DNA of 64,000 nucleotides from assembly GCA_963722255.1 (NCBI GenBank), contig CAVRJO010000001.1:192001-256000 (forward strand), read 5' to 3'. The DNA is from Candidatus Babeliales bacterium (lineage in GTDB: Bacteria > Babelota > Babeliae > Babelales > JANWKD01). Under the pieces are notes generated by a model, which had not been told where the DNA came from, ran no database searches, and was given only the letters and a program-made list of their open reading frames with translations. This document shows positions 1 to 64,000 of the stretch, one piece after another; within the stretch, counting starts at the first letter, position 1; each line of letters opens with the position of its first letter. Position numbers and translations under genes: made by a program.

Positions 1-518
1 GGTAATTCATTAGATGATAATGAACAAACTTCTTTAATAATATCTCGTATGGTAAAACCATCAAATTGTGGAATATGTGGTCGCATTACAAAAGGTTGTT
101 TATGATTTTCAATTTCATTATATTCGGTTATTTTACGAGAAGTAAAAATAAATTTCCAAAGATAATTTAGATCATCATCTATTTTTTTTATATGTTTTTC
201 AAACTCATCAACTCTAGTAGCTACATTACCTATTTCAGCTAACATCGCTGTAGTAGTTTTATTTGCATTAATCTGAGCAACTTCATCTTCCAACTGTTGG
301 ATACGCTGTCGTGTTCGCATAAAATCATAGATAAAAAATCCACCAATTAAAACAGCAGCTGATGAATAGACAAAAGGTTTATATTCACACCACAAAGTAG
401 TAACTATTTCTAATGGCCTACAACCGCTCAATGCAGGTTTCAAAAATAGATCCATAGGTTTTAGTGCATTAAATAAAGCGCTTGCTAACAATAGAAATAA
501 ACACGCTCTTTTATACAT
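1..518 (-). CDS. Hypothetical secreted/membrane protein with coiled coil, runs off left edge
   Basis: Manual translation from ATG at 518 (GAAAGGG upstream): MYKRACLFLLLASALFNALKPMDLF..., hydrophobic segment then RQRIQQLEDEVAQ; open to window edge; not in ORF track. Confidence 0.75.
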   Translation of the reverse strand, partial: MYKRACLFLLLASALFNALKPMDLFLKPALSGCRPLEIVTTLWCEYKPFVYSSAAVLIGGFFIYDFMRTRQRIQQLEDEVAQINANKTTTAMLAEIGNVATRVDEFEKHIKKIDDDLNYLWKFIFTSRKITEYNEIENHKQPFVMRPHIPQFDGFTIRDIIKEVCSLSSNEL

Positions 519-625
519 ACAAACCCTTTCATTCCTCATAAACTCTAGAATTAGTATATGAATTTGGTGGCAATTAAAGTCAATATTTCTAATATTTTCT
601 TACTTGTAATTTTATTTTCTAATAA

Positions 626-1822
626 TTAACAGGGCAATCTATATATTTTAAAGAGTGGAACATATGCTACGCATCGGCCCTGACAATCTAATGACTTAAG
701 AGGAATTTTATTTTCACAACAATATATAAAATCATCCCAAGTTTCTATATCAGCAAATCGTTTTTTTAAAGAAATAGAATGTACATTTCCATAACCACGC
801 GAATAACCTTGAGCTTCTATAATTTCATTATTTTGCAATGATGCAATAATCGCAACATAACCGGGCGCCCAAAGGATATCGCCTTCTTGAAGCTCAGAAA
901 ATGGTACCAAAGATAATGAGTTTGCAACCGTTCGACTATTACAACAATAGTAGGACATTCCACAAATTTGTGCTGCTCGTAATATAAGCCCTGATGCATC
1001 AAATCCACTTAAAGAATGTTTGGAAGAAGTAGGACAAACCCAAGAACTTGATTCATTTCCATCATTAAACCATTTTTTCAAAACTATAGGTTCATCGGAG
1101 AAATCAATAAAACTCGTGCCGCCCCAAACAAAAGGAATCGATTTTCCTTTTGTACACCATGAATATAAAAGATTTACAAACATTTTTCTGCGCTGCTCAG
1201 GAGTAAAAAAACCGGAACTAATAGTTTTTGACGTAGGAATATGCGCTATCACGGATCTTTTATGCTTATGGTCATAGAGCATCACAGCACAATGATCATC
1301 ATCAGTTTGTTCAGAAGATAAACAAAATCGACTCCCCGCTGAATAGGTAACCTGAGTAGTATCATCAAACCAAGGTGTAATCAATGTAATAATTGATGGA
1401 TCACAACGTGTCGTTTCATTATATGCGCCGGGAAAAATAGATTGATCAATAGACAACTGATCAAGCTCCTCCTGAGTTATAATCCAATCCTTTAATGTCC
1501 ATACTGTTACCGGTTCATTAAACAATCCCATCATTGCTTTGGAACTACAATTTTGTAAAACTATTTGAACTTGATTATTTTTATAGGCAATAATCATTAC
1601 CTTCTCATTAAAAATGGCCTGATGCACTCGCAAGCATGATCCTTTGCCTTGTTCCGGAGAAACGGTAAGTGATTCATATGCTTCTCTAATGGTTTGTTTA
1701 TTGCCAAGATTAAATGGTTCTGCAACTAAATCAGCAACAGGAACACAAATATATCCGACCTGCGCTTGAAGCGATATACAAAAAAGTATGCTTCCTATAA
1801 AAATAACTGCGTTCATCCACAC
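626..1822 (-). CDS. Secreted NlpC/P60-family protein, catalytic residues substituted
   Basis: Signal peptide; PFVWGG, GFDASGL (cf. DCSG), LQEGDILWAPGYV (cf. GDL..GHV). Confidence 0.75.
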   Translation of the reverse strand: MWMNAVIFIGSILFCISLQAQVGYICVPVADLVAEPFNLGNKQTIREAYESLTVSPEQGKGSCLRVHQAIFNEKVMIIAYKNNQVQIVLQNCSSKAMMGLFNEPVTVWTLKDWIITQEELDQLSIDQSIFPGAYNETTRCDPSIITLITPWFDDTTQVTYSAGSRFCLSSEQTDDDHCAVMLYDHKHKRSVIAHIPTSKTISSGFFTPEQRRKMFVNLLYSWCTKGKSIPFVWGGTSFIDFSDEPIVLKKWFNDGNESSSWVCPTSSKHSLSGFDASGLILRAAQICGMSYYCCNSRTVANSLSLVPFSELQEGDILWAPGYVAIIASLQNNEIIEAQGYSRGYGNVHSISLKKRFADIETWDDFIYCCENKIPLKSLDCQGRCVAYVPLFKIYRLPC

Positions 1823-1922
1823 CCTTTCATCAAAGATATAAAAAAATCTTGAAATACCTTAAATAATTATAGCTAGATTATAGTATATTTTATGTAGATG
1901 CTCTGCAAAAAGGATTTCCTTT

Positions 1923-2336
1923 ATGATAATAAAAAAAAATTGTTTAAGAGCCTTATTATGCTTCATGCACGTAATTCACACTCATGACAATTCTCAGAAT
2001 TTAAGTTCATTTATTGAAACCACAACATTAGAAAATTTAAACTATCATGAATGCAAACAGGCCCGTAAAACTCAGTTAAAGAGTTGCTATAAAACACTTA
2101 CACATAAAGAACGAATACGCCTCTTTATAGAACTATCATTTGAACAAAAAGAAGAATTTTTAAAAGGAATAACTTTAGAAGAATATGAAGAGTTCCTCGA
2201 TGATTTTAATGAGTATGATTGGCACAAAGTTATTAAACAAATACCTGAAAAAGCACGACAAATTTGGCCTAAAACAGTTTATGAACAGCGTATGGCGCTT
2301 TTTGCACTTCTTAATCAAGATAAAAAAAATAAGTAA
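1923..2336 (+). CDS. Hypothetical protein, paralogue of next ORF
   Basis: 137-aa ORF with AAGGA RBS; shares EYDW...WPKTVxEQ block with 2342-2965. Confidence 0.7.
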   Translation: MIIKKNCLRALLCFMHVIHTHDNSQNLSSFIETTTLENLNYHECKQARKTQLKSCYKTLTHKERIRLFIELSFEQKEEFLKGITLEEYEEFLDDFNEYDWHKVIKQIPEKARQIWPKTVYEQRMALFALLNQDKKNK

Positions 2337-2341
2337 GGGCA

Positions 2342-2965
2342 TTGCTCATGAACATATATAGTTATCTGCTATTTCTCTCTTTCCTTGCTAGCATGATCTG
2401 CTCCTTCAACGGTTCTTTAACTAAAGAGCAAGATCAAGGAAATATTTACTATAAAATAATAAATGATAATTCACAAAAAATTTATGTACAAAAACAAGAA
2501 TCAGAGTGTTGTGAAGATAGAAACAACTCTGAGTTTGTCGAGTGCATCTTTTCATTACCTGTTGAAGATCAAAAGGAAGTTTTCGGACAATTAACACCTT
2601 CAAGAAAACGAGAATATCTACGTAATTTAACGCCTGCACAGTATGAAAAATTTCTTAATGCATATAGTGAATACGATTGGAAAGTTCTGTATAATTCGCT
2701 CACTAAAGATGAACAAGCTTATTGGCCAAAAACAGTCAAAGAGCAGTTAATTGCAGTGCAATCAATAAAATTCAGAGCCGAAAAAGACAATGATCATATG
2801 AATCTGGCAATGATTGGAGTTGGCCTTTTTGTTAACCCATATCTCTATATAACATACTATGGATATGCTGCCTACATGTCATTTGTCAAAAATGAACGCA
2901 TTATTGTAGATAGAAATATAATGTGCTATTTTCAACACTATATGAAATCAACCTTTGAAATTTGA
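2342..2965 (+). CDS. Hypothetical exported protein with C-terminal hydrophobic segment
   Basis: Signal-like N-terminus (likely start ATG 2348); short helical repeats; paralogous block. Confidence 0.7.
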   Translation: MLMNIYSYLLFLSFLASMICSFNGSLTKEQDQGNIYYKIINDNSQKIYVQKQESECCEDRNNSEFVECIFSLPVEDQKEVFGQLTPSRKREYLRNLTPAQYEKFLNAYSEYDWKVLYNSLTKDEQAYWPKTVKEQLIAVQSIKFRAEKDNDHMNLAMIGVGLFVNPYLYITYYGYAAYMSFVKNERIIVDRNIMCYFQHYMKSTFEI

Positions 2966-3003
2966 ACGGATAGAGAAGCATAGTAAAAAAAAGAGGAGCA
3001 TGT

Positions 3004-3948
3004 ATGAAAAAAATAGTAATGTTAACTGCGCTCGCTGCAACAACAATTCTTATTCAATGCGAAAATGACAAGAATCCAAAAAAAAAGAAAGAGTACCAAC
3101 CAGTTCCACAAGGTGCTTACTTTTCAATAACGAATAATAATTCTCAGAGCTTTAATCTTGAGGAAAAAAGAAGAGAAGTGAGCGTGAGTGTACAACAGCC
3201 TCCTGTTGTCATTTCTACACAGCCGCCTCAACAACCGACTCAACAGCAGTACCACCAGCAATCAAATCCTACACACAAAGGCGCTCCCATCAATCAGCCA
3301 CCGCATACTATACAGCATGAGTATTCATACTCTCATCAGGAAACACGTGATTATTTTGTGCCATTTTATGATAAAATAAAAAAGATCCCAACACTTTTTA
3401 CTGCAAAAAACTGCCTTATTGCATTAGGTGCTGTTGCATGCAGCTATGCAGTTATCTATTTCACCTTACAGTATCATGTAAAAAATGTTAAAAAAAATAC
3501 CGGATGGGGATCTTTCCAAGAACATATACCGCCGGCTGATCTTAAAAGCATCGATCCTTTAGCATTGGCCGATGGCATTATTGAAGAAATTAAAGCTCGA
3601 TATCCATTGATAAACCCTGCAAATCTTATGCCTTCCATACTTCTTTTTAATAAAGATGTAGAACAAGAACTGGATGAACTGAACAATTTTATCGATTTTT
3701 ATACCGGAATTATCACCTATAAAGCTGCACCTCTATTTCCTAATTACGAAAAACTTTTGGTTAAGGCACAAACAAAAATTCAAAGACTTAACATAGTGCG
3801 TGATACTATAACAGAATGGATCAACATACATGTTACCCGCCTCATGCGGAATCAACCTATTCCACGACACAATGCTCATGAGGCCAATGGTGATGAAACA
3901 GGAACAATGAATGAAAAAAAATGCATTGCTTTTTTAGTACATGAATAA
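3004..3948 (+). CDS. Hypothetical exported/membrane protein, Gln/Pro-rich linker
   Basis: GAGGAG RBS; signal peptide (possible lipobox LIQC); QQP-rich tract; internal TM. Confidence 0.75.
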   Translation: MKKIVMLTALAATTILIQCENDKNPKKKKEYQPVPQGAYFSITNNNSQSFNLEEKRREVSVSVQQPPVVISTQPPQQPTQQQYHQQSNPTHKGAPINQPPHTIQHEYSYSHQETRDYFVPFYDKIKKIPTLFTAKNCLIALGAVACSYAVIYFTLQYHVKNVKKNTGWGSFQEHIPPADLKSIDPLALADGIIEEIKARYPLINPANLMPSILLFNKDVEQELDELNNFIDFYTGIITYKAAPLFPNYEKLLVKAQTKIQRLNIVRDTITEWINIHVTRLMRNQPIPRHNAHEANGDETGTMNEKKCIAFLVHE

Positions 3949-4417
3949 CAAAAGCTTATGGATATTTTTGATAACTATTCAAGTATGCCCCATATCTCAT
4001 AGTGTGGGGCAACGGTCTTTTGATTTAAAACTAAAACGTAAAAAAATATCTAACTTCCAACAAGCACTTGCACATCTTTACGCACAAAAACCTCATCTTC
4101 TACAACCTCAACAACCTATCGAAACGGTAATAACCAATAGCCCCCCCTATTCCTGGAAAAAAATCTTAGCCCATTCAGTTGATCTAGTTCCTCTACTCTA
4201 TTTTTGTTATGGAACCTATGGAAATTACACAAACCATACTGAAGCACATCAACATTTTCAAGAAAGTTATTTGCATCAAACTATACTTTCTAACTTTCCT
4301 AGTTTATTTGTAAATACCCCACGACATGTCGGTTTCTTTTTGCAAGAAACCGAACTTTTGTTGCAGGCCTATTTGCTAAAGTTACTTTTAAAAATGATTG
4401 TTTTTTGTTTTGGATAA
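3941..4417 (+). CDS. Hypothetical protein
   Basis: 158-aa ORF overlapping upstream stop; signal-like N-terminus. Confidence 0.6.
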   Translation: MNNKSLWIFLITIQVCPISHSVGQRSFDLKLKRKKISNFQQALAHLYAQKPHLLQPQQPIETVITNSPPYSWKKILAHSVDLVPLLYFCYGTYGNYTNHTEAHQHFQESYLHQTILSNFPSLFVNTPRHVGFFLQETELLLQAYLLKLLLKMIVFCFG

Positions 4418-4469
4418 TACAGATTCAATGAATTAGTATATATAAATGTTAACTCAAACAAATCCAATC

Positions 4470-4498
4470 TTGCTATTTGTATTATTTAATGTTATAAG
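4470..4498 (+). promoter_or_regulatory. Sigma70-like promoter for leader/ABC operon
   Basis: TTGCTA-17 nt-TATAAG with TG extension; start would fall at or near leader ATG 4507. Confidence 0.5.
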
Positions 4499-4506
4499 TA
4501 AAAGAT

Positions 4507-4653
4507 ATGAAGATTACTATACCTACCATCAATAACTTATTCTTAGATGTTAAAGCTTATGGCCTTATCAATGCCAAAAGCCAGGATTGCGCCCTTTCTT
4601 ATAGCTATTCTTATTATTTTTATTTTATATACGAGGGGTCGCATTATGCCTAA
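4507..4653 (+). CDS. Tyr/Phe-rich attenuator leader peptide (48 aa)
   Basis: MKITIPTINNLFLDVKAYGLINAKSQDCALSYSYSYYFYFIYEGSHYA*; 7 Tyr + 2 Phe in last 18 codons; directly before a terminator. Confidence 0.7.
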   Translation: MKITIPTINNLFLDVKAYGLINAKSQDCALSYSYSYYFYFIYEGSHYA

Positions 4654-4686
4654 ATTATAAGTTTTAAAAATTATAAGGCAAAGTGT

Positions 4687-4718
4687 AAAAACCCCGGAAA
4701 AAACCCCGGGGTTTTTTT
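4687..4718 (+). terminator. Intrinsic terminator (attenuator) upstream of ABC operon
   Basis: AAAAACCCCGG/CCGGGGTTTTT stem followed by T-run, before the first ABC gene. Confidence 0.8.
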
Positions 4719-4771
4719 ATTGCCAAAAATTTAAATTGTATTGTTATCGTACCTCAACAAAAGGATCTCAT

Positions 4772-5734
4772 ATGAAAAAGATAGTTTTGATTACATCAAT
4801 AATAGCAGCTGTTCCGGCATTTATTATCATGAAACGTATAAGAAAACCAAAACATGAAATAGCCTTTACTATCGGCATATTGCAAACAGCATCGCATCCG
4901 GCACTTGATGCTTCTCGTGACGGTTTTATTGAAGAGCTAAAAAATAAAATTGGCAACTCAGTTGAGTTTGTCATTCAAAATGCGCAAGGTTCTGTTGCTC
5001 AAGCTCATGCAATAGCACAACAATTTCATGCTAACAAACGGTTCATGGGATTTTTTGCAATTGCAACTCCTGCAGCTCAAGCTATGAGCACAGTTGAAAA
5101 AGAAAGGCCTATTATTATTGCAGCCGTAACTGACCCACATGCATTAGGATTAATCAATCCAACCACAAACGTTTGTGGTGTAAAAGATATGATCAATGTT
5201 AAAGCAGAAATTGAGATGCTTACACAATTAATACCTCATGCAAAAACAGTTGGCCTTATTTATACTTCAGGTGAAACAAATTCAATCGCTCTAATAAAAC
5301 AAATGCATGTAGAACTTGTAGCCAAAGGCTTAACCCCTGTTGATTTTGCAGTAAGCAATGAATCCGACATTCAAGCAGTCGTTGAGTTAGCCTGCAGAAA
5401 AACGGATGTAATTCTTGCTCCAACTGACAACACGGTTGCTTCAACTATTACGTTGATTGCAACAATAACACTCAAACATAAAAAGCCTTTAATCGTCAGT
5501 GATAATATGCTCGTTAAATTCGGTGCACTTGCCTCACGAGGAGTTGATTATAAAGCAAGCGGTAAAAAAGCAGCACAAATCGCCTATGAACTATTGAAAG
5601 GAGCTAAATTACCCTATGAATTACCGATTGAACAAGCACAAAGCGAACAAATATTCATTAATGAAAATAGTTTAAAAGCCCTTGGACTGAACATTCCGGA
5701 GTCATTAAAAGAACATATCACGTTAGTTTTGTAA
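4772..5734 (+). CDS. ABC transporter substrate-binding protein (TrpX-like/ABC_sub_bind, putative aromatic amino acid)
   Basis: IGILQTASHPALDA..GF, NAQG, IATPAAQA, PTDNTVAS, GVDY motifs; ATG 4772 after AAGGA. Confidence 0.88.
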   Translation: MKKIVLITSIIAAVPAFIIMKRIRKPKHEIAFTIGILQTASHPALDASRDGFIEELKNKIGNSVEFVIQNAQGSVAQAHAIAQQFHANKRFMGFFAIATPAAQAMSTVEKERPIIIAAVTDPHALGLINPTTNVCGVKDMINVKAEIEMLTQLIPHAKTVGLIYTSGETNSIALIKQMHVELVAKGLTPVDFAVSNESDIQAVVELACRKTDVILAPTDNTVASTITLIATITLKHKKPLIVSDNMLVKFGALASRGVDYKASGKKAAQIAYELLKGAKLPYELPIEQAQSEQIFINENSLKALGLNIPESLKEHITLVL

Positions 5735-5741
5735 GGAAAAT

Positions 5742-6587
5742 ATGATTGAACTACTACACATAGCACAAGGCATTGTTGAGCGAGGATTAATTTTCGGTGT
5801 TATTGTTGCAGCCGTTTATCTTGCTTCGCGTCTTATTAATTTTGATAATTTAGCAGTTGAAGGCGCATTCGGACTCGGCGGAGCCATAACCGCCCTCACT
5901 ATCAGTTACGGAATTAATCCTTGGATTGGACTTGTCGGAGCATCGATTGCGGGTGCTCTTTCTGGAATAGCAACAGGCTTGCTTACTACTAAATTACAAA
6001 TTAATGCGTTAATAAGCGGCATTGTTGTTACCACAGGACTATTCTCAATCACCTTAAAAATAGCCGGATCAAACATGGCATTACATGGTAACTCAACTAT
6101 TTTTACACTTTTGCCATCACTGTTTGCACCATATCAACCACTACTAGTTTTAACACTCCTCTGCGTCATACTATTTTCTCTTATCAACTGGTTTCTAAAA
6201 ACGGAAATTGGTTTCTTACTTCATGCTGTCGGAGATACGCCACAAATGCTTACTAATGTTGGTAAAAGCGTAGCCGGTTATACAATCTTAGGGTTAACAC
6301 TTTCAAATACATTAGCTGCAGTCAGTGGTGCATTATTTGTGCAGTATGCCGGTTATTTTTCAATTTGGACAAGTGTCGGTGTCTTAATTATAGGCTTAGC
6401 GGGCATGATATTAGCTCAAACATTCAGTGCAAATTTTGGGATAGCCATTGTAATCGGATCAATTGCCTACCAAGCAATTATTGCACTCACCTTTGAATTA
6501 CAAATGGATCAAGATTGGAACAAATTAATTACAGCATTACTTATTGTTCTCTTAATTGTAATTAAGCAGCAGCTCAATAAAAAATAA
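5742..6587 (+). CDS. ABC transporter permease
   Basis: Multi-TM; LAVEGAFGLGG, GLLTTKL, FLKTEIG..LHAVGD. Confidence 0.88.
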   Translation: MIELLHIAQGIVERGLIFGVIVAAVYLASRLINFDNLAVEGAFGLGGAITALTISYGINPWIGLVGASIAGALSGIATGLLTTKLQINALISGIVVTTGLFSITLKIAGSNMALHGNSTIFTLLPSLFAPYQPLLVLTLLCVILFSLINWFLKTEIGFLLHAVGDTPQMLTNVGKSVAGYTILGLTLSNTLAAVSGALFVQYAGYFSIWTSVGVLIIGLAGMILAQTFSANFGIAIVIGSIAYQAIIALTFELQMDQDWNKLITALLIVLLIVIKQQLNKK

Positions 6588-6597
6588 GGATACTACT

Positions 6598-7347
6598 ATG
6601 TTAAAACTTAAAAATATTAACATCTGGTACGGCAATAATCATATTTTACAAGATCTTTCTTGCGAGGTTCAACAAGGCGATTTTATCGTGATTGTAGGCG
6701 CCAATGGCGCAGGAAAAAGTAGTTTTTTTGACACAATTGCAGGGAAAATTAAACCAAAGTCCGGCACCATCATTCTTGATGGTTTAGATATTACACAACT
6801 AGATGAACAACAACGTGCTGGTATGATTACCCGTATTTTTCAGAATACACAACTCAATTCTGTTGGATCATTAACAGTAGAACAAAATCTTGCTATAGCT
6901 CTTTATAGCCGTAGAAACGCTCGCCTTGTTAACGGGATGCAAGCAATGCCGCGTGAACTCGCAAAGCAGCTTGTAACTAATCTCGGCATGGATCAATCTA
7001 TTTTAGAAAAACCAATGAATGCATTATCCGGAGGGCAGCGACAACTTATTGCATTTGTAATGGCCACACAACTTAGACCTAAAATACTTTTACTCGATGA
7101 GCCCACCGCAGCACTTGATCCACAGGCTTCTACAAAACTCTTACACCATGCTGTGAAATTTATTAAACAACATGCTATAACAACATTGCTTATAACGCAT
7201 GATCCACATATTGCACTGGCTCTTGGAAATAAAATTTGGGTTTTGGAAAATGGTACAATCTCCAGAGAATTTAATGCAGAGCAAAAGAAAAATTTAAATC
7301 CGGATCATCTGATTGGCCAAATTGATTATGCACAAATTGCACAATAA
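6598..7347 (+). CDS. ABC transporter ATP-binding protein
   Basis: GANGAGKS, LSGGQRQ, LLLDEPTAALDP, ITH. Confidence 0.95.
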   Translation: MLKLKNINIWYGNNHILQDLSCEVQQGDFIVIVGANGAGKSSFFDTIAGKIKPKSGTIILDGLDITQLDEQQRAGMITRIFQNTQLNSVGSLTVEQNLAIALYSRRNARLVNGMQAMPRELAKQLVTNLGMDQSILEKPMNALSGGQRQLIAFVMATQLRPKILLLDEPTAALDPQASTKLLHHAVKFIKQHAITTLLITHDPHIALALGNKIWVLENGTISREFNAEQKKNLNPDHLIGQIDYAQIAQ

Positions 7348-7376
7348 ATAAATTTTATTGAGTGAAAATTTCTTTT

Positions 7377-9107
7377 TTATTTCTCTAGATATTTGGTGTT
7401 ATTCTTCTGTTCTATGTACCCTTTGATCGATTCTGGCAATTCATCAAATAAGATCTGGGTATCTTTTGACTCATTAATACAATTTATATTAGCAAGACCA
7501 TTGTTTTCTTTTAAATTATGCGCACAAGCATGAAGCAATGCAATATGATGTGCTGAAAAATTATGTAAATTTTTTTCTAATTCTTCATCAAATAACACAT
7601 GCTCTATTACACCCTTGTAACATTGTGCTGCCAGAGTTTTACCATCGAGAGAAAAAGCAACAGGGTAGGCATAATCTTTAAAAGTTCTTATTCTATGTCC
7701 AGATTGTGTGTCAAATAAAGTAACATGTGATTCTTCATCACATGTTAAAGCTAATAATGTTCCATCGGGGGATTGGATTAATTGATAGATATATTGAGTA
7801 TATTGGAATCGATAATCATCTAAGGGAATTACCTTAGATGGCTCATTTTTTTCTATATCCCAAAAACAAAGTTCTGCCTTATTACATGTGTCGCTATTGT
7901 TTTTTTTTGATAGTGAAAAAAGTGTTTTTTTGTCATGAGATAAGCATAAACAAGAAATAGGTTTCTTAGATCTTTTAAAGGAGGAAAAGCATGGTTGATA
8001 ATTACCATCTTCAATCCTGTATTTATAAATGCCTTGCTTCATATGAGCAATATAGAATGTGAGAGTTTCATTATCAAAGGCAAAAGCATCGATCTTGGGG
8101 CCAAAATATAATTGTTGAGATGCTTGATCTGTTAATGTGTTGATGTCAAGATAATAACTATAGATCCAATGATCTTGTATAAAATTGAGAACATTTCTTT
8201 GATGGGAATAAGTGAGTGCTCGAGTTCCTAGTTTTACGCTCCTTGTGGCTAAAAAATTACCTTGTAGATCATAAAGTTGAATGTTATTTCTAAATAAACA
8301 AAATAATTTATTAGATTTTGAACAAATGCATGCTGTATATAGATTTTCAGTGCTTGGTGTTGCAAATGTTGTTAAAGTATGATTATGCCAAAATGTTATT
8401 CTTTTGTAATTGCCTGATCGAAATATTAAAGTATCCACTGGAATAAAATTAGGATGAGAAGCATGAGTTTTTTTCTTATGAACGATATATTCCTGATTTA
8501 GTCTGATAAGTAAATGATGTATTTCTTGTGAATTTTTCAGTATATGATTTCCTAAAACTATTGAAATGGTTGCATTGTCAATATCATCAAGTAATGTAAG
8601 TGCTGCAGAAAGTTGATTGTTTTGTGTGAGTTGTAGTGTTTTAGCGCTTAAATATCTTAAGCATGCATTAAAAATTGGGGTAACATTAAGAAAGTCACTT
8701 GCTTTTAAAAGAGCTACAGCATTTTTTTGATAATGTTGTGTTTTGAATAATTTTTGCAGTGTAGCAAGTTGTCTTTCTTCTGTTTTTTGTTGAGCTAATG
8801 ATTTTACTGCTGTTTCGATTGTTTTGAAATATTTTTTAATAACAATAGGATGATTAATTTCAACAATAGTATCTTGTGTCAAATTATATTGATCATATAA
8901 ATATTTTACGTATTCGAGTTGTCTAAGACTCCATTGTGATGAATAAATAATTTCTTCTTGATTATTTTTTAGATTTACCGTAATTGATAAAGCATCATCA
9001 TTATCTGGAACCAAAGCAGGCATTTTAGGTTTTTCCAGTGTATAGGAATAGTGGACTGATGAAAATAAGAAGAGTGCAGAAAAAAGATAGATTTTTGATT
9101 TGAACAT
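7377..9107 (-). CDS. Secreted Skp1/BTB-like + WD40 beta-propeller protein
   Basis: Signal peptide; LLKASDFLNVTPIFNAC; WD-like repeats (LCFWDIEK, SPDGTLLA, FSLDGKTLA). Confidence 0.75.
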   Translation of the reverse strand: MFKSKIYLFSALFLFSSVHYSYTLEKPKMPALVPDNDDALSITVNLKNNQEEIIYSSQWSLRQLEYVKYLYDQYNLTQDTIVEINHPIVIKKYFKTIETAVKSLAQQKTEERQLATLQKLFKTQHYQKNAVALLKASDFLNVTPIFNACLRYLSAKTLQLTQNNQLSAALTLLDDIDNATISIVLGNHILKNSQEIHHLLIRLNQEYIVHKKKTHASHPNFIPVDTLIFRSGNYKRITFWHNHTLTTFATPSTENLYTACICSKSNKLFCLFRNNIQLYDLQGNFLATRSVKLGTRALTYSHQRNVLNFIQDHWIYSYYLDINTLTDQASQQLYFGPKIDAFAFDNETLTFYIAHMKQGIYKYRIEDGNYQPCFSSFKRSKKPISCLCLSHDKKTLFSLSKKNNSDTCNKAELCFWDIEKNEPSKVIPLDDYRFQYTQYIYQLIQSPDGTLLALTCDEESHVTLFDTQSGHRIRTFKDYAYPVAFSLDGKTLAAQCYKGVIEHVLFDEELEKNLHNFSAHHIALLHACAHNLKENNGLANINCINESKDTQILFDELPESIKGYIEQKNNTKYLEK

Positions 9108-9135
9108 ATGAGTACTTTCATTACAAGATGTTTTT
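8930..9135. repeat. Copy 1 of ~200-bp duplicated 5' cassette (UTR + signal peptide + N-terminus)
   Basis: Near-identical to 10687-10894, e.g. CCATTGTGATGAATAAATAATTTCTTCTTG..TTATTTTTTAGATTTACCGTAATTGATAAAGCATCATCATTATCT. Confidence 0.85.
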
Positions 9136-9166
9136 AAATTTCATATTTTCAGATTGTTGTGAACAG

Positions 9167-10864
9167 TCAATTTTTGCCATTATTTTCTATGTATCTTTTG
9201 ATTTCTTCAGGTAATTCATCAAATAATTGCTGACTTTTTTCTGATAATTCAATTGGTTGATTGTTGAGTGCTTTTTGGGCGCAATAATCAAGTACGGCAA
9301 TATGTTCAGCAGTAAATCTTCGTAATTTTTTATAGAGTTTTTCGTTATAAAGATTACTTAATACAACGCCGCTGAATCCTTTTGCTGCTAATGTTTTTCC
9401 ATCTGGTGCAAAATCAATATAATGCGAGTTGTTCGAAAAAACTTTTATACAATAGCCATCCTGTGTGTCAATCAATTGTATGGGGCTAGGATTTGCAAAA
9501 GATACTGCCAACATGGTGCCATCAGGCGATAATCTTAAATGCCTTATTGGAGGTGGCATTCCATAGTATTGAATTGCCGGGTTGCATGCTATTGTTTTAA
9601 AAGTGGTTCCTTTATCGATATTCCAAAAAGATATTTGTGCTTGTTCGTTGCCGGAAAATAATGTTTTTCTGTCTTTTGAAAGGCAAAGTGCCGTAGTCGA
9701 AAAGTTACTAGTAAATGTTTTTGATATGCGAGGTTTATCAATTTCTAATATATCAATGCTTACTGCACAGCCTAAAAATAGACAATTTTTTTTTGAATCG
9801 GCCGCTACTGCTCTTATGTTTTTAATATGAGTATATTCTTCCAAGATAGCAGTTAATTCATTTCCATTTGGAAGATTCCAGATTGAAATTTTATTTTCGC
9901 CAAATATACATAAGGCTTTTTTTTCAGGTATATGCAATAAATGAGAAATTACTCTTGTTATTTTAATAGTATTAACATGACAAAGAGATTTTTCATTACA
10001 ATCAAAGGTATAAAGTAAACTATAAGGGTATGGAACATAATGTATTTTGTTTTCATCGGAGAAAATTATTGAGAATATTGATCCAATAGAGTCTTCTATT
10101 TGATATGAATCTGTATCATTAAGTAAAAGTTCTACATGTCCTCTATTTTGAATACATGCTAATGATCCTCCGTTTGGAGAATAACATAATGATATTGTTT
10201 CGCCTCCAAGTTTAATTGTTTTAAATGTATCAGAAATACAGACAAGCAATTGCTTTAAATGGCGAGAATTATCTAAAAAATGATTGCCAATGGCCACTGA
10301 AAGCTCAGAAACTTTTATCTCTTCTAATAAAGTTATCGCTCGATCACTTTTGTCTTCTAATGATAATGATTTCGCACGTTGATAAAGTTGATTTGCGCAT
10401 GCATCAAGTAATGGTTGGCAGCTAAGAAAGTTTGCGCCATTCATAAGTTCAATAAGCGTTTGCTCAGATTGTTTTGTATTGTTAAAACATTTTTTAAGCT
10501 GTTTTTTTTGTTTTTTTACTTGTTTTTTTGGATCTTCTTGTTCCAAACTTGCAAGAAGCATTGCTAATTTTTCAATGGTTTTTAATTGTTTTTTTGAAAT
10601 TTGTGATTCTTGCAGACTCAGGGGGGCATCAGATTCAAATTCATGTTGATCATGTAAAGTGCCGACATAATGCAGTTGTGTGAGATTCCATTGTGATGAA
10701 TAAATAATTTCTTCTTGGTTATTTTTTAGATTTACCGTAATTGATAAAGCATCATCATTATCTTGAATCGAAGCAGGCATTTTAGGTTTATCCATTGTAT
10801 AGGAATAGTGGACTGATGAGAATACGAAGAGCGCAAAAGAAAGATAAATTCTGGATCTGATCAT
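9167..10864 (-). CDS. Secreted Skp1/BTB-like + WD40 protein, tandem paralogue
   Basis: Signal peptide; ELMNGANFLSCQPLLDAC; YSPNGG, ISFWNID, LSPDGTMLA, FAPDGKTLA. Confidence 0.78.
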   Translation of the reverse strand: MIRSRIYLSFALFVFSSVHYSYTMDKPKMPASIQDNDDALSITVNLKNNQEEIIYSSQWNLTQLHYVGTLHDQHEFESDAPLSLQESQISKKQLKTIEKLAMLLASLEQEDPKKQVKKQKKQLKKCFNNTKQSEQTLIELMNGANFLSCQPLLDACANQLYQRAKSLSLEDKSDRAITLLEEIKVSELSVAIGNHFLDNSRHLKQLLVCISDTFKTIKLGGETISLCYSPNGGSLACIQNRGHVELLLNDTDSYQIEDSIGSIFSIIFSDENKIHYVPYPYSLLYTFDCNEKSLCHVNTIKITRVISHLLHIPEKKALCIFGENKISIWNLPNGNELTAILEEYTHIKNIRAVAADSKKNCLFLGCAVSIDILEIDKPRISKTFTSNFSTTALCLSKDRKTLFSGNEQAQISFWNIDKGTTFKTIACNPAIQYYGMPPPIRHLRLSPDGTMLAVSFANPSPIQLIDTQDGYCIKVFSNNSHYIDFAPDGKTLAAKGFSGVVLSNLYNEKLYKKLRRFTAEHIAVLDYCAQKALNNQPIELSEKSQQLFDELPEEIKRYIENNGKN

Positions 10865-10894
10865 ATGAATACTTTCATTACAATGATGTTTTTT
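10687..10894. repeat. Copy 2 of duplicated 5' cassette
   Basis: Matches 8930-9135. Confidence 0.85.
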
Positions 10895-11117
10895 AGTTGC
10901 TTTATGTTCTTAGTTTTTTGTTAAAAAGTCAATTGTATTTGTTGTAGTTTGCACTTGTTTAAAGCCACTTGTTACGCTGATAATAATATGAACTTAATTA
11001 CAAAAAAGATTCCGTCTTCATTATTTAAATATCTGAATCCCATTATTAGTAAAAAGAAAAAACAATAAAATGATACTAATAAGTATTAATATTAGCTTTA
11101 AAAACATAAACTAATCT

Positions 11118-12560
11118 TCAAAAACCCTTTGGATGCATAGTATGCCAAGGAGTAGCTTGCTCATAAGCATGTGCTACTTGGTATAACAATGCTTCACTCA
11201 AATGTGGTCCCATGAGTTGTAGCCCAAATGGCAAATGATCTTTTGAAAAACCACAAGGAATCGATATCGCAGGGATACCGGTAATATTACTTGGACAAGT
11301 GAAATAATCTTGAAGATCCATTTGTAACTTATTATCATCAAACGCGCCAAACTTAAAAGCTTGCGTCGGCGATGTCGGTGCAAGTAGAAGATCAACTTTT
11401 TTAAACATTTCATTAAACTCAGCACGCATAATTTTTTGTGCTTTTACAGCGTTGGCATAAAATTCGCCTGCGTGACCAACAGAAAGAACGTAATTACCAA
11501 TCATAATACGTTTTTTAACTTCAGTACCGAAACCTTCTTGACGTGATTTTTCATACATTGCAACCAATGTATCAGCATTTTTATCGCGTAATCCATAACG
11601 CACGCCATCAAAGCGTGCTAAATTGGAAGCTGCTTCAGCTCGACTTATGATGAAATATATCGCAGCACCATAATCCATACTTGGCAAGGATACACGCTCA
11701 ATGGTGGCACCCAATTTTTGCAAGGTTGCAATTGAATTTTCTATCGCTTGCACCATATCAGGATCAACGCCTTCAGCATGTAATGCATTATCAATAATAC
11801 CGATTTTTAATCCAGGCTCAAAGGTACGCTCTAAAGAACGAGTATAATCGTGCCCCAAGAGTGAAACTGTTGTTGAATCATTGCTATCATTACCTGCAAT
11901 AGTAGATAGAATAATGGCATTATCCTTTACAGTGCGTGTTGCAATACCAATCTGATCTAAAGATGAGGCGTAGGCAATTAATCCATAACGAGAAATCAAA
12001 CCATAGGTTGTCTTAAGCCCGACAATTCCGCATAATGCTGCAGGTTGACGAACAGAGCCACCAGTTTCTGAACCAAGAGACCAAGGAACTAAGCCGGCTG
12101 CAACAGCTGCTATCGAACCTCCGCTTGACCCTCCAGGAACACATTCTTTATTCCAAGGATTTTTTGTTTTTTTAAATGCAGATGTTTCAGTCGAACTACC
12201 CATGGCAAATTCATCCATATTAGCTCTACCAAGGAGTGGAGCACCTACATTTTTTAAACGTTTTATAGCTGTTGCATCATACGTCGCTTCATAATGCTGT
12301 AACATTTTTGATGCACAGGAGGTTATTCGTCCTTTTTGACAAATATTATCTTTAATAAGACCTGGAATTCCCTGTAATACTCCCTGATCTTTAGCTGCTT
12401 GCACTATAGAATCTTTATCAAATATCTCCAACGCCGATCCAAGATCTTTATCATGCTCTTCAAATCGTTTAATACAATATTCAACCAATTCTTGAGGAGT
12501 TATCTCTTTTTTATATATAAGATTTTGTAGTTCAGTTATAGTAGCAAAAGCTAATTTCAT
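11118..12560 (-). CDS. gatA: Asp/Glu-tRNA amidotransferase subunit A
   Basis: KDN, MDEFAMGSS, PGGSSGGS, GSETGGSVRQPA, ARFDGVRYG. Confidence 0.97.
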   Translation of the reverse strand: MKLAFATITELQNLIYKKEITPQELVEYCIKRFEEHDKDLGSALEIFDKDSIVQAAKDQGVLQGIPGLIKDNICQKGRITSCASKMLQHYEATYDATAIKRLKNVGAPLLGRANMDEFAMGSSTETSAFKKTKNPWNKECVPGGSSGGSIAAVAAGLVPWSLGSETGGSVRQPAALCGIVGLKTTYGLISRYGLIAYASSLDQIGIATRTVKDNAIILSTIAGNDSNDSTTVSLLGHDYTRSLERTFEPGLKIGIIDNALHAEGVDPDMVQAIENSIATLQKLGATIERVSLPSMDYGAAIYFIISRAEAASNLARFDGVRYGLRDKNADTLVAMYEKSRQEGFGTEVKKRIMIGNYVLSVGHAGEFYANAVKAQKIMRAEFNEMFKKVDLLLAPTSPTQAFKFGAFDDNKLQMDLQDYFTCPSNITGIPAISIPCGFSKDHLPFGLQLMGPHLSEALLYQVAHAYEQATPWHTMHPKGF

Positions 12561-12572
12561 GTGTCTTATTTC

Positions 12573-12866
12573 CTAGGTAGTTTCCAAAATCATGGGTACA
12601 ACAAAATAATTTTGTTCCCTTTCAGGGGCTTGCTTTAATACTAATTCAGGATCAGTTTTTACAACAATATCGTCACGGAAAACATTACGATTTTTTTCAG
12701 AAGGTAGGACCTCGATTGCGCGCATCTGTACAATATCTTTAACACGTAATGCATAGGTTAATACATCATTAATCTGGGGGATCAATGAAAGCACCTCATC
12801 TTCAGAAAGTTGTAACCGGGATAAATGAGCTAAAGATATAAGCTCGTGTTTACTAATTTTTTGCAT
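12573..12866 (-). CDS. gatC: Asp/Glu-tRNA amidotransferase subunit C
   Basis: LAHLSRL, FRDD, QAPE..NYFVVP; directly upstream of gatA. Confidence 0.92.
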   Translation of the reverse strand: MQKISKHELISLAHLSRLQLSEDEVLSLIPQINDVLTYALRVKDIVQMRAIEVLPSEKNRNVFRDDIVVKTDPELVLKQAPEREQNYFVVPMILETT

Positions 12867-12880
12867 ATTGGGCTCTTTTT

Positions 12881-14269
12881 TTAAATAGACTTATGTTGCC
12901 AACGCTCACCACGAAATCTATAAATATATAGTATACTCATTAAACCACTACCAAGATAAAAGGTACTATATACTAACAAAAATTTAAGAGAAGAACTTTC
13001 AAGTGGTAGCTTTGAAAAAATCCAGGAAACAGGCGCAAAAAACAAAAAGCAAATTGCTAAGCGAACCCACATTACCATTTTAACATTTGCTGCTCCGCGC
13101 ATTGCTCCGGACAAAATTAATTGTAACAGATCACAAAAGACAAGTACACTTAAAACAGGGAAAATTTTTGATGCAAATGCGGTAAATTTATCTTTATGAT
13201 CAAAAAGTTTAATAAAAAATTCCGGCCACAATGAAAAAACAAATAAAATTAGAAAAACAAAAAAAGAAGAAAGGAAAATAGTCTTTTTTATGGTGCTTTT
13301 TATACCTTCCCAATCCCCTAAGCCATACGCGTTACTCACTAAGAAAGTAATTACTTGTGCAAATGCTGCCGCAGGCAAAATTGCAATGCGTTCAAGATCT
13401 TTAATGACCGTAAAACTAGCAATAGCATATACACCCATAGGATTGATAACATATCCCAACCAAAGTGGTACTGCTGCTAAGGTCCCTTTATCAAGCATCA
13501 CGGGCCAACTCAACGTAAAGAGTTCTTTTATGCGAGCAAGACTTATGCGTTCAGCAAATAAATGAAATCCATATTTGCGATTTTCTTTATCAAAAATCAA
13601 ATAACTCAATGATGTTACTAACATCACCCCATATTGAATAACTGAAGCAAGAGCAGATCCCTGCAGCCCCATTTTGGGAAAACCAAAATGACCAAAAATT
13701 AACCCATAATCAAAGAAAAGAAAAATCAAAGCGCCAAACGTAAAAATCTGCATGGGAATTTTAGGCTTTTTTATTCCTCTTAAAAATCCAATAACAGCAA
13801 AATAGATAAACATAAAGAAGATGCTCAATGCGCGTAATCGTAAAAAAGGTACCCCGATCGCGATCATTTTTTCAGGAACACCATAGATAGTATATATCCA
13901 AGAAGCACCAAAAAAAAGAGTTAATGCAATAAGACCACCCGTTATAACTGTTGCCCAAAAGGCATTAACCATGGTTTTGCCAACTTCTTTAATATCCTGA
14001 AGCCCATTATAATGACCACTCATAATCGTTGTCCCTACAGAAAAACCTTCAGCAACCTTAATAATAAAATTCATCATAATATTGGTAGTTCCAGCCGTAG
14101 CATAAATTGCAGTAGACTTAAGATCTGCGACCCACCAAGCATCTATAATATAGAGAGCTAATACCAAAGCTGTAATAAATTCCGGAACAAAATAACGGAC
14201 GATGGTAAGATAACTCTCGCCTTGTGATTGATCGCGAATGCCGGTAAAATAGCTTGTTAAAATTTTCAT
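12881..14269 (-). CDS. MATE family efflux transporter
   Basis: ~12 TM; GFLRGIK..KIPM, GFPKMGLQGSALAS, GAMRGA. Confidence 0.9.
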   Translation of the reverse strand: MKILTSYFTGIRDQSQGESYLTIVRYFVPEFITALVLALYIIDAWWVADLKSTAIYATAGTTNIMMNFIIKVAEGFSVGTTIMSGHYNGLQDIKEVGKTMVNAFWATVITGGLIALTLFFGASWIYTIYGVPEKMIAIGVPFLRLRALSIFFMFIYFAVIGFLRGIKKPKIPMQIFTFGALIFLFFDYGLIFGHFGFPKMGLQGSALASVIQYGVMLVTSLSYLIFDKENRKYGFHLFAERISLARIKELFTLSWPVMLDKGTLAAVPLWLGYVINPMGVYAIASFTVIKDLERIAILPAAAFAQVITFLVSNAYGLGDWEGIKSTIKKTIFLSSFFVFLILFVFSLWPEFFIKLFDHKDKFTAFASKIFPVLSVLVFCDLLQLILSGAMRGAANVKMVMWVRLAICFLFFAPVSWIFSKLPLESSSLKFLLVYSTFYLGSGLMSILYIYRFRGERWQHKSI

Positions 14270-14460
14270 TATTTCCTAGCTCCTTTTTAAGATCATCTGC
14301 ATACAGATCGTTTTGTACATTAATGTACCCTCTTTACCTGGAGAACTATCATTTCAATTTTTAATCAAATTCATCACTACACGTTTCGTTTGATTGTAGT
14401 TAAAATAGCATAGGTTTGCAAATGGTTCCTAAAAAGTTACCATTTCAATACAATGAAAAT

Positions 14461-14482
14461 AGGCAGGAATAAATTCCTGCCT
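14461..14482 (-). terminator. Hairpin/terminator after 14505-15347
   Basis: AGGCAGGAAT-AA-ATTCCTGCCT inverted repeat. Confidence 0.6.
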
Positions 14483-14504
14483 CAAAATCTTATCGCTCAA
14501 AAAA

Positions 14505-15347
14505 CTAGCTATTTTCAACAACTGTAAGCACATTATCTTCCACGTGCTTTGCATGAAATGCGCACATCTCTTTTCTATTTTCTAATTCTTGAGCTATTTT
14601 TTCCAAATCATCCGCACAGAGATATCCATTATTCTTAAGCGGACTATTCTCTTGTTCAAAAATAATTCTTCTTTGCTCAGCTGATTCATGAACACATTGC
14701 GAACAATGCGTTGCATAATGACCCTCAATATCTGCACGGCGCTCAAAATAATGATGATAGCATGAACTAGCATAACCACCTCCACACATCCCAAAAACAA
14801 TAACGGCAAGCGCATGTAAAATTTTATATTTTCCTGCAGGCTTAATTGCTTTTATACATGCATGTGTCCCTAGAGATAATCCTGCCATCATTGCTAATTC
14901 TAATAAAGTATCAGACGACATATCATTATTTTTTTTATGGATCGCTTCATGGAATAAAGCAGAACGACGCGCTCCATAAGAACGCTGATTTAACTTTTCT
15001 TCATTAACATAGATCGCATCGGCCTCTGCAACCGCTCCAACAAAGGGAGCCAAAGGATGCGTTGAAGGAATTTTTTTTATAGGAACATGGTACTCTTCTG
15101 GAATACCGGCAGCAATTTGAGCTTCTTTTCCCAATTCTTGATATTCAGGGGATGCTAATTCATTACCATATGGTAACAATTTAGGCAATTTTGCCATCTG
15201 ATTTTCAAAGAAATGCATAACTCTTGATTGATTTACAAAACAAAGAGCTTTATCAATGAGATTCTTTTCATTCAATAGTGACTGCGCAAGCGAAATCTGA
15301 ATTGGTAAAAAAGCCACAATAAGGATGAGTTTTTTTTGTACGTTCAT
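14505..15347 (-). CDS. Secreted M48-like zinc metalloprotease
   Basis: Signal peptide; FHEAIH, two hydrophobic segments, ERRAD, CxxC and CxxH. Confidence 0.7.
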   Translation of the reverse strand: MNVQKKLILIVAFLPIQISLAQSLLNEKNLIDKALCFVNQSRVMHFFENQMAKLPKLLPYGNELASPEYQELGKEAQIAAGIPEEYHVPIKKIPSTHPLAPFVGAVAEADAIYVNEEKLNQRSYGARRSALFHEAIHKKNNDMSSDTLLELAMMAGLSLGTHACIKAIKPAGKYKILHALAVIVFGMCGGGYASSCYHHYFERRADIEGHYATHCSQCVHESAEQRRIIFEQENSPLKNNGYLCADDLEKIAQELENRKEMCAFHAKHVEDNVLTVVENS

Positions 15348-15487
15348 AGAAAATTCCTTTTACTATGTTGTTAAATTTTTATAGTACTCTAAAGGAAAGT
15401 GTAACATTTTTAGGTAGTTGCGGCAATCAACAATTATTATTTTTTATTTTATTTCAGGTATAAATTTTTTAAAAAATAGTATAGCCA

Positions 15488-16234
15488 TTAGTGTACTTGC
15501 TCTTCTTTTTCAAGAATTTCGTGTCGAACCAAATCTTCTTCAAGCTTATGAGCACCGGTAAAATGAACTCCTTCAATACCAACATCGGCTATCTGAGATC
15601 CTTCGATATTTTCTTGAAGATCATCGGTAAAGGCAGCTTTCATTGTAGTAATGCATTCATCATCATTCTTACACAACTTTTTTTCCATTCTCCTACGTAA
15701 ATTTTTATAATAAATGGGATCTGGCTTTCTACCATTTTTCTCACCGGCAATATGATAAAAATCAAAGAGTTCAAAAAGCTCTGGCTTTAACCTTGATTTA
15801 TTTATTTTAAAACTATCCTCATGCATATTAGAGGCTAAAACTAACTTTACACCTTGCTGTTTTAATCGTTTCAAAATAGCAATTGTTTCTTCATTCGGTT
15901 GCTCTAAAACATTCATGCATTCATATATTTCATCTTCATATTTCTCTAAATAAGGAACATCTCTAAAAATTGATTCAAGAGTTAGCTCCTGGCCATACAC
16001 ATATTTCTTTCCGATTTTTACCCCAGGCATAACCATATTTGGTAAATCAGTAAAATTACGACCAGCTATTTTAGTGCTGCACCAAGCTAATTTACGCCAC
16101 TGTGGATCAACTATAACGCCATGATAATCGATTGCTAAAACCTTCACCGGCTTTTTTATCTCTTCATCATTGGCAAACAAAACAGAACCTAAAAGGACAC
16201 TACTTAATAAAAAAACATACTTTCTATAGCTCAT
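15488..16234 (-). CDS. Secreted HAD-like hydrolase
   Basis: Signal peptide; AIDYHGV, LASN, KPDP..Y, FTDD..EN. Confidence 0.8.
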   Translation of the reverse strand: MSYRKYVFLLSSVLLGSVLFANDEEIKKPVKVLAIDYHGVIVDPQWRKLAWCSTKIAGRNFTDLPNMVMPGVKIGKKYVYGQELTLESIFRDVPYLEKYEDEIYECMNVLEQPNEETIAILKRLKQQGVKLVLASNMHEDSFKINKSRLKPELFELFDFYHIAGEKNGRKPDPIYYKNLRRRMEKKLCKNDDECITTMKAAFTDDLQENIEGSQIADVGIEGVHFTGAHKLEEDLVRHEILEKEEQVH

Positions 16235-16961
16235 CGGCTTCTTTCATACTAAAACATACTCTATTACATTCTTTTTCTAACTCTTCAGGTACTATTCCTC
16301 TAATATTAAGATTGGCAGCGTTAGCTGCTTGAACATTTTCTATTCTGTCATCGATAAACAAAATCTCCATATCATTGCTTACACCTGCATATTCATTAAC
16401 TTTTTCCCGCAATTGGACAAAGTAGTTGTTCTTATTTTTAGCAATAAAAACTGCATCATAACTTAATTGATCATCAACCTTAGACCCATTTTCCTCGGAA
16501 GCTAAAAAATGAAAATCAAAGAATTCCAAAAGCTCAGGGCGCTTTTTCATATTATGTTCAAATGTATCAGGCGCCATATTTGAGGCTAAAACAATAAGAT
16601 AGCCGCACTCTTTTAGCTGCTTTAAGAGCTCAATTATTGGCTCAACCGGTTCTTGTAATGTAATAAAATTGTAAATATCTTCTCTATATTTTTCCAGTTC
16701 AGGAAACTCTTGCAGAACTTTAGCAACCGTAATCTTTTCATGCTTGTAGCGTTTATAGATCAGCTTTATTGCTATTCTGACAATCATTGGTAATTCATAA
16801 AAATGTTTTACAATAAAGAGCGCAACATCCTGTTGCCTTTTCCATTTTTTACTTTTTACAATAACACCATGACAATCAGCTGCAATAATTCCACGGATTT
16901 GAGTATATAAAGAAGAAAAACTGAAAGAAAAAAATAGACCCAATAAAACTATTTTTTTCAT
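16224..16961 (-). CDS. Secreted HAD-like hydrolase, paralogue
   Basis: ATG 16961 after AGGAG; AADCHGV, LASN, FIDDRIENV. Confidence 0.8.
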   Translation of the reverse strand: MKKIVLLGLFFSFSFSSLYTQIRGIIAADCHGVIVKSKKWKRQQDVALFIVKHFYELPMIVRIAIKLIYKRYKHEKITVAKVLQEFPELEKYREDIYNFITLQEPVEPIIELLKQLKECGYLIVLASNMAPDTFEHNMKKRPELLEFFDFHFLASEENGSKVDDQLSYDAVFIAKNKNNYFVQLREKVNEYAGVSNDMEILFIDDRIENVQAANAANLNIRGIVPEELEKECNRVCFSMKEADEL

Positions 16962-16965
16962 ATAC

Positions 16966-19245
16966 TTAACTCCTTTGCGAAAGTTTAAAATCTTCTCGAG
17001 GTTCAATGCCTAAAAGCAGATAGATTTCAGAAGCATACAAGGTTTCTTTTTCAAATAAATTATTTGCGAGCTTTTCTAACTTATCTCTATGCTGCATCAA
17101 AAGAGCTTTTACCTTTTCGTAGGATTGCGATAAAAGTTTTTGAATTTCCATATCAATGCGTTCTGCAGTTCTTTGAGAGTAGCTATAATCCCCACGTCTT
17201 TGCTTATATACTACCAATCCCAATTCTTCAGTCATGCCATAACTGCACACCATATGACGTGCAATCTCAGTAGCTTTTTCAAAATCATTTGAAGCTCCCG
17301 TTCCAACTACATTAAATACGAGCTCTTCTGCAACACGACCGCCCAATAATACCATAAGCAACGCAAACATCTCTTCTTTAGTTTGCGAATGTTTTTCATA
17401 TTCAGGTAAAGAGTAGGTGACGCCTAACGCAAATCCACGTGGAATAATAGTTACTTTATGAAGTGGATCACAAAGATCCGGCATTAGAAGACGTACTAAA
17501 GCGTGACCAGCTTCATGAAATGCCGTAATTTTACGCTCAAGTTCAGTTAAAACCATCGTTTTTCGTTCTTCTCCGAGGGTAATTTTATCACGAGCTGCTT
17601 CAAAATCTGCCATGGTAACGGAAGTTTGAGAACTATTTTTGGTAGCATGCAAGGCAGCTTCATTAACAAGATTTGCTAAATCTGCGCCTGAAAATCCCGG
17701 TGTGCCACGAGCCACTTTAGATAAATCTACTGAACGATCCAACTTTATTGACTGTGCATGCACGCTTAATATTTTTTCTCGACTATAAAGATCTGGATAA
17801 GGGACTGCAACTTTTTTATCAAAACGACCGGCACGCACTAAGGCATCATCTAAAGATTCAGGCCTATTGGTTGCTCCAATTACAATAACCGAGCTATCAT
17901 CTGAATTAAATCCATCCATTTCTGCAAGAAGCTGATTCAATGTCTGTATGTGTTCTCGATTACCACCACCATCACTATCTGAGTCCCTGTGCATACCAAC
18001 AGCATCAATTTCATCAATAAAAATGATACTTGGACTATGCTTACGAGCTTCATTAAACAGTTCTCGAACTCTGCTAGCACCAACCCCAACATATTTTTCT
18101 ACGAAATCTGATCCATTTATTATAAAGAATGGACAATTTGCTTCTCCGGCTATAGCTTTTGCTAATAATGTTTTTCCATTTCCTGGATCACCGTGCAGTA
18201 AAACACCATGCGTAATTTTTGCTCCTAATCTCTTGTAATGTTCAGGTTTTTTAAGAAACTCAACAATATCTTTTAGCTCTTCCTTTGTCTCCTGCATTCC
18301 AGCAATGTTCTCAAAGGTGCATGTTACTTGATTAGGGACAAACATAGTACTATGATTCTTATTGCCTTGTTTTTTTAATGCTTGAAGCATAAGCTTATAA
18401 GCTTCTTCAATATCTTGCATAATGGTTATAGTCTGCTTTTTCCTTATGGTAATTCTAACAGCCTTGTTAATTAAATTGGCTAAATCAGAACCGGAAAAAC
18501 CTGCTGTATTTTTCGCAATTTTTTCAAGGTCAACATCCCATCCTAATCTAATATTTTTAGTGTGTATGCTAAGAATCTTTTCACGGCTTTTGGTATCTGG
18601 ATAAGGAACTTCAATTTTTTGATCAAATCTTCTTAATAACGCTTTGTCTAAAATTTCAGAATTATTAGTGGCTGCAATAACCAAAACGGGCGCAACATCG
18701 CCTGTTTCAAATCCATCCATTTCAGTTAATAATTGATTAAGCGTTTGCACCAATTCAGTATCAGAATAAGAGGTTCTTTGACGTCCAATACTATCAATCT
18801 CATCAATAAAAATAACACAAGGTGAACGGAAACGAGCCTCAGCAAAAAGATCTCGAACTCGCGCTGCTCCTACACCAACATACATTTCAATAAATTCCGC
18901 ACCCGATACACTAAAAAAATAACAGTTTGCCTCACCTGCAAGAGCTTTGGCAAGAAGCGTTTTTCCATTTCCGGGCTCACCAACTAATAATATACCTCGT
19001 GGAAATTGTGCACCAAGTTCCTGATATTTTTTGTAATTTTTTAAAAAGTCTACAACTTCCCTTAATTCTTGCTTAGCTTCATCAGCTCCTGCAACAGAAT
19101 CAAAATTGACCTTGATATCTGAAGGAGCATAAAGTCTTGCTGTATTTTGCATGAATTGAGAATCATGAACACAATTAGTAACCAATGAAATGAAAAATAT
19201 ACAAATATAAAATATATTTCTAAACAAATAACTTATTTTGTTCAT
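16966..19245 (-). CDS. ftsH: FtsH paralogue with two AAA+ domains and M41 protease, no periplasmic domain
   Basis: GEPGNGKT/IFIDEID and [15 protein letters not shown] modules; HEAGH; GGRVAEE; GASND. Confidence 0.9.
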   Translation of the reverse strand: MNKISYLFRNIFYICIFFISLVTNCVHDSQFMQNTARLYAPSDIKVNFDSVAGADEAKQELREVVDFLKNYKKYQELGAQFPRGILLVGEPGNGKTLLAKALAGEANCYFFSVSGAEFIEMYVGVGAARVRDLFAEARFRSPCVIFIDEIDSIGRQRTSYSDTELVQTLNQLLTEMDGFETGDVAPVLVIAATNNSEILDKALLRRFDQKIEVPYPDTKSREKILSIHTKNIRLGWDVDLEKIAKNTAGFSGSDLANLINKAVRITIRKKQTITIMQDIEEAYKLMLQALKKQGNKNHSTMFVPNQVTCTFENIAGMQETKEELKDIVEFLKKPEHYKRLGAKITHGVLLHGDPGNGKTLLAKAIAGEANCPFFIINGSDFVEKYVGVGASRVRELFNEARKHSPSIIFIDEIDAVGMHRDSDSDGGGNREHIQTLNQLLAEMDGFNSDDSSVIVIGATNRPESLDDALVRAGRFDKKVAVPYPDLYSREKILSVHAQSIKLDRSVDLSKVARGTPGFSGADLANLVNEAALHATKNSSQTSVTMADFEAARDKITLGEERKTMVLTELERKITAFHEAGHALVRLLMPDLCDPLHKVTIIPRGFALGVTYSLPEYEKHSQTKEEMFALLMVLLGGRVAEELVFNVVGTGASNDFEKATEIARHMVCSYGMTEELGLVVYKQRRGDYSYSQRTAERIDMEIQKLLSQSYEKVKALLMQHRDKLEKLANNLFEKETLYASEIYLLLGIEPREDFKLSQRS

Positions 19246-19355
19246 AGAATTGCCTCCAAATTAAAAGATTTATAACCCCAAATTTACTGATATTTTAAGA
19301 ATATCAATATTATTAAATTATACATATTTTGAAAAAATATTCAATGAGAGAAGTT

Positions 19356-20030
19356 TTATTGAGAGTTTAAGGCAAAGAATACCAACTTTCTTTCCTTATT
19401 CTGAACTTTATAGGAACACTCTTTCCAAAAAAAAGGCTGCTCATGAGCAGTTATATGCCAATGGCGCGAAGCCCAATAGACGAGCCGAGCTTTTTTATAA
19501 GGGCACGAAGGACTAAACATACGAACCAGCTCATCAGTATGCAATGAAGCACGGCTTACAAAAAGGTCAATCGGGTACTCGGTTTTTCTCAAAAAGGTCC
19601 GCCAATCCAGTTCCTCAACTTTAATATTTTCTAATTGGAGCTCTTGAACAACTCGTCGTAAAAATTCAGCTTTTTTTGCTGACACTTCTATTAAGGTGAA
19701 TGAAATATGTGGATTTGCAATTTTTAAGGGAATTCCAGGAAATCCGCCACCGGTACCTACATCAGCAATATGGCTAATTGAGGACAAATCGTAACAATTC
19801 ATAAGCGCTAAGGAATCGATAAAATGATGCTCAATAATATCCTTAATAGATGTTATTGCTGTTAAGTTAAACTCCCTACTAGCTTGATAAAAAAGGACTA
19901 AATAGCGTTTAAACTGTTCAATCTGTTGGTCCGTTAACGAAAATTTTTCTTGTAATTGGACAAAAAGCGCTTGGCTTTCCAAATCCAATGATAAGGGGGT
20001 TTCCACGATAATTCCTTGAAACGATAGCAT
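19356..20030 (-). CDS. rsmG: 16S rRNA m7G527 methyltransferase
   Basis: NLTAI, HFIDSL, DVGTGGGFPGIPL, VSRA. Confidence 0.93.
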   Translation of the reverse strand: MLSFQGIIVETPLSLDLESQALFVQLQEKFSLTDQQIEQFKRYLVLFYQASREFNLTAITSIKDIIEHHFIDSLALMNCYDLSSISHIADVGTGGGFPGIPLKIANPHISFTLIEVSAKKAEFLRRVVQELQLENIKVEELDWRTFLRKTEYPIDLFVSRASLHTDELVRMFSPSCPYKKARLVYWASRHWHITAHEQPFFWKECSYKVQNKERKLVFFALNSQ

Positions 20031-20097
20031 TTTGAAATAAATGTTTGTTATAGTAAGTATAACAGTAAGTATATGTAAAGAAAATTAAAGAGAATAT

Positions 20098-20814
20098 ATG
20101 AAAAGTAGATTTTTATTTGGTTTTTTACTATTTTCTATCTCTTTCCTTTCAGCTCGATTACCCGTTAGTTCTATTATAACCTTCTTTTTAGTTGAAGCTC
20201 CCTTCACCTCACCCGAAGAAGATGTAACAAAATTTAATCAAAAAATTGCAATACCGGGAAAAATGGCCAATAAAATTGCAAATGCTTTGACATCACAACC
20301 TAACAAAGGAATTTTTGCAACCTATGGAGGCTATTTAGTTGTTTCAAATTTTAATGGCCAAATAACATTTCCCAGAATGCAACAGAAAACGGATTTTTTT
20401 CTTATCGTTACCGAGAAGATTCAACCAATTTTAATGATTGGAAATACTATTCATCATTGGGAATTTACTAAAATGCCCACAACCATCTATTCAATAGAAA
20501 GAAAACAAAATAGTGAAACAAAACTTTTTTATTGGGATGTTCAAGAAGTTTCCAAGCCAGAAAATAATATTATTCCCCTCAACAGTATTATCATTTTTGC
20601 AAAACCAAAGAATATTATTGTTCCTACTGGCATTACGATCAGTAACGATAATCCCCAACTCATATTGCCTCCTGTTTATGTTGTAAAAAATAATAATAAT
20701 ACTCTACCAGCTCTTGAAACATTGCAAGTACGACAATTTTTTGGCACAATACATTTAGAAAATAAAAAAGAAAATGCTACCTATTATTCATCACAAATAA
20801 TCACTACGCAATAA
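20098..20814 (+). CDS. Hypothetical exported protein
   Basis: 238-aa ORF with signal peptide. Confidence 0.7.
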   Translation: MKSRFLFGFLLFSISFLSARLPVSSIITFFLVEAPFTSPEEDVTKFNQKIAIPGKMANKIANALTSQPNKGIFATYGGYLVVSNFNGQITFPRMQQKTDFFLIVTEKIQPILMIGNTIHHWEFTKMPTTIYSIERKQNSETKLFYWDVQEVSKPENNIIPLNSIIIFAKPKNIIVPTGITISNDNPQLILPPVYVVKNNNNTLPALETLQVRQFFGTIHLENKKENATYYSSQIITTQ

Positions 20815-20887
20815 CCCTTTTGTGCCATTCTAATAAATACTGTTATACTACTGATATATTGTTAACCATTTTCATTAAGGAAATGTC

Positions 20888-21517
20888 ATGAAATTGCAAA
20901 TTTCTTTTGACCTCACTGACTTACAAAAAGCTCTTGATATAGCAACAGATGTAGCACCCTATGCAAGCATACTTGAAGTTGGCTCGCTTCTTCTTTATAA
21001 ATATGGAACACAATCTATTGAAGCATTCCGTAAACAATTTCCTAAAGCAACTCTTTTAGTTGATGCAAAAATAAGTGATAGGGCAAAAGAAGCGGTAACG
21101 ACTCTTTCTCAAGCTGGAGCTGATTGGATCACCGTAATGGCAGGAACAACACCAAATGTTATCCATTCTGCTTGTACAACAGCACATGAACTCAATAAAA
21201 AAATAATGCTTGATCTTCTTGATGCGAGTTCTCTTGGTCAATCTGCACTTGAAGCAAAAGGCCATGGCGTTGATGCTCTCCTTTTTCATACACCACATGA
21301 TGAAGAAGCTTCGTTACTATTTCTGGATAAATGGGACATTGTACGAGGCAACACTACCTTACCAATTTTTATATCAGGTAAAATCTCTCGCACAATTATT
21401 GATAAAATTTTATCAATAAAACCGGATGGAATCATTATTGGAAAATCAGTGGTTGATGCAGCAAATCCAGCAGAAGAGGCAGAATTTTACCAAAAAATAT
21501 GCAATTCAGAACTATAA
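20888..21517 (+). CDS. Hexulose-6-phosphate synthase / KGPDC-like protein (OMP decarboxylase fold)
   Basis: MKLQISFD, LEVGSLL, DAKISD, AGADWITV. Confidence 0.8.
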   Translation: MKLQISFDLTDLQKALDIATDVAPYASILEVGSLLLYKYGTQSIEAFRKQFPKATLLVDAKISDRAKEAVTTLSQAGADWITVMAGTTPNVIHSACTTAHELNKKIMLDLLDASSLGQSALEAKGHGVDALLFHTPHDEEASLLFLDKWDIVRGNTTLPIFISGKISRTIIDKILSIKPDGIIIGKSVVDAANPAEEAEFYQKICNSEL

Positions 21518-21532
21518 CTTTATGCTATGCCA

Positions 21533-24500
21533 TCAACCTATATAAAGTTTTGAGGGTGAAAGAATATCGTTAGTTCTTGCGTCAATTGAAGGTTTAAGAC
21601 TTTTTTTAATAGCATCAGCAGAAATTTCACCATAAAAAGTATACATAAATAAATAGCTAAACGCTTCATAAAGCTTTAAGGCAAATTGTGCAATGGCGCT
21701 ATAACCAACTGCCCTATTGAAGGTATCTGATGAACTTTTAACCTTATTTTCAAATAATGAAAACCCTGTGTTTATCATTGCTACAAAATCCTTACCGTCA
21801 GGAAAATTCGTACGATTCATCATAAGCGTTACTGACCCAATAGTATCAAAGGCTATATTATTTTTTTTTGAAAATGTCGTAAGAAGTTCTAATGCAGAGT
21901 CATGAACCTTTTCGATGGTTTTATCATCAAGTGCTAACCACGTTAAAATCGAAGGCGCGTCAATATTTGAAATACCTTGTGTTATATAACTATTAGTAAC
22001 ATTATAAAAAATAAGCGCATCAAGAACTAGATTTCTCAAATCTTCCATCGTAGAAGCTTCTTCGGCTGAAATAGCTTCCGCTGAAGAACCCTTTGATAAA
22101 TATTTAATTAAAAGATCATTAAAGTTAATTGTTTCACCGGTATCTGCTATAGTAATTGGTTCGGTTAATGCTTTTTGAAATTGTCCCATCTTTAGTGTAG
22201 AACCCTTGGTTAATGCTGAAAGATAGTTCAAATAATAATGATCAATCGTTTTTTGAACTTCAAGCGTCTGTGGTTGAATTCTTTTAGATAAGGAAGCAGC
22301 AGTATAAAAATAAGAGATTGAATCAAAGTACTTACCTTGTTCTACTAAAAGATTTCCTGCAAAATTATGATTAACTGCTATATCTGCATACAAAGAACTA
22401 TCAAGATTATAGGTAGTAATTGCTACGATATATTTTTGAAGAATATCCTTTAAAATATCAACATAGTTAAACGATAAAGGGTCTCCGACCAAAAAGTTTT
22501 TGAGCGTATCGCCCCAATTTTTGTACGTAACGCCAATGAGAGTATGTATTGGTTTATAATTTTTATTTGTTTTAGAAACAAGATCATTTGCAAGCGGAAC
22601 AGTATAGTAACTTATCATTTGATTAAAAAGAGTATCTACTGAAGCTTTTAATTCTGAATAACTATCTAACACAACCGCCATATCTTTTTTATTACTTTTG
22701 ATAAGATTTTTCCATGCATCACTTTTCTGCAATTTTGTAAGTTGTTCTTGGTAAGAATACCCTTCACTCAAATAGGTCATCACTTGTTTAGTAACCATTG
22801 CATCATATTCTTGCTGATCATTGCCATGGGGCAATGATGCTTGCCCAACAGAGATTGTTTCATCTTCAGGTCCTGGTTTAAATAATGTAGCTGCCCATGA
22901 ATAATAAACAATAACCGCAGGATAGCGTGGATAATAGTTTTTTGTACCAACTATTCGAGGTATGGGTAAAGAATAGATATACAATACAAACTGTTTATCT
23001 GCTTTTTGCTGAAGCACAAAGTTCATACTTTTTTTAGCAGCTCGTTCCTGGAATAATGCCTTCATCTTTCCGGCAAAGCCGATCATAGTTACAAAAGCAA
23101 TCTTTTGATTATCATCAAGAGCTGTAAAAACAGGATTAATTTTAAGCTCATCATATTTCAGTGAAACAAGCGGCATTAAGCTCGTAAACTTTTCAGGATC
23201 ATTGATTTTATTATATATATATAACTCTACAGCTAGGTTGATGAGAAAATCAGTAGTCTTTGTTGGATCCGTTTTTAAAAAATCAAGATTTGGAAACCCT
23301 TTTGATATATCTGATGGCACGGATTGTCCATACAATTGCAACTCATATGATTCGGGAACCTGCATACCCGCAACAGATACTTGCCCTTGTGGAATAACTA
23401 AATCTCGGTAAAGCGATGCCAAATATAATGTGTTCGAAAGAGCGAGTCGTCTGATAAATTGAGGAGTAATTTGTTGACCTGCATCAGTGTAACGTTGACG
23501 CGCTGAACTATAAGCAGAATAAGCAATTTTATAATTTTTTTGATTAAAATAATGATCTCCAACCTGATTATAAAGATTTGCAAGCTTAAGGATAAGATTA
23601 GGCAACTCTATGGTTTTTTTCAATGTTATATAGGTATAAAGTACCGTTTCTGATTTTCCTTCCTTTTCTAGCATCATACAATTTGTACGTTGTTCAGGTG
23701 TTAATGATATGCCAACTGAAGTTAAAATATTCTTCTGTTGATCAAGCGCCTGATCTATTTGCTCTGCCCAAATAATTACTTTCTCTTGATCAATTGTCGC
23801 TGTGGTAAGCAAATTCGCTTGATTTACGATGGCACTAAGCAATCCTTGAATGTCACCGTAAGAAACTTCAAGCAATTTATCAATCTTTTGCTTAAGTGCA
23901 ACAGCCTCTTCTTCTTCATTATCATTTATGCGCAGAATAAATTGTTGATACCATAGCATTGCTAAACCCAGTTCTGGATTCACCGTGACATATTTTTTAT
24001 AATTTTCTGCATATTCATTTACTGCATTAATAAATGCAGCTTTTGCTTCTATTTTTCCTAAATGATATAAAGAAATATATTGTTGCAATAACTGGTCCCA
24101 CTGCTGAGAAGCGCTACTGGTATAAATTCCCTTAACATTTTTTGGCACCCAATCAGCATATGTCATTGCTAACAACTTTTTTTCATTGGTTTGCGCTTCA
24201 ACAAATAGTTTTTCAACTGCATCTTTTGACTTCGCTAGCTGACTAAGCTTTGATGTAAGAAAATTTTGAAACGTAAGAGGCAAAAATTGATTACGATTAT
24301 AAGCATTGATATAATAAGCTAGTTCTATCTCAACATATTGCGTTATTTGACCAGCAAGTTCGATACTCGATTTTGCAATATATCGTTGAGCCAAAATCTC
24401 AAAATTAAAAGGCGTTTCAGTAACTTTGTTTAAAAAAAAGGAAGGTACAAACTTATTAAGCTCTTGATTAGCTGCATACAGAAGATCGGCCTTCTTAAAT

Positions 24501-26404
24501 AGTTGCAGCGCATTTTGGTAATAGGTTGACTCTGCATCCTGCAAATTTGCAACTGTTTTTAATTGCAGCAATCTATCGCCATTTTGCAATGCTTCATACG
24601 CTTGACGTAAAGACATTAAAAGATCAACTGCAACAGATAGATTATTATTAAGGCGTTCAATATCTACCGATTGGGGCAATAAGGGATTGTTTGTTCTTAC
24701 CGCCTTATAGCTTGCTAAAGCATCTTGATAATACCCATAAACGGCTTGATACAGTTGTAATAAATCTGAAAATAGCTGACTTGCTTGATCCGAAATTAAC
24801 GTCCCATCAAGACTATTGCTGTAATTCAAATAAGCTTCGATATTCGTTTTATTGCTACTTTCAAACTTATTAAATAGTTCTCCAGCAGTCTTAAGCGCAT
24901 AGTTACTTTCAAGATCTGATAAAATAATTAAAACTTTATTAGCATCAAGAAGATCCGCTCCTTGTTCAAAAAAAGTTTGAGCCTGCTTGTAATATGTAAT
25001 CGTTTTATTAGAATCACCCGATCGCTGCATTATTTTTGCTTGTGCCAATGCCGCAAGAGCATCTGATAAATTTTTTGATAAATTCAAATTTTCTTGAGCC
25101 TGCGCTCCTTCTCCTGCTTGCGTAAAGTAAGAAGCCGCTTGCTTATAATATTCAATAAGTTTGGTAATACTAGCAGTATTGTCTTGAGCCATTTGCAAAC
25201 TCTTTAACAAAGATTGTGCGCTATTTACATACAGTATCGCCATAGCAGTATTAATCAGATTTATATCTTCCTTGACTGTTTTATTTGATTGCGACATTAC
25301 TGACAATTCACTCATAAGTCCATTATAGAACGCAAGCGCATAAGCACGTTGCTGTTCTGTAGGATTAGTCATTGTATTTGCTAACGTTTGTAATGCATTT
25401 TTGTAAACATTAAAGGTTATTTGAATCTTTTTCTTCCAATAATCATTAACTAACGTTGCTTGCTCATTAGCATCAGTAAAATATTTTTTTATCTCATTTT
25501 GTACTACTCCATCATAACCATACCGCACCAAAGCAATGTCTTTAGGATTGTTTGTACCAAGCAATCGTATAACCGTATCACTTAATAGTTTATAATAGTC
25601 ATCACCCAACTTTTTATTGTGTAATGCTGCTACTTGATCATAGGTTCTATCTAATAAAAAATTACCTATATTTTTTAAAGAGGCAATTAACAAACTATTA
25701 GAATCATTCACATCAATTGAACCAAACGAACTATAAACCTTAAATGCTAAAGCTGCAACAGACTGCCATTGCTGAACAATTGCATCTACTTTTGATACAT
25801 CATAGGGCTTTTTATAGGTTTCTAGACCAAAAAGCTGCATAGCTTGTAGCGCTTTAGTGAAAGAACCATATATTTTTTCAATCCCTTCAAGTTCAGCTGC
25901 CATTCTTTTTTGATATGCCTGCTGCGCCAGCTGCACTTTTTTTTCTTCTTCAGCCTGCTTTGCTAATGCTTCTTTATTTTCTACTGCTTGTTGTGAATTT
26001 AAGTAGTTTGTTAACTGTTGATCGACATCAATAAACACTAAAGAAACCAACTGTTTTATGTTTTGTTGAGCAGTTGTACTAATCGAAGAAATCTGTTCTG
26101 CTGCATCCAATTTTTCAATAAGATTTGTACTCTGAGTTTTTGGCTCTAAGGGCTTTATTGCTTCAAGAGCTGTTGAATAAATCTTATCAATTTTGCTTTC
26201 TACACCATTAAGCGAAACAAGCCATGTTTTTTTTACAGCATCGGGTAGAGGAGTAAGTTTGGATAACAGATCAGCTACTATTTTCTTTTCAGTTTGATAC
26301 GTCGTTTGTAAATCCTGCTCAGCAGAGGTTACCGGATATACCGTAGAATAAAATGTAAACCAACCAATTATCCCTATACTGACTGCCATCATTCGCTTCA
26401 TCAT
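21533..26404 (-). CDS. Very large secreted alpha-helical (TPR-like) protein
   Basis: 1623-aa ORF, signal peptide, coiled coil, recurring A..YY..A..YF helices. Confidence 0.75.
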   Translation of the reverse strand: MMKRMMAVSIGIIGWFTFYSTVYPVTSAEQDLQTTYQTEKKIVADLLSKLTPLPDAVKKTWLVSLNGVESKIDKIYSTALEAIKPLEPKTQSTNLIEKLDAAEQISSISTTAQQNIKQLVSLVFIDVDQQLTNYLNSQQAVENKEALAKQAEEEKKVQLAQQAYQKRMAAELEGIEKIYGSFTKALQAMQLFGLETYKKPYDVSKVDAIVQQWQSVAALAFKVYSSFGSIDVNDSNSLLIASLKNIGNFLLDRTYDQVAALHNKKLGDDYYKLLSDTVIRLLGTNNPKDIALVRYGYDGVVQNEIKKYFTDANEQATLVNDYWKKKIQITFNVYKNALQTLANTMTNPTEQQRAYALAFYNGLMSELSVMSQSNKTVKEDINLINTAMAILYVNSAQSLLKSLQMAQDNTASITKLIEYYKQAASYFTQAGEGAQAQENLNLSKNLSDALAALAQAKIMQRSGDSNKTITYYKQAQTFFEQGADLLDANKVLIILSDLESNYALKTAGELFNKFESSNKTNIEAYLNYSNSLDGTLISDQASQLFSDLLQLYQAVYGYYQDALASYKAVRTNNPLLPQSVDIERLNNNLSVAVDLLMSLRQAYEALQNGDRLLQLKTVANLQDAESTYYQNALQLFKKADLLYAANQELNKFVPSFFLNKVTETPFNFEILAQRYIAKSSIELAGQITQYVEIELAYYINAYNRNQFLPLTFQNFLTSKLSQLAKSKDAVEKLFVEAQTNEKKLLAMTYADWVPKNVKGIYTSSASQQWDQLLQQYISLYHLGKIEAKAAFINAVNEYAENYKKYVTVNPELGLAMLWYQQFILRINDNEEEEAVALKQKIDKLLEVSYGDIQGLLSAIVNQANLLTTATIDQEKVIIWAEQIDQALDQQKNILTSVGISLTPEQRTNCMMLEKEGKSETVLYTYITLKKTIELPNLILKLANLYNQVGDHYFNQKNYKIAYSAYSSARQRYTDAGQQITPQFIRRLALSNTLYLASLYRDLVIPQGQVSVAGMQVPESYELQLYGQSVPSDISKGFPNLDFLKTDPTKTTDFLINLAVELYIYNKINDPEKFTSLMPLVSLKYDELKINPVFTALDDNQKIAFVTMIGFAGKMKALFQERAAKKSMNFVLQQKADKQFVLYIYSLPIPRIVGTKNYYPRYPAVIVYYSWAATLFKPGPEDETISVGQASLPHGNDQQEYDAMVTKQVMTYLSEGYSYQEQLTKLQKSDAWKNLIKSNKKDMAVVLDSYSELKASVDTLFNQMISYYTVPLANDLVSKTNKNYKPIHTLIGVTYKNWGDTLKNFLVGDPLSFNYVDILKDILQKYIVAITTYNLDSSLYADIAVNHNFAGNLLVEQGKYFDSISYFYTAASLSKRIQPQTLEVQKTIDHYYLNYLSALTKGSTLKMGQFQKALTEPITIADTGETINFNDLLIKYLSKGSSAEAISAEEASTMEDLRNLVLDALIFYNVTNSYITQGISNIDAPSILTWLALDDKTIEKVHDSALELLTTFSKKNNIAFDTIGSVTLMMNRTNFPDGKDFVAMINTGFSLFENKVKSSSDTFNRAVGYSAIAQFALKLYEAFSYLFMYTFYGEISADAIKKSLKPSIDARTNDILSPSKLYIG

Positions 26405-26477
26405 AGTTCTCCAATAAATAACTCTAATTAGTTACTTAACTGTAAAATAAGCGATTCAGGCAATACAATAGTTCTTT

Positions 26478-28226
26478 TTATGAAACTTTAAATTGATCAT
26501 TATACATTTCTTTGATTTCCTCAGGTGTCGTTGATTGCTCTGCTTTTTTATCAAGAACATAATCAATAAAACGTGGGAAACGTAATGCGTAGCCTAAACT
26601 AGTTTCAGTTTTAGCTGCAGTATGTAGTGGAGACAAGGTAATTTCATCAGCAAGAATAGAACACACAATTTCAGGAGCTACCCAAACATCAGGATAAAGT
26701 TCCTTTGGACATTCAACATTGTTTGGCTTATGATCTACGGCTAATGCATCAGATTTTTTTTTCAACTCTTTCCATCCATCATCCTTTAAGCCTGTTCCAA
26801 TTTTGGCTATTGTTTGAAAACAGTCTCTATGAGGATTATAGATTCCTACTAAAAAAGCACCTATACCCAATGAAGAACGTCGACCTTTGCCTTGATAATA
26901 ACCTAAAACAACACAGTCTATTGTGTCTTCAACATGGCTATTTACCATCCGCTTGAATTTGATCCAGTTGAAATTTCTTTTACCGGCCTGGTATACGGAA
27001 TTATCTTTTTTAACCATTATTCCTTCAAGCCCAGAATCTATATTTTTTAAAAAATAGTCTTTTAGTTCTTGGGCCGAATTAATGCTGACCTCCGGAATCA
27101 CGTGTATTACCGACCCTTGATAATTTTTTAAAATCTCTAGCAATCTATCTCTACGTTCATGATGAGTTTCATTAATTAATTCTTTGCCATTCAAATAGAG
27201 AATATCAAAAACGTAGAGCTGCAATGGGAATTCGGTAACCGCTTCCTCAATACCATGCTTCCTTTTTCTTTTTACGGTCTCTTGAAACGGAACAAAACTT
27301 CCTGTATTAGGATCATATACAATAGCCTCACCTTCACAAATCATTGTTTTGACAGGCAATTGCAAGAATTCTGTAACCAAATCGGGAAACATTTCAGACA
27401 TATCTATAAGATTTCTTGAAAAAAAATGAACAACAGGATTCAACAAATCCGTTTTATCCAAATGAATCTGAAGTCTAAAGCCATCAAGTTTTGGTTGCGC
27501 GATGGAAGCACCAACGCGTTCAAAAATTGCTTCGGCAGTTGGCAAACGTTCTGCAGCTGCCATACGAATAGGAATACCGAGCTTACACTGTAATTTCTCA
27601 ATTCCTGCGATACCGTCTACTTTAATTGTTTTAGCAATATAACCAATATCAGCACATAGATTATATGCCTCTTCAATCTTTTTATGCAAACTTTTATCAC
27701 CGGTTTCCATCCAAGAAAGAGCATCAATGAGAGTCATATCAGAAAATCCAAGGCGCAATTTACCTAAAATAATGCGTACTACATATTGAGCTGACAAAGA
27801 ATCTAAATCTCGAAGCAACGCTAAAGTAAAAAGAGATCTTTCTTCCTGAGACCCGGCACCACTTAATTTTTCAAGATGCAATAATTTAGTATATACATCA
27901 ATTACCGACAATTTCTTTTCCGGCGTCCAATTTTTTGTTGCTATAACTAAACCTAAATCACCTAAACTCTTTGCTTTTTGTTCAATCTCTTCTTGACTAG
28001 ATTCTAAAAGCAAAGCAACTACTTTGAGCAAGCTTTTCTCAGCCATATTAAATTGCGTTCCACCTTGATATGAAGGCCTAACAAGACCAAGCGACAGGTT
28101 ACAAATAATTTCAGACTCATCTGCTGAAGTATCGTGTAAAAGCTCGGCTAATATTTTGGTGATTTCAATACGAGATGAAACATGGCCAATTTTTTCAAAT
28201 GCCTGTGCTACCTTAGTAAAATCCAT
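26478..28226 (-). CDS. lig: ATP-dependent DNA ligase (archaeal/eukaryal type)
   Basis: N-terminal DNA-binding domain (LGKLRLG), KLDGFR, EGE, FDILY, EGIMVK, WIKFK, LRFPRF; probable start MDFTKV at 28226. Confidence 0.93.
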   Translation of the reverse strand: MDFTKVAQAFEKIGHVSSRIEITKILAELLHDTSADESEIICNLSLGLVRPSYQGGTQFNMAEKSLLKVVALLLESSQEEIEQKAKSLGDLGLVIATKNWTPEKKLSVIDVYTKLLHLEKLSGAGSQEERSLFTLALLRDLDSLSAQYVVRIILGKLRLGFSDMTLIDALSWMETGDKSLHKKIEEAYNLCADIGYIAKTIKVDGIAGIEKLQCKLGIPIRMAAAERLPTAEAIFERVGASIAQPKLDGFRLQIHLDKTDLLNPVVHFFSRNLIDMSEMFPDLVTEFLQLPVKTMICEGEAIVYDPNTGSFVPFQETVKRKRKHGIEEAVTEFPLQLYVFDILYLNGKELINETHHERRDRLLEILKNYQGSVIHVIPEVSINSAQELKDYFLKNIDSGLEGIMVKKDNSVYQAGKRNFNWIKFKRMVNSHVEDTIDCVVLGYYQGKGRRSSLGIGAFLVGIYNPHRDCFQTIAKIGTGLKDDGWKELKKKSDALAVDHKPNNVECPKELYPDVWVAPEIVCSILADEITLSPLHTAAKTETSLGYALRFPRFIDYVLDKKAEQSTTPEEIKEMYNDQFKVS

Positions 28227-28314
28227 AGAATTCCAATTCTTTTGACGATTAAAAAAGTTTTCACGGTAATAAACACAATAAACAATACTACTCAAGCACA
28301 GGAAATAAAATAGA

Positions 28315-28896
28315 TTAAATTTTAGCTTTTTTTGAGGCAAAGTAACGTCTAATATTTGTTTCATGTCGCCATAAACCCCAAATAGATATAAAAAAAGCAA
28401 GCATAATAAAATCAGTATCACAAGGCATTAAAGACCATACGCAATAGGGAACTGCTAATAATCCCACTACACATGAGATACCCATATTATTCGTTACAAG
28501 CGCTACTGGAAGCCAAACAAATACAAGATAGATAAGCACACTTGGATTAATTGCCAATAAGATGCCTAATGATGTTGCAACTCCTTTGCCGCCTTTTCCT
28601 TGGAGAAAAAACGAGATACTATTACCCAGCAACAAAGCCATTGCCCCTGCAATAATAGAGATGGAATCTGCCTTACAAAACTGTAGGACTCTAAGGAATA
28701 AAAAGGCCTTTAAGGAATCAATACATAACACAATAATAAAGTAGCGTAATCCCAGTATGCGACCAACATTTGTCGCGCCTATGTTACCTGAACCATATTT
28801 TGTAATATCATTGATACCGGCTTTATACGCAAGTAGCCATCCTGAAGGAATAGCGCCTATGCAATAACCAAGAAATGCAGATAGTAAATAGACCAT
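28315..28896 (-). CDS. plsY: Glycerol-3-phosphate acyltransferase
   Basis: GAIPSG, GSGNIGATNVGR, KGGKGVATSLG, RHETNIRR. Confidence 0.93.
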   Translation of the reverse strand: MVYLLSAFLGYCIGAIPSGWLLAYKAGINDITKYGSGNIGATNVGRILGLRYFIIVLCIDSLKAFLFLRVLQFCKADSISIIAGAMALLLGNSISFFLQGKGGKGVATSLGILLAINPSVLIYLVFVWLPVALVTNNMGISCVVGLLAVPYCVWSLMPCDTDFIMLAFFISIWGLWRHETNIRRYFASKKAKI

Positions 28897-28996
28897 AATC
28901 TCAAAGCTATTTTGTATGTTATTTTAATAGTACAACCACTAGTATACACGTAATTGGTTTTTTATTCAAAATATGTGGTCTTTTCTTAAACCTCTA

Positions 28997-30100
28997 TAGC
29001 GCCCCGCTTTAATTTCCGCACAAATGTGCTATACTATCCTTAAAATTTTAAAAAGGAGAAGCGAATGGCATTCAGTCTTGATTTAAGAGAACGAGTAATA
29101 GGGGCAGTTGATGGTGGCATGCATATAGACGAGGCCGCTAAAATATTTGATGTCAGCAGAAGGGTAATTTATGAATGGTTAGAATTACGAAAAAAAACTG
29201 GCGAGCTCAAACCAAAAACAGGTTATCAAAAAGGCCATAGCCACAAAATTACAGACTTGGAAAAATTCAAAGCATTTGCAAATTCTAATAAGCAATGTAC
29301 ATCCCCACAAATGGTTATTAGATGGGAGCAACTTACAGGCGTGAAGGTCTCTGAAGACGTGATGCTACGGATGCTTAAAAAGATTGGTTTTACATCTAAA
29401 AAAAAACTTTTAGCTACGCCGAAGCAAATGCAAAAACCCAAACGAATGCGTATCGCATTTAAATTTAGAAGATAATTAAAGACAATTCATGATCCAGCAA
29501 AAATCATTTACTCTGTATGACAACACTGGAAATTGTACTGATAATGAGGTCGATTCTTACTGGGTTTTAATGGGCACCAGCAAGGAATAGAACGTTCGCC
29601 AATGCGCAAAAACCATAAGACTCGAATCGTTATTAATTTGACTTTGATCCGTTATAAAACTATCACTGGCCATTTGCACTGTATAATTCTATTAATTCGT
29701 GATAAAGCCTTCTAGTAACGTAGCGCAATCAATTTTGTCTTGGCAAGCCAACGATTAATATAGCGATAATTCTGCTGCTCATTTATGAAACTTTACGTAG
29801 AACACTGTTGTTGGCTCCGTGTGTTAGAACTGCGAATGAGTACTTATGCTGCTAAATCTGAAACCAATCCTTTGCTAGCTTCCATAAATCTAAAAAAATA
29901 ATTCTAGATCTTATTCGATAGCACTTGTGCAGAGTTATATTATTACCCCCACATTCACCTGATTTTAACCCAATTGAGCATCATTGGACGGCTGTCAAAA
30001 ATGCAATCAGAAAAGCTGTTTGAAAATATTAAAGATTTTTATGAAGCAGCTGAATTTATGTCATTGAGTGTTAATGTGCGCTGCTTAACGAGGGGCGCTC
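28997..30100 (+). mobile_element. IS630-family insertion sequence, decayed
   Basis: Imperfect terminal inverted repeats TAGCGCCCCGCTTTAATTTCCGCACA / TGTGCGCTGCTTAACGAGGGGCGCTC flanked by TA at 28995-28996 and 30101-30102. Confidence 0.85.
29065..30050 (+). pseudogene. IS630 transposase: intact HTH ORF, disrupted DDE domain
   Basis: MAFSLDLRERV HTH ORF 29065-29475; A-run near 29398-29406 (typical frameshift site); remnant LPPHSPDFNPIEHHW near 29942-29990; stops and indels in between. Confidence 0.85.
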
Positions 30101-30132
30101 TATCGTAGCAGATAGAGGTTTAAATCATTTTT

Positions 30133-31407
30133 TTACGAAATAACACAAAAGGCGTTTTTATCCAATATAACATGCTCTTTTAAACAAGAATAAAGAACAG
30201 GATCTTTTATCATCTCACGATAACCGGCTTGAGCCTCAGGGCTGTTTGAAAAACTCAATGTATCTGAATATGCCGCTTTTTTGCCTATCATAACAAAGAG
30301 CAAAGCATATTCTGCTTTTAAATTTTTTAATGAATTTGCTAATGAACGATAGGTTAAAAACCAAGTAGCCAGCTTTTTTTTACATAAAATCTGGTGATCC
30401 GAAACAACTTTTCCCTCTTTGTCAAACACATAGGGACCCGATTCTTCGACACATTTAAAAAATCGAGCTTCTTTTTCCGGCTTTCTTACATTGTAACGTA
30501 TAAGTTCATTATCCCAGGTACTTGCTAAAAGCAATTTTGAATTTAATGAAAATGATACCGTAGAAACATGAGCATTCTTTGCAACAAATTTAGTAATACG
30601 CTTTTGTGTTTCGACTGAATAAATATGGATAGCTGCGTGGAGCTCTCCTTGAGAGACAAGAGCAATCTTTGATCCATCAGGAGAAAGGCAAATATCTTTT
30701 ATAGTATGAACATAACGAGCAATTTTATCATAAATAATTTGGCCGGTTCTTACATTAATAATCGTTACCCCTCTACCTAACTCGGCATACGCACAAAGCG
30801 ATTTGTCTGCTGAAAATGCTAGAGCTACAATTTTTTTATTCTTAATCGATTCTCTTACCTCATCGTAAGCTTTAGTCTTTAAATGCTTAGAAACAATTTT
30901 TTGTCCAAGCAACACAGAAAGCTCATAAGGAATATCAAAAGAAGCAACCCAGTTAAAAACATCTTCAATAGAGTTATGATCCGCTTCTGCAATGATAACT
31001 TCTGAAAGATAATTTAAAAAAAAGTTTATAAGGGGTTCACAGTTTAAAAAGTTTACAGTATTTAATAATTTAATACAGCGAACTATTGTTCTATCATTTT
31101 CTTGAAAAAATCTATCTTTTAATAAATTTTTTTGTTCATGAGCATCGTGACATTTAGCAACAATATCAAGAAGTGGTAAAAGAGCTATAAAGTTTTTTGA
31201 TTTTATGGGTACAAAAAATTTATCATATTGAATAACATCAGAATCATCAATGACATGTAAGAATGTTTTTGACGAATTGATACTCATTTTATGAATACTA
31301 AATTCTTTTGCGTCTTTGGTTACGGTCGTTATATAATCCATGGTGTAACTAGCATTAAATACCAGCAACAAAGAAGTTACCTGTATATATTTTAGCAAAA
31401 ATTTCAT
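30133..31407 (-). CDS. Secreted Skp1/BTB-like + WD40 protein
   Basis: Signal peptide; LLNTVNFLNCEPLI; AFSADKS, LSPDGSKIA, FSLNSKLL. Confidence 0.72.
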   Translation of the reverse strand: MKFLLKYIQVTSLLLVFNASYTMDYITTVTKDAKEFSIHKMSINSSKTFLHVIDDSDVIQYDKFFVPIKSKNFIALLPLLDIVAKCHDAHEQKNLLKDRFFQENDRTIVRCIKLLNTVNFLNCEPLINFFLNYLSEVIIAEADHNSIEDVFNWVASFDIPYELSVLLGQKIVSKHLKTKAYDEVRESIKNKKIVALAFSADKSLCAYAELGRGVTIINVRTGQIIYDKIARYVHTIKDICLSPDGSKIALVSQGELHAAIHIYSVETQKRITKFVAKNAHVSTVSFSLNSKLLLASTWDNELIRYNVRKPEKEARFFKCVEESGPYVFDKEGKVVSDHQILCKKKLATWFLTYRSLANSLKNLKAEYALLFVMIGKKAAYSDTLSFSNSPEAQAGYREMIKDPVLYSCLKEHVILDKNAFCVIS

Positions 31408-31676
31408 AAGTGCGTCTCCATTTTTTTTATTTAAATTAGTTTATTCTTTCTAAGATCTAAGCATATCAGATTAAAATATATTGTCAAATAGAAAAACTAT
31501 AGAATTATAAAAATTACTATATTCTTCAGGAATTATAGCTATATGAGGGCGATTATAGCTCATTACTATAGAAAATATTAATTTTATTTACTATTTGTAA
31601 TATTATTATGTATAATAGTATTAATAAAGCTCGATAATTTTTTTATAAAATAACAGTAAAAACATGGAGTTCAAAT

Positions 31677-32735
31677 ATGAATCTTATTTACAGCAAATAT
31701 CTAAACCTTCTATTCAAAAACATCGCCGTTATTGTGTTTTTGTTTTTAATCAATAACACTTTTTGTAATAATTTATCACAGTATGGATCACTTTTCCCCA
31801 AAGAAGAATATGAACATTATTTGAATTTAATACGTACAATTGATGCGGAAGCATACAAAAAGCTCGTAGGATTTGAAATTAAAAATGATCAAGATGGGCT
31901 TTTAAATGGCAATTATCTAGAAATAATTTCAGGAAATGAAGAAAGCAATGGGTATCCAATTATTGTAATGCCATCAATAATGGATTGGACTATAAATGCA
32001 CAAAAGGATTTTTTGAAAAATAATATTCTTAGCACATATAATCAAATGCCAATAATTTCCAAAATAACCGAAAGTGAACGTCACAACACCTTAGAAATTA
32101 TTAATCAAATCGACCCCAAATTATATACATTAATTACAAATGTTGATCCTGAGGGTATAAAACATATTGAAAGAGACTATTCTAGTGGCCCAATAGCAAG
32201 TACTGCCTCAGAAGACGATGGCTTACCAATTATACTTATAGGAGAAAAAGTTAAGCTTCTCAGCACAGAAGAAAAAAAAGCAGTCATAGCCCATGAATTA
32301 GGCCACTTTGCCCTAGAGCATGTAAAAGAACGTAAAGGACCAATTATTGCTTTAAAAATAACTGTTGATCCTAAAAAAAATACAAAAATCGTTACAGGTC
32401 AACTTCCCTTTGAAGAAACTTTCGATTTAGCTTATAGCAGAATAAATGAATACGAAGCTGATAGGTTTTCAGTAATAAATTTAGGTATTGATGTCGATAC
32501 AGCAATAGCAACACAAAAGAAATTAATCTCAGATGAATTTAATAAATCATTATCAGAATTACAAAGAGAAACCTTCAAAAGAACGCACCCCTGGGGAAAA
32601 GATCGTATTGCTCATTTTAATGAATTACGAAGAGAAGTAGAATTAAATAAAGCTCGTAATAAGCAACAAAAACCAATCCAATGGGAAGAAATTGCAAAAG
32701 ATTATGTAAAATGGTTTTCTGAGCATCCATTATAA
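31677..32735 (+). CDS. Secreted M48-family zinc metalloprotease
   Basis: Signal peptide; AVIAHELGH, SRINEYEAD, THP...RI. Confidence 0.82.
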   Translation: MNLIYSKYLNLLFKNIAVIVFLFLINNTFCNNLSQYGSLFPKEEYEHYLNLIRTIDAEAYKKLVGFEIKNDQDGLLNGNYLEIISGNEESNGYPIIVMPSIMDWTINAQKDFLKNNILSTYNQMPIISKITESERHNTLEIINQIDPKLYTLITNVDPEGIKHIERDYSSGPIASTASEDDGLPIILIGEKVKLLSTEEKKAVIAHELGHFALEHVKERKGPIIALKITVDPKKNTKIVTGQLPFEETFDLAYSRINEYEADRFSVINLGIDVDTAIATQKKLISDEFNKSLSELQRETFKRTHPWGKDRIAHFNELRREVELNKARNKQQKPIQWEEIAKDYVKWFSEHPL

Positions 32736-32846
32736 TTGATAACACTTGGATGGATTTATTAATGAAATGTGAATTCGATCTAAAGATTTAATAATTTTCC
32801 CACGTAAATAATGATGAATAAGAGGAGATAACTTTATAATAAAATC

Positions 32847-32963
32847 GTCATTCTGAGCGAAGCGTGGGAATCCAGACTTATTATAATTTTCATTATAAAA
32901 TGATTTATTTTTATTAACCCGGATCTCTACGTCACTACACTTCGTTTTGTTCCTCAAGATGAC
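32847..32963. repeat. REP/RPE-like palindromic element between convergent genes
   Basis: GTCATTCTGAGCGAAGCG...GAATCC at left, GGATCTC...CTTCG...CTCAAGATGAC at right; GC-rich ends pair. Confidence 0.65.
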
Positions 32964-33041
32964 ACTTGTGCTCAATTTCTCATTTAATTTTTTTAATTTT
33001 TCTTACTTCTAATTCGCGTTATATTAAGTAGTAAACTTCAA

Positions 33042-34133
33042 TTATTTTAAATAACTTAGAATACCTACAACAAGCTCAATAAAAATAAGAACAATAATAA
33101 GAACAGATAAGAAATCTTCGCGAATCGAATCAACTTTATTTTGATACACTGAGTTAAGATCTTTGATTATTTCTAATTTAGAGTTGATAGATTCTTTCCA
33201 TTTTTTTAATTCAAGCTTTTCAACAAGAACAGAATAGAGTTCAGAAATATACTCTTCTCCGGCAATCTTTATACTACTTTCTAGCCGTTCAATGATTACT
33301 GAGATTTCTACTTTCAAAATACCAAGCGAACCAATAAGGTCTTTTGGTAACGATCCAATAAAGGGCATATATACTTTTAATGGCAATGAACGAACTTCTC
33401 TTTGGTACACAACATTAAGTTGTTGATCAAGCATACGATCAAAATATTGTAGTTCTAACTGTTGAATATTAGCAAACTCAAATAAGTCTAGAATATCTTC
33501 ATATTCATCATCATAAACAAATGCTGCTTGCGTATCGATAATAAAAAGATCTTCTCGATAATAACCCAAGGCAGAATTTAAAATTTCATCTTTTTGATAT
33601 TCACTCAAATTTTCCGTTTCAAAGCGAAGCAATGATGCAATTACTCCTGCATACATATCTTTAAAGTTCACAACGGAAATATTTTCAGGTTGAGGATCAA
33701 CCTGAATGACAACATACGAGGTACGTAAATGAAAAAAACGTGCTTGTTTGACGTGTTGTTTAATTACTTTAAAAATCGAAGTTGCATCAATCACACCCTG
33801 CTCCTGAAATTCAGGATCGATTGCTACAAGTTTTTTTCTAACATTCTCAAGCGTATCTCTAAAGGGAATTTTATAGGCCAATGAAATGACACCAAAACCA
33901 TGTAAATTTGCATGACTAAATTTTGAACTGATATGAGGATGTGGTAAATCAATTGGTAAGGGAGTATGATAATTTTTAAAATATTTTGATAGAGTCAATG
34001 GTCTTACCAAAACGGCCTCTGATTGGCGAACCTTTTCTAAATTTATATCTTCACCAATATCAAATGCCTGAAAAATAAAAATATTGCCAGAAAAAATATG
34101 CTGTTGATTTTTGGCATTAGCATCATTAATCAT
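33042..34133 (-). CDS. Conserved hypothetical protein (RMD1/DUF155-like) with C-terminal TM
   Basis: AFDIGEDINL, FGVISL, EFANIQQLELQYFD..LD, LIIVLIFIE. Confidence 0.65.
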   Translation of the reverse strand: MINDANAKNQQHIFSGNIFIFQAFDIGEDINLEKVRQSEAVLVRPLTLSKYFKNYHTPLPIDLPHPHISSKFSHANLHGFGVISLAYKIPFRDTLENVRKKLVAIDPEFQEQGVIDATSIFKVIKQHVKQARFFHLRTSYVVIQVDPQPENISVVNFKDMYAGVIASLLRFETENLSEYQKDEILNSALGYYREDLFIIDTQAAFVYDDEYEDILDLFEFANIQQLELQYFDRMLDQQLNVVYQREVRSLPLKVYMPFIGSLPKDLIGSLGILKVEISVIIERLESSIKIAGEEYISELYSVLVEKLELKKWKESINSKLEIIKDLNSVYQNKVDSIREDFLSVLIIVLIFIELVVGILSYLK

Positions 34134-34193
34134 TTTCTTCCTCTACACATTTTTATTCTTTACACTCTTAAAAATCATCATCATAAAAATCAA

Positions 34194-36017
34194 CTATTCT
34201 GTTTTTTTCAATATTGCAAAGGCTTCTTGTGGCAATTCAACGTTACCAACTTTTTTCATCTTCTTTTTACCTTCTTTTTGTTTTTCAAGAAGCTTCTTTT
34301 TACGGGTAATATCGCCGCCATAACATTTTGCAATAACATCCTTACGTAAAGCAGAGATTGATTCTCGAGCAAGAATTCTTGATCCTATTGCAGCTTGAAT
34401 TACAACTTCAAAAAGTTGTCTCGGGATTACTTTACGTAATTTTCCAACCATATCTCGCCCAATATAGTAGGCATTATCAGCATGAACAATAAGCGCTAAA
34501 GCATCAACAGGCTTACCACAAATCAATATATCCATTTTAACGAGTTCTGAAGGCTGATATCCTGCCTCTTCATAATCAAAACTAGCATACCCGGAACTTA
34601 ACGATTTAAGCTCATCATAAAAATTGGTTGCTACCTCATTTAAAGGCAAGATATATTTCAGGATAAGACGATCTTCAGTAAGATAGGACATATCTTTTTG
34701 TTCACCGCGTCTTTCTTGGCAAAGCTTTATAATGTTTCCCAAATATTGTTTAGGTAAAATAATGGTAGCATTAATTATAGGCTCTAAAATCTCATCAATT
34801 TTTTGTGGTTCGGGAAAATCATTAGGGTTTTCAATATCGATAATATCGCCCGTATGAGCAATCTTAACTCTATAACGAACACTTGGAGCTGTTACTATTA
34901 CTGTTACATCATACTCTTGCTCTAAACGCTGTTTAAAGACATCCATGTGTAAAAGGCCCAAGAATCCGCATCTGAACCCAAGCCCTAAAGCAGTTGATGT
35001 GGTCTTTTCTACCGTAACACTCGCATCATTTAACGTTAATTTTTCGATTGCATCTCTTAAAATTTCAAATTCAGAACTATCTACAGGAAAAATTCCTGCA
35101 AAAACCATTGGTTTTGAAGGTTTGAATCCGGGGAATGGTGTCACCTCTTTTTTGGCATGAAAAACAGTATCACCAACGCGTGCTTCACGAACTGTTTTCA
35201 TACCGGCAACTAAATAACCAACTTGCCCTGCATAAAGGGCTTCAACCGGCATTTCATCGGGGTACATAAGACCAATTTCAAGAACCTCATAGGTTCTATC
35301 TGTTTGGGCAAAGGTAATTGAATCTCCGACGCGAATGGTTCCATCTTTTATTGCAATTAAACAAATCACACCCTTGTATTCATTAAACCATGAATCAAAA
35401 AGCAATGCTTTAAGGGGTTGATCACTTTGCGATTTTGGCGCAGGCATACGCGTTACAATTGCTTCTAAAATGAGATCAATTCCGATTCCATTTTTTGCTG
35501 AAGCTAAAATATTTTCATCAATACCAATATCAAAGAGATTTTTTAACTCTTGAGCAACTGATGCAGGATCTGCAGCTGCCATATCAATTTTATTTATTAC
35601 AGGAACAATGGTTAAATCTTGGTCAAAAGCAAGATAAAAATTTGCCATAGTTTGAGCTTGAACACCTTGTGCAGCATCTACAAGTAATAAGGCTCCTTGG
35701 CATGCATAAAGCGATCGAGAAACTTCATAACTAAAATCAACATGCCCCGGGGTGTCAATTAAATTAAGGAGGTACATCTGCCCTTTATATTCATAAAACA
35801 TCGAAGCAGTTTGAGCTTTTACGGTGATCCCACGTTCTTGCTCAACCTTTAACTTATCCAAAAACTGTTCATGACGTTTTCTATCGGTTAAGGTACCGGT
35901 TACCTCAAGCAAACGGTCTGCCAACGTTGATTTACCATGATCAATATGAGCAATAATAGAAAAGTTTCTAATATGTTCAGGTTTAAAATCTTTGAGATTG
36001 ATTGTTTTCAAATCCAT
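34194..36017 (-). CDS. lepA: Elongation factor 4
   Basis: IRNFSIIAHIDHGKSTLADR, DTPGHVDF, NKID, AKCYGGDITRKKKLLEKQKEGKK. Confidence 0.97.
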   Translation of the reverse strand: MDLKTINLKDFKPEHIRNFSIIAHIDHGKSTLADRLLEVTGTLTDRKRHEQFLDKLKVEQERGITVKAQTASMFYEYKGQMYLLNLIDTPGHVDFSYEVSRSLYACQGALLLVDAAQGVQAQTMANFYLAFDQDLTIVPVINKIDMAAADPASVAQELKNLFDIGIDENILASAKNGIGIDLILEAIVTRMPAPKSQSDQPLKALLFDSWFNEYKGVICLIAIKDGTIRVGDSITFAQTDRTYEVLEIGLMYPDEMPVEALYAGQVGYLVAGMKTVREARVGDTVFHAKKEVTPFPGFKPSKPMVFAGIFPVDSSEFEILRDAIEKLTLNDASVTVEKTTSTALGLGFRCGFLGLLHMDVFKQRLEQEYDVTVIVTAPSVRYRVKIAHTGDIIDIENPNDFPEPQKIDEILEPIINATIILPKQYLGNIIKLCQERRGEQKDMSYLTEDRLILKYILPLNEVATNFYDELKSLSSGYASFDYEEAGYQPSELVKMDILICGKPVDALALIVHADNAYYIGRDMVGKLRKVIPRQLFEVVIQAAIGSRILARESISALRKDVIAKCYGGDITRKKKLLEKQKEGKKKMKKVGNVELPQEAFAILKKTE

Positions 36018-36155
36018 TTTGCAGCTATTTTCAGTTTAATTCATATAAAATAAATATTTTTTTAGCTCACAATGCTAATCTTTAATAGTGTACGCTATGG
36101 GCATATATTTGTAAAATAGGAAGAATTTAATCAATCTTACCAGCATATGGGGTAA

Positions 36156-36230
36156 TCAACCTTTTGTAACGACATCTTTGGCTAGATCCATCGCTGTTCT
36201 GCCATCTTCGCTTCTTTGAGTAAGATGAAT
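36156..36230 (-). pseudogene. Possible ankyrin-repeat gene remnant
   Basis: Translates HLTQRSEDGRTAMDLAKDVVTKG*; GxTAxDLA motif, no start. Confidence 0.4.
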
Positions 36231-36267
36231 ACTTTAATTATTCTTATCAAAATTTATGATAACAAAA

Positions 36268-36310
36268 ATGGTATTTAAGTAATCGAACGATTCGTTAACC
36301 TAAATACCAT
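36268..36310 (-). terminator. Terminator after rpsT
   Basis: ATGGTATTTA...TAAATACCAT stem, T-run on minus strand. Confidence 0.6.
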
Positions 36311-36327
36311 ACTATATTTTATTAGAA

Positions 36328-36603
36328 TTACTGAGCGCGAGCGGCAGCAGCAACTTTTTTAGCTAATCTGCTAACTTTGCGAGAAGCTGTTTTTGGATGG
36401 AGTGTATTTTTGCCCTTAGCACGAGACAATTGAGATTCAGCATCTTTTAATAATGCCTTTAATTGTTCAATATCTGCGCCTTGCTCTAGAGAAACTAAAA
36501 CCTTTTTTACAGAGGTTTTAATTGATGATCTACGAGCTAAATTTTTTTTAGCCTTAAAAATATTTTTTTTTGCTTGTCTTTTAGCTGACTTTGTATTTGC
36601 CAT
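36328..36603 (-). CDS. rpsT: 30S ribosomal protein S20
   Basis: MANTKSAKRQ, LHPKTASRKVSRL. Confidence 0.95.
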   Translation of the reverse strand: MANTKSAKRQAKKNIFKAKKNLARRSSIKTSVKKVLVSLEQGADIEQLKALLKDAESQLSRAKGKNTLHPKTASRKVSRLAKKVAAAARAQ

Positions 36604-36620
36604 AATAACCTTATATAACC

Positions 36621-36824
36621 TTAAACTACTTTTTCAACCTTACCTGCTTTTACACATTTTGTGCATACCGCGCCGCGTACAACATTTCTTGAACCCGAAC
36701 CGGTTACAATGAAACACATCTTATGCACATTTGGATAAATCCATCGCTTAACACGGTTTCTTGCATGGCTCACAAGGTTTCCAACTTGAGGACGCTTGCT
36801 GCAAACAAAACAAATTCTTGACAT
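36621..36824 (-). CDS. rpmB: 50S ribosomal protein L28
   Basis: MSRIC..C.K.PQVGNLVSHA.N.VKR..YPN...CTKC. Confidence 0.93.
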   Translation of the reverse strand: MSRICFVCSKRPQVGNLVSHARNRVKRWIYPNVHKMCFIVTGSGSRNVVRGAVCTKCVKAGKVEKVV

Positions 36825-36988
36825 GGTACCCAAAATCCTTTCTGTATAACTCAATATTTTTTAATTATAACGTATAAATAACGTTTTTTCAAACCTGATT
36901 TGTTATTTTTTTTATTGAGCTGCAAATTTTCTTGATGAAAAATTATTTTTTTTACTTTTTAGAGAAGCTTTATCTGTTTTTAAATCTA

Positions 36989-37031
36989 ATTATGCGCGCT
37001 CATGATAAATTTTACCATGAGCGCGCATAAT
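36989..37031 (-). terminator. 16-bp hairpin downstream of ftsH
   Basis: ATTATGCGCGCTCATG / CATGAGCGCGCATAAT. Confidence 0.7.
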
Positions 37032-37059
37032 ATGCAATTTATAAGAGTCAATCAAACTC

Positions 37060-39711
37060 TTAGGTAAGTTTAAAATCCTGACGAGGCTCAATACCAAGAA
37101 GTTGATATATTTCACTCGCAAAAAGCGTTTCTTTATCAAAAAGATGATTTGCCAAAGTATCCAATTTATCTCTATGCTGAATCATCATAGTTTTAACTTT
37201 TTCATAGGCATTGGCCAAAAGTTTTTGAACTTCTGCATCAATCCGCTCTGCTGTCTTCTGAGAATAGGTATATTCACCATGTTGTTGCTTATAAACTACC
37301 AATCCAAGCTCCTCAGACATTCCATACGAACAAATCATTTTACGCGCTATATCAGATGCCTTTTCAAAATCATTAGAAGCACCGGTTCCTATTACGTTAA
37401 AGACCAGCTCTTCAGCAACACGGCCTCCTAAGCAAACCATAATCACTGCAAACATTTCCTCTTTGGTTTGCGTATACTTTTCTCGTTCAGGCAATGAATG
37501 TGTTACACCCAAAGCTCTTCCTCTAGGAATAATGGTCACCTTATGAAGCGGATCACTGAGATCAGGAAGCAAAAGTCGTACCAAAGCATGCCCAGATTCA
37601 TGAAATGCCGTAATTTTACGCTCTTCTTCTGAAAGCACTATAGTCTTCAACTCTTTGCCCAACATGATCTTATCGCGCGCTTCTTCAAAATCGTTAATAG
37701 TGACCATAGATTGATCATTATCTCTGGAAGCATGTAAAGCCGATTCATTCACAAGGTTTGCTAAATCAGCTCCTGAAAAGCCCGGTGTTCCACGTGCAAC
37801 CTTCTTTAAATCAACCGAAGGATCTATGATAATATTTTTAGCATGCAGTTCTAAAATTTTCTCACGGCTTTGTAAGTCAGGGTAAGGAATCTCAACCTTT
37901 CTATCAAAACGGCCGGCACGCAAAAGTGCAGGATCAAGAGAATCGGGTCTATTGGTTGCAGCAATAACTATAACCGAGCTCGTTGCTGAATCAAAACCAT
38001 CCATTTCAGTGAGCAGCTGATTGAGCGTCTGGTTACGTTCATCATTGCCACCCCCGTTTTTCCCGGAGCCTCTATGGCTTCCCACTGCATCTATTTCATC
38101 AATAAATATAATACTAGGATTATGCTTTCTTGCCTGGTTGAAGAGATCACGAACACGAGAAGCACCCACACCAACATACATTTCTACAAATTCTGATGCA
38201 CTCACATTGAAAAATGGACAATTAGCTTCCCCTGCAACGGCTTTGGCGAGTAATGTTTTACCATTACCCGGATCACCAATAAGCAAAACACCACGGGTAA
38301 TCTTAGCGCCCAATCGCTTATATTTTTCAGGATTTTTAAGAAATTCTACAATATCTCGTAGCTCTTCTTTGGCTTCTTGCATGCCTGCAACTTGGTCAAA
38401 ATTACATTTAACCTGGGTAGGCATAAACATTTTAACGTTACTTGCACCCTTCACACCTTGTTGAGAATTACTCATGGGATTATTGTACGATTTAAGCATA
38501 GTCTTATGCGCATCTTCAATATCGGCCATCGTGACCTTATCTTGATTTTTTTTAGAAGCATTAATTGCGGCCTTATTCATTAAATTAGCTAAATCAGCTC
38601 CACTATAGCCAGCGGTTTCTTCAGCAATTTTTTTCAAATCCGCTTCCTTGTCAAGCTTAATAGCCTGAGCATGTATCTTTAAAATCTCTTCTCTGCTTTC
38701 AGAATCTGGAAAAGGGACATCAATGCGGCGATCAAATCTACCCGGCCTTACAAGCGCTTTATCAAGAACATCCGGCATATTGGTAGCTGCTAATACAACC
38801 ACAGAAGCTCCATTGGCTGTTTCAAAGCCATCCATTTCAGTTAAAAGTTGATTAAGCGTTTGCTCGCGCTCATCATGCCCGCCTCCAAAGCCACTGCCTC
38901 GTTGACGCCCAATTGCATCTATTTCATCAATAAACACAATGCTCGGTGCATTTTTACGAGCTTGGGCAAAAAGATCACGAACACGTGCAGCACCTACCCC
39001 CACAAATACTTCGATAAAATCCGATCCGGTAATACTAAAAAATGGGCAGTTAGCTTCACCTGCAACGGCCTTAGCAAGCAATGTTTTACCATTACCAGCT
39101 TCACCAACAAGTAATACTCCACGAGGAATTTTTGCCCCTAAACGTTTGTATTTTTCGGGATTTTTAAGAAAATCAACAACATCTTTAAGTTCATTCTTTG
39201 CATCATGAGCCCCGGCCACCGATTTAAAATTTACTTTAATAGCTGAAGGCATAAACATTTTTGCTTTACTTTTACCCATACTAAAAAGAGTACTCCCACC
39301 ACTTGAGCCACGAGACTGGCGGAAAAAGTACCAAACCAGCAAAGGCATAAAAAGGAATGAAAATAGGAGTAAAAGATGCCAAAAATTAAATTGACCTGTT
39401 ACAGGAGCTATAGAAAATTCAACGTCGTGTTGACGCAAGAGCTCTAAATTATTAGGATTTTCCGCTACCACTGTTTCAAAATGAGTATTATCGTTCAGAA
39501 CCCCAAAAACGTCCTGACCATTGATATGTACCGATTTAACCTCGTTTTTTTCAACAGCTTTCAAAAATGCTGAATAGGTCAGACGCTTCACCTGACGGGT
39601 ATAATCGGTTAATTTCGTTAATAATGCTATAGATATTACAAAAAAGATAATTGCGAAAATAAGGTTCTTTGGTCCGCGCACAAAAGGGTTATTCTTTAGT
39701 TTTTGTCTCAT
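37060..39711 (-). CDS. ftsH: Membrane-anchored FtsH with two tandem AAA+ domains and M41 protease
   Basis: TM-periplasmic (YSAFLKAV)-[10 protein letters not shown]...[15 protein letters not shown]...RAGRFDR; HESGH; probable start MRQKL at 39711. Confidence 0.93.
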
Positions 39712-39972
39712 ACTGATACCTATCGTGTTATAATAATAAACCAATGTTTCTAATAAATAATGCAAGCAGGACTTTATACATAAAATATTTACGGATATAC
39801 ATCCCGCGCATATATTCTAATTGTACTATAAAATTTAAAAAATGGAAAGTTATTCTTGATTATAGTCAAATATATCCTTTGTGTCGATGTTTTATGAAAC
39901 GAAATCCCTTGCAACTCCATTAAATGCTCGTTACATCATAATCTAAAATCGATTTTTAAAAAAGTTGATTTA

Positions 39973-41247
39973 TCAACAACTTGACCATGCAGGATAAGAA
40001 CACCGATGCTTTTCATCAGTTAGAAATGTTTCTTCTTTGGTAATCATATTATAGAGAGCAATTCTACATGATTTTCCCTGCTCAATAGAATAGACTAAAT
40101 AGTTACCACAGGGCGACCAACAACATTCATCCTTATTGCCGGGAGTAAAGGTTATTTGTTGATCTTCTTTTTTTGCTAAATCATACCCAAATATCTGAAT
40201 TGTTGTACCAACTAATCGATGATAAGCAACTTTACCATTTTTTTCTGAAAAATTTGGAGCAGCCCCTGGGGTTATTTGTTCTAACTTATTGCTTTCATCA
40301 TGCCAATAATAAACATACGGAACTCCTTTTTCAGCATCTGAACAAAAAATAATATCGCCATTATCACGTACATTTGGCGATATATTATTTCCATCATTGT
40401 GCGTTTTTCTTTCAATAACTTTCTTTTTGTTTTTTTTATCAATAAAGCAACGATAGAGCTGGCTTGTTCCTTGATGCGTTGCACAATAAACGACATTTTG
40501 CCCATTGCTTGAAAATGATGGAAGACTCGTTATACCATTAACATTTGATACAATCTTTTTCTTGCCCTGCATATTTGTTGACATAAGCCGAACATTTGAG
40601 GGAGTCACTTCAGAAAAAAGCAGTAAAGGATTTTTTGAACTTTTATTCCAACGAGGCGCTAATAGTTTACCTCCTTTTACCAGGCAATAAGCATCATCGG
40701 CAAAGGGAGTTTGAATATATAGATCAGATCCCTTATGAGAGCCTTCAATTTTTTCACAACAATAGGCAATCTTAGAAGAAAATATCCCTTCTTGTCCTGT
40801 TAAAAGCTTCCATAAAGCATCAGCCAACAGATGCCCATTTTTACCTATATTTGAAAGATCAAGGTGCATTCGTTTGCCACAATACATCTGAGCTTGCATA
40901 GAATCATAGACACGCCATTCAAGCGTATCATTCGATTTCATCTGTAAAAATACCACCATCATATACCCTTCTTGTGCTAAATTTTTTAGAGCCGATTTTG
41001 AAGGAACTTTATGAAATTTTCTTAAAAGACAGTCAAAGCCACTTTTTTTTTGTTTTGAACATGATAAATCATTAAACGCAACTGACACAAAATCATCCAA
41101 TGATTCAGGAAAATCAATTAACCCAAAAAGCAACTTCATCTTTTCTTGTTGTTGATTTTCAAGCTGAACGACAACATCGGTTGTTACATTGGAGGTATAA
41201 ACCGGTATCACTAGATTAAAAAAAAGAAAAAATAAAAGTTTTTTCAT
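39973..41247 (-). CDS. tolB: TolB-like beta-propeller protein
   Basis: H..AD.L...LTG..GIFSSKIAY; PRW, PSFSSNG, WSPCG, PAWS repeats. Confidence 0.85.
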   Translation of the reverse strand: MKKLLFFLFFNLVIPVYTSNVTTDVVVQLENQQQEKMKLLFGLIDFPESLDDFVSVAFNDLSCSKQKKSGFDCLLRKFHKVPSKSALKNLAQEGYMMVVFLQMKSNDTLEWRVYDSMQAQMYCGKRMHLDLSNIGKNGHLLADALWKLLTGQEGIFSSKIAYCCEKIEGSHKGSDLYIQTPFADDAYCLVKGGKLLAPRWNKSSKNPLLLFSEVTPSNVRLMSTNMQGKKKIVSNVNGITSLPSFSSNGQNVVYCATHQGTSQLYRCFIDKKNKKKVIERKTHNDGNNISPNVRDNGDIIFCSDAEKGVPYVYYWHDESNKLEQITPGAAPNFSEKNGKVAYHRLVGTTIQIFGYDLAKKEDQQITFTPGNKDECCWSPCGNYLVYSIEQGKSCRIALYNMITKEETFLTDEKHRCSYPAWSSC

Positions 41248-41260
41248 GAATACCCATCTC

Positions 41261-42088
41261 TTAAAAGATTATTGATAACTCTTTTTCTACCCATTGTTTG
41301 GGAAAATCATAGGTTAATAAAAAATTGCGTGCACTAATATCAAGCGCAATAGCATTAGATGATTTTTCCATACTAATATCTCGCTTGCCATCTTTGTGTA
41401 CAATCACACGAAATTCACAAACGGCAGTATCAGGTATATTGGTAGGTCTTTTCCATTTTTTTACTATATCTTTTTTTAAAATATCTTGCATCACAAAAAG
41501 TTCTCGTTCATCATTACCGATAATAACGGTTTCTTGTTTTGGTTGTTGCTGTTCAGCCGTAGCTGTTGTAGAAACATCATGAGTTGGGCTTGCCTTTTCA
41601 CAAATTTTAGGTTGAACCGATTTTTCAATCTTTTGCGCGATCGGCTTTTCTTGCTTGGCAGGCGGTAATTTTTTTTGTGTACTATTTTTTTTGACTGGAG
41701 GTACAACGGCCTTTTTCTTGGAAATCGTCGCACTATCCTTTTTTCTTTGCATTATGGTACTATTTTTTTTAGCAGGCAATGGCTTGATCTGTTTTGGGAC
41801 AGCTTTTTTTTCTTCCCTTACGGATTTTTGAACTATATCTTTTTTTAAAGTTGGAGCATTGTGTAACTTTTGTTGCGGTGGCACTGCCTTGAGAAAAGGT
41901 ACAAACGACACTGAAGCATTATTGCTTTGTGTATTTACCACCACCGAAACTCGTGATTGTGTTAGGATAAAAAAAAGCACAAGAATAGTTATATGCGCAA
42001 GAAGACAACATAACAATAGTTTGGAAAAAAAAGTAACTTTTTTAGACAGCTTTACCGCCACTAGGTTTTTCAGTTGCAATTGCAACAT
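41261..42088 (-). CDS. TolA/TonB-like protein
   Basis: N-terminal TM with His, Lys/Pro-rich linker, C-terminal W..P...SS...ALD; position in tol cluster. Confidence 0.75.
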   Translation of the reverse strand: MLQLQLKNLVAVKLSKKVTFFSKLLLCCLLAHITILVLFFILTQSRVSVVVNTQSNNASVSFVPFLKAVPPQQKLHNAPTLKKDIVQKSVREEKKAVPKQIKPLPAKKNSTIMQRKKDSATISKKKAVVPPVKKNSTQKKLPPAKQEKPIAQKIEKSVQPKICEKASPTHDVSTTATAEQQQPKQETVIIGNDERELFVMQDILKKDIVKKWKRPTNIPDTAVCEFRVIVHKDGKRDISMEKSSNAIALDISARNFLLTYDFPKQWVEKELSIIF

Positions 42089-42503
42089 CCTTTACACCTC
42101 CAACGACTTTAATACAATCAATAACACTGGTTAGACACCCCGCACAGGACTGGCTATCAGGCTTTATCCAAACTCTCGTTTTTTCTTTATTTGGCATCTG
42201 AGCCAATTTTTGTTGTATCTCAGATCCTAACATTTCTAAGGTCACCATTTTGTTATTACAATAAATAGTATCTTTTTTATCAATTGTTACAACTAATTCT
42301 TGTTGATCCTTTCCACCTTCTTGCGCCTGCCCTTTAGGCAGATCTATTTTTATTGAATTTTGAATCATTGGTGTTGTAACCATAAAAATTATCAGCAGTG
42401 TTAAAGCAGTATCAATTAATGGCGTTAACGTAATTTCCGGCTGAGAAATTGCTCTTCTTTTTCTTCTTTGTAATCCTCGCATAATCAAATCCTTATCGTG
42501 CAA
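42042..42503 (-). CDS. tolR: TolR/ExbD protein
   Basis: EITLTPLIDTALTLLIIFMVTTP..IKIDLP. Confidence 0.88.
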   Translation of the reverse strand: MHDKDLIMRGLQRRKRRAISQPEITLTPLIDTALTLLIIFMVTTPMIQNSIKIDLPKGQAQEGGKDQQELVVTIDKKDTIYCNNKMVTLEMLGSEIQQKLAQMPNKEKTRVWIKPDSQSCAGCLTSVIDCIKVVGGVKDVAIATEKPSGGKAV

Positions 42504-43179
42504 AAAGTTTTTGAACTATGAAGATAAACTTATCTGCAAGAATAAACAGTTGCCGCTCAATAACTCGAATTTCACTAGTTAAATAATGGTACATCACCAA
42601 TGCAGGAATTGCCACTAAAAGGCCTGCAAGCGTAGTAATTAATGCTTCAGCAATACCCGGAGCAACCGTCGTTATATCGGCTGATTGTTTTTCACTTATT
42701 CTAATAAAAGCATGAACCAATCCCCAAACAGTACCAAAAAGACCCAACAAGGGAGAAACCGATGCGCTGGTAAAAAGGAAAGGTAAATAGGATTCTTCAG
42801 TCTGCAAAATATCATCAACACTCTGGTCTATTTGTTGTTGCAATGAATTTATTTCTCGTTCATTTAATGAATTTTTATTTGGATCAATCTCAAGATACAT
42901 TTTTAAAGAACCAAAATTTTTGCGCAAAAAATAACCAGGCAATGTATCATTGAATGCTAATGCTAAACTACGTAATTCCTCAAATGTAGTTATTGAAGAC
43001 AAACGTTTAGCTAAAGTTTTTAATTGATTTTTTTTTATTCTCAGAAGAATAACTTTATACAAAAATATCGTCCAACATATAATTGAAAGACCCAAGAGTA
43101 TGAGCAAAACCAATTTCGTTACATAATCCGATTGTGAAACTAACATCCACAATGAATTACCATGCATTGCATATTCCAT
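42493..43179 (-). CDS. tolQ: TolQ/ExbB proton channel protein
   Basis: SPLLGLFGTVWG, VAPGIAEALITTLAGLLVAIPA. Confidence 0.92.
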   Translation of the reverse strand: MEYAMHGNSLWMLVSQSDYVTKLVLLILLGLSIICWTIFLYKVILLRIKKNQLKTLAKRLSSITTFEELRSLALAFNDTLPGYFLRKNFGSLKMYLEIDPNKNSLNEREINSLQQQIDQSVDDILQTEESYLPFLFTSASVSPLLGLFGTVWGLVHAFIRISEKQSADITTVAPGIAEALITTLAGLLVAIPALVMYHYLTSEIRVIERQLFILADKFIFIVQKLFAR

Positions 43180-43313
43180 ATATAACTTTCTTTAATGTGT
43201 TTTATATGTGTTACCGAACAAACCGGTAAGTATCTTTCATAACGAATAATCTAGCAGAATAACAAGTTTTGCAGTTACATTAGAGCAAACTATTTCTACT
43301 CAAAAATTGAAAA

Positions 43314-44729
43314 TCAAACAGCTATCTCATCGTTAAGTACTAAGCTTTTAAGAATTTCTTTATCCTTTATTCCTTCACTTAATTGAATAGCATACGCTTT
43401 TTTTACTAACAAACCCATATGAGGTCCCGGTTGAACTTCAGGCATCAAATCCTTCCCTTGTAATATTGGCTTCTCAATAGAAGATAAAACACCGGCACGC
43501 TCAGCATTATACAAAAATTTATCTAAAAGTGGCTGCTTTGTATGTAAAGGTTTTCCTCGTTCTACATTGCGACCTTGCTTATCTGCTAATGCAACTTTAG
43601 CAAGCATCGCAAGCGTAATATCAGGTCCTAATTTTAGTGCCAATTTTTTATAAGCGCCCATTCCTGCATTACCTAGTATAAATTCAAAGGGATATAAATG
43701 TGCACTAACAAGCTTACAAACTCCATCAATTAATAGATTATTATGAGTTATACGCTTTAATAGTTTTTTCGTACAATAAACACCCTGCTTAGCATGGTCA
43801 TATGCGGTTAATCTTCCTTTGATTAATTTTGTTGTTACGGTTTTTCCTAGATCATGACATAATGAAGCATAGAGAATTATTAACTTTTCTTCAGGAGAAG
43901 AATAGTCAAGACATGCTGCTGCATCAATAGTTTGTAGTGTATGTTCAAAAACATCACCTTCTGGATGCCAATCAGGTTCTTGTAAGATATCTTTAGTAGC
44001 AGCCAACTCAGGGAGAACCTCTTCAAGTCTTCCAATTTCATTTAACCAACGTAAAGCAATTGAAGGTTTTTTTGACTGCAAAAGCAACTTTCCAAATTCC
44101 AGTTCTATTCGCTCTCTTGAAACTTTAGAAATCTCCATCAGGCTGCAAATCTTTGTTAAGATCAAATCAGGATACATTTCAAAACGACCTATAAATTGCA
44201 TTACTCTATAAAAGCGCAAAGGATCTTCTATAAAAAATCTTGGATTAGGGGTACGCAAGATTCCCATTTTTAAATCATTCAGACCATCAAAAGGATCAAC
44301 AAGCCCAAAAGTAATTAAGTTGATGCCCATTGCATTAATCGTTAAGTCTCGTCGTTCAAACGCAGTTTTTATATCCATCCATGGATCAACCGTTACATGT
44401 GGTTTTCTACCTGCTTCATCAATCCTTGGCAAAGACCAATCGATTGGTAAATTTTCCAATTTCAATACACCAAAACTTTTGCCAACTGCATTCACATTAC
44501 CATACTTTTGCAAAACTTTTTCTAATCGATCCAATGATAGTTTGTGAACTTCAATATCTAAATCTTTTATAGGCATTTGTAAGAATGCATCACGAACACT
44601 ACCACCAACTAAATAAACAACTGCACCTGCTTGCTGTAAATCATGTATGAGAGCTTGTAAAAAACCATACCTAGTTATAAGCGATGCAATTGTGTCCTTT
44701 ATGGATTCATACGTTTGAATATTCTTCAT
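43314..44729 (-). CDS. cca: CCA tRNA nucleotidyltransferase with HD domain
   Basis: VGGSVRD, DLDIEV, RRDLTINA, EDPLR, WHPEGDV..HT, CHDLGK. Confidence 0.92.
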   Translation of the reverse strand: MKNIQTYESIKDTIASLITRYGFLQALIHDLQQAGAVVYLVGGSVRDAFLQMPIKDLDIEVHKLSLDRLEKVLQKYGNVNAVGKSFGVLKLENLPIDWSLPRIDEAGRKPHVTVDPWMDIKTAFERRDLTINAMGINLITFGLVDPFDGLNDLKMGILRTPNPRFFIEDPLRFYRVMQFIGRFEMYPDLILTKICSLMEISKVSRERIELEFGKLLLQSKKPSIALRWLNEIGRLEEVLPELAATKDILQEPDWHPEGDVFEHTLQTIDAAACLDYSSPEEKLIILYASLCHDLGKTVTTKLIKGRLTAYDHAKQGVYCTKKLLKRITHNNLLIDGVCKLVSAHLYPFEFILGNAGMGAYKKLALKLGPDITLAMLAKVALADKQGRNVERGKPLHTKQPLLDKFLYNAERAGVLSSIEKPILQGKDLMPEVQPGPHMGLLVKKAYAIQLSEGIKDKEILKSLVLNDEIAV

Positions 44730-44903
44730 TTACTTTTCCTATGATACTATCTAATTCTGAAATTCTGTTTTGCCTTCATTGGGCCTCTACTAATAACAGT
44801 TATTTGCATATACCGGCACAAAAAAAATTTACTTTAACAATACCATATATTAAACTATTTGCTCAAATAGAAACTAATATAACTTATCCCATTAAGAGTA
44901 TCC

Positions 44904-45320
44904 ATGAAAACAACTATCTATTGTGCATTGTTTTGTCTTACCATAGCAATCTGCATGCTAAAGTGCATGGAAACACCATTCTACACCCATAAACCTCAAG
45001 AAGAATACAAATTAGTACGAATAACGCGTGATTATGCAATTTTTAAAATATCCAATGCGTTATACATCAATGGTACGTTACCAACTTTAATAACCTTTAA
45101 TTCAAAACAAAAATTTCCCATTCCAACACTTCGCAAAATGGCAAATTCAAATCCAAACAATACCATGTTAAACAGCGAATATGAAAAATATTTAAAACAA
45201 GTAGAATATCATAAAAAAAAAGGTACCCTTAAAGAATTTCATGATTACATGTCACTCTTACAGCAAAGTAGAATTTTTTTACTTCGATTAAAAATGAATA
45301 CCGATGAGTATGCAATCTAA
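44904..45320 (+). CDS. Hypothetical secreted protein
   Basis: Signal peptide followed by ME. Confidence 0.65.
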   Translation: MKTTIYCALFCLTIAICMLKCMETPFYTHKPQEEYKLVRITRDYAIFKISNALYINGTLPTLITFNSKQKFPIPTLRKMANSNPNNTMLNSEYEKYLKQVEYHKKKGTLKEFHDYMSLLQQSRIFLLRLKMNTDEYAI

Positions 45321-45520
45321 CGTTCCTTATCACATGCAATACTCTTTCCGATTATTATTCAAAGATAGATGTTTACCAAATCCTTTAATCATTGAACATT
45401 TAAAGTATTCTACAAGAGAATTAAGTCTAAACACCAATACCTTTGAATCTTACATCTAATTTTTGTAAAGTAAGTAATAAGGATATTCTTTAATACGTTA
45501 TAAACTATGAGATTAAAGGG

Positions 45521-46303
45521 ATGAATCAAAAGAATATTTTACACTCTCTAATTATCGTTCAGAGCATAATTTTTAGTACGACAACGGTAGATTTTTCACT
45601 TAAAGGAATAACGTCTTGGATAAAAGGAGCAAAAGAAGAAACATTTTTTAAAGAAATACCATTTGATTCTCAAGGAACCGTGGTTCTTGAAAATGAATCG
45701 GGAACCGTATTGATAAAAAGCTGGAGTTTCCCAAAAGTTGCTATTGAAGCTCTTAAAAGAGCACCTGGCAAAGAACTTTCTTCGCTAGATATTGAAACTT
45801 CTCTCATAGCAAATCAACTCATTGTTCGCTCACTCAATAGTTCCAAAAATGGTTCGATAGATTATCAACTCATAGTCCCAACCAATACAAATATCGTCAT
45901 CAATGGCAAAGATTGTTCAATCAAAACAAAAAACATCAGCGGCATTCATCAAATTACAACAAATAACAGTATAGACATTCAAGGCGCTTGCAATAGCATT
46001 CATGCTTTAACCGCTGGAGCTATTTCTATTGGATTTTCAAATCTACCTTCTTATGCCGCTATTTCACTCAAAAGCATTAAAAGTTCTGTTGCATTAACAC
46101 TGCCAACTCAATGTCATGCATCAATAAAAGCAACCACACAATATAATTCAATTATCTCACATCATTTAGTTACCTTAAAGCCAATCACTCTTTTATTGAA
46201 TAAACAAAGTTGGGATCAATTAAAAAAAACGATTAATGGAATAATCGGAATTGGTGGTCCACTTATAGATATATCTGCTTATAATGGAATCACGATACAA
46301 TAA
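45521..46303 (+). CDS. DUF4097-like beta-strand repeat exported protein
   Basis: Signal-like N-terminus; LENESGTV.I.SW, IDYQLIVP, I...NG.I repeats. Confidence 0.65.
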   Translation: MNQKNILHSLIIVQSIIFSTTTVDFSLKGITSWIKGAKEETFFKEIPFDSQGTVVLENESGTVLIKSWSFPKVAIEALKRAPGKELSSLDIETSLIANQLIVRSLNSSKNGSIDYQLIVPTNTNIVINGKDCSIKTKNISGIHQITTNNSIDIQGACNSIHALTAGAISIGFSNLPSYAAISLKSIKSSVALTLPTQCHASIKATTQYNSIISHHLVTLKPITLLLNKQSWDQLKKTINGIIGIGGPLIDISAYNGITIQ

Positions 46304-46429
46304 AAATAGTAGAAATTAGATACATAAGAAAAAATAATCATTCATCAATATCATCATTGTTAAAAATTTGGTACAATAAAAAAATACAAATGTTCCCATA
46401 TTATTAACAATTTTAATCGATATAATGTT

Positions 46430-48203
46430 ATGAAAATAATGCACTACATTTTTTCCATCAGTTTTTTTCTTATAACAGTTACAACCCTGTTGAGCAAAAC
46501 ATTAGAATATTCTTCACGATCTATTGATCCCAAGACAATAGAAATCATCTTAAATTTCACCTTTGAACCGGAAGAATATATGTATAAGGATTCTATCGTA
46601 CTTTTTATCGATAATCCTCTTTATACTATAGCTCCGTTTAAAAGTTCAAAAGAAGCCGCAACACGTTATGATCCAACATTTAAAAAATCAAAAAAAATTT
46701 TTGAAAATAACGTTACTCTTTCAGCTCAAATAACTGTGCCAGAAAAAATGGATTCAGATGCCTATTTACATATTTCTACAGCTACTAATAAACAAGGAAC
46801 CGATGAAATAGTTATACCAATTATCGCTCCTAATAATATCGATGAAACGCAACTTAATAAAATATCTCATGAAGAAGAAACTAAAAATGCATTGCATTCT
46901 GCTCACGGCAAAAATCACAACTCTTCTTCATCGAGTTCATTTTCACTTTCTGAATATATCTCAAATTTAGTCAAAACTATTAATTCACCGTTTATGAGAA
47001 TCATCTTAGTATTTTTTCTTGGAATGCTTCTTAGCTTAACTCCGTGTATTTACCCAATGGTACCCATTACCATTGGAATTTTACAAGCTCAAGGAAGCAA
47101 ATCATTACTGTATAATTTTTTGTCCGCTCTTTCCTATACCTGCGGCATTGCAACAACGTTCGCTCTTTTTGGTCTCCTTGCAAGTTGTACCGGGCCTCTA
47201 TGCGGCCAACTTCTTATGGAACCAATTTTTATTATAGGACTTGTTATATTGCTTACCTATTTAGGCCTGTCGATGTTAGGATTTTATGATGTGTACGTAC
47301 CAAAATTTTTTAAACCATCAACACAAAATTTAAAAGGCGGATCGCTTCTTTCAACCTTTATTTTTGGAGCGGCAAGTGGAACAATAGCTTCTCCATGCGT
47401 TTCACCGGGCCTCGTTTTGTTGTTAAGTATAGTAGCAACGCTCAATAATAAAATTCTTGGATTTTTGCTCTTATTTGTTTTTGGCATAGGGCTTAGTACA
47501 CCATTGCTGATCGTTGGGGCTTTTTCAAGCTCTCTTGCGCTTTTGCCACGCGCAGGCCTGTGGATGGTAGAAATAAAGAAATTATTTGGATTTATGATTT
47601 TTGGCATGTGCTTTTATTATATAAATTATATAATTCCGACACCAATTCTTTTATGGATTCTTGCGATTTTTGTAGCTAGCAGTGGGTATATACTATAGTT
47701 ATTCTAGCCAAAAAATGGCTGCCGGTCTTTGGAAAAAGATTAATTTCTGGATTGGAATGGTCGCTCTTATAGCAGCAGTACTCATATTTTTTCAGGCATA
47801 TCGATCAGCTACCTATGCAAAAAAAGATGCTTATGAAGAGCATAACAATATATGGCATACTCTGTATGAAAGTGCCCTTGATCAAGCTCATAGAGAAAAT
47901 AAAAAGCTATTTATTGATTTCTGGGCTACTTTCTGCCCCATTTGTTTAGCTATTAATAAAACTGTATTAACAAAACCAGCAATTATAAAAGCTTTACAAG
48001 AAAATTACGTTCTTCTTAAAGTTGATGGAAGCCATAACGCTAATGTTCCTTATGCAACCTTAAAAAATAAATATCCTATTAAAGGGTTTCCAACATTCTT
48101 TGTAGTTGATCCTACGACTGAAACTGTTGTTGCTGAGTTTGGAGGTGAACTTTATGATATGGAAGAAAATAAATTCATTGAACTGCTACAAAGCATGAAA
48201 TAG
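46430..48203 (+). pseudogene. dsbD: DsbD-type thiol:disulfide interchange protein split by single-base frameshift
   Basis: LTPCIYPM, ASPCVSP, LPRAG.WM in 46430-47698; FWATFCPIC thioredoxin in 47682-48203; removing one G at 47684-47686 fuses the frames. Confidence 0.85.
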
Positions 48204-48223
48204 TTGTTTTTATATAAAAAAAT

Positions 48224-48258
48224 AAAGGGGTGCGTGAAATTATTCACACACCCCTTTT
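48224..48258. terminator. Bidirectional terminator between convergent genes
   Basis: AAAGGGGTGCGTGAA / TTCACACACCCCTTTT flanked by A/T runs. Confidence 0.75.
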
Positions 48259-48278
48259 ATTATACCAAAAAAGTTATA

Positions 48279-48827
48279 TTATTTATCTAAAGCAAATCTA
48301 ACAGTACCGATTGCACGTGCACTGCGATTAAAATTGAGATTAGTAGGAAGAACATTTTCTTGATTAACAACTAAAGCATTATAGCTTACTTGTGTTGCCG
48401 TTCTCAAACTTTCAATAACATCTGTAAATCTACCACGTCTACTTTCAATTGTATCCATCGTTTTTAAAAAACTTGATGATAGATACATCAAATCACCCTT
48501 CTGATCTGGTCGATTATACTTATTTGTAAATATCTCATCATATAATTCAACAAATGCTTCTTCTACTTCTGCAGAATCTGTTCTTTCTTGAGTCAGTATC
48601 GAGGTAAGTCGATCCATTTGGTCTTTTACAAATTCTCTATCAATAGAAACATCAACGGCTACACCACATTGTTGAGCAACTTTTTTATATAATCCTGATG
48701 CTTGTTCCAATGAAAGATCTTTATCAAAAACATCTTCTAACTCATTAATACCAAATTCATCTTCCATACAAAAAACACTGCCCATAGATAATGAGAGCGC
48801 AAAAACAGTAACAAATAATTTCTTCAT
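48279..48827 (-). CDS. Hypothetical secreted acidic protein
   Basis: AAGGT RBS; signal peptide followed by ME. Confidence 0.7.
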   Translation of the reverse strand: MKKLFVTVFALSLSMGSVFCMEDEFGINELEDVFDKDLSLEQASGLYKKVAQQCGVAVDVSIDREFVKDQMDRLTSILTQERTDSAEVEEAFVELYDEIFTNKYNRPDQKGDLMYLSSSFLKTMDTIESRRGRFTDVIESLRTATQVSYNALVVNQENVLPTNLNFNRSARAIGTVRFALDK

Positions 48828-49022
48828 AGGAATATTACCTTTATTTTAATAAATTGTTAAAAATTACAATATATTCTAATTGTACATATTTTTAAAAAAA
48901 AGGCAAGAGTTTTTGGGGAAATATACATTTCTATTTGTAATTATAGGTAAAAAAGCAGCAAAAATACTCTGTTATTAAGAAAAAAACAACAGTTTAGTAG
49001 AAAAAATAACTTAAAAGTTACG

Positions 49023-49349
49023 TTATTCTCTTTTAATACCTGTTTGACGGGTATCAACCTGCTTCTTTTTAGCTTCAGTCAATTGATTATACATGCAATC
49101 AAAGACCTGAGAGATTAAATCGTAAAATTCAGATCCTTCACGATGAGCAATTAGCTTATAATTGGGGGTAGTAACTTGAAGTTCAACTTTATGATGCGCA
49201 TGCGTAAAACCTGCAGTAAAAATCATATGAATATATTGAGGATCTTTTTCATGTTCCAAAAAAAGTTCAATTTTATCAAACTGTTGATTTGCATATTCTT
49301 CTATAGTAGCTGAATGATCCATTCCACGAAAGGTAAATTGTTTATTCAT
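49023..49349 (-). CDS. hpf: Ribosome hibernation promoting factor (short HPF)
   Basis: TFRGMDHS..IEEYA...DKIE; FY..I......QL..K. Confidence 0.85.
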   Translation of the reverse strand: MNKQFTFRGMDHSATIEEYANQQFDKIELFLEHEKDPQYIHMIFTAGFTHAHHKVELQVTTPNYKLIAHREGSEFYDLISQVFDCMYNQLTEAKKKQVDTRQTGIKRE

Positions 49350-49442
49350 AATAGTTCCTCTTTTTTATAGTGTCATTCAGATTCTATCATAAACAATAAA
49401 AAAGAGGCCATGGTTTTATAAAAATGATTAAAAAATTGGTAA

Positions 49443-50759
49443 TCAACCTTTTTTGCGAGGAATAAAGGCAACGGGAACACCAATTAAATCATATTTTTTT
49501 CGCATTATATTTTCAAAGAACGCTAACTGACTTTGACCAAACCAAACCGGCTCATTAACAATAATAACAAACATAGGAGGAGCTGAAGAGATTTGTTTAA
49601 CTCTACGCAGAATAAGTTGGGATGTTTTATGATATAAAGGAGTTTTCATTAAAGCATTCTTAAAGAGTTCAGTAAGATCTTGATCAGAGAACTTTTGTTT
49701 ATAACGCTCCCATACCTTTGTTACTAAGGGTAAAATCTTACCAACATTTTTTCCCGTCTTACATGAAATAAATAGTTGAGGGATTTTTCTCATAAAATAA
49801 TCATATTGATCGCATTCTCGTTCAAGATCAGCATAGTTTTGCTCGGTCATTGCATCATCTTTATTTATCAATATAATGAGCGCTTTACGATTTTCAAAGG
49901 CATAGAATGCCAATTTTAACTCTTGATCACTCAACTGTCCTTCAGTACCATCAATCATCAAAAGTACAATGTCTGCCCTACCAACAGCCTTAAATGATGT
50001 TTTAACCATCATTGTTTCCAAGGTTTCAGTAACACCCCTTTTTCTTCGTATACCGGCAGTGTCGGTCAAAAGAATTGTTTCTTGATAAAAACGTAACTGT
50101 TCCGTTATTGGCTCGCGCGTTGTTCCCGGTATTTCAGCAACAATTGATCGTTCTTGTTCCAATAAAGCATTCATTAATGAAGATTTACCGACATTTGGCT
50201 TGCCTAATAAAACCAGATTGAATTTTGGCTTTTCCGGAATGAAATCCTTATGCTTTTTTTCTAATTTTTGTACAATTCTTTCAAGCAATTCACCAGACCC
50301 TGTACCATGCTGTGCAGAAACAGGAATAACATCATGTGTACCAAGACTTTGATATTCGTAAAGATGTTGTTGCGTACTTTCTGCGTCAATCTTATTCACA
50401 ACAATAAGAGTATCCTTTTTTGCTTTTTGAAGAAACGTATTAATTTCTCGATCTTCAGGCAAAAGGCCAATTTTACCATCACAGACAAACAATACCAAAT
50501 CGGCTGATTCAATAAGATTCAATGCAATTTGACGTACTTTTTCTGTTAAGGTATCTTCAGATTTCTTTAAACTAATACCACCACTATCGATAAGCTCAAA
50601 TGAAATACCTTGCCACGATACGATATCGGATATAAAATCACGAGTAACTCCGGCATAATCTAGTGTTAAGCTTTTGACAGAGGTAGACAATCTATTAAAT
50701 AAGGTTGATTTGCCAACATTCGCTCTGCCTATAATTACAACTTTTGGTAAGTTACTCAT
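49443..50759 (-). CDS. der: Ribosome biogenesis GTPase Der
   Basis: Two G domains GRANVGKS and GKPNVGKS, NKID/NKDD; start MSNLPK at 50759. Confidence 0.96.
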   Translation of the reverse strand: MSNLPKVVIIGRANVGKSTLFNRLSTSVKSLTLDYAGVTRDFISDIVSWQGISFELIDSGGISLKKSEDTLTEKVRQIALNLIESADLVLFVCDGKIGLLPEDREINTFLQKAKKDTLIVVNKIDAESTQQHLYEYQSLGTHDVIPVSAQHGTGSGELLERIVQKLEKKHKDFIPEKPKFNLVLLGKPNVGKSSLMNALLEQERSIVAEIPGTTREPITEQLRFYQETILLTDTAGIRRKRGVTETLETMMVKTSFKAVGRADIVLLMIDGTEGQLSDQELKLAFYAFENRKALIILINKDDAMTEQNYADLERECDQYDYFMRKIPQLFISCKTGKNVGKILPLVTKVWERYKQKFSDQDLTELFKNALMKTPLYHKTSQLILRRVKQISSAPPMFVIIVNEPVWFGQSQLAFFENIMRKKYDLIGVPVAFIPRKKG

Positions 50760-52473
50760 TCGATCCCTCCGCAATTTCGCGAATAGTTCCTGCAAACATG
50801 GTTTTCAGGAGTGAAGCTTTTTTCCATTGATTAGTATTTGATGTATCTATATTGTTGTGAACATCTTTATTTTTCATTGTTTCTTTTTCTCTTTTTGCAC
50901 TATGTACAGTCTCTGGCTGTGAAGAAATATTTTTTTTGGGTTCTAGCGTTTTATGAACGTCAACCTGCTTAAAAGCAACCGTGAGCTTCATATCTTTTTG
51001 AAATAGTGTAGTAAGTAAAGGCTTCCAAATCGATTCGGATTTTTGAATAATATCATTAAAAAAATTAAACTCATTTCCAAAAATAATATGGATTTCTTGA
51101 ACATCATCATGAGATCCTTCAAAGTATGCTTGTTTAAATAAGGAACTCAGCATCGGATCTACATTACCTAACTGTCCAATAAATTTTTTCCATAAATCAA
51201 TTGACGAATCTTTTGATTCGGCATATTCGATTTTAGGCTTCGGAGCAGCTTCCACTTCTCGGTTATTCAAATCTTGTACCACCGTGTTGTGCAAAGCTTG
51301 ATTGCTACTTTTTATTTTTTTTGTATCGAAAGAATTTTTTATTACTAATGATGAACCAGTAACAGAACTTTTTGATGCTTGGCACATTCTTAAAAGCAAC
51401 ATTTCAAAAAGATGCCATGGATATCCCGTTCTTTGTAAAAGAAGCTCATGTTCATACAAGAGCTCTAGACAACTATTAAAATAATGGACTGATGTGCAAG
51501 AAACAAACGTTTGAATCGCTTCAGAATATTCAACAAAATTTTTTGGTCCGATTTTATAGGAAACCCAAATACAGGTATTAAGTAGCTCGATTAATGACTT
51601 CCATACCGTTTCAACACAAAAGTTTTCTAATGAGTGAGCACTCAAAAATTGTAATAATCTCGTCGAATCGCCTTGTATAACATGCTCAAAAAGCTGTATC
51701 AGGGTGCCATCATCAGTATGGCCAAACACTCTCAATGCTGAAGCTTTTGTAACACAACTACTTTCAAATCTAACCTGCTCAAGCAAATTCAAAGCATCAC
51801 GCACTGAACCTTTTGCTTGTTTTACCACTGCAAGCAATCCATCACGTTCATATGAAATTTTTTCTTGTTGGCAAATATTCTCTAAATGCATAAGTAAAAT
51901 ATCATGAGAAACTGAACGAAATATAAGTTGAAAACTTCTTGAGCGAACTGTTTCAATAATTTTGTGTAATTCCGTTGTTGCTAAAATAAAAAGCGCAGAT
52001 GCCGGTGGCTCTTCCAATATTTTTAAAAATGCATTAAATGCCGCTTTGCTCAGCATATGAGCTTCATCAATAAGATAGATTTTTTTACGACCAATTAATG
52101 GTAGAAAAGCAGCAATATCAATAATATGACGAACATTATCAACACCGGTATGTGATGCACCATCAATTTCAATAAAGTCAGGATGATTCCCCCCTGCCAT
52201 TGCCAAGCATGATCTACATTGCAAACAGGGAATAGAGTTGTTTTTTGGATCTTTTTGAAAAAGTTCGAGATTGGCACAATTAACCGCTCCGGCAAATATA
52301 CGCGCTGTTGTTGTTTTACCACAGCCATGCTGACCGGAAAAAAGATATACGGGGAAAAAATGTTGTAAATAAAGGCTATTTTTTAAAATGCGCACAGAAA
52401 GATCTTGCCCAATTACTTGGTCAAAATCGTGAGAACGCCATTTGCGTGCAAGATTCAAATGCTCTGTACTCAT
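50752..52473 (-). CDS. dnaX: DNA polymerase III gamma/tau
   Basis: LARKWR..FDQVIGQ, GCGKTT, IDEAHMLS..AFNA.LK.LEEPP. Confidence 0.96.
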   Translation of the reverse strand: MSTEHLNLARKWRSHDFDQVIGQDLSVRILKNSLYLQHFFPVYLFSGQHGCGKTTTARIFAGAVNCANLELFQKDPKNNSIPCLQCRSCLAMAGGNHPDFIEIDGASHTGVDNVRHIIDIAAFLPLIGRKKIYLIDEAHMLSKAAFNAFLKILEEPPASALFILATTELHKIIETVRSRSFQLIFRSVSHDILLMHLENICQQEKISYERDGLLAVVKQAKGSVRDALNLLEQVRFESSCVTKASALRVFGHTDDGTLIQLFEHVIQGDSTRLLQFLSAHSLENFCVETVWKSLIELLNTCIWVSYKIGPKNFVEYSEAIQTFVSCTSVHYFNSCLELLYEHELLLQRTGYPWHLFEMLLLRMCQASKSSVTGSSLVIKNSFDTKKIKSSNQALHNTVVQDLNNREVEAAPKPKIEYAESKDSSIDLWKKFIGQLGNVDPMLSSLFKQAYFEGSHDDVQEIHIIFGNEFNFFNDIIQKSESIWKPLLTTLFQKDMKLTVAFKQVDVHKTLEPKKNISSQPETVHSAKREKETMKNKDVHNNIDTSNTNQWKKASLLKTMFAGTIREIAEGSNE

Positions 52474-52526
52474 GACCCACCATTTCCAACTACGTTATTT
52501 AATAAAAAAATTACAACAAAAAGAGA

Positions 52527-52614
52527 TGGGGAAGCTCATACAAGAATAAATGTACCCCTGCTGCTTCTTTTCGGACCTGACAGATTAAGTAACTATTTCT
52601 TATTCACTTCCCCA
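52527..52614 (-). ncRNA. ffs: Signal recognition particle RNA (4.5S)
   Basis: Minus strand GGGGAAG...TCAGGTCCGAAAAGAAGCAGCA...CTTCCCC; helix-8 motif, paired ends, upstream of dnaX. Confidence 0.9.
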
Positions 52615-52682
52615 AATTTATTAATCCTTTAGCTAACTCTCGCTACGCGCTTCGAAAAACAAGTTAACGAAATCTGGCGTAG

Positions 52683-52729
52683 CCAGTCGTAGTTTGCCGA
52701 GCCTGAAGGCCCGGATAAACGAAGACTGG
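52683..52729. repeat. GTAG/CGAA-type palindromic element abutting the tRNA 3' end
   Basis: CCAGTC-GTAG-TTTGCCGAGCC-TGAA-GGCCCGGATAAA-CGAA-GACTGG. Confidence 0.55.
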
Positions 52730-52818
52730 TGGAGAGAGAGGGATTCGAACCCTCGATGCCTCTTTCGAGACATACACGATTTCCAATCATGCTCTTTCAA
52801 CCACTCAGACACCTCTCC
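52727..52818 (-). tRNA. tRNA-Ser(GGA)
   Basis: GGAGAGG acceptor, CATGA-TTGGAAA-TCGTG anticodon arm, long variable arm, GGTTCGAATCC, encoded CCA. Confidence 0.96.
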
Positions 52819-52846
52819 AACAAATTTTATAAGCAAATTCTAATGA

Positions 52847-53728
52847 TTATTTGCTAATTTTCTTTTTAGAATCAACTTTTGGTTGGAAAGCAGGCTCTTT
52901 AAACTTTTTCACTTTTGCTGCTTTTAATGCATCAGCCGATTCTGCATCATCTTCAACATCCAAGGTTTCGGTAGCAAATTCTCGCACTAAAGTTTCTGGA
53001 GACACAACTGCTTCAGCAGCTTGTGCTTGTTGAATACCTTTTTCTTTAGCTTGCTCTTTACCTTTAGCAACAGCGTCAGCTAAATAGTTCAAAATAATCT
53101 TAATAGAATCACGACCATCATCATTTCCTGGAATAACATAGCTGACAAGTTCAGGGTCACTATTGGTATCAACCAAAGCAACTACCGGTACACCAAGAGC
53201 TGCAGCTTCTTTAAGGGCTGCTTGTTCTTTACGCACATCAACTATAACTACAGCACCTAATGGCCACTTAAAATTAACAAGACCACCAAAGTTATTTGCA
53301 AGCTTTTCAGATTCTTTTTGTAAACGGCTCAACTCTTTTTTAGTATAATGAGCATGATCAGCTTTTGATAAAATATCTTTAAAGTGAAGTAATTTTACGA
53401 TTGGCTTACGTATTTGAGCATAGTTTGTTAATGCACCACCAATCCAACGATGTGATACGTATGAACAGTTAGTTTTAGTAGCAACCTCTGTCACAATGGA
53501 ACGAGCAGTCTTTTTTGTTCCAATCCATAAAATAGACTTGTTTTCTGCAGCAACAGATGTAAGAAATGTCGCCGCTTTTTCAAGTAACCGTGCAGTTTCT
53601 AAAACATTCACAAGATATATTTTATTTTTACGACCCCAAATATAAGGAGCCATTTTTGGATTCCAGCTTGAAGTAGGGTGACCAAACGGAACACCTGCTT
53701 CTATTAACTTTTTAAAATCTATAGCCAT
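52847..53728 (-). CDS. rpsB: 30S ribosomal protein S2
   Basis: AGV.FGH...WNPKM.PYI, GTKK, RWIGG.LTN, DTNSDP, IPGNDD. Confidence 0.97.
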   Translation of the reverse strand: MAIDFKKLIEAGVPFGHPTSSWNPKMAPYIWGRKNKIYLVNVLETARLLEKAATFLTSVAAENKSILWIGTKKTARSIVTEVATKTNCSYVSHRWIGGALTNYAQIRKPIVKLLHFKDILSKADHAHYTKKELSRLQKESEKLANNFGGLVNFKWPLGAVVIVDVRKEQAALKEAAALGVPVVALVDTNSDPELVSYVIPGNDDGRDSIKIILNYLADAVAKGKEQAKEKGIQQAQAAEAVVSPETLVREFATETLDVEDDAESADALKAAKVKKFKEPAFQPKVDSKKKISK

Positions 53729-53811
53729 AAATTTACCTTTCCGGGTTATTTTGCTTGCTTTAGTAACCTTACAATTGAGGCACCCGTCAATTAAAGCAAG
53801 AATTTAATACA
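53729..53811 (-). promoter_or_regulatory. rpsB (S2) autoregulatory leader
   Basis: CTTGCTTTA/TAAAGCAAG stem enclosing a hairpin with GGGU loop (53785-53782) able to pair with ACCC (53746-53743) near the RBS. Confidence 0.65.
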
Positions 53812-53860
53812 CTGATGACAATAAGCACTATAACTCTATCAAAAATCTAAAAAATTTCAA

Positions 53861-55285
53861 TTAAATTCCAACAACTGCTTCTTCAGAAAATTCAAGCCCA
53901 ATCACTTCATTACGTTCAATTGCCTTATTATAACGTTTCCCCAACAAAAATGCGGTAATAAACCATAAAACAATTATGCCTGAAAAAAAGACTGAATGCA
54001 GTGGAAAGAAAAGCGCAGGCCCTAAATTTTCAGCAGTCATTACAAATGTTGATCCTACACTCTTTGCAAAACGAGAACCAAATGCGTCAATCCATGATTT
54101 CGATTTAAATTTAATATCTTTTAAGGTCGGAATATATAAACTTTCACGAACTGGTTGTGCAAAGGCATAATTAATCGCTTGTAATAAAATCAAGCCAACA
54201 ACAACTGCAAATGGCGTGTAGCTCACAATAAAGTAAAGGAGAAGCAAGAAGGTAAATCCTGGAACTAAAAGAAGGCATATCCTTTCTCCAAATACACGCA
54301 ACAGGGTCCCTGTTCCTAAGAATGAAATCAGTATTCCAAAAAAGTGCTGTATAAAAGCAACCATAAATAAAAATCCGCTGACTCCTGAAATATCAGTTGC
54401 ATTGTCTTGAGCGACACCAAGCCTATGATAACTTAAGACAGTACTTACAACCTCATAGAAAAATAACATTCCAAAAATACCCAAAATATAGGGACATTTG
54501 ATCAACATTATAAGCCCGGAGAAAATTCCTACCTTTTCATGGCCTTCTGCTTTTTTTTCTTTTTCTCTTTCAAACTGATAGGCGGCTTCATAGCCGTGTA
54601 AAAATTTTTTTGGAACTTTTTTAATTAACATATACACAATAAAGGGAATTATTAACATTAAAAGCGAAAAAAAGCCTAAAAGGAATTGATGACTCACAAC
54701 ATCAGAAAATAGTTTTGTCCCGGCAACGGTTCTATAACTAAAAAGAGCCCATGCAAATCCGGCAGTTACCATTCCACCTATCTTTGAAGCCGAAACTAGA
54801 AAGGCATAACTTTTTTTTGCACCTTCGGGATCATACACTGAATTAGCAAATGCCCAGAAAACACTGATCACAAAAGGAGAAAATCCTTCAATAAAGAAAT
54901 AGAACAACCAACCAAATAATCGATAAGGACTTGCTTCAGTATTGGGAAGACCAATAGTAGGATGGCCCACTAAATAAACACAAAAAAGACCAACAACGCC
55001 GTATACAATACTATAAAAATAGAGAAGTTGATATCTTCTAATCTTATCAACAAGGAAAGAATAAAATAAGATCGCAGGAATAAGCATTAACATCGCCATC
55101 ATTCTTGCAAGAGGAACATATTCCTTTCCTACAATGCTCATAAACATTGAGCTTTTGAGCTCCCTTACTAGGGTATACGCTCCGATTGTAAGAAAAAATG
55201 AAAGTCCTAATAAAATGAGCTTTAATCGCTCTTCTCGCCTGATATTAAAAAATGACTTAAAATACAAACTGAGCTTAGAACTCAT
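53861..55285 (-). CDS. NTP/NDP exchange transporter (TLC/Npt family)
   Basis: Y.LVRELK, FWAFANSV..P..AKKSY, PVRESLYIPT..IKFKSKSWID.FG.R.AK. Confidence 0.9.
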   Translation of the reverse strand: MSSKLSLYFKSFFNIRREERLKLILLGLSFFLTIGAYTLVRELKSSMFMSIVGKEYVPLARMMAMLMLIPAILFYSFLVDKIRRYQLLYFYSIVYGVVGLFCVYLVGHPTIGLPNTEASPYRLFGWLFYFFIEGFSPFVISVFWAFANSVYDPEGAKKSYAFLVSASKIGGMVTAGFAWALFSYRTVAGTKLFSDVVSHQFLLGFFSLLMLIIPFIVYMLIKKVPKKFLHGYEAAYQFEREKEKKAEGHEKVGIFSGLIMLIKCPYILGIFGMLFFYEVVSTVLSYHRLGVAQDNATDISGVSGFLFMVAFIQHFFGILISFLGTGTLLRVFGERICLLLVPGFTFLLLLYFIVSYTPFAVVVGLILLQAINYAFAQPVRESLYIPTLKDIKFKSKSWIDAFGSRFAKSVGSTFVMTAENLGPALFFPLHSVFFSGIIVLWFITAFLLGKRYNKAIERNEVIGLEFSEEAVVGI

Positions 55286-55334
55286 TGAGACCCCCCGCAC
55301 TAGTTAATTATGGCAAAAATATAACTCTTTTTAC

Positions 55335-55374
55335 AGAAGGCCTTCTTATTAATTATTAAACAAGAAGGCCTTCT
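55335..55374. promoter_or_regulatory. Hairpin of two self-palindromic AGAAGGCCTTCT copies between the Npt genes
   Basis: Copies at 55335-55346 and 55363-55374. Confidence 0.5.
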
Positions 55375-55392
55375 TTTCATTGAATAACTAAA

Positions 55393-56745
55393 TTAGCAAA
55401 CAACACGCTTTTCAGCGATTGCTTGTTTATGTGTTTTAGCGAGATATAAAGCTACATATAACCAAATGCCCACCATTCCAAGCGAAGCAGCGGTTGAGAA
55501 TAGAATAAAGGTTTCGCTGGTAACAAATTGTTTAACAATATTAATACCTGAACCCAAAGCCTTTGAACTACGTGAACCGAACATCTCCATGAACGCTTTA
55601 ACTTTATATTTTGTTTCAGGCGTTGTAGGAATATATAACTGCTCTTTTGAAGGTTGGTTTAACGCATAGTTAAGACCTTTTGAGAATACCATGATCCAGA
55701 ATGCAATTGCCAAAGTAGGCTTGAAAGCAAGAATCAATGCAGCAATAGCAATAACTATAGGCATAACTATCAATGCTACGGAAAGACCAAGCTTACGACC
55801 GATGTTATTAACACCCAAGAATACGCAAATACAAGCAAGGATATTGGTATAAACGCCATAAACACCCATGTATGAGGTATATGCGTCTGCGCCGGAATAC
55901 TCTAAGGACGCAAAATATTTAAGATAAAAGTCAAAAATTGTAACAATAACCTCATAAAGCGTAATAACTGCAAAAATTCCAAGCAAATAAGGCTGGGAAA
56001 GAAGCAACTTCATATCATCAATAAAGTTTGTTTTTACTTTAGGCTTTGAATGCGCTCCAGCTGCTTGATAACCAGCAAGTTCCTCTTTTGGAGTCACCTT
56101 CATAAAGAACCATACCATTCCTCCAATGCCAAGCATTACAACGCTTGCAAGCATAAGTAAATTAGGAACACCAATTTTTTCTGCTTGGATAGCTAAGAGA
56201 GGCCCTACGATACCACCTAATTGTGCGCCAAATGCAACTAAAGCATAGCCGCGCTTAGCGGAATCAGGAGTTGTAGTATCTGCAGCAAACGCCCAAAAAA
56301 GCGCCACCATGATAGAACCAAAACTTTCAACGAATGTATATGAAACCCAACCAACTAAGCGACCCAAAAAGTCTGCATGGCCAGCTTGAGGAGTAATAGC
56401 AGGACTGTATATTCCATAATGCCCATGTAACATCACCAAACCAAGCCCTAATGCAATTAATGCATAGATTACACTTAACGCATAGAAAACTCGCTGGCGT
56501 GGAAATGCATCAACCAATTTCGAATATAAAATAACTAAAGGAATAACAACGACAAGGGAAACAAGTTTAGCAGTAGGAATATATTGCGCGCCTACATACT
56601 GGTTAAATACCCCATCTTTGATTGGCCTTAAGAGCCAATATACGCCAATAGTGAAACTAAAAATTCCGCCCAAAAGAGAAAATTTCTTCAATTCAGGCTT
56701 AGTAAAAGTACCCCACCATGTTTTAATAGCCGAACTATTATCCAT
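55393..56745 (-). CDS. NTP/NDP exchange transporter (TLC/Npt family), paralogue
   Basis: YWLLRPIKD, FWAFAAD...SAKRGY, PSKEQLYIPT..TKYKVKAF...GSR..K. Confidence 0.9.
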   Translation of the reverse strand: MDNSSAIKTWWGTFTKPELKKFSLLGGIFSFTIGVYWLLRPIKDGVFNQYVGAQYIPTAKLVSLVVVIPLVILYSKLVDAFPRQRVFYALSVIYALIALGLGLVMLHGHYGIYSPAITPQAGHADFLGRLVGWVSYTFVESFGSIMVALFWAFAADTTTPDSAKRGYALVAFGAQLGGIVGPLLAIQAEKIGVPNLLMLASVVMLGIGGMVWFFMKVTPKEELAGYQAAGAHSKPKVKTNFIDDMKLLLSQPYLLGIFAVITLYEVIVTIFDFYLKYFASLEYSGADAYTSYMGVYGVYTNILACICVFLGVNNIGRKLGLSVALIVMPIVIAIAALILAFKPTLAIAFWIMVFSKGLNYALNQPSKEQLYIPTTPETKYKVKAFMEMFGSRSSKALGSGINIVKQFVTSETFILFSTAASLGMVGIWLYVALYLAKTHKQAIAEKRVVC

Positions 56746-56796
56746 ACAGTACAGTCCTCGTTTAAAAGTGTTTAATATATGACATTCATCGTTCTT

Positions 56797-56825
56797 ACTG
56801 TATCAAAAGATTAATCATTTGTAAA
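56797..56825 (-). promoter_or_regulatory. Sigma70-like promoter for Npt operon
   Basis: Minus strand TTTACA-17 nt-TACAGT. Confidence 0.45.
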
Positions 56826-56890
56826 AAAATATTCAAAAATTCAAGAAACTCATTGTTCTTCATTCCGCATTCATAGTTTCTTGCATTAAG

Positions 56891-57388
56891 AAATGGCCTC
56901 ATGCCGGCTGGCATAACTGCATTACCCAATACAGTTAACATAAAAGTTTTTTAAATTAGGTATTTTTCTGCTATAAAATCCCTATAACCCTAATTCTTTT
57001 TAATAAGATTTTATCTGTAAAGGATTGCATGCCCAATACCTTTAATACACGTTTTTTTAACTTAGGTATTTTTATGTCAAAAATACCTAAAACCAAAAGG
57101 ACACCTAAGAAGTATCTTAGGAATCTCTGTCGCGCAAAAGGCGGGCCCTCGCATATTCTTGCAGAATATGCTGCTGACCCTTCAACGGTTGCGCTCAAAA
57201 GAAACAATTTATAAAATTCTCCGGTAGCTACACGTGGTCCCGAAAACTTAATGCTGTAAGCATTAATGTTGAAGTGGGCCATATTGGAGCGGGAAAGCAT
57301 TCCACCAGCATGGTGGTGTCCTTGTAGTTAAGGTATATTGGACAAGCAATATACCTTATTAAAAAAAATTCCTGCATAAGGGCCATTT
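56891..57388. ncRNA. Candidate large structured non-coding RNA of unknown family
   Basis: End-to-end pairing plus many nested helices forming two four-way junctions; no credible ORF; see findings. Confidence 0.65.
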
Positions 57389-57601
57389 TAAAATACTATT
57401 GCCCGAAGGCACTATTTGGATTAGAATTATTACATACTAAAAATACGACATTTACTAGAGAGTCCCTTTTTGCTACGCTATTAGAAAGGGTCGGTCACTT
57501 ACCCAACTCGATTCCTCCACTTATTAACAAAAATTAACAAAATTTCGAGTAACTTTTGTACTTAAAAAATCAAATAGTACTTATTTGAGACGGGAAAACT
57601 T

Positions 57602-60070
57602 ATGAACAAAGAAATTCAAGCTTCACACAAAGAATATTCGACGCACTATTTGCCGCTTTTGCCGCTCAAAAATGTAATTATTCTTCCAAAAAGTATTTTA
57701 CCTATAATTGTTGGCAGACCTTCTTCAATCCAGGCCGTTGAATTTGCGTTAAAAGACGATAAATCTATTTTTATATCAACGCAAAAAAATGCAGCTACAG
57801 AAAACCCGAACGAAGATGATATTTTTCAGGTTGGCACAAAAGCTACAATTTTACAGGTTATGCGCATGCCAAATGGTTCACTCAAAATTCTTGTTGAAGG
57901 GATTTGTAGAGCGCGCATCTTACAGGCCGACCATACACATGGGTTTATTGGTGTGACTATTGTTGATATGCCAACGACCCATTTAGAAAAAAGTATAGAA
58001 ATCGAGGCACTATGGCGCCACTTAAAAGAACTCTATGAAGATTATACTAAACATAATGAAAAAGTACCTGCTGATCTAATGTCCATCGCAAAATCAGTAG
58101 AAGATATGGATGCTATTGCTGATACGATTGCCGTGCATATAAACCTATCTTTTGATGAACGTCAAGCAATGCTTGAAACACCTGATTTAAAAGAGCGACT
58201 CATCAAACTCAGCGCACTCTTAAAAAAAGAGATCGATATTCTACAAACGGAGCAGCGTATTAAAGGCAGGATTCAAACACAAGTTGAAAAAAGCCAACGC
58301 GAATATTATCTTACTGAACAATTGAAAGCAATTCACAAAGAACTTGGCCGAGAAGATCAAGGTGCCGAGATAGTACAACTGCGCAATAAAGCAAAAAATC
58401 TTGGCCTTTCTGAAGAAGCTTTTGAAAAGGTTGAAAAAGAGTTTAAACGATTAGAACAGATGCCTCCTTTATCATCTGAAGCTGCCGTTTCGCGCAATTA
58501 TATCGATTGGATTTTATCATTACCTTGGAAAAAACAAAGCAAAGACTCAATTAGTCTTGAACAAGCCGAAAAAATTCTTAATAAGCAGCATGCCGGTCTT
58601 TCTAAGCCTAAGGAACGAATCATTGAATTTATTGCCGCTAAAAAGTTTTCAAAATCTATTGAACGTTCGCCTATTATTTGTCTCGTAGGCCCTCCGGGCG
58701 TGGGAAAAACATCATTGGCATCCTCAATTGCTAAAAGCCTCGGTCGAGAGTTTGTTCGAATTTCATTGGGTGGCATTCGTGATGAAGCAGAAATTCGTGG
58801 CCACCGAAGAACCTATATTGGTGCACTTCCCGGCAAGATCATACAAGGCATGAAAAAAGCAAAAACATTGAATCCTCTTATTTTGCTTGATGAAATAGAT
58901 AAAATGGCACGTGATATGCATGGCGATCCAGCATCAGCTCTTCTTGAAGTGTTAGATCCGGAACAAAACAGAACATTCACCGATCATTTTCTTGATATGG
59001 AATATGATCTTTCAAAAGTTATGTTTCTTGCAACGGCTAATATGATTGAAGGTATTCCATACCCACTTTTTGATCGCATGGAAATCATTACCCTAGCAGG
59101 CTATACTGAAGATGAAAAAAGAGAGATTGCTCGTAATTTCCTTATTCCTAAAGGGCTTAAAGAATATCAGCTCACTAAAAAACAGTTTCATATAACTGAT
59201 GTAACCTTACATAAAGTTATCAGCGAATACACCAAAGAGGCTGGCGTTCGACAGCTTGAACGCACCTTAACAAAATTAATGCGTAAGACCATTCAACTAC
59301 TTTTAAAAGATCATACTATAACATCCGTTGTAGTTACTGATGAACTCTTAAAAGAATGGCTCGGGCATCCAAAGTTTAAAAAAACAACACTTGATCTACT
59401 CAAAGAACGTGTTGGCATCGTTACAGGACTCGCATGGACTGAAGTTGGCGGCGACGTTTTAGAGATTGAAACATCGGTTCTTCCTGGTAAAGGAGGCTTA
59501 ACGCTTACTGGCCAACTTGGTGAAGTTATGCAAGAATCAGCATACGCTGCGTTGAGCTATATTCGTTCGCGTGCTTCTGAACTTGGACTTAAAGATTCAT
59601 TCTATTCATCCAAAGATTTGCATATTCATATACCTGAAGGCGCAACTCCAAAGGATGGCCCTTCTGCTGGTATTACCATGTGCGTTTCATTGGTTTCAGC
59701 ACTCACCAAAAATCCTACACGCCCTGACGTTGCCATGACGGGTGAAATTACCCTACGTGGACGTGTACTTTCTGTTGGTGGACTTAAGGAAAAGCTTCTT
59801 GCAGCTCAACAACATAATTTAACAACCGTAATTGTACCTAGAGAAAATCGCGATGATATTGAAGAGATCACCAAAGATACTCCATTGAATCTCAAAATCA
59901 TCTTTGTTGATAACATCGATGAAGTTCTTGTTCATGCATTGCAAAAAAATCCTTTTGAAAAAGCCAAAGAAGCTAAAAAGAATGGTAAAAATGGCAAGAA
60001 TAGTAAAAAGGAAGCTTCAACTTCAAAAAGTTCAAAAACGAAATCAAACGTTAAAGCTAAGAAGAAATAA
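57602..60070 (+). CDS. lon: ATP-dependent Lon protease
   Basis: LPLLPL..., [42 protein letters not shown]. Confidence 0.98.
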
Positions 60071-60104
60071 ACAGTAAGCAATTAAAAAACTTTCATTACA
60101 ATTT

Positions 60105-60146
60105 TTAAAGCACCCATTTTCTCTAGAAGATGGGTGCTTTAATTTT
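60105..60146 (+). terminator. Terminator after lon
   Basis: TTAAAGCACCCAT / ATGGGTGCTTTAA then T-run. Confidence 0.8.
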
Positions 60147-60268
60147 ATATTCTTCAAACAATCTCTCCTTTTCTTCATAAAAATTCGTATAAAACTTGCA
60201 ATCAACCCAATATTTTTACTAGAGTAACTTCAGTAAAATGTTTAACCAAATTCTTTAAGGGAGAATTT

Positions 60269-60712
60269 ATGAAGAAAATAGTATTGAGTTTATTATGCAT
60301 CGGAAGCATATTAGCTCTACCAGGATGCTGGTGTTGTCGCAAATCATGCGAACCTGTGTGCCAAGAAGATTATTGCGATGATTATGATGATTATTGCGAC
60401 AAAGAAAATTATGATGATCGTGAAGTAATCGGACACGAAGAACAACAAGGTCAGGTTACGAAAACCTATTATCGCAAAAAAGGCGAAGCTGCACCAAAAG
60501 GCCCTCGCAAAATAATGTACAAATCAGTTCATCCTGTACTTGATGAAGCACAAGCACAAGGCAAAGAATGCAAACTTCTTGACCCAAGATTCCACAAACA
60601 AAACAAAAAAATGAACAAAGAAGCAATGATGCAAGAAGAAGCGCCGAGAAAACGTTCAGCACGCAAACAAGCTCCAGCAAAAGAGATGGCTGAAGAACCT
60701 ATGGAAATGTAA
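60269..60712 (+). CDS. Cys-rich lipoprotein
   Basis: AAGGGAG RBS; lipobox LPGC followed by WCCRKSCEPVCQEDYCDDYDDYC. Confidence 0.75.
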   Translation: MKKIVLSLLCIGSILALPGCWCCRKSCEPVCQEDYCDDYDDYCDKENYDDREVIGHEEQQGQVTKTYYRKKGEAAPKGPRKIMYKSVHPVLDEAQAQGKECKLLDPRFHKQNKKMNKEAMMQEEAPRKRSARKQAPAKEMAEEPMEM

Positions 60713-60737
60713 TAAATCCATAGTATAGAAATTCTTT

Positions 60738-60771
60738 TAGGGAAGACCTCTTGTCTTCCCTATTTTTTTTG
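60738..60771 (+). terminator. Terminator after lipoprotein gene, overlapping cmk stop
   Basis: TAGGGAAGAC / GTCTTCCCTA then T-run. Confidence 0.75.
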
Positions 60772-61446
60772 TTTTTCATTAACAATTTCAAGCAATTTTT
60801 GCAATGTCTGCTCTAATGAAAGACTCGAATTATCAATAACTATATCATCGGCATGGATATGCAAAGGCGCATCTATTCTATTACTGTCTCTATCATCTCG
60901 TTCTCTAATAATTTTTACAGCTTCTTCAAACGTTGCTGCATTACTAGTATGATTCTTACGTTCTTTAAGCCATCGTAATGCACGAACTTCAGGACGCGCT
61001 GTCAAAAAAAATTTTATATCAGCCTGAGGAAAAACAACTGAACCTGCATCCCTGCCTTCAGCAATAGTATCATAATCATTAGCTAAAGTTCGTTGCAAAT
61101 TTAATAAAAACAGTCGTGCTTGTTTATTTTCTCCAACAAGTGATGCCGCCTTATCTATTAAAGGATCTTTTAAAAAAGCAGTAACATCAACATCATTAAT
61201 AAACATTGCCATCGTACCACGCTCTATATCATACGTATATCGCAATGCTTCAAGACATTTTTGACGCTTCTGGATATCACATCCGCGTAATAGTTGTAAG
61301 GGAACTTCTGCATTATGCAGCAAGCAGTAGCCCAATGCGCGGTATAACATTCCGCTATTTAAATAGTAGTAGTGTAATTTTTGTGCAAGCGCGCGAGCAG
61401 CAGTTGATTTTCCACTGGCTGCCGGGCCATCAATAGTTATAATCAT
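60760..61446 (-). CDS. cmk: Cytidylate kinase
   Basis: ITIDGPAASGKST, SGMLYRA, EGRD.GSVVFP.A..KFFLTA, RD.RD..R..APL. Confidence 0.96.
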   Translation of the reverse strand: MIITIDGPAASGKSTAARALAQKLHYYYLNSGMLYRALGYCLLHNAEVPLQLLRGCDIQKRQKCLEALRYTYDIERGTMAMFINDVDVTAFLKDPLIDKAASLVGENKQARLFLLNLQRTLANDYDTIAEGRDAGSVVFPQADIKFFLTARPEVRALRWLKERKNHTSNAATFEEAVKIIRERDDRDSNRIDAPLHIHADDIVIDNSSLSLEQTLQKLLEIVNEKQKK

Positions 61447-61455
61447 ACTGCTTCC

Positions 61456-63177
61456 TTATAGTGCAATATCATATCCTAAAAGTTCAAGACTCGTTTTATT
61501 ATTCCAATGATTTTGAGTCACTTGTACAGCAACATCAAATGGCTGATCACCATGCGCAAGCAGAAGCTCAAAAAGCTCCGGTCTATTAAAAAAGACCAAG
61601 GGCTTGATAATCCCTTCTGAAAAAACTGAACATTTAACATGAGCATCTTTCATTAAAATCGGTGCCTTCAGCACAACGACATTTTTCAGATAAAAAAGTG
61701 GTTGGCTATTTTCATTACCAAAAGGCTGTAAATATTCAAGATCATGCATAAATTTATCAGTAACATCTGAAAGCTTTATTTCAGCGTCTAACGTAACTTT
61801 CTGTTTTAAATCTTCAGGTGTAATAAGCGTTAGAAGACGCTTTTCAAGCCGTTCTTTTAACGCAGAAATATTGGCCGTCGGAAGCGCAAGACCTGCTGCC
61901 ACCGAATGACCACCAAACGTATTTAAGAGATCACGAGAATCATGCAAAGCATCAAACATGTTAAATTCTACTATTGAACGACATGATCCTTTTGCTATCC
62001 CTTCTTTCGTAAGATGTAAAAGTATCGTCGGCTTTCCATAAGCACCCACTACGCGTGATGCAACCAATCCAATGACTCCGGGTGGCCATGTATGACTTGC
62101 TGCAACAATAATATTCTCTTTGGTTATATCAATGGCTCCACTATCAATTTCACGCTTTACATCAGCAAAAATGGAGCGTTCAATTTCTTTGCGTGCTTGA
62201 TTGAGTTCATACAATGTTTTGCCAACCCGATCAACGTCAGCCATATCAGAACCAATCAAAAATCGTACACCTTCTCGTGCATCTTCCAATCTTCCTAATG
62301 CATTAATCTGCGGTACTATTGAAAAGCCGATATCGGTTGAAGAAAGCAATGGCTTTATAACCCCACCATTCTGCTTTAAAACTTTCAGTGAATAACTTTC
62401 AAAGCCATTGACATACTGCAATCCATGCCGCACCCAAAAACGATTTTCTCCTGTTAAAGGAACAACATCGGCAACCGTTCCTAGAAGTAAAAGCTCATAA
62501 GCCTTTTTAGGAATTTCTAAGCCAAGTTTTTCATAAAGCAGTGTAATAATTTTGAAAATAACACCAACGCCGGCAAACTTTTTATAGGGATACGGACAAT
62601 CATGTTGATGAGGGTTTACCAGTGCAAACGCTTCAGGAACATGATCATGCGGCCTATGGTGATCAGTAATAATGAGGTCAATGCCCAGCTCTTTTGCCTT
62701 TAAGGCAGGCTCAAAGGCCGTTATGCCATTATCAACCGTAACAATAATTTTATACTTATTTTGTGCTGCTCGTTGAACAACTTTTACGGAAAGGCCATAC
62801 CCATCACGAACACGATGTGGCAAAAAGAAGTTCACATCCGCGCCCAGAGGCATCAAACAGATCATCATCAAGGCTGATGATGTTATGCCATCCACATCAT
62901 AGTCACCGGCAATAAGAATTTTTTCTTTATGTTTTATTGCATATAACATACGATCAACGGCTTTTTCAGCATCTTTAAGCAGCGAAGGATGTGCGACTTC
63001 TTTTTCATATGAGCTGAAAAGAAAGGCATTAATAGCATCTTTTGTACTAAACCCTCGCGCCAGTACCGTTTGAGCAATAGGTAATGAAAGGTTATAGGTT
63101 GATGCAAGGTCAAGTACTGCTTGATGATCAACTGATGCTAATTTCCACAGATATTTTTTGCCTTGAACTGTTTTCAT
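61456..63177 (-). CDS. recJ: ssDNA-specific exonuclease RecJ
   Basis: GDYDVDG, RDGYGL, TVDNG, TDHH, GTVADVV, GSCRS, FGGH..AAG. Confidence 0.96.
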   Translation of the reverse strand: MKTVQGKKYLWKLASVDHQAVLDLASTYNLSLPIAQTVLARGFSTKDAINAFLFSSYEKEVAHPSLLKDAEKAVDRMLYAIKHKEKILIAGDYDVDGITSSALMMICLMPLGADVNFFLPHRVRDGYGLSVKVVQRAAQNKYKIIVTVDNGITAFEPALKAKELGIDLIITDHHRPHDHVPEAFALVNPHQHDCPYPYKKFAGVGVIFKIITLLYEKLGLEIPKKAYELLLLGTVADVVPLTGENRFWVRHGLQYVNGFESYSLKVLKQNGGVIKPLLSSTDIGFSIVPQINALGRLEDAREGVRFLIGSDMADVDRVGKTLYELNQARKEIERSIFADVKREIDSGAIDITKENIIVAASHTWPPGVIGLVASRVVGAYGKPTILLHLTKEGIAKGSCRSIVEFNMFDALHDSRDLLNTFGGHSVAAGLALPTANISALKERLEKRLLTLITPEDLKQKVTLDAEIKLSDVTDKFMHDLEYLQPFGNENSQPLFYLKNVVVLKAPILMKDAHVKCSVFSEGIIKPLVFFNRPELFELLLAHGDQPFDVAVQVTQNHWNNKTSLELLGYDIAL

Positions 63178-63382
63178 GAATGCACATTCCGATACTTATT
63201 TTAAAAATAATACGTTGTTTAGTATGACATTATTTGATTTTTTTTATAGAGCATGAGAAAACAATTAGAGGAAAAAAACTCAAAAATATTTATTAAGTAT
63301 AATAACGTTGTAATCAATTTTGCTTTATACTTGCTATTTTGTTAATCTTTAAATATTCATTTATAATAATAAGAAATTAAAA

Positions 63383-64000
63383 ATGTTTTACAATATTATT
63401 TCATATTTGAAACCAACAATAATACGTTTTATATTACTCACCTTTATCATGCCAATGAGCATATATGCCATGGAACAAAGCTCAGAAGAATCCTTTTTTG
63501 ATTCTGTTCCACAAGAAATTAAACAACACATGGTTCTTTTTGGTATTTATGCCTGCAAAAATCTGAAAGAAGTAGCTTCACTAGTAAATACATTAAAGCT
63601 AATCAGCTGGGAATGGAATACCAATGTTGAAGATCCTCTTATTGTGCATGACGTTGTACAAGACTTACACAAAAGATTTGAAATTGAGATATTAGATGCT
63701 CATTACATCTTCCATACAAAGGCAGCACAAAAAAAATTGCAAACAAAAATGGAATTGATCACAAAATATGCTTTTTTACATCATAATAATTTATTACGTC
63801 AAAATGGTGGTATAAAAAGTTTACCTGTTGGAACTTCACTAACATATATTGCCTTAACACTAGCATATAAAAATTTGCACCCACAAAAAAAAGAGAATCC
63901 AAATTTATATAACACTTTAGAAGATACTTATACCATAACAACAAAGGCAAATCTTATCGATGTTATTGTTGATGCTTATGGTGCTGATAAAACTGGAGGC
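63383..64000 (+). CDS. Secreted protein with F-box-like N-terminal motif, runs off right edge
   Basis: Manual translation: MFYNII...SIYAMEQSSEESFFDSVPQEIKQHMVLF...LKLISWEWN; open to window end. Confidence 0.7.
   Translation, partial: MFYNIISYLKPTIIRFILLTFIMPMSIYAMEQSSEESFFDSVPQEIKQHMVLFGIYACKNLKEVASLVNTLKLISWEWNTNVEDPLIVHDVVQDLHKRFEIEILDAHYIFHTKAAQKKLQTKMELITKYAFLHHNNLLRQNGGIKSLPVGTSLTYIALTLAYKNLHPQKKENPNLYNTLEDTYTITTKANLIDVIVDAYGADKTGG

Follow-up and report, generated by a model that had tools for sequence, protein, structure and literature searches.

FtsH is the cell's main membrane-bound protein-degrading machine, and the locus described here raises the question of what it means when the ATPase module of this enzyme occurs twice in one chain. 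The window, a stretch of 64,000 nucleotides from a Babeliales (Dependentiae) bacterium, carries on its minus strand a gene, ftsH-A, in which two complete AAA modules precede an M41 protease domain. Our main reading, to which we assign a probability of roughly two in three, is that ftsH-A is the housekeeping FtsH of Babeliales, that its AAA module was duplicated once, and that the two copies form stacked AAA rings which confer an added function.

Architecture and setting of ftsH-A

The reading frame of ftsH-A is uninterrupted from its ATG (Table 1). An alternative TTG start at 39765 would lengthen the protein; since M1 is conserved at 90% or above in a 58-sequence alignment (A1), the ATG is favored. 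An earlier note on this DNA had read two AAA modules in a single FtsH, and this was borne out by Pfam, which matches AAA (PF00004) and AAA_lid_3 in two stretches each, and by the FtsH profile TIGR01241, which also aligns in two stretches and, with a score of 1181 bits, exceeds its cut-off of 600. FtsH_ext matches residues 18-104, and hydropathy windows place transmembrane segments around residues 10-30 and 111-131, where AlphaFold2 (AF2) predicts helices 14-39 and 110-135. Peptidase_M41 matches residues 692-871 (E 7.5e-64, positions 2-191 of the 191 in the profile) and HESGH begins at 704, confirming that the protease domain is intact. Every motif that had been named was found in its place: GEAGNGKT at 203, FVGVG at 236, IDEID at 261-265 and RPGRFD at 322 in the first module (D1), and GDPGNGKT at 479, YVGVG at 512, IDEID at 537-541 and RAGRFD at 598 in the second (D2). 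Between them lies a poorly conserved linker (mean pairwise identity 0.365), predicted to be disordered at residues 411-423 (AF2 pLDDT <50), which leads into a copy of the 'KMFMP' segment that follows TM2, as detected by self-alignment. Judged by homology and orthology, ftsH-A is an FtsH, an architecture variant with two full PF00004 plus AAA_lid_3 units.

Table 1. Positions within the window of ftsH-A, its parts, its paralogue and its neighbors
Feature	Positions	Strand	Description	Basis
ftsH-A, whole CDS	37060..39711	-	883 aa + stop; TM - periplasmic domain - TM - AAA(D1) - AAA(D2) - M41	
TM1, periplasmic domain, TM2	39307..39711	-	residues 1-135; FtsH_ext (PF06480)	Pfam, hydropathy, AF2
D1 AAA module + lid	38482..39276	-	residues 146-410	Pfam, motifs, VIA-align
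D1 sites			Walker A 203-210; pore loop FVG 236-238; Walker B DE 262-263; sensor-1 N311; Arg fingers R322/R325	
D1-D2 linker	38413..38481	-	residues 411-433	pLDDT, pairwise identity, self-alignment
D2 AAA module + lid	37648..38412	-	residues 434-688	Pfam, motifs, alignment A1, VIA-align
D2 sites			Walker A 479-486; pore loop YVG 512-514; Walker B DE 538-539; sensor-1 N587; Arg fingers R598/R601	
M41 zinc metalloprotease domain	37060..37647	-	residues 689-883 + stop; HESGH 704-708	Pfam PF01434
ftsH-B	16966..19245	-	759 aa, AAA-AAA-M41; lineage-specific paralogue	
TolQ	42493-43179	-	upstream of ftsH-A; context only	Pfam MotA_ExbB/ExbD/PD40 search of block
TolR	42042-42482	-	upstream of ftsH-A; context only	
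TolA/TonB-like	41261-42088	-	upstream of ftsH-A; context only	
TolB-like	39973-41247	-	directly upstream of ftsH-A; context only	
Tol block as a whole	39973..43179	-	same strand as ftsH-A	
rpsT	36328-36603	-	downstream of ftsH-A; context only	
lepA	34194-36017	-	downstream of ftsH-A; context only; rpsT-lepA span 34194..36603	

The order TolB-like - ftsH - rpsT occurs in three genomes with a single-AAA FtsH and in three with the double form, the window's own included, and this common locus makes ftsH-A orthologous to the single-AAA ftsH of its relatives. In its own genome only the two double-AAA genes, ftsH-A and ftsH-B, exceed the TIGR01241 cut-off. We conclude that ftsH-A is the housekeeping, membrane-anchored FtsH of its Babeliales host.

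The second paralogue announced by the earlier note does exist, and ftsH-B likewise has two AAA modules and an M41 domain. It lacks the FtsH_ext domain and has one N-terminal hydrophobic segment, its D1 has lost three residues in the Gly-rich loop, and RPGRFD is reduced to R--RFD. The module tree pairs its D2 with that of ftsH-A as sisters (96/98), a position that marks ftsH-B as a recent paralogue of ftsH-A. A second copy was not seen in G130, a genome of the same genus, which gave one match to the query at E<=1e-50.

Age, spread and conservation of the two modules

D1 and D2 of ftsH-A are identical at 173 of 264 residues (66%, E 4e-129) and share 68% of nucleotides over 786 nt, in agreement with the divergence that had been noticed at the outset; within each of 101 orthologues, protein identity between the two modules ranges from 56 to 74%. 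These values are those of an old duplication and not of an assembly artefact. The idea that a tandem repeat was collapsed or expanded, that two adjacent genes were merged or that the gene is decaying found no supporting point, and we consider it refuted for practical purposes by the low nucleotide identity, the uninterrupted frame, the full-length open frame in 29 of 151 genomes, the same pattern in 103 of 120 listed database clusters, and a contig of 151 nt from soil DNA that is identical to window positions 38408-38558, across the D1-D2 linker. That an artefact was unlikely had first been argued from the second paralogue; a stronger case comes from the databases, where more than 100 independent clusters share the form. 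In two soil DNA runs a small fraction of the sampled words was present (0.14 and 0.09); the identical pieces are each 151 nt long and none covers the whole gene, and no RNA run carrying the window sequence was listed.

The double-AAA FtsH is common in Babeliales, being neither rare nor confined to the source genome. The same full-length form is present in about 31 of the 151 genomes sampled from the phylum, and among the 29 genomes whose double form is full-length, 21 have no other match at E<=1e-50. Two Walker A motifs followed by HExGH occur in the 103 database clusters mentioned above, among those listed. About 120 of the 151 genomes, the majority, do with a single-AAA FtsH. Compensation by the extra ring for a lost Lon, ClpP or ClpB finds no support in the distribution of these proteins: Lon is present in all 151 genomes, ClpP was found in one, irrespective of single or double FtsH, and ClpB in 122, including every double-FtsH genome checked except G038. 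Across the same 151 genomes, Lon, ClpP and ClpB gave no comparative signal for why the extra ring persists.

A phylogeny of D1 against D2, which the earlier note had proposed as a check, placed both modules inside the Babeliales FtsH clade (100/97), with D1 (96/99) and D2 (92/91) as separate clades within it; a quick tree also recovered both within the Babeliales clade (99), although its support is less dependable because of the long rows in it; the long branches P0230 1of3 and P0295 1of2 were excluded from every claim. Corresponding sub-clades recur in the D1 and D2 portions of the module tree, and a constraint holding D1 and D2 together was not rejected (p-AU 0.316). An M41-domain tree, 19 of whose 35 inner branches were open, gave no verdict on the monophyly of the double forms. 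The module trees support a single duplication inside Babeliales as the probable source of D1 and D2, unrelated to Cdc48/p97. The likeness to Cdc48/p97 that had originally been drawn holds for the architecture and fails for descent, since D1 and D2 are duplicates of a Babeliales FtsH module.

Both copies have been preserved in detail. In all 101 orthologues, each module has the Walker A GK[T], the Walker B DE, the pore-loop V-G, the sensor-1 Asn and the two Arg fingers; at the pore-loop aromatic position, D1 has Phe in 99 and Tyr in two, and D2 has Tyr in 86 and Phe in 15. In D1 and D2 alike, the catalytic and pore-loop residues checked show either no change or conservative changes. HE[AS]GH is present in 101 of 101, and the E-x-DGF motif is invariant in D1 and D2 of alignment A1. 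Mean pairwise identity is 0.81 in the D1 large subdomain, 0.73 in that of D2, 0.55 in M41 and 0.41 in the N-terminus, with D1 the best conserved region of the chain, ahead of D2, and the values for the two large subdomains point to purifying selection on the modules. As far as motifs can tell, both AAA copies are kept fully equipped for ATP binding and hydrolysis, with Arg fingers, the inter-subunit DGF motif and an aromatic pore loop.

Proposed stacked rings and other arrangements

The arrangement we favor begins with a tandem duplication in an ancestor within Babeliales, which happened once and took in the entire AAA+ module plus the short stretch normally found after TM2. The C-terminal M41 domains would form the usual six-fold protease ring, and the six chains would build two stacked AAA rings, with that of D1 toward the membrane and that of D2 on the protease. 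Substrate would pass through the D1 pore and then the D2 pore into the proteolytic chamber, threaded by 12 ATPase sites. Two motor rings probably stack on one protease ring, and we infer that both are active and that the cell gains by them; if double-ring ClpAP is a guide, a further ring may add grip and processivity for extraction from the membrane or for unfolding stable domains. In the accessible part of PMC7568338, D2 of ClpA is described as the stronger motor and D1 as needed for processivity. Whether FtsH is a weak unfoldase is disputed, as is the size of the force it can exert (PMC9601784, accessible part). The stronger unfolding or extraction that the earlier note had suggested for an added ring is a possible consequence.

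Comparisons with solved structures bear on this arrangement. By VIA-align, D1 (residues 146-403) matches 245 residues of the ATPase domain of Thermus FtsH, 1iy2, at Z 30.2 and rmsd 2.1, and D2 plus M41 matches 448 residues of AFG3L2 6nyy_E at Z 37.5 and rmsd 2.5 Å. In sequence, residues 158-670 align with p97 199-707 in one colinear stretch (p97/Cdc48/VAT, E 1e-109 to 1e-114), and the Walker A motifs lie 270-279 residues apart in all 101 orthologues. Because this spacing and colinearity match those of p97 D1-D2, stacked tiers are favored. The AF2 model of D1-D2 matches both domains of substrate-processing p97 protomers with TMq 0.66-0.67 (for 9yrc_B, TMq 0.66, TMt 0.64 and rmsd 6.9). Against stacking, VIA-align superposes p97 on both domains no better than at an rmsd of 11-12 Å, and inter-domain confidence in the AF2 monomer is low (pTM 0.50 at full length, 0.48 for D1-D2 alone), leaving the orientation of D1 to D2 unsure.

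It is also possible, if unlikely, that the rings stack as proposed and only one of them works, with D1 (or D2) binding ATP mainly to stabilize the hexamer or to gate substrate entry; in that case the enzyme would unfold proteins no more strongly than an ordinary FtsH does. Rings that bind ATP mainly for hexamer formation or gating have been reported in NSF-D2 and, in some states, p97-D1. The degenerating D1 of ftsH-B and of some relatives fits such a role: the first modules of P0295, P0230 and P0233 are weak or lack Walker A, and an 893-aa protein of genome G111 has a single AAA-module match. Against it stands the invariance in 101 of 101 orthologues of the D1 Walker B Glu, sensor-1 Asn, Arg fingers and pore-loop V-G, along with a pore-loop aromatic at every D1 and the position of D1 as the protein's most conserved part, whereas structural-only AAA rings usually drop some catalytic residues. 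Conservation of motifs cannot by itself tell ATP hydrolysis from plain ATP binding in D1.

A planar arrangement, in which both modules lie side by side in a single ring, pseudo-hexameric with six modules if built from three chains and with 12 modules if built from six, is quite improbable. The flexible linker at 411-423 and the unsure orientation of D1 and D2 would allow it. M41 domains sit in a six-fold ring in all solved structures of FtsH, AFG3L2 and YME1, however, and the domain is fully conserved here; a trimer would be left with three protease domains; the module spacing, moreover, is colinear with the stacked D1-D2 of p97. The existence of relatives with three and four modules also favors stacked tiers over a planar ring, as four-module chains are unable to tile a six-membered ring.

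Relation to known systems

The earlier note had left room for the architecture to be already widespread and described. Widespread it is in sequence databases, under the plain name FtsH; no published account of a multi-AAA FtsH was found in literature searches that included Dependentiae and Babela/TM6. No paper was found that joins 'FtsH' to 'Dependentiae', and the accessible text of the Dependentiae genome papers PMC6561590, PMC4776705, PMC4378268 and PMC12172432 contains the word FtsH zero times. The double-motor FtsH is apparently a conserved design that has gone unstudied. With strong selection, a role as sole FtsH in many genomes and same-locus single-module orthologues in sister lineages, it makes a question about AAA+ machines addressable by comparison, namely what a second ring contributes in grip, processivity, unfolding power and reach from the membrane.

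FtsH chains with two to four AAA modules also occur in other bacteria, among them Bacteroidales/Muribaculaceae/Sodaliphilus MAGs, Thermoleophilaceae and further lineages. Their modules group within their own lineage and not with Babeliales D1 or D2, indicating independent duplications, and those of Bacteroidales have shorter linkers, with a Walker A spacing of 252-258 as against 270-279. That three- and four-module forms arose in parallel in gut Bacteroidales and elsewhere, in other phyla, suggests a general path, so far overlooked, by which AAA+ proteases evolve. We tentatively extend this, at somewhat less than even odds, to the proposal that FtsH has been rebuilt independently in at least five bacterial lineages as towers of two, three or four stacked, fully active rings, that in much of Babeliales a two-tier FtsH has taken the place of the housekeeping enzyme, and that the number of tiers may tune pulling force and processivity for the extraction of membrane proteins. 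If so, Babeliales would offer, in the single and double orthologues of one locus, a natural pairing for measuring what the second ring contributes.

Canonical FtsH, AFG3L2 and YME1 (MEROPS M41; 3kds, 7vhp, 7tdo, 6nyy, 6az0) share with ftsH-A the TM-periplasmic-TM layout, a classic-clade AAA module that carries the DGF motif and an aromatic residue in its pore loop, and a C-terminal HExxH M41 domain. They differ in having one AAA module per chain, as in the description of canonical FtsH in the accessible part of PMC9601784 and in every matching solved FtsH chain, where ftsH-A has two complete ones. With Cdc48, p97, VAT and NVL, ftsH-A shares two tandem classic-clade modules at a spacing of ~270 residues (colinear, E ~1e-110). 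Unlike Cdc48, it has no N domain, the CDC48 N-domain family being missing from its Pfam matches and its score against TIGR01243 being 463 bits (cut-off 803); it is anchored in the membrane and fused covalently to its protease, whereas Cdc48 has none, and its modules are duplicates of the FtsH module and not orthologues of Cdc48 D1 and D2.

Orf2971 of Chlamydomonas, a Ycf2 orthologue in the chloroplast import motor, is described in the accessible part of PMC9421593 as FtsH-related, with two AAA+ ATPase domains of which the second is more active; it differs from ftsH-A in being a very large plastid protein for import and quality control, and not a bacterial protease of TM-AAA-AAA-M41 form. ClpAP belongs to another AAA+ clade, is soluble and keeps its protease on a separate chain, ClpP, which was not found in 150 of the 151 sampled Babeliales genomes; in its manner of working it is probably alike, with two AAA+ tiers that feed one proteolytic chamber.

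Architecture and conservation of a double-AAA FtsH

The ftsH-A frame runs uninterrupted for 883 residues from its ATG, and its start methionine aligns with the first residue in at least 90% of 58 orthologues. Pfam matches comprise FtsH_ext (residues 18-104), two copies of AAA (PF00004), each with an AAA_lid_3 behind it, and Peptidase_M41 over its full length (692-871). The NCBIfam FtsH model TIGR01241 is matched in two stretches, its 1181 bits exceeding the cut-off of 600. These matches confirm what an earlier note had read from the sequence, an FtsH with two tandem AAA modules and an M41 protease domain; the motifs it listed were all found where it had placed them. The two modules, D1 (residues ~146-410) and D2 (~434-688), have diverged, as the note had also claimed, and retain 66% identity over 264 residues and 68% at the DNA level. 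The duplicated unit extends from the 'KxKMFMP' segment, which normally lies just after the second transmembrane helix, to the end of the lid.

Both modules are strongly conserved. Across 101 aligned orthologues the Walker A Lys-Thr, Walker B Asp-Glu, pore-loop Val-Gly, sensor-1 Asn and both arginine fingers are present in 101/101 sequences in D1 and in D2, the HExGH site of M41 is invariant, and the spacing between Walker A motifs is always 270-279 residues. The E-x-DGF inter-subunit motif is likewise invariant in both modules of the orthologue alignment, and the pore-loop aromatic is F in 99 and Y in 2 sequences for D1, and Y in 86 and F in 15 for D2. Mean pairwise identity is 0.81 for the D1 large subdomain, 0.73 for D2, 0.55 for M41, 0.41 for the N-terminal region and 0.37 for the linker. 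D1, whose large subdomain shows the highest conservation anywhere in the protein, is by this measure not a decaying duplicate.

Features discussed in the text (window positions unless genome and contig are given)
Feature	Location	Strand	Description
ftsH-A	37060..39711	-	TM - periplasmic domain - TM - AAA - AAA - M41
Paralogue B	16966..19245	-	759 aa, AAA-AAA-M41, without periplasmic domain
1623-aa ORF	21533-26404	-	no Pfam match at E<=1e-5
Two adjacent TLC ATP/ADP translocases; three WD40/beta-propeller proteins; ATP-dependent (eukaryote/archaea-type) DNA ligase; IS630-type transposase HTH fragment	53861-56745; 7377-10864; 30133-31407; 26478-28364; 29065-29475	-; -; -; -; +
Own-genome clpB	G000:C1:891863-894400		outside window; four pieces in different frames, 3 in-frame TGA
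L013	G040:C1:830800-834400		889-aa FtsH-like protein
L014	G111:C8:67300-77200		FtsH-like genes within 10 kb of one another
L035-L051	Bacteroidales MAGs (Muribaculaceae, Sodaliphilus, others)		FtsH with 4 (9 loci) or 3 (7 loci) complete AAA modules, then one M41

Distribution and origin within Babeliales

Among the best 120 matches to ftsH-A from a search of 5.8 billion protein clusters, 103 carry two Walker A motifs and one HExGH in ~880 residues, at 64-89% identity, under source names of FtsH from Candidatus Babeliales, Babeliaceae or Dependentiae; this recurrence rules out an assembly artefact. When 151 sampled genomes of the phylum were searched with ftsH-A, 29 gave a full-length double-AAA match in a single open frame of 880-980 residues, two more (G112 and G094) had a double-AAA gene broken by contig ends, and the remainder mostly had a single-AAA FtsH of about 610-640 residues. 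By family, the double form occurs in f1 (2/2), f2 (7/7), f4 (2/3), f8 (5/7), f9 (11/20), f18 (1/1) and f3 (3/55). It is the sole match at E<=1e-50 in 21 of the 29 genomes, and the window's own genome (1.62 Mb, 93% complete) holds no FtsH-family match above the family cut-off besides its two double-AAA genes. Because the order TolB-like - ftsH - rpsT is common to three single-AAA and three double-AAA genomes (the window's own counted), the double-AAA gene is the positional orthologue of ordinary ftsH, altered in place. Double-AAA FtsH is real, ancient and under strong selection, and serves as the housekeeping FtsH.

A quick tree built from 122 AAA modules places D1, D2 and the single-AAA FtsH modules of Babeliales in one clade (starred support 99), separate from FtsH modules found in other lineages; descent from the ancient Cdc48 D1/D2 pair is ruled out, as D1 and D2 both lie inside this Babeliales FtsH clade. 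A careful tree of 42 modules, with tested groups named after the first tree was seen, gave a D1 clade (96/99, starred) and a D2 clade (92/91), both within Babeliales (100/97, starred); a constraint uniting D1 and D2, likewise framed after the first tree, was not rejected (p-AU 0.316). The careful tree gives no sign of gene conversion between D1 and D2, since the same sub-clades repeat in its two halves. The M41-domain tree left the branching unsettled. The module sequences fit one duplication within Babeliales.

A second paralogue of the same design, as the note had claimed, is present in the window; paralogue B shares 70% identity with A. The D2 modules of B and A are sisters (96/98, starred, careful tree), and B is a recent copy of the entire double gene. 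No second copy was seen in the same-genus genome G130, which gave one match only at E<=1e-50. D1 of B may be weakening, because three residues of its Gly-rich loop and two of the RPGRFD arginine-finger motif are missing.

Related forms occur at other loci. The L013 protein has two intact AAA modules and no HExGH match, the site being replaced; this suggests a double-AAA form that has lost protease activity, similar in concept to plant FtsHi. At L014, one gene encodes a 796-aa AAA-AAA-M41 protein that lacks the periplasmic domain and, over the compared parts, is identical to P0191, and another an 893-aa protein with a different, degenerate P-loop in its N-terminal half, then one AAA-M41. Several Babeliales genomes carry a second, N-terminally short FtsH (AAA-M41, about 536-567 aa): in G008 (L012) and G027 (L011) it follows the full-length gene closely on the same strand, and in G138 (L015/L016) it derives from the D2-M41 part of a double gene (starred support 100). 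The fused double form could plausibly have arisen from tandem copies of this kind.

The idea that the extra ring compensates for lost machinery is not supported by the distribution of Lon, ClpP and ClpB across the 151 genomes: Lon is present in all, usually with two matches each, ClpP (PF00574) was seen in one genome irrespective of FtsH type, and ClpB occurs in 122, including nearly all with double FtsH. The window's own genome yielded no ClpX match, and Lon and FtsH seem to be the mainstays of AAA+ proteolysis in the phylum. The broken clpB of this genome reflects either a pseudogene or sequencing errors; the G130 gene is intact, with an 857-aa frame. The phylum is described as intracellular and parasitic on protists, a lifestyle that the two TLC translocases fit, and the TLC, WD40, ligase and transposase gene set is typical of an intracellular energy parasite.

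Multi-AAA FtsH in other lineages

Double-AAA FtsH is not unique to Babeliales but is part of a wider phenomenon present in databases. Four Walker A motifs occur in 12 and three in 4 of the best 120 cluster matches, and a further one, P0023, has five regex matches but four AAA modules by HMM. Pfam scans of four longer proteins gave four AAA modules plus M41 for P0002 and P0019 (the latter cluster with 1047 member sequences) and three plus M41 for P0017 and P0109. Multi-AAA FtsH also occurs in GTDB species genomes of Bacteroidales (see table): at 78 GTDB loci, four modules were counted at 9, three at 7 and one at 60, and Walker A spacing in the Bacteroidales multi-AAA proteins is 252-258. In an exhaustive search of 1.84 billion representatives, 22 of the best 150 had more than one AAA-module match, 17 of them clean AAA(n)-M41; with a two-module query, this ranking is biased towards multi-module proteins. 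The P0160 cluster, with members named Thermoleophilaceae, is a three-module FtsH; its modules and those of the two-module P0180, of the same actinobacterial lineage, group together apart from others (starred support 95). A metagenomic representative, P0161 (1428 aa), has two complete AAA-M41 units in one chain, with HExGH at 531 and 1249; either two entire FtsH units have fused, or the gene call has merged them.

Each multi-AAA lineage in the module tree groups with its own modules, so the design arose independently at least five times. The starred groupings are those of P0210, G040x, P0249, the P0160/P0180 group, the P0162/P0167/P0168/P0226 group and Babeliales, while the Bacteroidales set has support of 94 (quick tree). 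For the earlier note, an architecture already widespread and described would have counted against the claim. The design is widespread, with database relatives in several lineages, but the literature searched, which excludes most subscription journals, yielded no paper describing an FtsH that carries several AAA modules. The wider phenomenon appears to be unstudied.

Structural models and comparison with known machines

In sequence searches each solved FtsH chain is matched twice over, D1 and D2 both aligning with its one module, and residues 158-670 of ftsH-A form one colinear stretch with D1-D2 of p97, Cdc48 and VAT. The full-length AF2 model has domain-level confidence (mean pLDDT 78.8, pTM 0.50), with a disordered linker at 411-423. 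D2+M41 superposes on substrate-bound AFG3L2 (Z 37.5, rmsd 2.5 Å, 448 residues), and D1 on the ATPase domains of FtsH and PAN (Z about 30, rmsd 1.6-2.1 Å). For a D1-D2-only model (pTM 0.48), the best two-domain matches are substrate-processing p97 protomers (TMq 0.66-0.67, rmsd 6.6-7.7). Together these comparisons faintly suggest p97-like stacking.

Our best reading, by analogy, is a hexamer in which a pair of AAA tiers is stacked. The M41 ring would hold the hexamer together and carry both tiers, D1 adjoining the membrane and D2 sitting on the protease, and both would hydrolyse ATP and grip substrate. The earlier note's interpretation is partly supported: its architecture stands, and a stronger unfoldase is offered as a hypothesis, since weak unfolding as the limit of ordinary FtsH is debated (PMC9601784). 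We chose ClpAP as the analogue for the putative two-tier enzyme; in ClpA, the more powerful motor is reported to be D2, with D1 required for processivity (PMC7568338). The nearest published case to double-AAA FtsH is Chlamydomonas Orf2971, a Ycf2 orthologue, which is reported to have two AAA+ domains (PMC9421593).

Follow-up and report, generated by a model that had tools for sequence, protein, structure and literature searches.

A structured npt–lon spacer in a Babeliales genome probably holds an inserted composite repeat with a conserved fold in each arm

What is the strongly structured stretch of DNA that separates two nucleotide translocase genes from lon in a genome of the Babeliales (Dependentiae)? 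Dependentiae are obligate protist parasites that have barely been cultured, and among the papers listed by full-text literature searches none dealt with repeats or non-coding RNAs of this group. The locus lies in a window of 64,000 nt, by which we mean the whole stretch of DNA analysed (G000:C1:192001–256000); G000 is a 1.62-Mb genome in two contigs, C1 and C2, and coordinates below are window positions unless a contig is named. Pfam searches placed two TLC ATP/ADP translocase genes (npt) at 53861–55300 and 55393–56745, both on the minus strand, and the Lon gene at 57602–60070 on the plus strand, on the other side of the structured stretch; these are the neighbours named in the original prediction. 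The npt–lon spacer is 818 bp long.

The spacer had been described as holding no credible gene, and its four small ORFs (109, 61, 52 and 48 aa) indeed gave nothing in Pfam at E ≤ 0.1. A small protein encoded by the 61-aa ORF (57029–57214, plus strand) or the 109-aa ORF (56971–57300, minus strand) is extremely improbable. Both ORFs are present in the sequence, and near-identical paralogues permit a similar basic N-terminal peptide; however, where the stems of paralogues covary the peptide changes are non-conservative, the start and frame are missing in the copies from two relatives (G004 and G001), neither ORF has a Pfam match, and the 109-aa ORF runs across both of the inverted arms described below. 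The ATG of a 46-codon basic ORF (57074–57076) sits in the loop of a hairpin at 57062–57090, and this ORF is conserved in near-identical paralogues only.

Nor does the stretch belong to a catalogued RNA family. Scanned against Rfam 15 at gathering score, the whole window gave only tRNA and SRP RNA, so that the Rfam check proposed with the original prediction came out in its favour; a permissive scan of the region (E ≤ 10) gave eight matches of 11.7–22 bits to miRNA, snoRNA and sRNA families, far below threshold. Upstream of npt, the two RNAs recognised by Rfam adjoin each other: a small SRP RNA of the bacterial type at 52522–52616 (minus strand; 41.7 bits, narrowly passing the gathering score of 40) and tRNA-Ser(GGA) at 52727–52818 (minus strand).

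The original prediction read 56891–57388 as one large single-copy non-coding RNA, folded into a nested rod with two four-way junctions. Every pairing that it listed is present in the sequence. A repeat finder recovered the perfect 12-bp hairpins (57062–57073/57079–57090 and 57329–57340/57347–57358), the T7AA/TTA7 pair (57052–57072/57348–57368) and the AAGGACAC/GTGTCCTT pair (57091–57105/57315–57329). With a minimum free energy (MFE) of −143.5 kcal/mol (z −6.02) for the plus strand and −159.8 kcal/mol (z −6.32) for the minus strand, the 498 nt fold better than every one of 100 dinucleotide shuffles per strand. The structure is real and exceeds chance. The question is which unit of the stretch carries it.

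The sequence recurs throughout its own genome. A BLAST search with 56880–57420 against G000 gave 45 rows at E ≤ 1e-3, 42 of them outside the locus itself. A copy of 56956–57373 with 77% identity lies at C1:422 kb, the copies at C1:697 kb and C1:572 kb are split by an additional 150–200 nt at their centre, and half copies occur together with many short hairpin fragments. A GC-rich, hairpin-rich insert of 150–300 nt recurs at element centres or inside loops (G000:C1:697409–697587 and C1:572110–572306; L016/L019 in G001; L066 and L095 in G003); it is conspicuous in these AT-rich genomes and may represent a second small repeat family.

Comparison with relatives indicates that the stretch is additional DNA. 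The npt–lon arrangement is syntenic, at 71–79% identity, in the congener G001 and in G003 and G004 of the same family, where the spacer measures about 265–380 bp as against 818 bp in G000. Two conserved blocks are common to the spacers of G000 and its relatives, one adjoining the start of npt (56803–56829) and one upstream of lon (57450–57476); the surrounding intergenic DNA is diverged, and these short blocks may serve the two divergent genes as operators or promoters. The gap between them (56830–57449 in the window) spans 620 nt in G000, 42 nt in G001 and 111 nt in G003, and a covariance model of the repeat (R1, described below) finds zero matches in the syntenic spacers of G001, G003 and G004. 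From the block spacing and the absence of R1 matches we conclude that 56889–57390 falls entirely within some 500 nt of additional DNA. Comparison of npt–lon spacers, as proposed with the original prediction, found the spacer syntenic and the block absent from all three relatives. No clear direct repeat of the target-site type was seen at 56889/57390 or around the G003 copies, where flanks are diverged and elements nested, and alignments with relatives and among G003 copies gave no resolution of the exact element termini.

The internal organisation of the block became apparent from an alignment of 16 full or half copies from G000, G001 and G004 (A1). RNAalifold, applied to this mixture of full and half copies, recovered only two helices owing to gaps; the structure was therefore written by hand from the helices of the original prediction and paralogue evidence, and then tested by pair counts. 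Pairing holds in 92.8% of the cells of A1, and changes on both sides were counted for 32 of its 82 pairs, compared with 17.4 ± 2.2 compensatory pairs in shuffles and 5–10 with slid partners. R1, the covariance model derived from A1 (157 positions, 40 pairs), keeps only the better-sampled 3′ half. It matches 57209–57365 on the plus strand (175.6 bits), which we call the right arm and regard as the canonical module, and it also matches 57055–57213 end to end on the minus strand (55.2 bits, E 3.3e-18, model positions 1–157; 39 of 41 model pairs formed), a diverged module copy that we call the left arm. The "5′ halves" of other copies likewise match R1 on the minus strand. Since R1 matches both arms, the core of the element is a head-to-head pair of homologous modules that meet at the palindromic centre TTTATAAA (57207–57214), where the 5′ TATAAA boxes of both arms overlap. 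Across G000, R1 gives 15 matches of 103–176 bits as well as weaker ones, 42 in total at E ≤ 0.01. The right arm recurs at C1:697588 with 94% and at C2:269059 with 92% identity to the window's own copy, as compared with an identity of 75–79% between the flanking npt and lon genes and those of the congener G001, which shows recent spread.

Outside the core, the block consists of shorter pieces. Its left edge (56889–56925) is an outer inverted-repeat remnant that contains AAATGGCC at 56891–56898 and a small hairpin (56901–56905/56910–56914), and BLAST at E ≤ 1e-3 found no further copy of it in G000. A shorter counterpart on the right (57366–57390) contains GGCCATTT at 57381–57388, and the two outermost 8-nt ends pair with each other. 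Between the left remnant and the core lie a fragmentary repeat piece (56925–57016) and an orphan short hairpin of the terminal-hairpin type (57017–57048). The former includes a degenerate, terminal-hairpin-like stretch at 56949–56985 with a weak R1 match of 6.5 bits; 56948–57014 recurs at C1:513986, C1:655248, C1:670165 and C2:681262 with 86–93% identity, and the repeat finder lists 56925–56977 as a direct repeat of 57032–57083 (families D1 and D2). The latter overlaps a weak minus-strand R1 match at 57019–57049 (5.6 bits) and adjoins the core in the C1:422 kb, G004 and G001 copies. Both pieces are further fragments of the repeat family to which the arms belong. Full elements in G003 measure 460–740 nt, as compared with ~500 nt in the window; they carry a conserved outer inverted repeat of ~70 nt outside the terminal hairpins and are nested inside further inverted repeats. 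By eye, the left end of the element at the npt–lon spacer resembles this outer repeat, to which it would be homologous, and the right end would be a shortened form of it.

Each arm carries a conserved fold of its own. A long hairpin, bent and with a conserved internal loop rich in purines, is followed by a short hairpin and then by a terminal hairpin of 12 bp, the loop of which forms a pseudoknot of 4–5 bp with the bases just upstream. In the right arm (plus strand), covariation was counted for the helices 57227–57232/57285–57290, 57234–57240/57276–57282, 57245–57247/57268–57270, 57248–57254/57260–57266 and 57303–57307/57311–57315, for the terminal hairpin 57329–57340/57347–57358 and for the pseudoknot between 57317–57320 and 57341–57344. 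In the left arm (minus strand), the terminal hairpin is the perfect 12-bp hairpin at 57062–57090, the pseudoknot connects 57100–57103 with loop bases 57075–57078, and the local helices (57105–57120, 57132–57137/57189–57194, 57143–57147/57176–57180 and 57151–57171) covary among paralogues. An extension of the outer helix by pairing of 5′ TCC with 3′ GGA was dropped by eye, as it is lost in distant copies.

We aligned 61 R1 matches (57 distinct) from genomes across the order to R1 (A2). The 40 modelled pairs are 92.8% paired, compared with 37–46% with slid partners; compensatory change occurs in 39 of the 40, and the covariation score reaches 0.611, as compared with 0.162 for shuffled alignments. 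A2 was fitted to R1, which favours the nested helices; the pseudoknot pairs are absent from R1, and the pseudoknot therefore served as a test unbiased by the model. It joins the 4 nt directly upstream of the terminal hairpin to the first four bases of its loop, and in A2 it is 90.3% paired, against 21–52% with slid partners. All four pairs covary, with 43 doubly changed cells as opposed to 13.1 in shuffles. By these pair counts, the covariation asked for with the original prediction is present in the helices inside the arms.

The same data separate the arm-level fold from the long-range helices. In 11 arm pairs, the share of columns that can pair is 50.4% between arms (55% in the window's own copy) and 92.6% within arms, and in 5 of the 11 inverted pairs the arms differ at pseudoknot positions while each retains its own pseudoknot. 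The conserved unit is the arm-level fold and not the long-range helices; these, with the four-way junctions and the supposed kissing loops, follow from inverted symmetry. This applies to the paired ends, the outer junction, and the AAGGACAC/GTGTCCTT, GAAT/ATTC, GGCCC/GGGCC and CTTCAAC/GTTGAAG helices. The apparent 500-nt rod is a geometric outcome of inverted repetition and nested repeat fragments. Two details of the original prediction change with it: the TGTC/GACA kissing loops are better explained by the pseudoknot inside each arm, and the proposed GCGCAA/TTGCGC pseudoknot is the nested, covarying helix 57132–57137/57189–57194 of the left arm.

A single-copy structured RNA gene of about 500 nt between npt and lon is accordingly contradicted and, in our estimation, very improbable. 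The listed pairings, the z-scores of about −6 on both strands and the lack of an Rfam match are what such a gene would lead one to expect; but the sequence is multi-copy in G000, the syntenic spacers of three relatives are without the block, its two halves are inverted homologues with the low cross-arm pairing just given, and other copies hold central inserts of 150–200 nt or consist of one arm. Of the large non-coding RNA first proposed, the non-coding character, the strong structure, the position outside Rfam and the covarying helices stand, and what falls is the single ~500-nt, single-copy gene.

On which strand does the fold reside? This had been left undecided, and each arm can now be assigned to its own outward-reading strand, the left arm to the minus and the right arm to the plus strand, on account of an excess of G-U pairs and lower MFE. 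Over the modelled pairs and the pseudoknot we counted 96 G-U/U-G cells and 21 A-C/C-A cells. In 53 of 55 modules it is the modelled strand that folds to the lower MFE (means of −53.9 and −45.7 kcal/mol; right arm of the window −52.2 sense against −42.8 antisense); part of this difference reflects base composition, since module z-scores are similar on both strands (−4.6 and −4.4). The 5′ edge of the module is marked by a TATAAA box that precedes the conserved TCCGGUAG motif (TCCGG) by about 11 nt, with frequencies over 55 modules of T 0.78, A 0.75, T 0.51, A 0.75, A 0.69 and A 0.80, that is, with A instead of T at the last position. No conserved signal upstream of the box, a −35 element included, was found in the 55 modules. 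The AT-rich terminal hairpin is followed by UUAUUA8-type tails and no U tract, and a scan for intrinsic terminators flags only a short internal hairpin of the left arm.

A fold in single-stranded DNA would also be compatible with the base pairing and the G-T wobble, and the main rival to a fold at the RNA level is that it is recognised as such by a hairpin-binding HUH (Y1) transposase, in the manner of IS200/IS605-type palindrome-associated elements. IS200/IS605 transposases act on folded single strands. G000 has 11 Y1 transposase genes, such genes are present in 10 of the 17 module-bearing genomes as compared with 52 of 151 overall, the fold is strand-specific and hairpin-rich at its ends, and new copies adjoin or enter the hairpins of older ones. 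We nevertheless hold this alternative to be on the unlikely side. The GC-rich end hairpins of the IS200-like elements of G000 are unrelated to the module hairpins, no IS200-like element adjoins a module with the exception of one inserted into a repeat fragment, and a Y1 gene went undetected in 7 of the 17 module-bearing genomes. The arms of an inverted pair fold on opposite strands, so that excision of the whole element as a single strand would be ill-suited to it. Frequent loops of the GGAA and UGNAA types, moreover, look more RNA-like, as does the purine-rich internal loop.

The IS200-like elements of G000 themselves comprise at least two families of about 630 and 655 bp, with Y1 transposases and GC-rich end hairpins, at 11 loci (among them C1:718312, C1:761156, C2:651384, C1:655406 and C2:669475). 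The copy at C1:655406 is inserted into a repeat-fragment copy homologous to window 56948–57050; a reading of 56948–57050 as a tnpA-deleted IS200 was rejected, as that IS200 has merely inserted there and has unrelated end hairpins of its own. G000 also has a 448-aa reverse-transcriptase ORF (RVT_1, 149.9 bits) in three identical copies, at C1:85847–86467, C1:189896–190516 (~1.5 kb before the window start) and C2:248930–249550, with a degenerate copy at C1:617 kb. These ORFs probably belong to a mobile group II intron, and none adjoins a module; an ORF-less group II intron is an unlikely identity for the stretch, given that no BLAST or R1 match falls at the reverse-transcriptase loci.

The presence of the module over the order is patchy. 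Multi-copy R1 matches occur in 17 of 151 sampled Babeliales genomes, in 6 of 21 families when G000 is left out, and in a second sample in 21 of 151 genomes, all of them Babeliales. The wide scans scored 13 candidates per genome, which makes copy numbers outside G000 lower bounds, and related genomes are non-independent samples. A sequence-pattern scan of genome contigs returned one Babeliales MAG and one Cycloclasticus MAG, the latter a chance hit with no R1 match. Modules lie in intergenic DNA and are nested in one another. In G003, G004, G032, G037, G104 and G134 the inverted pair is found again, with the minus-strand module first and the plus-strand module second, and with spacers of 3 to ~310 nt. 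G178 combines an inverted pair, spaced by 170 nt, with tandem arrays of 391-nt units; at its loci L105 (G178:C1:96500–100800) and L106 the modules are GC-rich (0.62–0.63), and the 391-nt units adjoin a 277-nt inverted pair that is 98% complementary.

Such a distribution bears on whether the module could be a stand-alone small RNA gene family with a cellular trans-acting function, non-mobile and duplicated by ordinary recombination. The TATAAA box, conserved at a constant distance from where the structure starts, the strand-specific conservation of the fold across at least six families of the order and the tandem arrays of G178 are all in keeping with this. Presence is patchy, however, copy number varies, copies are truncated, nested or interrupted by inserts, and insertion is polymorphic at a conserved spacer. 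Orientation relative to neighbouring genes is unbiased as well (upstream 26 same and 23 opposite, downstream 29 same and 25 opposite), and the terminator-type U tract is lacking. We regard a non-mobile gene family as improbable.

Taken together, the region is probably an inserted copy of a composite, non-coding, MITE-like repeat of the Babeliales whose arms carry a conserved fold, likely at the RNA level. It shares the features by which such elements are recognised: terminal inverted repeats (both arms match R1 end to end and the 8-nt ends pair), a small size with no coding capacity (its ORFs are unconserved and without Pfam match), and many dispersed copies with insertion polymorphism (42 R1 matches; an empty spacer in G001, G003 and G004). 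Its core consists of two inverted, head-to-head copies of the ~157-nt module, each of which begins at its TATAAA box and folds on its own outward-reading strand. The arms might be transcribed outward from the box, or the element might be co-transcribed with, or read through from, its neighbours; the element would spread by means of a putative enzyme acting in trans. A non-exhaustive search found no related autonomous insertion sequence with the same ends, and DNA between distant arm pairs holds only ordinary genes (FtsY, RNase HII, SpoU methylase, a TPR protein) or no ORF. At L092:190–1299 (G004:C6), the ORF of a Tn5/IS4-like DDE transposase (369 aa) ends inside a module copy, which may be coincidence or may be a lead to the mobilising enzyme.

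The composite repeat invites a further, speculative extension that we consider possible but rather doubtful: that the arms encode a new class of structured RNA of ~140 nt with its own TATAAA box, acting in trans for the element. Such an RNA might guide or scaffold an unrecognised mobile-element protein, or might be self-processing, and if so Dependentiae would harbour an RNA-based mobile system specific to them, beyond a passive palindromic repeat. What makes the arms attractive in either case is that an order-wide repeat family has retained a complex fold with a covarying pseudoknot through many compensatory changes, a mode of selection expected for functional RNAs and unusual in passive MITEs. 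The module is thereby a concrete candidate for a new structured RNA class linked to genome plasticity in reduced intracellular genomes. The locus also holds a caution, in that an apparently giant "nested rod" can arise from inverted repeat modules.

How does the element compare with known systems? Like the candidate structured RNA motifs in Rfam, the module is an intergenic motif defined by covariation, pseudoknot included, but neither the region studied here nor any of 10 loci from other genera has a match in Rfam 15. With the omega RNA of TnpB and the bridge RNA of IS110 it shares a structured non-coding module of ~150 nt, a hairpin near the element end and association with a mobile element. 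Those RNAs belong to cognate genes, whereas the modules here are attached to no such gene: TnpB (PF07282, PF01385) and the IS110 transposase (PF01548) have zero matches in G000, which is 93% complete, and were detected in control genomes. Since the cognate genes are absent, a TnpB/IscB omega RNA or an IS110 bridge RNA was ruled out.

REPINs, which are mobilised by the Y1-family protein RAYT, likewise comprise two inverted units with a short spacer and a conserved structure, in genomes that contain Y1-family genes. REP units, however, measure about 20–35 nt as compared with ~157 nt here, and no single-copy RAYT gene flanked by modules was found, the 11 Y1 genes of G000 being mostly those of multi-copy IS200-like elements with unrelated hairpins. 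On these two grounds a REPIN/RAYT identity was ruled out.

The closest likeness is to the bacterial MITEs, such as Correia/CREE of Neisseria, ERIC, BOX, RUP and the Coxiella QMITE. In a review (PMC10969869), they are described as short, non-coding, AT-rich, intergenic, multi-copy sequences with inverted repeats; a stable stem-loop is predicted in their transcripts, outward sigma-70-like boxes are possible, and elements insert into one another. All of these find a counterpart in the Babeliales repeat, down to its nesting and its possible outward promoter box. It differs in the great length of its arms, which reach ~157 nt plus outer segments, and in that each arm has a multi-hairpin fold with a pseudoknot, maintained by compensatory changes across families of the order.
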